The position numbers and the translations under genes are program-made. The notes beneath the pieces are model-generated. The model ran no database searches, was not told where the DNA came from, and worked only from the letters and a program-made list of their open reading frames with translations. A stretch of 56,723 nucleotides of DNA from Tubiluchus corallicola (taxonomy: Eukaryota > Animalia > Priapulida). The stretch spans positions 30,377-87,099 of the forward strand of contig JAQGDQ010000860.1 in the NCBI GenBank assembly GCA_030141605.1. Reading direction: 5' to 3'. How positions within the stretch are numbered: the stretch's first letter is position 1; the number at the start of each line of letters is the position of its first letter. Of the stretch, positions 1-56,723 are shown piece by piece.

Positions 1-1622
1 AACAGCTTATAATCCTCACATCCAAAACAGCTTATAATCCTCACATCCAAAATAGTTTATAATCCTCTCATCCAAAACAGTTTATAATCCTCACATCCAA
101 AACAGTTAATCCTCACATCCAAAACAGTTTATAATCCTCACGTCCAAAACAGCTTATAATCCTCACATCCAAAACAGCTTATAATCCTCACATCCAAAAT
201 AGTTTATAATCCTCTCATCCAAAACAGTTTATAATCCTCACATCCAAAACAGTTAATCCTCACATCCAAAACAGTTTATAATCCTCACGTCCAAAACAGT
301 TTATAATCCTCTCATCCAAAACAGTTTATAATCCTCTCATCCAAAACAGTTTATAATCCTGACATTCAAAACAGTTTGTAATCCTCACATCCAAAACAGT
401 TTATAATCCTCACATACAATACAGTTTATAATCCTCACATACAAAACAGTTTATAATCCTCACATCCAAAACAGTTTATAATCCTCACATCCAAAACAGT
501 TTATAATCCTCACATACAATACAGTTTATAATCCTCACATCCAAAACAGTTTATAATCCTCTCATCCAAAACAGTTTATAATCCTCACATCCAAAACAGT
601 TTATAATCCTCACATCCAAAACAGTTTGTAATCCTCTCATCCAAAACAGTTTATAATCCTCACATCCAAAACAGTTAATCCTCACATCCAAAACAGTTTA
701 TAATCCTCACGTCCAAAACAGCTTATAATCCTCACATCCAAAACAGCTTATAATCCTCACATCCAAAATAGTTTATAATCCTCTCATCCAAAACAGTTTA
801 TAATCCTCACATCCAAAACAGTTAATCCTCACATCCAAAACAGTTTATAATCCTCACGTCCAAAACAGCTTATAATCCTCACATCCAAAACAGCTTATAA
901 TCCTCACATCCAAAATAGTTTATAATCCTCTCATCCAAAACAGTTTATAATCCTCACATCCAAAACAGTTAATCCTCACATCCAAAACAGTTTATAATCC
1001 TCACGTCCAAAACAGTTTATAATCCTCTCATCCAAAACAGTTTATAATCCTCTCATCCAAAACAGTTTATAATCCTGACATTCAAAACAGTTTGTAATCC
1101 TCACATCCAAAACAGTTTATAATCCTCACATACAATACAGTTTATAATCCTCACATACAAAACAGTTTGTAATCCTCACATCCAAAACAGTTTATAATCC
1201 TCACATCCAAAACAGTTTATAATCCTCACATACAATACAGTTTATAATCCTCACATCCAAAACAGTTTATAATCCTCTCATCCAAAACAGTTTATAATCC
1301 TCACATCCAAAACAGTTTATAATCCTCACATACAATACAGTTTATAATCCTCACATCCAAAACAGTTTATAATCCTCTCATCCAAAACAGTTTATAATCC
1401 TCACATCCAAAACAGTTTATAATCCTCACATCCAAAACAGTTTGTAATCCTCACATACAATACAGTTTATAATCCTCACATCCAAAACAGCTAATCCTTA
1501 CATCCAAAACAGTTAATCCTTACATCCAAAACAGTTAATCCTTGCATCCATGACAGTTAATCCTTACATCCAAAACAGTTAATCCTTACATCCAAAACAG
1601 TTAATCTTAACATCTAAACAGT
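1..1622. repeat. 25-bp minisatellite (AACAGTTTATAATCCTCACATCCAA, with 22-bp variants), intronic in protease gene A
   Basis: Tandem units are directly visible. Higher-order periods are 147 bp (pos 1 vs 148) and 717 bp (variant GACATTC at 361 and 1078). The array ends about 30 bp before the acceptor at 1652. Confidence 0.95.
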
Positions 1623-1652
1623 TAGTTAACGCTAACACTGTTATATTCTTAG

Positions 1653-4600
1653 ACATGCAAAGTGTACACAAAGTCAGTTTACAAAAGGCATCATTGCAAG
1701 TTCTTTCCTTTATGGACTGTGTTTCCCAGGATGCTTATGCTAGTGGGAGTACCAAAAACATGTCAGTCTGCATGTACAAGAACCTTGTCTCTGTTTGTAT
1801 AGTAAGTATTTCAATCATGCCATTGTTTTAAATGATGAATTCTTAATAACTTATTTAGGCAGTTTTGCTGCTTAATTTATTGTGTTCAAATTGTGCAAGA
1901 GTAAGAAAATTTTCTTATAATATGTCACTCAGTACCAAGCAAACTGGTGAGCTACCAGCGCAGGTCAGCGCCTCTGTGTTTAGACTTTATGCTGGGCTTC
2001 TTAAGTTACATTTGCATGATAATTCTGATGAACCTGTGCGATTGCGATACTCGACTCTCTCCACCTATCAGAGGCGGGCACCTTTATAGGGTGCAAAGTC
2101 AATTCTTCTTTAACGCTGATCTTTTATTTGTCTTTTCCAAGTTTAATGTCTTTATTTGTCTTTATCCTGTATTCCATGCATTCGTTCACTAGATTTCTTA
2201 TTTCTGGCAATCCTTCCTTTTCACTGTTCATTAATACATCTGAGTTCAAAATTTTTTCCATTCTCCATATCTATAACATCTAAGCGTATGTTCAGTAGTG
2301 TCATCATCTTCCTCACACACTGGGCATAATAACTGATCCTTAAACTCATTCTTGTAGTTCATTGGGATTGAGATACATGTGATTGAGGCCTCCTGTTGAG
2401 CAAATTGTGTTGTATTTTTGCATGGTGATTCTGTAAGGTACGACTCAGCAGGCGTCCTCAACAGCAGGCTCATCAGAATTACCATGCAAATATAGCTCAA
2501 ATAGCCCAACTGAAGGTTTAAACACAGGTGTGCTCTCCTCCACTTAATGACCTGCACTTAAATGTCTTACAGAATCAACTGTTTGTATTGTGTAAAAATG
2601 GCACAGTAAAAATGACACAGGAAAAAATGGCACAGTAAAAATGACAAAGGAAAAAATGGCACAGAAAAAATGGGCACAAACCGAGAAGTAGGCAAAAATG
2701 GCATGGGAATAATGCAATTGGAAAAAAATGGCACAGGTAAAAATGACAGTATTTTATTTACAGGGTGATTCCAGTGGACCCGTGTTGGACCATACAGGTT
2801 AAGTAATGACAGCATTTTATTTACAGGGTGATTCCAGTGGACCCGTGTTGGACCACACAGGTTAAGTAATGACAGCATTTTATTTACAGGGTGATTCCAG
2901 TGGACCAGTGTTGGACCACACAGGTTAAGTAATGACAGCATTTTATTTACAGGGTGATTCCAGTGGACCCGTGTTGGACCACACAGGTTAAGTAATGACA
3001 GCATTTTATTTACAAGGTGATTCTGGCGGACCCGTGTTGGACCACACAGGTTAAGTAATGACAGCATTTTATTTACAGGGCGATTCTGGTGGACCCGTGT
3101 TGGACCACACAGGTTAAGTAATGACAGCATTTTATTTACAGGGCGATTCTGGTGGACCCGTGTTGGACCACACAGGTTAAGTAATGACAGCATTTTATTT
3201 ACAGGGTGATTCCAGTGGACCCGTGTTGGACCATACAGGTTAGGTAATGACAGCATTTTATTTACAGGATGATTCCAGTGGACCCGTGTTGGACCATACA
3301 GGTTAAGTAATGTCAGCATTTTATTTACAGGGTGATTCTGGTGGACCCGTGTTGGACTCTACAGGTGAACTAATGACAGCATTTTATTTACAGGGTAATT
3401 CTGGTGGACCCGTATTGGACTCTACAGGTTAAGTAATGACAGCATTTTATTTACAGGGTGATTCTGATGGACCCGTGTTGGACCACACAGGTTAAGTAAT
3501 GACAGCATTTTATTTACAGAGTGATTCCAGTGGACCCGTGTTGGACCACACAGGTTAAGTAATGACAGCATTTTATTTACATGGTGATTCTGGTGGACCC
3601 GTGTTGGCCCATACAGGTTAAGAAATGACAGCATTTTATTTACAGGGTGATTCTGGTGGACCCGTGTTGGACCACACAGGTTAAGTAATGACAGCATTTT
3701 ATTTACAGGGTGATTCCAGTGGACCCGTGTTGGACCATACAGGTTAAGTAATGACAGCATTTTATTTACAGGGTGATTCCAGTGGACCCGTGTTGGACCA
3801 CACAGGTTAAGTAATGACAGCATTTTATTTACAGGGTGATTCCAGTGGACCAGTGTTGGACCACACAGGTTAAGTAATGACAGCATTTTATTTACAGGGT
3901 GATTCCAGTGGACCCGTGTTGGACCACACAGGTTAAGTAATGACAGCATTTTATTTACAAGGTGATTCTGGCGGACCCGTGTTGGACCACACAGGTTAAG
4001 TAATGACAGCATTTTATTTACAGGGCGATTCTGGTGGACCCGTGTTGGACCACACAGGTTAAGTAATGACAGCATTTTATTTACAGGGCGATTCTGGTGG
4101 ACCCGTGTTGGACCACACAGGTTAAGTAATGACAGCATTTTATTTACAGGGTGATTCCAGTGGACCCGTGTTGGACCATACAGGTTAGGTAATGACAGCA
4201 TTTTATTTACAGGATGATTCCAGTGGACCCGTGTTGGACCATACAGGTTAAGTAATGTCAGCATTTTATTTACAGGGTGATTCCAGTGGACCCGTGTTGG
4301 ACCACACAGGTTAAGTAATGACAGCATTTTATTTACAGGGTGATTCCAGTGGACCCGTGTTGGACCACACAGGTTAAGTAATGACAGCATTTTATTTACA
4401 GGGTGATTCTGATGGACCCGTGTTGGACCACACAGGTTAAGTAATGACAGCATTTTATTTACAGGGTGATTCTGGTGGACCCGTGTTGGACTCTACAGGT
4501 GAACTAATGACAGCATTTTATTTACAGGGTAATTCTGGTGGACCCGTATTGGACTCTACAGGTTAAGTAATGACAGCATTTTATTTACAGGGTGATTCTG

Positions 4601-5625
4601 ATGGACCCGTGTTGGACCACACAGGTTAAGTAATGACAGCATTTTATTTACAGAGTGATTCCAGTGGACCCGTGTTGGACCACACAGGTTAAGTAATGAC
4701 AGCATTTTATTTACATGGTGATTCTGGTGGACCCGTGTTGGCCCATACAGGTTAAGAAATGACAGCATTTTATTTACAGGGTGATTCTGGTGGACCCGTG
4801 TTGGACCACACAGGTTAAGTAATGACAGCATTTTATTTACAGGGTGATTCTGGTGGACCCATATTGGACTCTACAGGTTAAGTAATGACAGCATTTTATT
4901 TACAGGGTGATTCTGGTGGACCCGTGTTGGACCACACAGGTTAAGTAATGACAGCATTTTATTTACAGGGTGATTCTGGTGGACCCGTGTTGGCCCATAC
5001 AGGTTAAGAAATGACAGCATTTTATTTACAGGGTGATTCCAGTGGACCCGTGTTGGACTCTACAGGTTAAGTAATGACAGCATTTTATTTACAGGGCGAT
5101 TCTGGTGGACCCGTGTTGGACCACACAGGTTAAGTAATGACAGCATTTTATTTACAGGGTGATTCTGGTGGACCCGTGTTGGACTCCACAGGTGAACTAA
5201 TGACAGCATTTTATTTACAGGGTGATTCTGGTGGACCCGTGTTGGACTCTACAGGTGAACTAATGACAGCATTTTATCTACAGGGGGATTCTGGTGGACC
5301 CGTATTGGACTCTACAGGTTAAGTAATGACAGCGTTTTATTTACAGGGTGATTCTGGTGGACCCGTGTTGGACTCTACAGGTGAACAAATTGGAATAATC
5401 TCAATGGCGGGTATAGACTGTGCAAGCGTGAGCTTAGCTACAAGAGTTCCATTTTACTTGGATTGGATTGAAGATGAAGAGGCACATGGAGAAAGAGTAA
5501 TCAATCATTACAAACCTTTCAATCCATCTTCGCAAGGAGGAGCCACAGTTTACGATTTTTCGTTAAAAAATTATGCCACACTATTTACAATGCTGTTGTG
5601 TGGAGGACAGATCTTGACAATGTGA
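1653..5625 (+). CDS. Serine protease gene A (S1 family, chymotrypsin-like, 5'-partial): exons 1653-1801 and 5347-5625
   Basis: TTCTTAG|exon (..SLQKASLQVLSFMDC..MSVCMYKNLVSVCI)|GTAAGT joins in phase 0 to TTTATTTACAG|GDSGGPVLDSTGEQIGIISMAGIDCASVSLATRVPFYLDWI.. This ends in a hydrophobic tail and TGA, with AATAAA at ~5706. Intron phases match genes B and C. Confidence 0.9.
2250..2380 (-). mobile_element. Non-LTR retrotransposon 3' fragment
   Basis: Translation PMNYKNEFKDQLLCPVCEEDDDTTEHTLRC resembles the C-terminal CCHC region of LINE ORF2. Confidence 0.55.
2593..2745. repeat. Short degenerate array of AAAAATGGCACAG, probably a transposon-derived subterminal repeat
   Basis: The motif recurs about 8 times. 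A loosely similar array (AAA-TTGGTAC-AG) lies at ~39145-39400. Confidence 0.55.
2742..5385 (+). repeat. 63-bp tandem array (42 units) made of gene A's splice acceptor plus the first ~12 codons of its catalytic-Ser exon
   Basis: Unit GTAATGACAGCATTTTATTTACAG|GGTGATTC(T/C)(G/A)GTGGACCCGTGTTGGACCACACAGGTTAA. The first acceptor AG ends at 2763 and the last at 5346, a difference of 2583 = 41 x 63. Confidence 0.97.
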
Positions 5626-5804
5626 ATTATAGTGGAAACGAAAAATAATTATTGGACAGCCCTGAATACAAAGATCAAAATGAAATGTAAAAATAGTGAA
5701 ATAATAATAAAATGTTTAAGTTATCTAAAATGTAACACTATTTTATCTACTTGTTGTAACAAAATTAATCCAAAGGCTCTCACTCTTGTCTTGCCTCACG
5801 TGAA

Positions 5805-6497
5805 AGCCTGAATTCATCTTTCACCAGCTGGGCCCAAGCCTGGTTTCATCTTTCACCAGCCGGGCCCAAGCTTGAATTCATGTCTCAACAGCAGGGCCCA
5901 AGCCTGAATTCATCTTTCATCAGCCGTGCACAAGCCTGAATTCGTCTTTCATCAGCCGTGCACAAGCCTGAATTCGTCTTTCATCAGCCGTGCACAAGCC
6001 TGAATTCGTCTTTCATCAGCCGGGCCCAAGCCTGAATTCATCTTTCATCAGCCGTGCACAAGCCTGAATTCATCTTTCATCGGCTGTGCACAAGCCTGAA
6101 TTCATCTTTCATCAGCCGTGCATAAGCCTGAATTCGTCTTTCACCAGCCGTGCATAAGCCTGAATTCATCTTTCACCAGCCGGGTCCTAGCCTGAATTCA
6201 TCTTTCACCAGCCGTGCACAAGCCTGAATTCGTCTTTCATCAGCCGGGCTCAAGCCTGAATTCGTCTTTCAGCTGCTGGGCCAAAGTCTGAATTTATCTT
6301 TCACCAGCCGGGCTTAAGCTTGGATTCATCTTTCACCAGCCGGGCCCAAGCCTGGATTCATCTTTCACCAGCCGGGCCCAAGCCTGGATTCATCTTTCAC
6401 CATCTGGGCTTAAGCTTGGATTCATTTTTCACCAGCCAGGCTTAAGCTTGGATTCATCTTTCACCAGTCGGGCTTAAGCTTGGATTCATCTTTCAAC
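5805..6497. repeat. 32-bp minisatellite (AGCCTGAATTCATCTTTCATCAGCCGTGCACA), about 21 copies
   Basis: Period 32 (e.g. 5901, 5933). It lies immediately 3' of gene A. Confidence 0.93.
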
Positions 6498-8466
6498 AGT
6501 ATGGGCTCATCCAAGCGGATGTTCATGGTGACACTGTATGTGAACAGTTACCAAGACTATGTACTTCTAAAGTGAATCACTGAATCCACTGACGTCAAGC
6601 ATAACCTCAGTCATTCTCGTTGACTGCCCAATCAGCGTGCAAGATCTTTCACATCCCTACAAATTAACGCCGCGACTTTCCGGGACATTTAGCTGCGTTT
6701 TGACCACCATTATCGGAGGAAACATTGACCTGGTACCAGATTTTCTTATTGTCGACTGAAATTACAAGTGAATTAGTGTCAATACATAGTGTGGTTTCCT
6801 TTATTATAGGAACAAATACATAGAGCTCACGTCTCTAGGTGGCTGATTAAACCATTTTGCTACAGTAAAATAGTTTAGTTTAGCTTTGACTTTGCAAGTT
6901 GGGTCAATTATCAAAAACGACAAATTAACCTAACGAGGTTAGACTGGTCGTATTACGTTGCCTTTCAGTTCTTAAACTTCAAACGGTCTACCCGAACAGA
7001 ACTGAGAAGAAATTGATAACAACAGATAATGAAGCCCGCGTTTAGCAAGTATGAATGATTCAAGGTTAAACCTGCATGTAAAAATGGTTGCCTATGCACC
7101 TCTAAGCAAGTTTGCGCAGGTTGTAAGAAATAAGCTAGTCGGTCTTGGTCAACAATAGTCGAGATCTACCCCGGGAGTTGATGGGACGCATCCATGGGAG
7201 TCCGTGACAACTGGAATGATTATGAATAAGCAAGCGTATTCATAGAAACCCCCAAAATTAGGCTAAATGTCTTTAGAAATTTTTAAGCAAAACGTATTCA
7301 TTTCTGGCAAGTTTTTATAAACGTCAATGAGATCTTCACGGTTGAAATTAATTCAAATATTGTCGAAACTTACATTATATACAAACGTAATATTTATTAA
7401 TTTTACGCTGTTTTTCTAGTTATACTTACGGTTAAAAGATGCCATTGGTAAGACTACATCGCAGGCACGATAAATAATTATGTTCGTATGTTGAGAGGCA
7501 CATACTTTTTGCTCATTTATCATAAATCAAGGTTAAGTGGCTTCATTTCTTTACAATTATACTTATGTCTCTGCATTTTGTAGTACTTTGAAACTTGTGT
7601 TTAAATAGGCTATACATTGTGTTTAAATAGAAGACTCATTTTTGGCTGCTTGAAGGGTTAATTTCCTGCAAAAATAGCTGCAAAATCGTATGAAAAAGCG
7701 CAATCAGTTTATCTGCTGATTAGTTGTCTGCTGTCGTTTTCAAAAGACAGCTGTTCTCTTGTTCCGAATGATTCTAGGCGTGCTTACGTCACAGCGGAGG
7801 CGGAGTGCTAGACTTATATGCTTGATGTCAACAAGGTCGTCTTAGCTACACTTACACGTGAGTAGGGTTATTTCGCAATGTGATAAACAGCCTGAATCAG
7901 TACGACTAACAAAACCACTCAGAGCAACAACCGACAAGGGGTCACCCATTCGTTAAATACAATGCAAGGCAGACCAAACATCTTGTTCCTCTGTATCATT
8001 TGGTCATTTTGACAGGTTTCCATGTACCTTTAAAAATTTACAGTTTAATTGCACTGCTACATTGTACTATAAGATCGCGACCTCACTAACAAAGGGATAT
8101 TATACTCCATGACGCAGTCTTATATTTAAAGACCCTTCCACTTTCCTTCTTATTGCCTTGTGTTAAGCAACACTGCCATTTGTGACTAGGAAATGGTCCC
8201 TAAGCAGCAGTTACTGATTGAAATCATGGCTTTTAGTGAAGCAGAGCAGTTACCATCGTGGCGCTGAAAACGATCACAAATTTTTGCCTAAACAGCAGAT
8301 ATTTTTCATATCATTTATTAACAATTTACAATCCATACAGTTACAATTGCAATTATTAGTTACAAAACATTACATAAACAATGCAATACATTGCAATGAA
8401 GAAAAAACTACGTAGGCAAAACCCCTCACATGGGCTATAATCGTCATCAAAATACACAATAAAATG

Positions 8467-8497
8467 CAATAATAATAATAGTAATAATAATAATAAC

Positions 8498-8547
<50 letters not shown>

Positions 8548-8597
8548 CAACAACAATAACAATAACAAGAATAACAACAACAACAACAACAACAAAC
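8467..8597. repeat. (AAT)n/(AAC)n microsatellite
   Basis: Directly visible. Confidence 0.95.
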
Positions 8598-10067
8598 AGT
8601 ATTTACAGTGGTTAAATATTACAATTATATTATGTTACGTTAAGTTTATTACAAAGTTTATTTACACATTTTAACAATAGATGGCGAGTGTCGTCATTGT
8701 CCTTGAAAGTGCAATCAGGATCGAGTTATCAAACTTGGGAAACTTGCCAGAATTCAGTACTTTTTGGGAAAAAAGTGAAATTATAGTTTTGATACTTTAA
8801 TACTTGCAATATATTAAAATTTTAACTTTAACCATAAGCATGGATGTCTAACTACACATTTTTAAAAAAAGCCCCCTTATGTAAGATGCATAAAGCCGTT
8901 TACTGAGATAAGTTTTTACTCTTAACGGGAAATAATTATTTAAGAGTAATTAAGGCTTTTATTAAATATATTGAAAAAGCGTTTTAAGACATGATGAACA
9001 ATATACCATGTTATGATCATATCACTAAAATGAATCCTAATGAATGACAAATTATTTTTAATACTAATCATTAAAGTTTTCATTTAAGTAACTAATATAA
9101 GATTGACATCAAATGGATAACCCACTGTACCCATCAAAGGATTGGTAAGACTTGGTTTCAAGTCACTTCTGTATTGTATACGGTATTTTCAGTGTAGTGC
9201 ATGTATTAAAATTTCTCATAGTTTTTACACAGGAGGGCACACAAATATTCAGAGGGGGGGGTGGTGGCACAAAATTCAAAACCGATCACACTAGTTGCCT
9301 CATGGCATTGCTTTCGCTAAACTCCCGTTCTTTTCACAGGACTATGAAAAGTTTAGATTGGTTTACACAGCTAGATGGCAGCACGAGCCATATTCATTCC
9401 AACAGTTTTGATGGCAGTCCATATTTAAATTCTTGCTGGTTTTTGCATCCAGATGGCAGCACCGACTTTAAAATCTGCCTGAAAGTGTAGACGACAATCC
9501 ATGCTTGAAGTTGTTGTCATTTTTCTTCAACACCAAATGTGAAATCCTTACATAGTTGAAAGATAGAAAACCTCTTTTGGCCACAGCCTGAAAAGAGAAA
9601 ATGAACAATGCCAGTATATGCATAAAAAAACTTGTGGTTAAATCATATAAATGTTGCAGACGATATTAAGTCTTTCTTTAATTCAACCATTTCAAACTCA
9701 TATTGAGCGTTTCTGCAGATTAACCAATAGTGCGGCTCGAAAAACTTTTTCGTCAATCAATTGGAATCATCAGAGGGATTTTCGAGACTTGACCAAACTA
9801 GGAAAATGCCTAGTTTTAATTTTTTTTTGAGTAATGGGAACACCTTGTAGGTGTTACTCCTTTTGTAAACATAATAATACGGTAAAGAACTTCAGTATCT
9901 GTTGGGATTATATAGGCTTTTAATTGGTATTTATTTTCTACACTTGACTCACAATATTCGTTTGTATGTGGATTTTGCCTCTAGTAAACGTTAAAATGTT
10001 TTGTTTATTTGTTTGTAATGTAATGTGATTAATAGTGGTTTAATAAACAAACGTTCATATTTAGCCA

Positions 10068-10945
10068 TTCATCTATCTAGAAACCGGCGCTAATGGGATT
10101 CCATTTGCTGACGATGTAATTGGGTTAAGGAAAAAAAAGGGGAAATGAAGTTTCCAGAATGTTTGCTATTCTGATGACTGCAATTGCCAGATGATACATT
10201 GTGGAGACAGAGCATCGTATTGCAGATCATATCCTGCCTCTTTATCCTGAGATTACCATGTCAGACAACGAGCTTCAGCTAAAGACTAAAAAGCAGAAGC
10301 TAATGAAAATGATGACTGGGAAAGATTCAGTAATCTTGACTTATATCATCTGTGACATAGACAGCTGGTGTAATTAGATAAGACGTGAGTCCACCCATCC
10401 GTTGCTCCAGACGATAGACCACCTATTTGGATTTCAAAATTTGTTTACAAGAGCCCATGAGTTCTTTGCTAACTTTGTCAAGTATCTCATAGATGGAAAT
10501 TATGATGTGCTTGATAAGAGGGGCCATGATTTTGACCCAGAAACCACTTTTAAGAAATTTAGAGGAGGATTTGAGGGACTTAAGCAGAAACCTTGGACTG
10601 TCCATACTGTCAATCTAATCAAGCAGGCAGTTAAGCAAACAGGGATTAAATTTTATATCCTCGATCAAGGTGACAATCAAGACCTTGTGCTCATCCATCA
10701 AGTCAGAGATAAAGAAGAAGACGGATCAATTCCTCCAGAGGAATGGAAAAGAGTTACAGAAGCAACTGAACTATTCCTCAAGTTAATTAAGAGAAAATTT
10801 GGAGAAGTAGGTTTGACTTTAAAGTTAGAAGAAACATTGGTTTCAGGAAAATTCTTAAACTATGGGAAAGACCTTTATTACAACGGACGGCAACTGTCCT
10901 TGAGTTTAAAGAGAGTTTGTAAAGGAGGAATTTTCCCATTTCACT
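10068..10945 (+). pseudogene. Endogenous viral element: RdRp core of a Mononegavirales/Jingchuvirales-like L protein, decayed
   Basis: Ordered L-protein motifs: NGIPFADDVIGLRKK, (frameshift ~10131-10152) SRMFAILM, ETEHRIADHILPLYPEITMSDNE, motif A CDIDSWCN, motif B GGFEGLKQKPWT, motif C QGDNQ, motif D GLTLKLEET..YGKDLYYNG..SLKR. In-frame stops at 10192-10194 (TGA) and 10375-10377 (TAG). Confidence 0.93.
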
Positions 10946-12018
10946 ATTCTCTCAATTTCCAGTGTTTCAAAATGTTAAAAAAACAAATTATATGGGTAAT
11001 TTGGTCATAACACTGTCTGACAGAAATGTTCTCATAGAAAGGCAAAATTTCGTTGCTTTCATTAGAAGAAGGAAATGTGCCTTTCAGGCAGAATTAAACG
11101 ATGCTAAAATAGAAATTTATCAATACGGTGCCGATGGTAACGCTAAAATAATCAAATTGAAACTGTAAGTAATCTGATTAACTCATGAATGCACGAAACC
11201 AATACTAAACTAGTAGACTGTGTCAAAAAACTGTAGTAATATTCCGTTTCTGTGACAGGAGATTCTTTAAATGACTGCTTTTCACTGGGATGTGTGCAAG
11301 CCTGATATACACCGGTGTGGAACGAACCTATCAAGTTTTTACATATTCAATTCAATTTGGCTTTATTTACACAATTACGTGCAATGTACATTGGCAAAGC
11401 AATATATTACACGTTAAATTCAACATAAACCGCAAAAATTACAGTAGGTTGTATGCAAAGTTATTTTTATAGACAAAAATTAATATTGAGATACGTTATA
11501 CTGATACAGAAATCACAGTTACATAAAAATTGTATAATTAGCAATGAAAAAGGAAAAATTTGTTAAAAGTAGTAGGTATCAGTACCAACTTTTTATATGA
11601 AAGATTATAAAAAAATAACAGAAAGAGAGTTGAAAATAATTGAGGTTAGAGTCTGCTGCCAAACTGCTGATTTCTTCTTCCCTAGAGACTGGAGTTGTTG
11701 CCAGAACTTTCTTGCATTGATGCCATAGATGTGTAAATTATAAGTTGTAATCAGAAAGGCTACAAAAGCAAATAAATGGCATGAAAAGCAAAGCCTGCAA
11801 AAAACAAAGAAACAGTATTAAAAACAATTAACAACTATACATTATGCAATGCAAAAGTATACCTAGATATTAAAAAGTCTCGATTCTTGAGTAGATCTTG
11901 TTGAACACCATCTGATTTTGCATTTTGTCACCGGAATACGTGAACAGCATCATGTCCTAAAATTGTGTTCTTGACTCAGAAAGCATACAGAACTTTATAG
12001 AATACAGTACTAAGGTAC

Positions 12019-12540
12019 TGTTTGGGCTTTCAAAACCAAATTTGAAGCTAGATTACATTTTGCTCTTCTTCCTTCTTTATTTACCAATACATATCATTCC
12101 TGTTTGGGCTTTCAAAACCAAATTTGAAGCTAGATTACATTTTGCTCTTCTTCCTTCTTTATTTACCAATACATATCATTCCATCTAAACAAAACCATAA
12201 ACAAATGACATAAAAAAGCCCTAGCCAAAAGTCAATTTTACATAATTCAGAGTTTCATACTGCACCGTTGCATTAATCAATAAATAGCTGTTATCTAATA
12301 GTAAATTTAAATTCTATAAAGTAATTTTAGTATATACGTACGTTTTTAGCCCCAAATTATAAACAATTGCAACAGATAACGACAACATTTAATCAACCCA
12401 CCATGACACGTCCTCACTCACACGCCTCTGACACCGATTAAACTGATCACGTGTCCAGGCCAAAAAATCACCACAAGGTGGCCAAAGCCAACAACAAGTG
12501 CAGGCCGCAAAGCACGCCAATGCCAGATTTCCAGTACAGG
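12019..12540 (+). mobile_element. Dispersed non-coding repeat element; inverted copy at 41669-42134; its first 82 bp are tandemly duplicated (12019-12100, 12101-12182)
   Basis: High similarity to the reverse complement of 41669-42134 (e.g. GCCAATGCCAGATTTCCAGTACAGG, TGTTTGGGCTTTCAAAACCAAATTTG). Confidence 0.8.
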
Positions 12541-12962
12541 TACAGTATATGTAACTTAATGTCACTATGTAATTTGTATACATGTGTGTAACAAATGATG
12601 CAGACTGATCGGTATAATGATTATGTGCAAAGCAGCCTTAAAAGCGTTGTACTTTAAATGGAGGTCTGAAAATGGTTTAAAATGTTCATAGCTATGTGGC
12701 GAGTACAAGACAATGAAAGACATAAATGCAAAATTGTATTAGAAACTTTTACATTATTAGGCATCCATATATATGTACTTGAAGACTTCTTTAACTCACA
12801 ACAGAAAAAAGTTAACATGACCATGGCACACAGTAGAAATTTTTGTGACTTTGAATTAAATTGCTGATATATAGTTATTTAAATAATCTACGTATATCTT
12901 CACATGCAATGAAGTGGCATAAACTTTCTAAGATTTTAACTCTTAAGAAGTCTTAAGTCTAA

Positions 12963-14423
12963 GAACTCATAGACTTCTTACGCAGGTTTAGTGATGTCAA
13001 CAGGTATGGAGCCAATGAAGAAGTCATAGACTTCTTACGCAGGTTTAGTGATGTCAACAGGTATGGAGCCAATGAAGAAGTCATAGACTTCTTACGCAGG
13101 TTTAGTGATGTCAACAGGTATGGAGCCAATGAAGAAGTCATAGACTTCTTATGCAGGTTTAGTGATGTCAACAGGTATGGAGCCAATGAAGAAGTCATAG
13201 ACTTCTTACGCAGGTTTAGTGATGTCAACAGGTATGGAGCCAATGAAGAAGTCATAGACTTCTTATGCAGGTTTAGTGATGTCAACAGGTATGGAGCCAA
13301 TGAAGAAGTCATAGACTTCTTACGCAGGTTTAGTGATGTCAACAGGTATGGAGCCAATGAAGAAGTCATAGACTTCTTACGCAGGTTTAGTGATGTCAAC
13401 AGGTATGGAGCCAATGAAGAAGTCATAGACTTTACGCAGGTTTAGTGATGTCAACAGGTATGGAGCCAATGAAGAAGTCATAGACTTCTTACGCAGGTTT
13501 AGTGATGTCAACAGGTATGGAGCCAATGAAGAAGTCATAGACTTCTTACGCAGGTTTAGTGATGTCAACAGGTATGGAGCCAATGAAGAAGTCATAGACT
13601 TCTTATGCAGGTTTAGTGATGTCAACAGGTATGGAGCCAATGAAGAAGTCATAGACTTCTTACGCAGGTTTAGTGATGTCAACAGGTATGGAGCCAATGA
13701 AGAAGACTTCTTACGCAGGTTTAGTGATGTCAACAGGTATGGAGCCAATGAAGAAGACTTCTTACGCAGGTTTAGTGATGTCAACAGGTATGGAGCCAAT
13801 GAAGAAGTCATAGACTTCTTATGCAGGTTTAGTGATGTCAACAGGTATGGAGCCAATGAAGAAGTCATAGACTTCTTACGCAGGTTTAGTGATGTCAACA
13901 GGTATGGAGCCAATGAAGAAGTCACAGACCTCTTACGCAGGTTTAGTGATGTCAACAGGTATGGAGCCAATGAAGAAGTCATAGACTTCTTATGCAGGTT
14001 TAGTGATGTCAACAGGTATGGAGCCAATGAAGAAGTCACAGACTTCTTACGCAGGTTTAGTGATGTCAACAGGTATGGAGCCAATGAAGAAGACTTCTTA
14101 CGCAGGTTTAGTGATGTCAACAGGTATGGAGCCAATGAAGAAGACTTCTTACGCAGGTTTAGTGATGTCAACAGGTATGGAGCCAATGAAGAAGACTTCT
14201 TACGCAGGTTTAGTGATGCCAACAGGTATGGAACCAATGAAGAAGTCATAGACCTCTTACGCAGGTTTAGTGATGTCAACAGGTATGGAGCCAATGAAGA
14301 AGTCATAGACTTCTTACGCAGGTTTAGTGATGTCAACAGGTATGGAACCAATGAAGAAGTCATAGACCTCTTACGCAGGTTTAGTGATGTCAACAGGTAT
14401 GGAGCCGATGAAGAAGTCATAGA
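12963..14423. repeat. 57-bp minisatellite, about 26 units (five 51-bp variants, one 55-bp variant)
   Basis: Unit GAAGTCATAGACTTCTTACGCAGGTTTAGTGATGTCAACAGGTATGGAGCCAATGAA. Confidence 0.95.
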
Positions 14424-16917
14424 TGAAGTCTGGGATTTTGCAATCGAACAACAGACACTGATTCGAACAAATACATTGGGTTTAATTGTGCAATCAAAGT
14501 GAAGTCTGGAATAACTATAACTGCATTATAGACAGTACAATAGGTTTCGTTCTGCATGGCTTGTGCATAACTTCCTCAAAAACATGACAGAAAACAATAA
14601 AACTTCCGACCAACTAAAATCTAAAGGTGAGCAAACACTACTATTAAAAATGTTAATAGAAATGTGAAAATGTAACAGCACATGAACAGTTACTGTTGCA
14701 GGAAGAGAAAAAGAATTAAACAAAGATACACAAGAAACAGAAACAGAACACAAAATACACAATCATAATAATGGCAGCAAAATGAACAGAACTGCACAAA
14801 AATTCTCGAGGATTTTACACAATAACATCAATTTCATCAAAAGATTCTCATAGATAATTTTCTGTTAAAAACAGTAAATGTATGACTTGCTTGTTAAGTA
14901 GATGCATAACAAGCCTGTTTGCAAAAGTGAATTCTGTGATAACTTCAAGTGAATAAAACAAACACATCGGGTGTTTGCATGTCATCTGTAAAACTTAGAA
15001 ATGCATAGAAACCATCAAGTACAAGGCAATCATTATTTAATGAGAGCAGTTCTGTGGTAATGAACGGTTAAAGAATCTCCATTGTTATTAATAAAGTCAC
15101 AAGTAGCTATAAGCGTGTTTGTATAACAAAATCGTCCATAAATCGGCAATTAGGTTTTTCTAATTGTTCACATATCTCCGTTTCATCAGGATCATTTTGA
15201 TAACAAGTTCATTGCTCTATGTTATTTCTAAGCTGAGATAATCCATGCTGAAGTTGAGGTGCAGGCTACACACTGCAACCTTGAGAAAACCACAGTTAGC
15301 GTTAGCCATTGTTTTTTGTCGCATTCCTACATGAACAACTTAGCAACCGCACAAACATTAGTTGCTATGGATTTTGCAAGAACACATTGAAGTTATGTTT
15401 AAAACCAGTAGATGGCAGCAGTTACTTTTGAAGATCTCGTCTTGACAAAAGAAAAACCAGAAACAAAATGACTGCTTGCATAAGTTACTACCGAAGTTTG
15501 AAAAAACAAGTTTTTTACATTTGCAGTACTAGTTTTCGCTTGTGGAACAAACTTTAGAGAAATCACTTCCGAGCACTAGCCCCTTTGTTGTTTCTACCGT
15601 GAGGGTGATATCACACCTAAACCTGTCTGTAAATCTAACTGTGTTTTTAGCCTGCACCCACCATGTTTGTTTTGCTTGCTTAATAACCTTCTTTCATAAC
15701 CTCTAATACCATCACCAATTAGCAAGTTGCTCTTCTCAGCATGCATACTAACCATGTGCACACCAAACTTCTAGTATGTCGTCAAAGACTTTTAGAAGTA
15801 TATTATTCAAGAGTTCAAGACTTTTCGCCAGACAAGTGAGTACGGTGTTATAAAATTAGATTTTTAATACTTTTTGAACATTTTCTTGATATTTTGATGC
15901 TAGACTACAAAAGTCCAAAATGTTCAGAATTTTTTAAAATAAATAAAAAATGGCATTTGACCTAACTTTTTGTGCATTCTAATTTGAGGCATCATAACGT
16001 AGTTTTAACGATGCCAACTTATGGGCGGTCTAGGTTTGCAAGCACATATAATGCAGTTCAAATTCAATGACTTCACCTTTTCTACATGACTTTAGCAACA
16101 TCTAGCAATTCAAACACTTGCAATTCTCTGAAGAAGAACTGAGATAATTACAGAAACTTAGTATTCTTAACAAATAAACTTAACAAAAAGAAGCAAAACT
16201 ATGGTGACAGGCTAAAAGCGCAAAACTGCCAATGCTCTTCACTGCTGTCCGGTCAATGCGGCTTTTACCAATGTGCAGATTATCGTTCTACACATAAAAG
16301 CTTTGATTGCTCGCAAGTTGGTGCTATTTAGCACGTTAAGTCTTAAGTCTTATTGAAGCCCCAGGGTTGTAACAATGCTACAGATTCCCAGAAGTGATGA
16401 TGGCAAATATTCTAGATTACTGATGAAGCTCATTACATTTGCACAATAATACAACGTTGAAACTAAGCACAATTTCTTATACACAATATTTAACTGTTAC
16501 AATAATGCTTTGCTAAAAGTAGTTTTCTTAACACACAAATCACGCATATAATAACGATAATATAACTGGAATGCGATTATATAATTGAAAGTAAAACAGC
16601 TCTTTAACTCAAATGACAAACCATAAATTTTAAAGCAAAAGATTCGCGCGCTTCTTTTATTGGTCCAACCCTCTGTCATCAAATCTGTCAATTCTCCAAA
16701 ATTGCGTGCACCGCGTTATTTCCGACTTTTGTAATTCGTGGAAACGGCGTTTTTCTGCGACTTATCCATTTCGAGTGTGCTGCGTGATAATTAACGACTA
16801 TGATGAGGGTATTCTAAAAGTGGCACTATCTAGCGTTCACCATTACCTACACTATGATTTACGAATTGCTTTTAATTAACTGGTTATCTTATAGTCTTTT
16901 ATATTGGTTTTTACAGA

Positions 16918-17010
16918 CTGGTTTACCCAGCGATGCCATATACGTATCAAATGTAGATGTATTTAAGAGAAGATTGAACAAGCAATGGGCTGGGAAAGAG
17001 ATGGTATACA
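16918..17010 (+). mobile_element. CR1/L2-like LINE 3'-end fragment
   Basis: LPSDAIYVSNVDVFKRRLNKQW matches the typical CR1 ORF2 C-terminus (LP..V..a.sv..FK.rLD..w). Confidence 0.55.
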
Positions 17011-18130
17011 ATTACATGTTCTTCTTTGAAGATACAGACTCGAACTTGTGTACATGATTTGGCTAGAAGATTACTACTTTGCCAAACCAACATAAGGTAA
17101 CATAAGGTAAGATGGCTATAATACTTTGCGATAAACAAGATCATGTCACACCCTAATCTGAGGTATAAGGAAGTTTCAAATGGCACAACGTTTCAACAAA
17201 ATAAAACAATTACAATTCAAAACCATTCTTGTATCTTGTTTGCTAACATTGCTAACTTGAGGGTGGATAGTTTGTTAAGTAAGTCATTAAGTTATAATCC
17301 CAAGAAGGAAAAACATCAATTTGATCAATTTTTCACTTGTTTGTTGACATTTCTTGAACTACAAGTAAAATAGGGCAAAAGACAGACTTCACAAAGTGAC
17401 CATAATAATTTGTAGCAAAGTAATCATTTTCCGTGTGCTGAGGTTATTGATACATAACCCTGAACTTTACTGTAATTTAGGCTAATTAATTTTGTTAATG
17501 AAAAATAAAGAAAATAGTTAACTGAAATGTGCTACATTTGGATAAGTTGTTTGTTGTTATTATGAGCTCTATCTGGTGGCACTAACAGCATAAACTATAT
17601 AGTAAGAATCTCCTATAGCACGACAAAAGCCAGTTGGTACGTGATATCGGATTTGCGATGACGCAGTTGCAAAATACGCAAATTTTGCAGATTGCCGATA
17701 GTGAATTGTTCACAGAAATGCAGATTTTTGATGCGTAACTTTGCGGATCTTATGGGTAATTATGGCATGTGAAAGCCGGGTAAGGTAAAATTTTCAGTTG
17801 TTCGTACAGCAATTTGTTACCCAAATTTCAGTACTTTTTGTTTTGTCATGATAGTTTGCACCTTCGTGGTCTGGTGTGATGGGGATTGTAGTGGATTGAT
17901 GTATTGTGTGGGTTGTCATTGAGGGGTTAAAAGACTAAAAGCAAAATTCCTTTGTTTTCAAAGGGGGCTAATAATTTATTATTGATTAGTGATTATAATT
18001 CCCAGCTTCATACAAAAAAAGGTTTTTTTACAATAGGGCACACATAGGAAGCTTCCATATTTTCACTTGCTCTTGTGAAGATTTTTCCCGGATTTGTCAG
18101 CACAAATTTGTACCCATGTTGTTTCTTGTA

Positions 18131-18607
18131 CTGTCAACCTCGGATATAAGGGACACCTCCAGACCGGGAAAAGTCGTCCCTTTTATCCGATTTGCCTTAT
18201 AGGCGAAGCTGAGTCACACTGTGGGTGTATCTAGACCTGTTCTTTCTTTTATCCATATTTTTATGGATTATTGCTACACATTCAGTGCAAACGGTATGTA
18301 GGAAGCTCCTTTAGCGATGCGAGATGTATGTGACCAAGGAAACCGAGCTGTTTGAAAGCCGAGTTTGCGAAAAATTGAGGTTAGAAATCCATCAATTTTG
18401 CTTTGATCCCTTATATGTGAGGTTATTTACCTGGGTTTCTATTACGCGGAACCTAAAGATATCGTCTGTCCCTTATAACCGAAAGTCGCTTATATCCGAG
18501 TACCTTATACACGAAAATTTCTTTAAGGAAATACTTTACGAAAAATTGGAACCGGTGTTGGTGGTCCCTTATAAGCGAATAATGTCCCTTATGGCCGAGG
18601 TTGACTG
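18131..18607. mobile_element. Tc1/mariner (pogo-like) MITE
   Basis: TIRs CTGTCAACCTCGGATATAAGGGACA / TGTCCCTTATGGCCGAGGTTGACTG, flanked by TA on both sides. Confidence 0.85.
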
Positions 18608-19192
18608 TATTCACTGGTTAAAGAGAAAGTGATAACTGCGCATCTCTGGTTGGGAGACAGTACCTCAACAGCACATTGATACAGTTTCTCAGTCTTCAAC
18701 AGAGTAGATATTGGAGACAGTTCTTTATTAGAGACACATAAACCAAATTAACAAAGATTTTGTTTCCTCAGCTATCCTATAGAAACAGCAGCTATTAAAC
18801 TTGTTTGTTGATATTATCGTAGTGAAATTACGAAACTATGAGAATGTGCAAATAGAAATTATTATAAGTTAGAAATCAGCATAGAAAAACACATTCTTTT
18901 TAATGAAATGCATCACAACGCAAGGAAATCTACAATTTACATCATTCCACTTCGCATTGTTCTTCAGTTGAAGCAAAAACTACTACATTTCAAGTTTTTC
19001 ATACGTAAATAACTTCTTGCAGGAGGCTTTTGATTGGATGACGCAAAAATGTCGGAAAAGCAAAGCAAAAACAACATTGCAATTGGAGCATTTAGAAATA
19101 CTTTCTCCAGTGTATATTCTTAAATGTCATTTCATGTTAGACGATCATTTAAAATCAGCACCATCCTGACACTAAACATTTACAAAAGGTTT

Positions 19193-20710
19193 TTATTTAG
19201 CGTGAAGTCTCAAATGTCTCTTTAGACTGCCTGCCTGAGTAAATGATGAACCACACTGACTGCAACAAAAAGGTTTTTCTCCGGTGTGAATTCTCAAATG
19301 TCTCTTCAAATCATTCGACCCACCAAACGTAGCACCACATTGACTACACTTAAATAGTTTTAATGGTTTCTCTCCAGTGTGAACTCGTGAATGCACTTTC
19401 AGAGTACCTGCTTGGGTAAACGCAGCATCACACAGACTACACTTGAATGGTTTTTCTCCAGTGTGAGTTCTTGAATGTGCTTTCAGATAGGCTGATTGAG
19501 AAAATGCGGCATCACATTGACTACATTTAAAAGGTTTTTCTCCCGTGTGAGTTCTTAAATGCCTTTTCAAATAGCTATGTTGAGTAAACGCAGCGTCACA
19601 ATGACTACACTTAAAAGATCTTTCTCCTGTACAAGCTCTTAAGTGTCTCTTCAGATGGCTGGCAGAAATAAAGGCAGCATTACATTGACTGCACTTGCAT
19701 GGTTTTTCACCAGTGTGGCTTCTGGAATGTACTATCAGAGAGCTTGACCCAGTAAATGCAGCACCACATTGACTACACAAAAAAGGTTTCTCTCCAGTGT
19801 GAATTCTTGAATGTACTTTTAGATAACTTGACGTTGTAAATGCGGCACCACACTGAACACACTTAAATGGTTTTTCTCCAGTGTGAACTCTCATATGTAC
19901 TTTCAGATGACTTGACGTAGTGAATGCGGCATCGCAATGACTACATCTAAAAGGTTTTTCTCCAGAATGTATTTTCAAATGCCATTTCAAACCATGCTTA
20001 CTTGCTAATACAGCACCGCATTGCTCACATATGAAAGACATTTTTTTTGCTTTGCTCAGAAGATGTGTTTTTGGTGGTTCGTGGGTAGAAGCAGCTACAT
20101 TTTCATTGTGTCTAGCAGCTAAATCAGACTGAAGATTGAATGATGGTGACTCTTTTCTTGTATGATTTACAGTTGTTTGAAGTTTGTCATGTGTGAATCT
20201 AGAATCTTCATTCAAACAATTATCTGCTGTAGTCACTTTGACACTGCAATCACTTTTCACATGTAAAGGGTTATGTCTGTCACTCACATGTGATATTTTA
20301 CGGATGTCCTTGTTTTCCATCACATTACCTGCAAGGCCATCATGTCCGGTTTTTATAAGCATTTCACACATTTGGAAATCACAATCTGCTGTTTTGTATT
20401 TGCTGTTGTTTTCTGCATTAACTGCTTCAACATCGCTTTCTGTTTTTGCTTGAACTTTGTCAATTTGCACATCATCATCATCTATTGCTTCAACATCACT
20501 TTCTGTTTTTGCTTGAACTTTGTCAATTTGCACATCATCATCATCTATTGCTTCAACATCACTTTCTGTTTTTACTTCAGCATTGTCAATTTGCACATCA
20601 TCATCATCATCATCATCATCTATTGTTTCATCATTAATGCAATTCCTCATGGAATCATATGAATGACCAAGTTCAGTTTTTACTTCAGCAGGAATTACAG
20701 CTCGATCCAT
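19193..20710 (-). CDS. C2H2 zinc-finger protein, 505 aa: acidic N-terminus with three 21-aa repeats, then 10 tandem fingers
   Basis: Single long ORF with CxxC..HxxxH fingers and TGEKPF linkers; finger 5 ends HLRAC. A likely 5'UTR intron runs from donor GAG|GTAATT at 21416 to acceptor TTCTTACAG at 20741. Confidence 0.93.
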   Translation of the reverse strand: MDRAVIPAEVKTELGHSYDSMRNCINDETIDDDDDDDDVQIDNAEVKTESDVEAIDDDDVQIDKVQAKTESDVEAIDDDDVQIDKVQAKTESDVEAVNAENNSKYKTADCDFQMCEMLIKTGHDGLAGNVMENKDIRKISHVSDRHNPLHVKSDCSVKVTTADNCLNEDSRFTHDKLQTTVNHTRKESPSFNLQSDLAARHNENVAASTHEPPKTHLLSKAKKMSFICEQCGAVLASKHGLKWHLKIHSGEKPFRCSHCDAAFTTSSHLKVHMRVHTGEKPFKCVQCGAAFTTSSYLKVHSRIHTGEKPFLCSQCGAAFTGSSSLIVHSRSHTGEKPCKCSQCNAAFISASHLKRHLRACTGERSFKCSHCDAAFTQHSYLKRHLRTHTGEKPFKCSQCDAAFSQSAYLKAHSRTHTGEKPFKCSLCDAAFTQAGTLKVHSRVHTGEKPLKLFKCSQCGATFGGSNDLKRHLRIHTGEKPFCCSQCGSSFTQAGSLKRHLRLHAK

Positions 20711-20949
20711 TTTTGATGAAAAAAACTTCGAAGTTTATTTCTGTAAGAAAAAATTAATCAAATTATTTTCAAATAAAGCAAGTCACTTGAATCACATGAT
20801 GTCGACTGCATTATAAATGAAATAATAATTAGGTATGATTTTGCAAGCGTCTTCTCTAGACTGTACATGTTTCTATTGTAAATGACTTTTGTGGTTTCTT
20901 TTAATACTTTATGTGTGCCATGTAATTCTGAATTCATGAGCTGAAAGAT

Positions 20950-20988
20950 GATATATATATATATATATATATGCATATATACATATAT

Positions 20989-21067
<79 letters not shown>

Positions 21068-21090
21068 CACCCCCCCCACACACACACATA
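20950..21090. repeat. (TA)n/(CA)n microsatellite
   Basis: Directly visible. Confidence 0.95.
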
Positions 21091-21416
21091 TATTTAGTAT
21101 TTTTCAAACAATTTCAAGATAATTTAGATATATAAATGATAGCAATGAATTATACAAGGCATGGTGTACAGTGAAAATGGACCCAGAGAAACTCAGCAGG
21201 CCGATTTTTGTACACAGTGATAGCCATGGGATACTCAGATAAGAAAAATAATAACATTTTAATAAAATTCAGATTGAAAAAGAGAGCATTTGCTTTTACA
21301 GTTAAGGGAAAACCGTATGATTGTGTAAACATTAGTTCAGAATAAAGAATGCTCTATAATATTGAAAACCGCAAAAAGCTTTTTTTAATTTAAAACTTAG
21401 ATTAAATAATAATTAC

Positions 21417-21612
21417 CTCGGATACTCAAATTTCGTTAAACTTTCAAAGTTACGCGCGGCTCAGTGAATCTACTAAAATTGGCAGCGGCGCCTTTTTGTC
21501 ACGTTCGCGTGGCCGACAAATAGAAGGTGCTACTGTGATAAACATGATCATGAATTGCAGCGTTAGTTTCTGACGTCATATGATGTAAAGCCCATTTTTG
21601 TGACATCACGCA
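21417..21612 (-). promoter_or_regulatory. Putative non-coding first exon and promoter of the zinc-finger gene
   Basis: Local CpG-richer patch upstream of the donor at 21416, with a palindromic CRE TGACGTCA at 21571-21578. Confidence 0.35.
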
Positions 21613-24157
21613 CTTAATCAGTACTATAAGACTTATGTAAATGTGCTTGATGCACAAGGGAAGATGCCTGTCATTGCAGAAACTGTGATTAGTTTAAGAC
21701 ATAAGCAATAGCTGTGTTCAGTTGCTGCTAGTTAACTTTCTAAGCTAAATAATCAAATATAGGGAACAATTGTTAACTTTTGGCAAGAAAATGTATATTT
21801 TGGATAGTAAATAAAATGAGATTTGGTCTAAACAATGGTCCGGTCTTCCTTTAAATACAACCCGCTTTGGAGAAAGATGGCATTCAGCAAGTTTGCCATT
21901 ATAACGAGCTAATTATTACTAATGCAGAGAAACACAAAAACTTTGTTTTGCTAAAAATTTGGACACTAAGGAGTACTGGCATTATAGGAACTGGGGGATG
22001 GGGGGTGGATCCAGACTGTTTTCAGCACCCACTAAAGGCTTCTGTAAAACAGAGAGAATGTTGAAAAAAACACATGAACCACAAGCAAATTAAAACTCAG
22101 TAAATATCTGCTGAAAATACTAATCACCAAATACAAGAAGATCATGCAATAGCTGAATCCAATCCAACTATTGTGCTATTAGTTATTATTATTATTATTA
22201 TTATATTATTATTTTTTATTAGTTATTATTTTATTATTTTTGTAGAAATACTGACTCAAAACAACCCTAAAACATAGCATCTCATAAGTTACAGTACGTC
22301 CTTGCTGAACAACTCCCCGTTCAGCGATGTTTCATTTCAACGGCGCTGAGCATTTGACACCTTTTTTCATTTAACGACGCACTGTTTCAATTTAGAAATA
22401 ATTTTTTAAATTTACACTAACTATTTTTTATCTTATAGGAACTTGTTATATGTCACAATACAACTTGTTTGATGCATTATAACAGTATGTATTGTTTTAT
22501 TCTATTCTAAAAAATAAATATTAACATAAACAGTGCAATTACAATACAGGTATAATTTCTTTATTTCCCCATTGACCACTAAATGCTAGCCGATTGGTTT
22601 TTACAGGACCAGTTACCTAAATGCACTGCAGTAAACAACCAGATATAAACAGAATCAATCAATCTATTGCACAATATTTAGCACACTTGCAGTTTATGTG
22701 GTTCTTCTCGCATCCTACAACCTTCCCATATCAGTCCCACTGCCAACACCCTATCTCCTTCCCACTCCAAACCTCCCCTCCCTCTCCATTACCAAGAATG
22801 CCAAGCTGCCCGACCCAACCTGCCACACCGCAAACTCGTCAAAACTAATTAATTGACTAACTCACTGGCTAACTAACTAACTAGTTAATAATCTTCGTAC
22901 ATTCATCTTTTTTGCACGGTATGAAGCTTCAAATTATAGTGTGTTCCAATATTAATTATTTTATTGTATAAACCGCAACCCTGTTTTCCTGATTGTGCCG
23001 AGTTTCAAAAGAGAAATAAAAGTTGTGTAAAGCCAGTATTGTAAATTAGTACGTACACAGATGCTGCAAAATGGTGCATGTTGAGAAAATTCGCCCAAAG
23101 CTTTTTTTAACTTTTCAGTAAGTTTACAATTTGGTAGCGCATTGTGAAGAGGTTTTCTACGCCGTGGCAAACAGTAGTAGATAAAAAATATCGCTCTTTG
23201 CAGACTCCCAACTAAAAATATTTCATCAAATCAGTTTATCTTGTCCGTCTCGCGATGCTAACAGTAACTTTCTTAAAATTATTTTTATAAATAGGAAGTA
23301 TGTTATAACCTTTCTTTACATCAGTGTGCAGATAAAGGATGCATCTTTCTAATGACGCTCTGCTTTCACCGATATTTCTGATTTAGGCGATGTAAAAGTG
23401 CGTTAAAATAGAAACACCTAAACTGCAAACTATCCCATTATTTTTATAAAAATAATGACTATTAAAGCTCAGGCTTCCAGGAGGTAGTCACAGCAGATAA
23501 CTTTGCAAAATTTAGAGAAAAACGTTAAGCGAACAAACATAATAAGCGTTGCCATTAGCAAATAATTGTATCAAGCAGTAGGAGTAACCTTCGGATAAAA
23601 ACGACACGAGTACGGATAATTTCAATCTCTTCATGCGCGCACGACAGCATTTGTTATCAGAAACGTTGCAAAAAGCGTCAGTCATAATAATTCTAAATTT
23701 TATTTGTGAATCATTACTTAAGTTATTGCAGATGTTGTCTTAGGCTAAGACACAACAAGAATTGACAAGCATTTTAAAAGCAGTGTCGAAAACGTCAACA
23801 TCATAAGTTTTTTTAAAGTTTGTTTTGTAACATTTGAAGTTGTCTATTGCATTATCACATTGTGGCAAATTTTTCCAATCTGTAGTTCGAACATTACTAG
23901 TAATCGTTATTGCTGTCATCATTGTTGCAGTCACTACCATCATTGTCATCATCGTTCTTGCCATATACATCTTAAATTTCTAAATGTAATTTTAATGTGT
24001 GGATTGCTGTTGTCACTGCTGCTGTTATTAGTTATCCACTTACCTACCGATACCTATTTACCTGCCTACCTACTTAACTGCTTTCCTATCCACCTATATC
24101 CTGTGTCAACCAACAAACTAACCTACCAACCGACTAACCAATCAACAAACAAACAAC

Positions 24158-24410
<253 letters not shown>

Positions 24411-24600
24411 TGCCACGTATACTTTTTGCTTTCTTATGTACTTACTAGATAACGTGACTTCTTGTCACCACTACTTTTGATGGGACAATTCACAATGGCA
24501 TTGCAGTGCGGTATAAAATTTTTACATTATTGCCTACTATAGCTTCCTAGTTATCTTTATTAATGGCAACGGAAATGACAGAAAACGGAAATTGCTGTCT

Positions 24601-25016
24601 GACATCATTGTCCATTTACCTACTCATGACCACCATTCGTACTGTCGGACATCATTGTCCATTTACTTACTCATGACCACCATTATTAATTAGGACATCA
24701 TTGTCCATTTACTTACTCATGACCACCATTAGTACTGTCGGACATCATTGTCCATTTACTTACTCAAGACCACCATTATTACTGTCGGACATCATTGTCC
24801 ATTTACCTACTCATGACCACCATTAGTACTGTCGGACATCATTGTCCATTTACTTACTCATGACCACCATTATTAATTAGGACATCATTGTCCATTTACT
24901 TACTCATGACCACCATTAGTACTGTCGGACATCATTGTCCATTTACTTACTCAAGACCACCATTATTACTGTCGGACATCATTGTCCATTTACCTACTCA
25001 TGACCACCATTATTAA
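24601..25016. repeat. 46/47-bp minisatellite, about 9 copies
   Basis: Unit GACATCATTGTCCATTTACYTACTCATGACCACCATTAKTACTGTCG. Confidence 0.93.
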
Positions 25017-27190
25017 TCAGGCCGTATTTTGATAATTTCACATCCTTTTGCGGCGACCTTCACAGCTCGCATATGCTTTACCTAATCTTACTGACTGCAC
25101 ACAGTAATTTCTCCTTAACTTTAAATTAATGCGAACACAAGATTCTTTTTTTGGAAAAGTGGTCGTCTGATCTTCAGACAATTGTCTTTGAATCAACCAA
25201 GCAGCAGAGTTGTGTATTAGAAACGCACTAGGAACTTTTCATTTTAATTCTGTGCCATTTTTATCTACATTCTTTGTTGTATTGGTGAGTCCAACAAAAC
25301 CCGTGTTTAATGTATAAAAAATATGTTGTGCAGCAAGTAATAATTAACAGAAACGTTTGAACAATATAACGCCAACCTTGAAAATTACAAAAAATGTTTG
25401 TGTCGCGTTAAGTAGCGCGTGATATCAGCGCAAACACATGCATGTTAAGTTGCAGAGGTGACCGACATACTAAATCAGAAGCCAGTGCCAATTTTCACTA
25501 GTAACATGATAACAAATTTTATAATGTATAAGTATAGTACTTATATATTGCCACCAAGTCACAACGTATTTTAGCTATGAGGCCCCTATGTCATGAGACC
25601 CCGCCACAACTGCGCAGCATGTCCATGCGTAAACTTGGCATTGGTTTTTAATACCTAGTTATATCGCTGCTCCTTTTTGCAAACGACTTATTAATTAATT
25701 GATTAATTAATTGATTGATTCATTCACAGGTTTAAAGACAATTAATTGTGTAACTGAGTAATTGCCCGATTCTGAGAGCTTAGGTCAGATCGATAGGGCG
25801 ATGTGAGAAATATGCGTTGTGAGAATAGATCTTTATCTCTCGAGTTATCAAGCTGGCTTCCGCAACAAGCCTTTCAGTGTGAATATACCAGGTTCGTATA
25901 AGCAGATAGTGTCTTTAAAGAGAATGTTCTTTAACTACTTCTAGTATAGCAAAGCAATTCAACAATCATTAACAGTGATGAAAGTTTTATGATAACAAGT
26001 TCCAAAGATTAATCAAGACTAAGATTTCACTTTTACAAATATTTAACTTATGCGCTTGAGGGCGCTTACAACTAGAAGCGGAATATTACAAACAATATAC
26101 CGATCAACACTTATTTATTAAACTGCTCTGCTCGCACTTCTTGTGCACAAATTACAAATTATTACATGCGAGTATAACCGTTACAGTAACTAAAATAATC
26201 ATAAAGTCACTTAACTTGTGGCCTGGCCAACCTAACAACTGTAATTGGCCAGTTCCAGACTCCTAATCGAGATTCTTAGCATCAGAGGTTTGATACACAA
26301 ACGACGTAGAATTGCGTGATTGCACCAGTCCTTCCAGGCAGATCAAACTTTTTCCCACCTCCTGCTGCTAATGTAATAGTCACGTAGGGTTCATTTGCAC
26401 AGTCAACATGTGGTGCTTTTGTCTCATCTCACTGACTGAAAAAATTAGCTGATAACATTTGTGCTCTTAAGTAAATTGCAGATTTTTGTACAAAAGTTTA
26501 AACGGCAAAAAAGTGACATCACAAAGTATTTTGAGGGAAATGAATTTTACAAATTATCTCAGGAATGCATGAACTTAATTTATTTTTGTTTTTGTTGTTA
26601 CTGTTTTCTCATATTACTGCACTATTCATGGAGAATTTTGCAAATCATCCTGGAATTAATTTCTTTCTCATTGAAAAGGTTTCCCATTTCACCTTAGCTT
26701 TAAGCCTTCAATGCACCTGGCGAATTACTAGCTTTCAAGAAAACTTTTAGTCAGCATTAATTTTACTAACCGGAAGTGGTGCTGATAAACCAATGCCTAG
26801 CATTACCAGTTTTTTTGCTCGCTTATTGCTGTCTTTACTTATCTTGAGGGCTGTTTGTTTTAGAATTCTACAGTTGAGGTAATGCCATCATTACGATGAA
26901 CATACCAATGATGTGGTTTGAAACACGTGCAATTGAAATAGATATACTGAGTAGTGAGCACATTTGATGTTTTGCAGACAACAGATGATGCCATTCTACA
27001 TGCCTGTTGTTAAATATGTTAATTATCGTACATTCTTTCTAAAATGTTGAAAATAAGACGTACCTGAACAGAAAATATGGAAGACAAACAATTTAGATAT
27101 GAGTAACAGGACGTCTATATTAGTAAACTAGAAATAATTAATGAATTTAAGCTATAATGAGCCCTTTATGGGTTATTCTATCAAGCACTT

Positions 27191-30100
27191 TCAAAATACA
27201 ATATTCTGTAACATGTAATTAATTATGTAGATAATCAGTGTTGCTTCGTAAACAGAGGCTGTCGCAGCTACAGGTTTTGCGAATGGAAACGGGTTTTCCA
27301 TGATGACGTCAGGTGAAATGGGACAATACAGTGACACCACAAGAGTAATCCACTCCCAATAATAGGCAACTCTTATTGCCACATTAACAGAAGTTTCATC
27401 GACGCCAACCAGCCCATCTTCGACATACTGAGTTGTTGTGATAAAAATTCCAATCACTTCGCCTGTCTTGTCTAAAATCCAAGGTCCACCTGAATCACCC
27501 TGAAAACAAATCTTACGATTGGACATCTGTCAATTTAGAGAAAAATCATGAACATTAAGGGACATAGCTACAGTTATTAAAGATTTTAATCAGCTCGTGC
27601 CACAGAATCAACTAATCAAATTAGTTTTTTATCAGGAAAAAAATATTACGGTTACTGAATGGAAAAATATAACAAGATGAAGAAATTTCTGATTATATTT
27701 CTTACCTAAACAAAGCAGATTAATGTAATTTAATTTATGGTTATTTGAAATATCGCTGTATCTCGGTGATAACAATAGTAAGAATAGAGGCCACATTTTA
27801 TATTGTGAAATTAGGTGGAATACAAGTAATTGACAAAATTTTTACTAACATCTTCCACTACGACCTATAGCACTGTATACGTACGTGCACAGTCAAAATA
27901 AAATAAATACAGTTAGTAGATAGCAGATCGCAATATTACAACCTCGCTTCAAAACTACAAAAAAAAAACGTGTACACAGCCACAAACGGCCATACACATT
28001 AAAAAACCAGTTGATTAAATTATGTCACTATCTAACTAAAACGCAAAATTCAAAGATTTCAATGCTTCATCAGTTAGGGTGAAGCATTAAATAATCATAA
28101 TAGCATTTATTCAACCCATTAAGCTTTTATCGCTGACTGTAAACAGGAAACTAAAACTACATAACTGAGATTATTTTTACCTCACTTCTTCCCTAAGTAC
28201 CAGGCAGGGCAACAGCTCGTACCAATTCAAAATTCTTCCAAATAACTTCTCAAACTGAAGACGTAAGCATTACAGCTAGACTAATATTGATTCAAATACT
28301 TCAATAATGAAGCTTTGAAATTTTTGAATTTTTAAAACTTATTATCAGTTTTACATACGAATGCACCATAGTGTCCATAATGATATGCACAGACATGAAA
28401 TTTCAGGTTTTCTTCCGCGCAATGACCTGCATCAGTAACTGTGAAAGACACTTTCTTCAAGACATCATAAAATTCTTCTTGTGATGCCGAATCTGAAATG
28501 CTAAATCTGTTGAGTGATAAAAAACGGCGTCTGTTTCTTAAAGCCCCCTAAACTTAGGAATTGTTTGGCATGTGCACTTACATTGGATTAAGAACTGAGC
28601 AGTCGATGACAAAGATCCCTACCTGAATACAGAAGCGCTACTGAAAGTAATTACATTGCCCTCGATTCTCATGAATGTATTTATAGTTGTGCTACAGGAC
28701 AGCAGGAGGCGCTAAATTTCGAAGGAAGCCAGATTATCAGGCGATAGCTAAAAATATTTTCTTCTATTATCTGGGGAAATAGTGTACGCAAATATCATTT
28801 CATATTCATATAAGAAACACTTTCTAAAACCTGCCGCCCGCATTTAAGTGCCAGATAACTACAATTATTACATGAAAAGTACATCACAAACAGTTGCACA
28901 GCCTGGTTAAATACAAGTGCTATGCCAATGTAAATACCAAAGACCACGCACTACTATGTAATAGTACTATTAATACACCTTAAATAACTGATTATTGCTC
29001 TTAATATACATACATGTAGTATGAAGTATCAGCCTAAGGCGTTCATTAAGGATGTTTTTTTAATTTTGAGTATTTTTGCTTAGCAATTTCTGTAATGTGA
29101 CGTTGTGCTATTGAAGTAAATCACCTTTCACAGGCTAAAATGCCTACATTTTATGTGCTTGTATTTGTCTAATAAATTCGGGAGAAAAATTGCCAAATTT
29201 TGGCGATTTTATGAATCAAATTTGTGCAGCAGACTGTGCAGGGCGAATTCAAAAATGAAGTAGACGACTGTACAATTGTTTGGTACACTTTCTTCATAAT
29301 TATTATTATTATTAACAAATTGATTTATTAGTTTACAATGCATATCTTGCGATTTCAGTTACAAATTTAAAAAGAAATTGAACAAAATCAACAACTACAT
29401 TTTTTTGTCTGGTTTGACATAAGATCTTTTACTTGTATAAAACTCTCATCCCACCTGTTATATCAGGTCCCCATCCTAGAAGAGTAACTTCATCATTTAT
29501 GTAAGTAAAGTTGTTACACATTGGTAGTTCGGCAGGTTTAATATCATCAGAAAATTCAACATGTTTGTTTAATCGAGCAACAGCGATGTCGTGGAGATAC
29601 CAAGGATCACCTTTCATGTTAAAATCTTGATGACGAAAATACCATGCAATCTAGAATAAAAATATTGAAATTAAAGTAAACTCACTCACCTTTTATAACA
29701 TCTGACACAGAACAAAATCTATTCCAACATGCAAAATTTTGAGCTCTGGCCTAGAAAATGGGATATTCAATTAGTTCATTTGAGGGGCTGAGTATCAGTC
29801 AAAACTTTACTGTTCAAATGAAGGTATAATAGTCAGGGCCTATTTCAGGGGAGGAAAGTGGGGATACTTCCCCGGGGCCTCACCCTCTAGGGGGGCCTCG
29901 TGCCGAGGTAACATTTTTTTCGGTGAACGCTCTTTCAGTGCGTTTAAAAATATCAAAACCGACAATTGTTCGACGACGACCCAGGATCGGTTAAACGATC
30001 TGTCAATTATTCGAATGAATGTGGATGTAGCAAGAGGCTTTGATTCTAACGAGTTAATTGATAAATTTGCGAAACAAAAAGTCAGAAGATGGCTTGTACG

Positions 30101-33100
30101 GAAGTGAGAGTACAGTATTACATATTGCAAAGATGTTGTTTTTTATTTTACTATTTGACAAGTATTAAGGACTGGTCTTGAGAATAAAGCAGTTTTTCTT
30201 TCAATTGTTCTTTCCTTTAACAACTGTATAACTCCATATTTTCTCTTCGAAAATGCTTCTCCGGATTTCTAGCAGTTTCTAAGGCTGAAATAGGCCCTGA
30301 TAATAGTACACTTAATCAAGTAAGTGTCTAGCGTTCTGCTACATCAGAAGTTGAAATGTTCTAAGTGCTTTATGGAGGGAATATTATAAATAAAAAAATT
30401 AATTGACAAAATCTGGCTAAACAACGGCTATTGACTCTTCTTCTTTTTTCCTTGCGTATTTCACCAATAATTCAAAACAAATGTCGCAACATGTATCTGT
30501 CTTAAAGGAAATAATAATAAATTTTCACACTTCACACTGCTAAGTACAGAATCAAAATTCATCTTTAACAACAAAAGAGCATACCATAGTTGTCAGAAAA
30601 GTGAAGTGGTTACAAAAGCCTTGCATACGCCTACTCTTATGATAAGATCACAAAAATACAGTTGCATAGAATATACAAGAAAATATAGCCTACCCAGCGG
30701 TCTGCCTTTGTGTCAAATATTTTGTTGCTCCCAAGAAATACTTTCATGTGTCTTCCAGGTGGCGCGCTACAAAATAAACGCATCTAGTTTCTTATTAATG
30801 ACATTTTACATTGCAGTTTTGATACCCTGATACAAAAGCAATAGAGGAATAATATAACAAAACATAAGTTTATTACAGCACTCCTTTCAGCACATATCTC
30901 AGGTCACACGACGCACACCATATTTTTTAAGTTGTTAGTGGTATTAAAGAAAGAATACATTAATTTTTAATTTTTAAAATGCAGTTATGTATCAGACTGA
31001 AGAGTAAAAGTCCGCTTCATGTAACAATTTAATTATTATTCGTTTAAGTCTTTGTCCTGGTTTCAGGTTTATTTTTTTTGTTTTAAGCTCAATTGATGAC
31101 TGGTACACAGGTATGAAAAGTGTTTGACATAAAGAAATAATAATATTGGCACACATTACAATTATCACACATTTGAATAAAAACAACAACAATAATACTT
31201 ACTCATGTAAACAGTGTGCTGATGTTAATATGTATAGGTCATCGATTAATGTACCTCCACAAATCGAATAGCCAAAACCAAAACCAACCTGTATGCCAAC
31301 CTTTAGAAAAACAGTGTGGGATATAAATCACGCACTTTGCTTAGTGCATACGTCTGCACTCATGCACGCACGCACGCACACATAATAAAAATTGAAACAA
31401 AGAAACAATGGACAAGGAATACTATGATAAAGTGTGAAATAACAGAATAAATCCGAATTACATATATTTTCTAAAGATTTAAGCTTCAATCATAGAAAAT
31501 CGTGTCACGGCAGGAAACAAAACATACCATGAATGGATATTCCCTCCCAATCACATCCCGTCCACCACTGATCCTCGGATTAGCGGGCAATTCTGTAATA
31601 GGTTAACAGCTAAGGTCATTTAGATACAGACCATAGATGATTGATTAAAACTAGTTTGGTAACGAGCAAGTCTTGAAGCAAGCCTCTTAACGGCTGCTCA
31701 GGTCAGAACTGTGCTTTTTGAATATCTCATGTCCAGCTTGTAGTGTGTCTAACGAATTATCTTCAAATAATTAAAACATCGTTTATCATCTACACTGGGA
31801 TGTTAGATTATGATGTTATGAACAGATTTTCTTTTATTCTGCAACTCCACCTGATCAATTCCCTGGATAAAGAGATCTGATAACTTACTGTTTTGCTACT
31901 TTAACAAACCCTTTTGTTATTAAATTAATCTTGCATTTTGTGTGTTTCGTGAAAGTTTTCTTTTTTGTCATATTCAATATATTACAGTCGACTAATATGA
32001 CATGATTTAATGTAAAGTTGACCTTTGTGTTTGTTTAGGAATTTTGATGGTATTAAAATTCATTTGATTAATAATACATGAAAATGTTCAATAAATTATT
32101 TATTATTAATTATTTATTAATAATAATAAAATAATAATAAACAGCAAATATATATCATACTTCAGTGTTGGGAATAAACTGATGCTGTCAAGTGCTGCCA
32201 CCTTTTAGGCCTTTAGGCCTTGAATGACTTTCTATCTTTAAATTTGTTAGACTGTAATTATATACTTAGGGGATTCAATCTGGTTTTATGCAGATGTCAG
32301 TAGGACAGTAGACTGTTACACTGTCTAGGTGTTCGCTGTCTGTTTATACTTAATTTTGCCGAATTCAGTGATTTGGTAAATGCTTGTGACCTGTTTCTGC
32401 ACTTCTCTGATGCCTTTAAGTTGAAATGCCAGGGCTGGCCAATATACGTAAGTTAAATATGATTATTTTTCTGTGATTTAAAAGAGTTTAAATTCTATTT
32501 CATGTAACACAGTTTACTACTTTACAATTGTTGTAATTTGTAAAACTTGTGTAATTCATACCTAAAAAATTTAATATCTTGATTTAGTTCCTATTTTATA
32601 ACAATCTTCTATAATCATCTGAATTTGAAAAATGCTTTTATTTTATTTTCTCACAATAAATAATCATTAGCAAGCCAAAGCGGAATTTGAAGTTTTGTTT
32701 TGGGACATTCAGTCAGCTACATTCAGTGTGAACTTTATGTAAGACAGAGAGTGTCATATCGTTAACTGTTTTGTAGTATTTATGTTTATATGTAATTAGC
32801 ATAAAAAATTGTTCATATTCATTTACATTCATATTACATCATTCTCATAAATATTTTCATATTTTACCAATGTGAAAGTTAAAACTGTAAATACAAAAGA
32901 GTAAAAGAAACTTAACTACAGTATGATTTTTCACTATATTCACATCCTATTACGAGTACAAGGTTAGACAACTAAGAATAAATAAAAGTTTTTTAAGTGG
33001 TTCAGGTAGGAATCCACCTCTGCAATGCCTACAAGGACCAAGCAATAGCTTAGCAATCATTTTTCAACTTGCTTTAGATTCCATCATCTGTAATTTTACC

Positions 33101-33373
33101 ATTTCTACATCTTATCATCTACACTTTTCACAATTTGTAATAGAATTGCATGTTTTGATAACACTGTTATAATGCTGTAGTGCTGTTCTATTGTTTAGAC
33201 TAAAGATTAGACATTGGTTAGGAATGTTTTTAAAACTAAAGTATTCATACCTCTAAACGAAACTAACCTTTTTCAAAGAAACCACTGGATGTAGAAGACA
33301 GAGACTTTGTAAACAGGCATGTGTTAAAGCAAATCCATATTGTAAGCACTCTCAAAAATGTAACTAGATTCAT
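27191..33373 (-). CDS. Serine protease gene B (S1 family, ~326 aa, intact triad, signal peptide, hydrophobic C-tail): exons 33373-33268, 31592-31528, 31300-31203, 30766-30694, 29650-29455, 28492-28359, 27499-27191
   Basis: All junctions are GT-AG and frame-consistent (total 981 nt): MNLVTFLRVLTIWICF.. / PR-ISGG..YPFM / ICGGTLIDDLYILTSAHC / KVFLGS / LHDIAVARL..LLGWG / LKKVSF..HVCAY / GDSGGP..RVAYYWEWI. Confidence 0.92.
29834..30299 (+). mobile_element. Internally deleted hAT DNA transposon in intron 4 of gene B
   Basis: TIRs CAGGGCCTATTTCAG/CTGAAATAGGCCCTG with a perfect 8-bp TSD ATAATAGT. The internal remnant ERSFSAFKNIKT..QDRLNDLS..IDKFAKQKVRR (~29925-30090) matches the hAT C-terminal dimerisation domain. 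Confidence 0.92.
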
Positions 33374-34856
33374 TTGGGCTCAAAGCAAAAAAGACATTAA
33401 TGACAATGTCGCTGGCACATCAATGATGGGAGTTTTAATACTGAATAATGGTCAGCTATAAAATGTTTCTCCTGCAAAACATGACTGGTTGCAGCTTATA
33501 CTGGAAATTATTCATCATTAAAGTTTATGCACCATAATTAACATGCACATATACTATGTGGTTCTCACGAAAATGTGGTGCCAGAATTAGTGAAATAGAA
33601 CAATTGTTCCAGAATTTGAAATTGCTCTACACTCGAGATTTTTCAAACACAATTGCTCTAAACTGATGACAATGAGGAAAATAAATGAATGTAAGAAGGA
33701 ACAAAAACTGAACTAACAGTAGGGAAAAATGCAACACATATATGACAATAACTAGACACAGATCATAATCTGGCGTAAACTACATTCCAAACTAATTATG
33801 GCGTGCACTTTTCAAAATAACTGAAGTTCCTTTGATACAACAATTAACAGTTTAAAATTACCTTAATTTTCAAAATACATCCAGAATAAAATCAACTTAT
33901 CTTTAATGTCACCATCTTAGAAGCAACAGAAGGTACGAGGTACCTTATAGGTCATTGTCATTGCTTTTCTTTTTTTCTCTCTATTTATGTTCACAGCTAC
34001 AGTGGCAAAATTACCAAAAGAATCAGCTGGTAACTTTTCTACTCTTTAGTAATTTTTATGAGAAAATTTAAATTGTAAAATGTGTGCTTTATCAATTGTT
34101 AACAAGAGCAAAAATACCACCAAATACAAGTACTCTGAAGGTAATGAATCTTACAGCTGACCCCAAGTATGCCTGTCTTTAATGTAATTTTGATCTTGTC
34201 GCTCATGTTTTCTCATAAAGGTCGTGTAAACTTTTGTAAGACATCCTGGGTTTAGTTTGTTTCTTTCTGGAAGTTTTCTCGGGCACATTTACTCTAAGCC
34301 ATCAATGTATTTGATAATGATAATGTAGCAGCCTTTAATGCACCTTTCAATTGCTTACTATAAATGGGAACTTGAGTAGAAGAGCCACTTCCATAGCAAT
34401 TTTTGGTTTTTTGAGATGGAATACTGCTCGCTTTACTAATCTTGAGCACTGATATTTTTTATAATTTTATTATTGAGATAATGGGCATGATTATGATGAT
34501 GGTAATGTTGATGTTGTTGAAGATATTAGCTAATAAGGTCTAGAAATTGTGAGTGAAAAATTGTGCATTTGAAATAAATAAAATGAGCACATTAAAATTT
34601 TATATTTTATTGTGATATGCTAAAGCATAGAAGTAAATGTTGGAAATAAGACAAAACTTCACAATTTTTTTCATATTGAAGAAAAATAATTTAAAAGCGA
34701 GTAACAGGATTTATTTAAAAATGTGTATTTAAAAATTGAAAGAATTTTAATATAAACTCATATTTTGTTACATCAGTGTGTATTATGTAACCATTTCGTA
34801 GCAAGTTTCATCAAAGATTTTTTACATATAAGTAATAATCAGCATTTTTTCTTATT

Positions 34857-45276
<10,420 letters not shown>

Positions 45277-46914
45277 TTCTGAAAATGAAAAAAAGAACAA
45301 GTAAATAAAATAGCGTAAGCTGGAAAAGTTTGTATCCTGTCTTTCAGATAAATGTAGTAGCTTGTTAATATTTTGTAAACAGCAAACAGAAACTGTCAAT
45401 GAGTAATTGTGTCTCTCAAATTCATTAAATCACTCTATAAATTTATATACACAGGCGATGTTTTATAAAGGACCAACGGAGTCAGTTTGAAGGAGTAAAG
45501 AGTTTGCAAGGCTTCGATCGACTTTTCTTCAGTTGATCCAAATGTAAATCTAAAATTGGGTTGAAGTAAAAAATGTTTTAGTGGACAAAACGACAATCTG
45601 TAGTAAAAATTTTGGTCAACAACAAAAGTTTGCAGTTAACAAAGCGAAAGGAACATCAATGGATGAAATATCAATGGAGGAAGTCAATGATATCTAATGG
45701 ATAGGAAACGAATAAAAAAGAATGAAAGAAAAGATAAAGTGGGAAAAATTCAGAGGTTACTTGGCTACTCCATCACCTACCTGTTGTAGAAACCTTACTG
45801 GTTTAAATCCAGGTTAAAAGCTTGCTAAATGCTCTACGCTGATCCATAGTTTTTACCAGATTGCAAATGAATTTTAGCTGTTTAGAACAAGTATTCAATA
45901 ATTTTTGGAATATATCAATTAAAAATTCGCTACAATGTGTTCTGCACCACTGATTGTGATGTCATATTTTATAATCAACCCAAGACCTTTGCAATTATTC
46001 ATTTCCATAATTGGTGCGTTCAGACTAGAAAGTTTTCTCTTGATAGTTTTTCAGTTCAGCCGATTTTCGAATGTGCACGTGTTTAAGATATTAAGGTCAT
46101 TAATTTACGCTGTTTATCAAGCTGCAAAATTAATTATTAATTAAGCGAAATTGCTCTTTATTAAAATAACAATAAACATTAATTAATGATTGCAATCAGT
46201 TATAAACCTTTCATCTTTATGCCATTTCATTTATTTTTTTCATGTTTAATGAGTTTAATAACAGTTTTTTTCAACGTTTCAGCATTTCCGTCCACAGAAG
46301 ACACATCTTCTACATCTATCAACAACATACAACATTTAACAAAGGTTAGTTACAAAAACTTGCATGAATGCTTTCTCTCAAACTTTTTTTGCAGAATTTC
46401 CATCTTCTACATCTGCCAATGGTTTATTTAAAGCAAAACCTGACTCAATCTCAGCTGTAGGTCACAACAATCTCGTGCTTAAAATATTGAAAGGAAACAT
46501 GCGTTTTTTTCAAAAATGACTTAGCTGAAAAAATTATTACCACACTAACACAATTTCACGTTTGCACAGTTACATGCCTTTCGCCGTTCCCTAGTTAGAC
46601 GGACAATAGCGCCTGCATTTCAAAAACGCATTGCCCAAAAGAACTGGTGCTCTACCTCTCAGTTCAGACGTGTTACACACACACAAATTAGCCAGCTAAT
46701 TAGCCCACTAATAATTCAGTTCTATATATATATTGTTATTTTTTTAAATTTGTTTGAAAAAAGTTTTTTTAATTAAAAACTTCAATGCCTTAACATAATT
46801 TTTGACGCCTTGATGTTCTAAAAACATTCGGCTTCAGGCAAAACAAAATCATAAAATTGTTAACTCATTTTTTGGCAGTAGTAACGCGTTTTTTGGCGTT
46901 ATCGCGTAGTAGTG

Positions 46915-46989
46915 TACTACTACTACTACTGCTACTAATACTACTACTATTACTACTACTACTACTACTGCTACTGATACTGCTACTGG

Positions 46990-47031
<42 letters not shown>

Positions 47032-47042
47032 TACTACTACTA
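46915..47042. repeat. (CTA)n/(CTG)n microsatellite
   Basis: Directly visible. Confidence 0.93.
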
Positions 47043-47473
47043 TGTATTTGATAAATCTTTTTGCCATATATGTATATCGGGTTTCAAAAGTTTTTCCAAT
47101 TGCTCTAGGAAGAAGAGTCTTATGATACTCTTAGTGCATGCCCAATGTAATGAATGTAATCTTCTTACTTGTATTTGTTTACTGCGGGGGTGCTTCTTCA
47201 CATCATAACATCATGAAGATGATCATCTGTTGGATATTCTGCCTACTTGTAGTGAGTGCACAGCTGTTGCCAGTGGTACTCTACTACAAGGTACGCGTTG
47301 CTGATGGTGTTTACAAGCTAAATGCTATGATGTCACTATAATGAGTGCACATTTAGCTGTTAGTGTCATCTATAACCAGGCGGAAGTGATGGTGAAGATG
47401 GTTAAATATTTTACTCTGCCAATTTTATTGATCGTGGGCACAACTGCCGTTAGTTTCAAAGCACAACGTGAAG

Positions 47474-48508
47474 TGATGATGTAGCTGTTCTATCACTTCT
47501 ATCTGCCACTTTATTGAATGCACAACTGCCGTTAGTGGCGCCTACAAGGTAAGTGATGATGAAGATGATTAGCTGTTCTATCTGCCACTTTACTGAGTGC
47601 ACAACTGCCGTTAGTGGCGCCTACAAGGTAAGTGATGATGAAGATGATTAGCTGTTCTATCTGCCACTTTATTGAGTGCACAACTGCCGTTAGTGGCGCC
47701 TACAAGGTAAGTGATGATGAAGGTGGTTAGCTGTTCTATCTGCCACTTTACTGAGTGCACAACTGCCGTTAGTGGCGCCCACAAGGTAAGTGATGATGAA
47801 GATGATTAGCTGTTCTATCTGCCACTTTAATGAGTGCACAACTGCCGTTAGTGGCGCCCACAAGGTAAGTGATGATGAAGATGATTAGCTGTTCTATCTG
47901 CCACTTTATTGAGTGCACAACTGCCGTTAGTGGCGCCCACAAGGTAAGTGATGATGAAGATGATTAGCTGTTCTATCTGCCACTTTATTGAGTGCACAAC
48001 TGCCGTTAGTGGCGCCCACAAGGTAAGTGATGATGAAGATGATTAGCTGTTCTATCTGCCACTTTACTGAGTGCACAACTGCCGTTAGTGGCGCCCACAA
48101 GGTAAGTGATGATGAAGATGATTAGCTGTTCTATCTGCCACTTTACTGAGTGCACAACTGCCGTTAGTGGCGCCCACAAGGTAAGTGATGATGAAGATGA
48201 TTAGCTGTTCTATCTGCCACTTTATTGAGTGCACAACTGCCGCTAGTGGCGCCTACAAGGTAAGTGATGATGAAGATGATTAGCTGTTCTATCTGCCACT
48301 TTACTGAGTGCACAACTGCCGTTAGTGGCGCCCACAAGGTAAGTGATGATGAAGATGATTAGCTGTTCTATCTGCCACTTTACTGAGTGCACAACTGCCG
48401 TTAGTGGCGCCCACAAGGTAAGTGATGATGAAGATGATTAGCTGTTCTATCTGCCACTTTATTGAGTGCACAACTGCCGTTAGTGGCGCCCACAAGGTAA
48501 GTGATGAT
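47474..48508 (+). repeat. 79-bp minisatellite, 13 units each containing AAG|GTAAGT; degenerate copies extend back to ~47210
   Basis: GT of GTAAGT at 47549, 47628 ... 48497 (12 x 79). Confidence 0.95.
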
Positions 48509-48799
48509 CAATCTTAAGAAGTTTCATGTTGTCGATTGGAAGCGTTGTTGTAGTGTGCGCATGCGTGGCTACAGGGGCTCCGATAGTTTTGTCGAGTATA
48601 CTACACCAAAGTGAAACTTAGATGTAAAATTTGTTATCAGTGTTTGCGTCAATGTATGAAAAATGCAATGATGTATTTTTGAGCACTGGTACTGAATTCA
48701 CTTGTAAATAAAATGAGAAAATAGTAAGTAACTAAGTAAATTTTTTTATAAATAATAATTACAGAGATATAAGTATCATTCATAGCCTTTGTAAAATAT

Positions 48800-50845
48800 A
48801 TGACGGTACACTGGCTGAACATATCAAATTAGGGGCAAACATTGAAAATGAACAGTCAGGGGCACAACCGGGAAGAGGCTGTGAAGAGCAAACCTTAGCA
48901 GTCAGGCTAATGACTGACTCTGCAATCCGGATGAAAAAGAAGTTTTACATTGTCTTTGTTGACTTTGAAAATTCGTACGACGGTGTAAATGTTACTTCAG
49001 AAACTAATGAATTGTTTAGTGTTGCATGGATATGGAGGCCCTATGCAATCGCTGCAATGTTTGATTAAACAAAAAGTCTGTCAGGAACAAATGTACTTAC
49101 CTATAATGGAGGTGTAAAGGAAGGCTCTCTCTTCATGCTTATGCATCCTGTCTTTACTACTTTTTTGCTTCAAACTTTGCTAAAAGTAACAAAAGTAAGA
49201 CACAACAGTTTTTTTCTTCTTTGTTAATATATTGGACCGCTCTCCGCTTTTAGTGGAGGCAGAACGGATGGCACCGCGACCTACACCGTGCGGCATGTCT
49301 CAACTAAGTCAATGCCAAACCAAAACCAAAATGAATAATAAAATCAAAATGACAATTTATTACAAAAAATATTCCAAATATCTTACCGAATAGAATAGAA
49401 TAGAGCAAAGCCTGAAATGTGAACAGAGCTAGGATGAGACGACCACTGACAACGATCTACAGCAGACCTACCCTTTTTATAAGCTCAGGTGTGCACGTGA
49501 CTAGTGGCTCCCACTAACACAAGGTCAGAATAAGAATCTATGTGCTAGATAAAGCCACGTTCACACGCACACCTGAGAAGTCTGCTGTACTCCCCTGCCA
49601 GTATTACACTATCTCATCACAGCCCTGCAGTACACTATATAAATCCACTTATAACATCATTGAAGGTCACTGGTACGAATGAATGGTTAGGGGGTTCATG
49701 TGTATTCCTAATGGTGGATGTATATTGGCATCAAACCGTGAACCTTGTTACATTAAACTGGAGCGCTTACAATCATTTTGTGACAACAATGAGATGTCAA
49801 TGAACCATGTTCGTGGTGGTAAACGGTGATGCAGCCGATGTCCAGCCTATGACAATGACAGATGTTCAAATTAAGCGCATGTTTATTTAGGAGCTCACAG
49901 ATGACGGGAAGACTAATTCCATAGTCAAGCATCATATGCAAGAGAAGAATGCACATATTTTGAAGTTTTATGCTTTTTTGACGAAAAATGAACATTCTCC
50001 CTACTATGTGAAGAAAAGAGTCTTAGATCGTTGACGGCAATATTCTACAACTCCTAGAGTTTGATTACTGATAATTGGACTTATATGTCTTGCTCTACGT
50101 ATATCGGATTAATCAAGGCTTTATTGGGCGTCAGACAGACTACATGTGACGACCTTGCTTTAATTGAATCTGGATATCCATCCCCATTAGTTTGGCTTTG
50201 GTCTAGGCAGCAGAAAACCTTTAATGAAAACTGTCGCCATAGCAAGGAATATAGGCAAAAATGGATGCCTAGACCAGCTTCAGTCGAATTACCGGCCAGA
50301 CTATATACCTTAACAAAGAGTTTTATTGGAACAGCGCATATGGAATCGGATTAATTCTACACGTTGTGTAACTTACTTGGAATTGAACCCCGGTCTCGAA
50401 ACACCTCGTTTTGAATCGACAATATTTGAGCATCATCGGATAAGCTTCACAAGAATGCGTTTTCAATCACATAGGCTGCGGTTAGAAACGGGTAGATGGG
50501 CGAGACAGCCAAGGGAAAATAGGCTATGTCCTTGTGGGGACATTCAAACTGAGAAACACGTTATACAGACATGCCCCCTAACATCAAATATTAGAAACCG
50601 CTACGACAATGTAAACTTTGCTGATTTAACTCACTTCTTTCAGCACACTAATTGTTATATAATATGTTATGAAATTTTCCAACTTTTATGCTGATGAAGC
50701 TTGTATGCATAACACTGTTTTAATGCTATAACCTTGAGTAGGAAATGTACGTAAAGTGACATTTGGACAAAAATCACTAATGTATCGATTGTGGCATTTA
50801 TCTCGTTCTTCGTGTATACATGTAACTTGTTTTAGTCAATAAACT
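48800..50845 (+). mobile_element. Decayed non-LTR retrotransposon (RT plus C-terminal region), interrupted by later insertions
   Basis: QSGAQPGRGCEEQTLAVRL..FYIVFVDFENSYD (~48850-48985) and GVKEG (~49110). ORF 50326-50694 reads SHRLRLETGRW..RLCPCGDIQTEKHV..CP. Confidence 0.8.
49296..49608 (-). mobile_element. Putative LTR with adjacent PBS-like sequence, inserted in the LINE
   Basis: On the minus strand it begins TGTAATAC, contains TATAAAAAGGG and AATAAA, and ends GAGACA followed by TGCCGCACGGTGTAGG. Confidence 0.45.
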
Positions 50846-51060
50846 ACATACATACATGTTTAGTTGTGGGACGGACCAATTTAATAATCTCACTTTCTTT
50901 GTTCTATATTTTCTCACCCTAATGAACTTTTAATTTTGAATAAGTTGTCACTAGAGGGGAGAAACATTCATTGTGACTTAAAAATGGGGAACAGTATTAA
51001 TCATCCAGCAAACGACTTCTATTGTTATTATTATTTAGATGAAAATGAATTTTTGGAAGG

Positions 51061-51151
51061 AGTTTACAATTCCCCACGCAATTTAAACACACTAACCGTA
51101 ATCCTAATCCGCTTCACTTACGAACTTCTTGTGTGTGAGGAATTGTAAACT
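51061..51151. mobile_element. Small MITE with an internal CTAACC-type motif
   Basis: Inverted ends AGTTTACAATTCCCCAC / GTGAGGAATTGTAAACT. Confidence 0.6.
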
Positions 51152-51249
51152 TTATGTGAAGTTTCACATGTGCTCCCAGAGTTTCTGAGGATTGTTGTCA
51201 CAATGTTCTTGTAGATCTAAATTGTTGGTTGCTCAACATTCGTTTGCCA

Positions 51250-53388
51250 GTAGAGTAGGTTACAAGTTACAGCGAGGCGTTCCTTCAGGCAATGGTTTAA
51301 CAACGATCACTAGAAACTTTTGATTTCAAGTAGTCACAGGCGTCTCTCTCATGGTCGGCATCGGGGGGAGGCTGTAGAGTAGGTTACAGGTTACAGCGAG
51401 GCGTTCCTTCAGGCAATGGTTTAACAACGATCACTAGAAACTTTTGATTTCAAGTAGTCACAGGCGTCTCTCTCATGGTCGGCATCGGGGGGAGGGAGTA
51501 GAGTAGGTTACAGGTTACAGCGAGGTGTTCCTTCAGGCAATGGTTTAACAACGATCACTAGAAACTTTTGATTTCAAGTAGTCACAGGCGTCTCTCTCAT
51601 GGTCGGCATCGGGGGGAGGGAGTAGAGTAGGTTACAGGTTACAGCGAGGTGTTCCTTCAGGCAATGGTTTAACAACGATCAGTAGAAACTTTTGATTTCA
51701 AGTAGTCACAAGCGTCTCTCTCATGGTCGGCATCGGTGGGAGGGAGTAGAGTAGGTTACAGGTTACAACGAGGCGTTCCTTCAGGCAACGACTTAACAAC
51801 GATCACTAGAAACTTTTGATTTCAAGTTGTCGCAGGCGTCTCTCTCATGGTCGGCATCGGGGGGAGGCTGTAGAGTAGGTTACAGGTTACAGCGAGGTGT
51901 TCCTTCAGGCAATGGTTTAACAACGATCAGTAGAAACTTTTGATTTCAAGTAGTCACAGGCGTCTCTCTCATGGTCGGCATCGGTGGGAGGGAGTAGAGT
52001 AGGTTACAGGTTACAGCGAGGTGTTCCTTCAGGCAACGACTTAACAACGATCACTAGAAACTTTTGATTTCAAGCAGTCGCAGGCGTCTCTCTCATGGTC
52101 GGCATCGGTGGGAGGGAGTAGAATAGGTTACAGGTTACAGCCAGGTGTTCCTTCGGGCAACGGCTTAACAACGATCACTAGAAACTTTTGATTTCAAGTT
52201 GTCGCAGGCGTCTCTCTCATGGTCGGCATCGGGGGGAGGGAGTAGAGTAGGTTACAGCGAGGTGTTCCTTCGGGCAACGACTTAACAACGATCACTAGAA
52301 ACTTTTGATTTCAAGTTGTCGCAGGCGTCTCTCTCATGGTCGGCATCGGGGGGAGGGAGTAGAGTAGGTTACAGGTTACAGCGAGGTGTTCCTTCAGGCA
52401 ATGGTTTAACAACGATCAGTAGAAACTTTTGATTTCAAGTAGTCACAAGCGTCTCTCTCATGGTCGGCATCGGTGGTAGGGGGGGAGGGAGTAGAGTAGG
52501 TTACAGGTTACAGCGAGGCGTTCCTTCGGGCAACGACTTAACAACGATCACTGGAAACTTTTGATTTCAAGTTGTCGCAGGCGTCTCTCTCATGGTCGGC
52601 ATCGGTGGTAGGGGGGGAGGGAGTTGAGTAGGTTACAGGTTATAGCGAGGCGTTCCTTCGGGCAACGACTTAACAACGATCACTAGAAACTTTTGATTTC
52701 AAGTTGTCGCAGGCGTCTCTCTCATGGTCGGCATCGGTGGTAGGGGGGGAGAGAGTAGAGTAGGTTACAGGTTACAGCGAGGCGTTCCTTCGAGCAACGG
52801 CTTAACAACGATCACTAGAAACTTTTGATTTCAAGTTGTCGCAGGCGTCTCTCTCATGGTCGGCATCGGTTGGAGGGAGAGGGAGTTGAGTAGGTTACAG
52901 GTTATAGCGAGGCGTTCCTTCGGGCAACGACTTAACAACGATCACTAGAAGCTTTTGATTTCAAGCAGTCGCAGGCGTCTCTCTCATGGTCGGCATCGGT
53001 GGGAGAGAGTAGAGTAGGTTACAGGTTACAGCGAGGCGTTCCTTCGAGCAACGGCTTAACAACGATCACTAGAAACTTTTGATTTCAAGTAGTCGCAGGC
53101 GTCTCTCTCATGGTCGGCATCGGTGGTAGGGGGGAGGGAGTAGAGTAGGTTACAGGTTACAGCGAGGCGTTCCTTCGAGCAATGGCTTAACAACGATCAC
53201 TAGAAACTTTTGATTTCAAGTCACAGGTGTCTCTCTCATGGTCGGCATCGGGGGGAGGGAGTAGAGTAGGTTACAGGTTACAGCGAGGTGTTCCTTCAGG
53301 CAATGGCTTAACAACGATCACTGGAAACTTTTGATTTCAAGTCGCAGGCGTCTCTCCCATGGTCGGCATCGGTGGGAGGGAGTAGAGT
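51250..53388. repeat. ~124-bp tandem repeat, about 17 copies
   Basis: Unit GTAGAGTAGGTTACAGGTTACAGCGAGG..ATGGTCGGCATCGGGGGGAGGGA starts at 51250, 51374 etc. It ends about 100 bp before the gene D acceptor. Confidence 0.95.
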
Positions 53389-53491
53389 TTGTCTACTACC
53401 ATCACTAAGCTGTAAGCAAACTAAGAGATGGGGTGGGTTAACCCAAAGCTTCGCATTCTCGACTAGTTATATGCATTCATTTTTTTCAGAA

Positions 53492-55809
<2,318 letters not shown>

Positions 55810-56285
55810 GTATGTGTTATTTCTGAGTATTCATTGAATGTTACAAAGGGTCATGAACATCATTAATTTGTTTTTGCAACCTGAAACCAGATGGCGGTAA
55901 AATCGTCCATTATCGAGGTAGCAACTGCGCTGTTAGTAAATCAACTGCGCAGACGATTTCTTCATCAAGAAAATGTGAGATTTGATACAACTTTCAAGAA
56001 AAATGCAATTAGGTGAAAAAGTAAATGATTTATAACGGTACTCTTGCACTTCTGAATTCCAAAAATTAATCTGCAGTAGTGAAGAGTTATTTTAGATGAG
56101 ATGGAAAAAGATTCATTAAAATGAAGATCTTGAGAAAGAGACTCACTACAGAATAGCGAGATGTAGACGAACGCTACCACTTACTGTCAACTGTTCACAC
56201 TCGTGAGTTTTTTTCTGACAGCTAAGTCACAAATGTGAACAGTTGTACGAGTTACTGTCGGTAAGTTTATTGCGACATTCCAACA

Positions 56286-56723
56286 TTTACTGCGATGGCC
56301 TACTGTCTATTTGGCTTTACTGCGATGGCCAACTGTCTATTCGGCTTTACTACGACGGCCTACTGTCTAGTCGGCTTTACTGCGACGCCCTTCTGTCTAG
56401 TCGGCTTTACTGCGACGCCCTTCTGTCTATTCGGCTTTACTGCGACGGCCTACTGTCTAGTCGGCTTTACTGCGACGGCCTACTGTCTAGTCGGCTTTAC
56501 TGCGACGGCCTTCTGTCTAGTCGGCTATACTGTGACGGCCTTCTGTCTAGTCGGCTTTACTGCGACGGCCTACTGTCTAGTCGGCTTTACTGCGACGGCC
56601 TACTGTCTAGTCGGCTTTACTGCGACGGCCTTCTGTCTAGTCGGCTTTACTGCGACGGCCTTCTGTCTAGTCGGCTTTACTGCGACGGCCTTCTGTCTAG
56701 TCGGCTTTACTGCGACGGCCTTC
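56286..56723. repeat. 30-bp minisatellite (TTTACTGCGACGGCCTWCTGTCTAGTCGGC), runs off the window end
   Basis: Period 30, at least 14 copies. Confidence 0.95.

What the first reader, a model, noticed from the sequence alone, without database searches (positions are those of the whole stretch)
2742..5385. 42 tandem copies of a splice acceptor plus catalytic-serine exon start inside a protease gene
Seen: after the donor at 1802 the spliceosome meets 41 near-identical copies of TTTTATTTACAG|GGT GAT TCY.. before the real terminal exon at 5347. Almost all copies read GDS(G/S/D)GPVLD(H/S)TG followed by an in-frame TAA. The four GGTGAACTA read-through variants (~3361, 4496, 5188, 5251) also reach a TAA downstream. 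Only the last acceptor therefore gives a full protein. Each unit also ends in a donor-like CAG|GTTAAG, 34 nt after its acceptor. Known: proximal 3' splice sites usually win, and truncation just after Ser195 removes the 214-226 region and the C-terminal tail. Inference: the array either silences or tunes the gene in a copy-number-dependent way (decoy acceptors, truncation), or it is removed by an unusual route such as terminal-exon definition or stepwise/recursive splicing.
Basis: partly seen in the sequence, partly recalled or inferred. Interest (0 to 1): 0.85.

Follow-up and report, generated by a model that had tools for sequence, protein, structure and literature searches.

The report
Splice-acceptor "mirage" minisatellite in protease gene
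A 63-base repeat has copied the end of the last intron and the start of the catalytic exon of an animal trypsin-like gene 41 extra times; this is a repeat type already described in lancelets ("mirages"), and it is likely tolerated because splicing would use the last, true copy, which is untested here.

Summary
The array is real in the sequence: 42 units of exactly 63 bp (23 intron + 40 exon bases), with exon starts at 2764+63k up to 5347. 38 of 42 keep the AG, and all 41 extra copies run into a stop. The gene model is sound: paralogues B and C in the window have the same intron before GD(S/A)GGP, each with one acceptor. This is a 'mirage' minisatellite, a tandem duplication of an intron/exon boundary, described in amphioxus as not disturbing splicing. 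Human CBS 844ins68 also uses the distal duplicated site. The scan has reported the same class on other animal genomes. The copies show no sign of selection. The 'donor-like' sites lack the +5 G found in 12 of 12 real donors here (40 of 42 copies), and long-period arrays fill 18.5% of the window. Best reading: a neutral by-product skipped by terminal-exon definition to the last acceptor (about 0.6). Partial silencing by decoy use remains open (about 0.2). No transcript evidence could be obtained. Known kind, large example, low interest.

The parts
1653..1801 (+). Penultimate coding exon of trypsin-like gene A (149 nt, ends ...VCI, phase 0); donor GTAAGT at 1802
   Evidence: Open frame; same phase and position as the penultimate exons of paralogues B and C; its cysteines align with an unnamed relative P0125
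2594..2745 (+). Short degenerate 14-bp repeat whose last copy forms the 5' end of the first 63-bp unit; likely supplied the microhomology for the founding duplication
   Evidence: TRF 2594-2678, period 14; sequence; AAAT matches in register with the exon at the far end of the array
2741..5323 (+). 41 extra 63-bp units (intron end + first 40 exon bases); 37 keep AG; 37 carry an in-frame stop at codon 13; 8-unit block repeated at lag 15 and 5-unit block at lag 18
5324..5346 (+). Intron part of the 42nd unit: the authentic acceptor. It alone has G at -13 (A in all 41 others), so it is excluded from homogenisation
5347..5625 (+). Coding part of the terminal exon: GDSGGP catalytic-serine motif, rest of the trypsin domain, short hydrophobic tail, stop TGA
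   Evidence: Pfam PF00089 E 1.7e-06; 41% identical to each paralogue's last exon; 53% over 55 aa to P0125
5706..5711 (+). AATAAA, the only one between the donor and 7000; 359 nt after the last acceptor
27100..31592 (-). Paralogue C (six exons traced), single acceptor before GDSGGP at 27499; used as control for the gene model and splice-site make-up
34860..41246 (-). Paralogue B (five exons traced), single acceptor before GDAGGP at 35186; used as control

Best explanation
This is a 63-bp minisatellite made of 42 head-to-tail copies of the last intron/exon boundary of a trypsin-like protease gene, likely a neutral by-product of local duplication that splicing would mostly skip by joining the 1802 donor to the last acceptor at 5347. 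Shown: unit anatomy, copy order, stops, conserved intron position, weak internal donors, single poly(A) signal. Inferred: a short repeat next to the acceptor offered a microhomology 63 bp from a similar exon stretch; slippage or unequal exchange made the first copy; later unequal exchange multiplied blocks of 5-8 units while the end copy stayed apart. Inferred for splicing: the intron is long (962 nt to the first copy, 3545 nt to the last), so sites are chosen across the exon. The copies have no usable donor behind them, and the last acceptor is the nearest to the poly(A) signal and the only one followed by the full exon. Occasional use of a decoy would give a truncated, inactive product from an mRNA with an early stop.
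For: [quoted passage not shown] CBS 844ins68 duplicates an intron/exon junction and the distal site is strongly favoured (PMC2630376 passage). Here: 12 of 12 correctly registered real donors have +5 G and +3 purine, against +5 G in 2 of 42 unit sites. One AATAAA, 359 nt from the last acceptor. The terminal copy keeps the family state D-S/K-T-G-E shared with B and C while most copies do not. Both visible exons are open and keep four cysteines shared with relative P0125. Copies look neutral: 8 synonymous to 10 non-synonymous alleles, P 0.09-0.16 for excess synonymy; intron part 6 of 23 versus exon part 18 of 40 variable columns, P 0.18; 2 AG-breaking alleles against 0.83 expected. Eight long-period arrays cover 18.5% of the window, with a rough chance of 0.14 that one spans one of 15 acceptors.
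Against: The 37 decoy acceptors are as strong as the true one by sequence, and predicted RNA structure does not single out the last one: unpaired probability 0.007 against a mean of 0.022 for the others. In human data competing acceptors still show an overall upstream preference, only reduced under exon definition, and that study concerns internal exons (PMC9225289 passages). The nearest decoys lie only 63-440 nt further from the poly(A) signal, so terminal-exon definition need not be exclusive. Published mirages have far fewer acceptor copies (6 and 3 units in BflGb6). The 5' half of gene A lies outside the window, so its integrity is unknown.
Confidence: 0.62

Rival explanations
1. The array is neutral in origin but damages the gene: upstream copies capture most splicing, giving products cut 9 residues after the catalytic serine, so this allele is a hypomorph or a young pseudogene buffered by paralogues.
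For: 37 intact AG acceptors with the same T-tract lie upstream. Upstream acceptors are often preferred. Gene A carries three separate minisatellites (1-1602, 2742-5373, 5804-6499) and sits in a cluster with three other trypsin-like genes.
Against: Both visible exons are intact with motif and cysteines kept, although the array has built up 26 derived alleles. Precedents report normal mRNA.
Confidence: 0.2
2. The array is a selected dosage dial: copy number sets the share of transcripts lost to decoy acceptors, and the stop at codon 13 was favoured because it turns in-frame 21-residue insertions into harmless truncations.
For: The founder-like unit reads through in frame (63 nt = 21 codons). 37 of 41 copies carry the stop, including the copy right before the true exon. 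Most copies keep the AG.
Against: A stop among the 8 common alleles is expected by chance at P about 0.23, and among all 26 at 0.57; AG retention is no better than neutral. No published acceptor-array dial turned up in my searches.
Confidence: 0.07
3. Stepwise removal or intron gain: the first acceptor is used with the unit's CAG|GT as donor, and the array is cut out to the CAG|GT at 5381 (the Rogers-type model drawn for mirages), giving a full-length protein with two substitutions; or the array is removed by recursive steps.
For: The two-step product is in frame and full length. The model is proposed for mirages in PMC3087553.
Against: The internal GT sites lack +5 G in 40 of 42 copies, against 12 of 12 real donors that have it. 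The 5381 site has 5 T in the 12 bases before its CAG, the low end of the 15 real acceptors (5-9), and a stronger acceptor lies 34 nt upstream. The product would change a glycine of GDSGG. True acceptors are AG|GG, not the AG|GT of recursive sites (recalled rule).
Confidence: 0.05
4. The array or its length is an assembly artefact.
For: An identical 8-unit block recurs at lag 15 and a 5-unit block at lag 18; a mis-join could add such blocks.
Against: 23 distinct unit types, no indels, 17 of 26 alleles are transitions, and G/C columns vary more than A/T columns (14 of 29 versus 10 of 34): the pattern of real mutation, not read error. At worst the count is inflated.
Confidence: 0.05

Closest known systems
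Amphioxus 'mirage' minisatellites (globins BflGb6 and BflGb9, Adh3, troponin C, PGBD5); PMC3087553 and PMC3902484, passages read
   Same: Tandem repeats whose unit spans an intron/exon boundary; BflGb6 has the same polarity (intron 3' end + exon 5' part); unit length within the 10-160 bp range given; many but not all units keep the splice signal; block-wise turnover with the end unit excluded.
   Different: Other animal (not identified here); 42 copies against 3-6 in BflGb6; the exon is the terminal one and carries the catalytic serine; normal splicing and length instability were shown there and are untested here.
Human CBS c.844_845ins68; PMC2630376, passage read (it writes 'donor'; the title of its reference on the mechanism says 3' splice site)
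   Same: Duplication of an intron/exon junction at an exon start; the distal site is strongly favoured and normal mRNA is made.
   Different: One extra copy, not 41; internal exon with its own donor.
Human F7 intron 7 37-bp VNTR; PMC1557585, abstract read
   Same: Minisatellite spanning an exon/intron boundary whose extra splice sites are functional but normally silent; the site next to the exon is used.
   Different: Donor-type array; selection by 5'-to-3' scanning, which for an acceptor array would favour the first copy instead.

Membership tests
Mirage minisatellite | Head-to-tail tandem repeat of minisatellite unit size | tested here: met
   63 bp x 42, 94% matches, no indels
Mirage minisatellite | Unit spans a real intron/exon boundary of the host gene | tested here: met
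   23 intron + 40 exon bases; same intron position in paralogues B and C
Mirage minisatellite | Many but not all units keep the splice signal | tested here: met
   38 of 42 keep AG
Mirage minisatellite | Tandem-repeat turnover with the boundary unit excluded | tested here: met
   Blocks at lags 15 and 18; terminal copy differs from the majority unit at 6 of 63 bases and alone has G at -13
Mirage minisatellite | Regular mRNA splicing is kept | not testable with these tools
   No RNA holder listed
Mirage minisatellite | Length varies between alleles or cells | not testable with these tools
   No genome held; no DNA run listed (an RNA-kind search)
Recursive splicing site array | Acceptor directly followed by a donor (AG|GT) behind a pyrimidine tract (definition recalled) | tested here: not met
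   Acceptors read AG|GG; the AG|GT at +34 has no T-tract of the real acceptors' type and lacks +5 G in 40 of 42 copies
Tandem alternative (mutually exclusive or micro-) exon array | Each copy is a frame-keeping exon with a usable donor and signs of coding constraint | tested here: not met
   34-nt unit exon shifts the frame and stops; 29-nt gaps; no significant excess of synonymous change
Trypsin family S1 (PF00089), host gene A | GDSGGP motif and C-terminal domain segment | tested here: met
   28.4 bits against cut-off 20.6
Trypsin family S1 (PF00089), host gene A | Catalytic His and Asp, signal peptide, activation site | not testable with these tools
   These exons lie before base 1 of the window; no genome held

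The most novel reading that the evidence does not exclude
The array is a copy-number dial on a secreted or surface protease: dozens of equal acceptors compete with the true one for the poly(A)-linked terminal-exon complex, and a single stop mutation swept through 37 of 41 copies because it converts in-frame 21-residue active-site insertions into disposable truncations. Because the copies carry private marker bases, it would also be a natural 42-way test of how a last exon's acceptor is chosen.
Probability: 0.07. Interest if true: 0.65.

Novelty: new member of a known kind. Interest (0 to 1): 0.2.

Why it matters
As an ordinary mirage it adds one more animal example, and a large one, to a class that appears widespread, and it warns gene predictors that the first acceptor is probably the wrong one. 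Its one useful trait is that it sits on a terminal exon with 37 equal competing acceptors that differ by marker bases, so one cDNA experiment would measure how strictly terminal-exon definition picks the nearest acceptor. Only if copy number set the amount of protease would it be a new regulatory device, and nothing here points to that.

Tried and rejected
Transcripts: no RNA holder listed for 5340-5803; the one run listed (same species label, share 0.00) laid no contig on 1610-2590 or on 25100-37650 with the paralogue exons. This is no evidence on expression. Genome-wide count of such arrays and the 5' half of gene A: no genome held. Homologue search with the last exon, longer proteins: 0 of 95 candidates passed. 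Zinc-finger search to place the organism: only generic hits, 120 listed; the organism is not identified by my calls (earlier scan notes suggest a priapulid, untested). Profile search with three last exons: 10 hits; the best (P0121) and P0125 are unnamed proteins from short contigs, and 3 of the 5 looked up are rotifer or beetle proteases. RNA structure as the means of hiding decoys: rejected, the last acceptor is no more open than the rest. Selection for the stop, for keeping or losing AG, or for coding constraint in the copies: none significant; these tests are weak because copies share ancestry and alleles are few. One donor row (gene D, 53559) was off by one base and was dropped before the 12 of 12 count; in correct register it also has +5 G. 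The original Adh mirage paper is not held; I know it only through the two papers that cite it. Searches for a published copy-number dial made of acceptors showed none in their listings; subscription papers and supplements were not seen. Look-ups of the scan's notes near this place and by sequence returned nothing.

Full report
Observation. Tandem Repeats Finder reports a 63-bp array at 2742-5373 (41.8 copies, 94% matches, no indels). In register there are 42 units, each 23 intron bases plus 40 exon bases, with exon starts at 2764+63k up to 5347 (the pattern found 40 of them and missed two variants). 38 of 42 keep AG. Translation from each start stops after 12 residues in 37 copies, 33 in three and 54 in one; only 5347 gives 92 residues. 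The 42 units fall into 23 types, with an identical 8-unit block at lag 15 and a 5-unit block at lag 18.

Host gene. The last exon matches Pfam Trypsin positions 178-220; the 49-residue penultimate exon alone matched no family. The window holds three more trypsin-like genes. Tracing B (five exons) and C (six exons) on the minus strand gives open frames, and both have a phase-0 intron directly before GD(S/A)GGP with a single acceptor. So the intron is ancestral and the array is specific to gene A. Gene A's two visible exons keep the catalytic motif and four cysteines that align with an unnamed relative, P0125, which has the same CIGDSGGP stretch. The terminal copy keeps the family's D-S/K-T-G-E, whereas most extra copies read H-T-G-stop. 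The 5' half of the gene is outside the window and no genome is held.

Origin (inferred). The first unit begins inside the last copy of a degenerate 14-bp repeat. In register at 42 x 63 bases, that intron stretch and the exon share AAAT at the unit boundary, with ACAGGT close by at an offset of two. This fits a slippage or unequal-exchange duplication seeded by microhomology and then expanded in blocks. The locus is prone to this: eight long-period arrays cover 18.5% of the window, three of them in or beside gene A, and a rough uniform model gives a 0.14 chance that one spans one of the 15 traced acceptors. Over a genome such cases would be expected many times.

Selection. Against the terminal copy there are 26 derived alleles, 17 of them transitions. 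In codons 1-13, 8 are synonymous and 10 are not (P 0.09-0.16 for excess synonymy). The intron part is no better kept than the exon part (6 of 23 versus 18 of 40 variable columns, P 0.18), and two alleles break the AG against 0.83 expected. The founder-like unit would read through in frame as 21 codons, and a stop now sits in 37 of 41 copies, but a stop among the 8 common alleles has a chance of about 0.23. None of this shows function. The tests are weak.

Splicing (inferred, untested). The first decoy is 962 nt from the donor and the true acceptor 3545 nt. A human genome-wide study finds that with long introns the sites closest across the exon are preferred, but for acceptors it reports an overall upstream preference that is only reduced (PMC9225289, passages). 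Terminal exons are defined together with 3'-end formation (PMC3737548, start of abstract in a search listing). Here the only AATAAA lies 359 nt after the last acceptor. The copies cannot easily be internal exons: 12 of 12 real donors in the window have +3 purine and +5 G (one mis-registered row dropped), while the unit sites have +5 G in 2 of 42 and +3 T in 37 of 42; the gap to the next acceptor is 29 nt; and a 34-nt unit exon joined to 5347 stops at once. Predicted RNA structure does not favour the last acceptor. A two-step route through the internal CAG|GT sites is in frame but needs two weak sites. I therefore favour direct joining to 5347, with some leak to nearby copies possible. No transcript data bear on it (see Tried and rejected).

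What is known. [quoted passage not shown] BflGb6 repeats the intron 3' end plus the exon 5' part; units run 10-160 bp across the genes described; many but not all keep splice signals; Adh3 data and RT-PCR suggest normal splicing; end units escape homogenisation (PMC3087553, passages). PGBD5, Adh and troponin C are described alike (PMC3902484, passage). A search for mirage + minisatellite + splice listed 3 papers. In human CBS a 68-bp duplication of an intron/exon junction is skipped by use of the distal site (PMC2630376, passage), and in F7 a donor-spanning VNTR leaves its extra sites silent (PMC1557585, abstract). The name 'mirage' and the first two papers came to me from earlier scan notes, of which 8 of 27 matching were shown, all on other animal genomes; I checked the papers myself but not those notes' RNA claims.

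Verdict. The array meets the four mirage features that can be tested from sequence; normal splicing and length variation are untested. It is a new, large member of a known kind, on a terminal exon. Best explanation 0.62; damage to the allele 0.2; selected dial 0.07; two-step removal 0.05; artefact 0.05. Interest 0.2.

Noticed in passing
window 10378-11007 (+): Open stretch matching Mononegavirales RNA-dependent RNA polymerase (PF00946, E 3.3e-40): a likely endogenous viral fragment, broken at both sides.
   Followed up: partly
window 12961-14423: 57-bp x 26 array whose unit holds an acceptor-like site, 18 bases and a donor-like CAG|GTATGG, with long open frames on both strands. No host gene found; only spurious Pfam matches.
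   Followed up: partly
window 27100-41246 (-) and 53492-55809 (+): Cluster of three more divergent trypsin-like genes. B has Ala in place of the catalytic Ser; B and C lack the cysteine pair around the active site that A keeps; C and D lack the usual IVGG start; A, B and C end in a hydrophobic tail. D lacks one intron that B and C have.
   Followed up: partly
window 47438-48508: 79-bp x 13.5 array with a consensus donor AAG|GTAAGT in each unit; no exon identified in front of it.
   Followed up: partly
window 1-1602 and 5804-6499: Two further minisatellites at gene A: 25 bp x 65+ ending 50 nt before the 1653 acceptor, and 32 bp x 22 just after the poly(A) signal.
   Followed up: no
window 19196-20734 (-): Long open frame with about ten C2H2 zinc fingers and an acidic 63-bp repeat near its start.
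   Followed up: partly
window 48736-50691 (+): Decayed reverse-transcriptase (PF00078, E 5e-08) and nearby retroelement-like fragments.
   Followed up: no
window 55045-55502: Degenerate 6-bp repeat resembling a telomere-like sequence inside an intron of gene D.
   Followed up: no

What the first reader, a model, noticed from the sequence alone, without database searches (positions are those of the whole stretch)
10068..10945. Endogenous negative-strand RNA virus L-polymerase fragment covering motifs F, A, B, C and D
Seen: about 290 codons carry the ordered signature IGL..K, RMF, HILPLYPEITM, DxxxWCN, GGFEGLKQKPWT, QGDNQ, LKLEET, YGK. The match extends ~330 bp upstream of the listed ORF, through two stops and a frameshift. 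Known: GDNQ and GGxEGxxQKxW are hallmarks of Mononegavirales/Jingchuvirales L proteins, which lack a DNA stage and integrate through host reverse transcriptases. Inference: this is a fossil of a possibly undescribed virus lineage of this host. It is in mRNA sense on + and has no obvious poly(A) or TSD. It could be a source of antiviral piRNAs.
Basis: partly seen in the sequence, partly recalled or inferred. Interest (0 to 1): 0.8.

Follow-up and report, generated by a model that had tools for sequence, protein, structure and literature searches.

The report
Fossil polymerase of novirhabdovirus-like sister lineage
An animal chromosome carries a broken 870-base piece of the polymerase gene of a negative-strand RNA virus, an ordinary kind of viral fossil, but its closest relatives are two other short fragments (one from a sea spider) that are likely fossils too, and together they likely mark an undescribed virus lineage related to the fish novirhabdoviruses.

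Summary
Confirmed. Window ~10065-10938 (+) is the catalytic core of a Mononegavirales L gene (PF00946, E 4e-56). Contigs of a DNA run bridge both junctions at flank depth, with two alleles at the right junction. Variants among copies are 6 synonymous of 23, as neutral drift predicts. So it is integrated, on both haplotypes of that sample, and dead as a protein. The flanks show no poly(A), no TSD above chance and no other viral gene. The new point is its ancestry. Its nearest relatives among 1.84 billion proteins are an unnamed 298-aa fragment (53%) and a Pycnogonum litorale scaffold protein (46%); full-length L proteins reach 42% at most. These three form a firm clade (100/97). That clade was sister to novirhabdovirus-like L in all three trees that held them (97/90, 90/94, SH 89), but AU tests reject no alternative (p 0.06-0.12). 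Known invertebrate gammarhabdoviruses could not be included. piRNA function is untested. Verdict: an ordinary element from a probably undescribed lineage.

The parts
10065..10938 (+). Endogenous fragment of a mononegaviral L gene (RdRp core, about residues 500-770 of a ~2100-aa L). Left end uncertain (10060-10090), right end 10923-10938.
   Evidence: PF00946 E 4.3e-56; tblastn extents of 150 homologs; GC 38% against 31-32% in the flanks
10065..10133 (+). Upstream piece in its own frame, ending in IGLRK (start of motif F)
   Evidence: (weak, E 0.11)
10127..10159 (+). Short middle piece of motif F in a second frame (contains EMKFPE); frame changes on both sides, in an A/G-rich run
   Evidence: matches P0001 EKEREMKFPE; an X1 contig at depth 140 has no difference here, so not an assembly error
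10156..10938 (+). Main reading frame, 261 codons, two in-frame stops (10192-10194, 10375-10377)
10354..10374 (+). Motif A region, DIDSWCN (unusual DI..WC form)
10564..10599 (+). Motif B region, GGFEGLKQKPWT (KQ.PW form seen only in the three-member clade, 3 of 432 cores)
10666..10680 (+). Motif C, QGDNQ
10810..10875 (+). Motif D region, GLTLKLEETL to YGKDL, of the form shared with novirhabdovirus-like L
9997..10059 (.). Short host interspersed repeat next to the left end
   Evidence: many unrelated contigs lie only here, depth about 1000-1500 against 140
10975..11015 (.). Short host interspersed repeat near the right end
   Evidence: depth 2200 in X1

Best explanation
This is a germline-integrated, broken fragment of the L polymerase gene of a rhabdovirus-type negative-strand RNA virus, likely copied to DNA by a host retroelement reverse transcriptase, likely drifting neutrally since, and likely derived from an undescribed lineage that is sister to the gammarhabdoviruses (novirhabdovirus group). 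Shown: L identity, the four breaks, bridged junctions, two alleles, and a three-member clade with a sea-spider scaffold protein and an unnamed fragment. Inferred: (1) A host RT made cDNA of viral L RNA. This follows from these viruses having no DNA stage. Both ends are internal to the gene, with no poly(A) or TSD, so template switching or end-joining capture, or later trimming by deletion, fits better than a full LINE-primed mRNA copy. (2) It makes no working protein. (3) The placement next to the novirhabdoviruses, at about 0.6 on its own.
For: Identity. Integration: an X1 contig at 9848-10316 joins host flank to viral sequence at depth 139.8, against 138.6 and 126.5 for flank contigs. Two X1 contigs at 10892-11035 (depth 93.6 and 95.5, one with 5 differences and gaps) bridge the right end. 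The surroundings are animal: trypsin exons, a C2H2 zinc-finger ORF and an RT fragment. Neutral decay: 6 synonymous of 23 single-site variants across sample S1 and run X3, against 20.7% expected for random changes (binomial p 0.61). Clade of three: 0.999, 99, 100/97, 98. Sister to novirhabdovirus-like rows in 3 of 3 trees that held them: 97/90, 90/94 under LG+C20, SH 89 (quick tree). Motif DI..[WF]C occurs in 8 of 432 cores (the three plus 5 novi-like); GL.LK..ETL in 6 of 432 (the window plus 5 novi-like); a novi-like HMM ranks the window first of 427 others (118.7 against 115.5). A motif-D pattern fitting the window matched 7 IMG/VR stretches, 6 of them novi-like.
Against: AU tests reject no alternative: the three outside Rhabdoviridae p 0.064; the three with other rhabdoviruses and novi apart p 0.075. 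The novi stem is long (1.6 changes per site), so long-branch attraction is possible. The motifs were chosen after seeing the alignment. In an unbiased scan the three carry 14-16% of 47 novi-diagnostic residues (mean 4%, SD 3.7%), but paramyxovirus-type rows carry as many, 7-8 of 47. By BLASTP the window ranks only 5th to 22nd of 427 for novi-like queries, and with the cores cut before motif C it is not among the top 18 others. The best full-length hits are ordinary insect and plant rhabdoviruses at 35-42%. X1 and X2 are one sample and may be the source of the assembly. That P0001 and P0008 are fossils is inferred from their short, altered frames and P0008's 9-Mb scaffold; their DNA could not be read.
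Confidence: 0.6

Rival explanations
1. Same fossil, but the three-member clade is an isolated deep lineage of Rhabdoviridae, or a separate family just outside it, and the join with novirhabdoviruses is long-branch attraction.
For: AU p 0.064 and 0.075; long novi stem; paramyxovirus-type rows share as many novi-diagnostic residues; best BLAST-type hits are other rhabdoviruses; only about 260 columns are available.
Against: The join persists under the LG+C20 mixture model and with five novi-like rows. The three are not joined to the other long rows (filovirus-, pneumovirus-, chuvirus-like). Shared rare motifs.
Confidence: 0.27
2. The fragment is kept as a template for antisense piRNAs against the donor virus (EVE-based immunity), so it has a function without a protein.
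For: Known for tick NIRVS (32 of 143 inside piRNA clusters; PMC6580184 passages) and for a probable rhabdo-like EVE in the dog whelk (negative-strand 5'U small RNAs; PMC6085071 passages). Neutral-looking codon changes do not exclude an RNA-level role. Both haplotypes of S1 carry it.
Against: It sits alone between ordinary genes. Pfam finds a single RT fragment among 146 ORFs, 38 kb away, and no other viral piece occurs in the window (0 hits outside the element from 1179 viral ORFs). That is not the look of a piRNA cluster, though decayed repeats are plentiful.
Confidence: 0.1
3. Assembly chimera or contamination by a live RNA virus.
For: No single contig spans the whole stretch; the holder runs X1 and X2 may be the assembly's own sample.
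Against: The runs are listed as DNA (guessed). Both junctions are bridged at flank depth, with two alleles. Two stops and two frame changes are read without difference at depth about 140. A second study's run (X3) has matching pieces at 93-99%.
Confidence: 0.02

Closest known systems
[quoted passage not shown]
   Same: A fragment of a negative-strand virus replicase gene in host DNA, broken, without the rest of the genome. 32 Mononegavirales-like EVEs were reported among 210 in six crustacean genomes, and replicase-derived NIRVS are the common kind in Ixodes.
   Different: The donor lineage is not a named rhabdo-, chu- or other group in my trees. Earlier scan notes suggest the host is not an arthropod (unchecked). 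No piRNA-cluster context is shown.
Gammarhabdovirinae: Novirhabdovirus (fish), Margarhavirus chemarfal (mussel; PMC12282299 passages) and tunicate novirhabdo-like viruses (bioRxiv 10.1101/2024.12.15.628590 passages)
   Same: Sister position in 3 of 3 trees; shared motif A form DI..[WF]C and motif D form GL.LK..ETL...YGKDL.
   Different: Only about 29-31% identical. It keeps GDNQ where the novi-like rows have GDNV, and has KQKPW in motif B. It is endogenous. The mussel and tunicate viruses were not available for comparison.
Pycnogonum litorale uncharacterised protein CAM1329725.1 (P0008) and unnamed Logan protein P0001
   Same: 46% and 53% identical; same motif A and B variants; one clade at 100/97.
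   Different: Other hosts. P0008 is annotated only as uncharacterised, and the genome paper's main text does not discuss viral elements (PMC12220506, term search; supplements not read).
Hymenopteran rhabdo-related virus 46 L (P0002) and rabies/VSV L (PDB 6ueb, 5a22)
   Same: Best full-length and best solved-structure matches; same motif order.
   Different: 38-42% identity at best; not in the window's clade in any tree. The labels rabies for 6ueb and VSV for 5a22: VSV is, rabies is recalled.

Membership tests
Mononegavirales L (RdRp core) | PF00946 above the curated cutoff, with motifs F, A, B, C (GDN), D in order | tested here: met
   190.7 bits against cutoff 27; motif positions
Endogenous viral element (NIRVS) | Viral sequence joined to host DNA in DNA data | tested here: met
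   both junctions bridged by X1 contigs at flank depth; possibly the assembly's own sample
Endogenous viral element (NIRVS) | Decay at the host's neutral pattern (stops, frameshifts, no synonymous bias) | tested here: met
   2 stops, 2 frame changes; 6 of 23 variants synonymous, p 0.61 against 20.7%; small sample
Endogenous viral element (NIRVS) | Orthologous copy at the same site in another individual or species | tested here: inconclusive
   X3 holds pieces at 93-99%, but no X3 contig joins them to the window's flanks
LINE-made processed copy (EBLN-type) | Poly(A) tail and target-site duplication | tested here: not met
   best left/right match equalled by 981 of 2000 random flank pairs; no poly(A) at the end; both ends internal to L
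Rhabdoviridae | L groups inside the family's clade | tested here: inconclusive
   inside at 99, 96/98, 85/89; the outside position is not rejected, AU p 0.064; named Xinmo-, Lispi-, Arto- and Bornaviridae were not identifiably in the trees
Rhabdoviridae | N-P-M-G-L genome layout, rhabdo-type G, virion form | not testable with these tools
   only an L piece is present; no N or G match in the window
Gammarhabdovirinae | Monophyly with Novirhabdovirus and Margarhavirus on L | tested here: inconclusive
   sister to novi-like rows at 97/90, 90/94, SH 89; AU p 0.075 for separation; Margarhavirus not available
Novirhabdovirus (genus) | Close L identity within the genus and GDNV motif C | tested here: not met
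   about 29-31% identity against 63-91% among novi-like rows; GDNQ
Jingchuvirales | L groups with chuviruses | tested here: not met
   chuvirus-like rows form a separate 100/100 side
piRNA-producing EVE | 1U antisense 25-31-nt reads, location in a piRNA cluster | not testable with these tools
   no small-RNA data reachable

The most novel reading that the evidence does not exclude
The fragment, the sea-spider scaffold protein and the unnamed Logan fragment are the only traces of an undescribed genus- or subfamily-level lineage of invertebrate rhabdoviruses, so far known only as fossils. This lineage is the sister group of all gammarhabdoviruses. It breaks the long novirhabdovirus branch and ties that group to Rhabdoviridae with a GDNQ-type invertebrate ancestor, which would extend its known hosts (fish, molluscs, tunicates) to arthropods and to this host's phylum.
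Probability: 0.4. Interest if true: 0.6.

Novelty: new member of a known kind. Interest (0 to 1): 0.42.

Why it matters
As an element it is ordinary: broken L-gene fossils are common in invertebrate genomes. Its value is as a record of a virus lineage for which my searches found no living member. The place of the novirhabdoviruses is an acknowledged taxonomic puzzle, because their L does not always cluster with other rhabdoviruses (PMC9179924, passages). Short-branched relatives are what could settle it. If the placement holds, these fossils give three such sequences and point to aquatic invertebrates beyond molluscs and tunicates as hosts in which to look for the group's origin. They also reinterpret an 'uncharacterised' sea-spider gene model as a likely viral fossil.

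Tried and rejected
Word-seeded protein search with the intact ORF among longer proteins: 0 of 372 candidates; with P0001: only itself among 695. IMG/VR and JGI scans for close relatives found none: 0 of 8 stretches; 0 of 150; 0 matches; 0 matches; 0 of 165. These exact-pattern scans miss divergent relatives. No whole genome is held, so other copies could not be counted. IMG/VR loci could not be named. The novi-like label for L203, L258, L276 and L315 rests on GDNV, Pfam rhabdo N and G for L203, and genome lengths of 11,034-11,550 nt matched to recalled novirhabdovirus lengths; L240 and L314 are labelled by 58-63% identity to them. TSD rejected (981 of 2000). Rfam on 7000-13000: 0 matches. AlphaFold with a 3-row alignment gave pLDDT 40 and was not searched further. 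The ESM Atlas first hit was PF00946 at 0.90, adding nothing. No RNA holder was listed, and X5 and X6 barely cover even the flanks: no evidence on presence or expression. No contig skipping the element (empty site) was seen in four runs, which does not prove absence. The mussel rhabdovirus paper PMC10231222 is not held. Literature searches that found no description of this clade: 'Pycnogonum litorale' + 'endogenous viral' 0 papers; 'novirhabdovir' + 'endogenous viral' + 'invertebrate' 6 papers, 5 listed, listing only; 'novirhabdo-like' 1 paper. The library lacks most subscription papers, and bioRxiv supplements are closed. The tree is the quick one, because the careful search did not finish. 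L001 was dropped from the trees because its core did not pass the length filter.

Full report
Observation. Read with X at its two stops (10192-10194, 10375-10377), 10141-10944 matches Pfam Mononeg_RNA_pol at E 4.3e-56 over profile positions 530-794. It matches 35 solved L-protein sequences among 37 PDB hits, the best at E 2.5e-25. The nearest relative, P0001, shows that motif F is split over three frames (IGLRK, EMKFPE, RMF), so there are two frame changes near 10125-10160, not one. The 150 best homologs align up to 10923-10941. The piece upstream of RMF is weak alone (no Pfam hit; E 0.11) but lines up with the G.P...IGL stretch of homologs back to about 10065. The element is thus about 870 bases, GC 38% against 31-32% beside it, and both ends are internal to the L gene.

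Surroundings. Of 146 non-repeat ORFs of 58 codons or more, Pfam found only the two L pieces, five trypsin exons, a C2H2 zinc-finger ORF (19196-20734, minus), an RT fragment (48736-49065) and three weak DUF hits. None of 1179 ORFs from the fetched viral loci hit the window outside the element. The element lies between the last exon of a + strand trypsin gene (ends about 5625) and the stop of the minus-strand zinc-finger ORF (19193). Short high-copy repeats flank it at about 9997-10059 and 10975-11015. The host is an animal. Earlier scan notes on this genome suggest a non-arthropod invertebrate; I did not test that.

Integration. Three of six listed runs hold the stretch or part of it, from two studies. 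In X1 a 469-base contig (9848-10316, depth 139.8) joins host flank to viral sequence, with no difference across the frame changes. Flank contigs have depth 138.6 and 126.5. Two contigs at 10892-11035 (93.6 and 95.5), one of them differing, bridge the right end, so both haplotypes of that sample carry the element. X1 and X2 are one sample and may be the assembly's source. Run X3, from another study, has four contigs on the element with 1 of 177, 12 of 242, 3 of 94 and 8 of 121 differences. The last leaves the window at 10938, where L homology ends, and goes on for 75 letters; none joins the element to the window's flanks. Of 23 single-site variants (10 in sample S1, 13 only in X3), 6 are synonymous, against 20.7% expected from random change (p 0.61). 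A replicating polymerase gene would be expected to vary mostly at synonymous sites (established knowledge), so these copies likely descend from one integration and have drifted since. There is no poly(A), and the best candidate TSD is equalled by 981 of 2000 random flank pairs.

Relatives. phmmer over 1.84 billion representatives gave 891 hits at E up to 0.001, of which 150 were listed. The top hit is P0001, an unnamed 298-aa Logan protein, at 53%. P0008 (46%, eighth by score) is a 164-aa 'uncharacterised' Pycnogonum litorale protein on a 9.0-Mb scaffold. Both are short, with altered conserved motifs, which suggests that they too are fossils; their DNA could not be read. Full-length L proteins reach 42% at most. 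I looked up 30 of the 150 directly, and named more. Apart from P0008, an insect transcript record and one hypothetical protein, the named ones are rhabdo-like or unclassified mononegaviruses. Pattern scans of IMG/VR and JGI found no close relative.

Placement. The window, P0001 and P0008 form a clade in every tree (0.999; 99; 100/97; 98). Outgroups were taken from IMG/VR and labelled by Pfam on their other genes as paramyxo-, filo-, pneumo- and chuvirus-like. With them, the clade falls among the rhabdovirus rows (99, 96/98, 85/89, 91) and away from chuviruses. In all three trees that held novirhabdovirus-like rows it was their sister: 97/90 under LG+G4, 90/94 under LG+C20 with five such rows, and SH 89 in a quick tree. 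Rare motifs agree: DI..[WF]C in 8 of 432 cores (the three plus five novi-like) and GL.LK..ETL in 6 of 432. A motif-D pattern matched 7 IMG/VR stretches, 6 of them novi-like. Against this: the motifs were picked after seeing the alignment; AU tests reject neither an outside-Rhabdoviridae position (p 0.064), nor separation from the novi rows (p 0.075), nor the pair lying outside the other rhabdoviruses (p 0.116); paramyxovirus-type rows share as many novi-diagnostic residues as the three do; and BLASTP ranks the window only 5th to 22nd of 427. The reference rows are unnamed and their novirhabdovirus label is inferred. I put the sister relation at about 0.6.

Mechanism. Shown: a dead internal piece of L in host DNA. 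From established knowledge: rhabdoviruses replicate without a DNA stage (PMC13249128, whole text), and such elements arise by reverse transcription of viral RNA and germline integration (PMC6580184, passages). Inferred: a retroelement RT copied L RNA, and the piece entered by template switching or end-joining, or was trimmed later. The lack of poly(A) and TSD, and X3's different continuation at the right end, fit this. An earlier unchecked note reports poly(A)-chained copies of negative-strand-virus-like mRNAs elsewhere in this genome, which would show the same process at work; I did not test it. The most likely present role is none. A piRNA template is possible, with precedent in ticks and a whelk (passages), but is untested.

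What is known. Mononegavirales EVEs are well described in crustaceans and ticks (PMC4573495 and PMC6580184, passages). Gammarhabdovirinae holds fish novirhabdoviruses and the mussel virus chemarfal virus 1 (PMC12282299 and PMC10458741, passages). Tunicate novirhabdo-like viruses branch at its base (bioRxiv 10.1101/2024.12.15.628590, passages), and its placement is called a conundrum (PMC9179924, passages). Invertebrate relatives of novirhabdoviruses are therefore not new in themselves, and this clade could nest among them; I could not obtain those sequences. My searches found no paper describing endogenous members or the sea-spider copy.

Verdict. The element is real and correctly read: a new member of a known kind. 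The lineage it records appears undescribed and may bear on the origin of the novirhabdoviruses. Interest 0.42.

Noticed in passing
window 2742-5373 (+): A 63-nt unit repeated about 42 times holds a splice-acceptor-like TTTATTTACAG, the start of a trypsin catalytic-serine exon (GDSGGP or variants) and a GT donor-like end. The last copy runs on into the real final trypsin exon (PF00089). This is an array of duplicated acceptors or would-be micro-exons in front of the catalytic exon.
   Followed up: partly
window 27194-41200 (-) and 55537-55863 (+): A cluster of intron-containing trypsin-like genes: at least two tandem copies on minus (one with GDAGGP in place of GDSGGP at about 35180, so likely catalytically dead) and another starting on plus.
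   Followed up: partly
window 19196-20734 (-): A 513-codon single-exon C2H2 zinc-finger ORF with about ten fingers and three 21-residue acidic repeats near the N-terminus.
   Followed up: no
window 48736-49065 (+), 50314-50691 (+), 36853-37047 (-), 41430-41783 (-): Decayed non-LTR retrotransposon pieces: an RT fragment (PF00078, E 5e-8) and C-terminal stretches that look LINE-like by recalled motifs.
   Followed up: no
window 12961-14423: A 57-nt tandem repeat (26 copies) with long open frames on both strands (357 and 382 codons); Pfam hits are repeat artefacts.
   Followed up: partly
P0094 (Logan, 2216 aa, 13,118-nt contig) and L001: An unnamed long-branch L that grouped next to the window's clade (80 and 89, unstarred); IMG/VR locus L001 is 49% identical to it. 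A candidate further basal member of the same group.
   Followed up: partly
L240 and L314 (IMG/VR): Two identical environmental novirhabdovirus-like L fragments, only 58-63% identical to the four genome-length novi-like records; possibly an unnamed gammarhabdovirus.
   Followed up: partly
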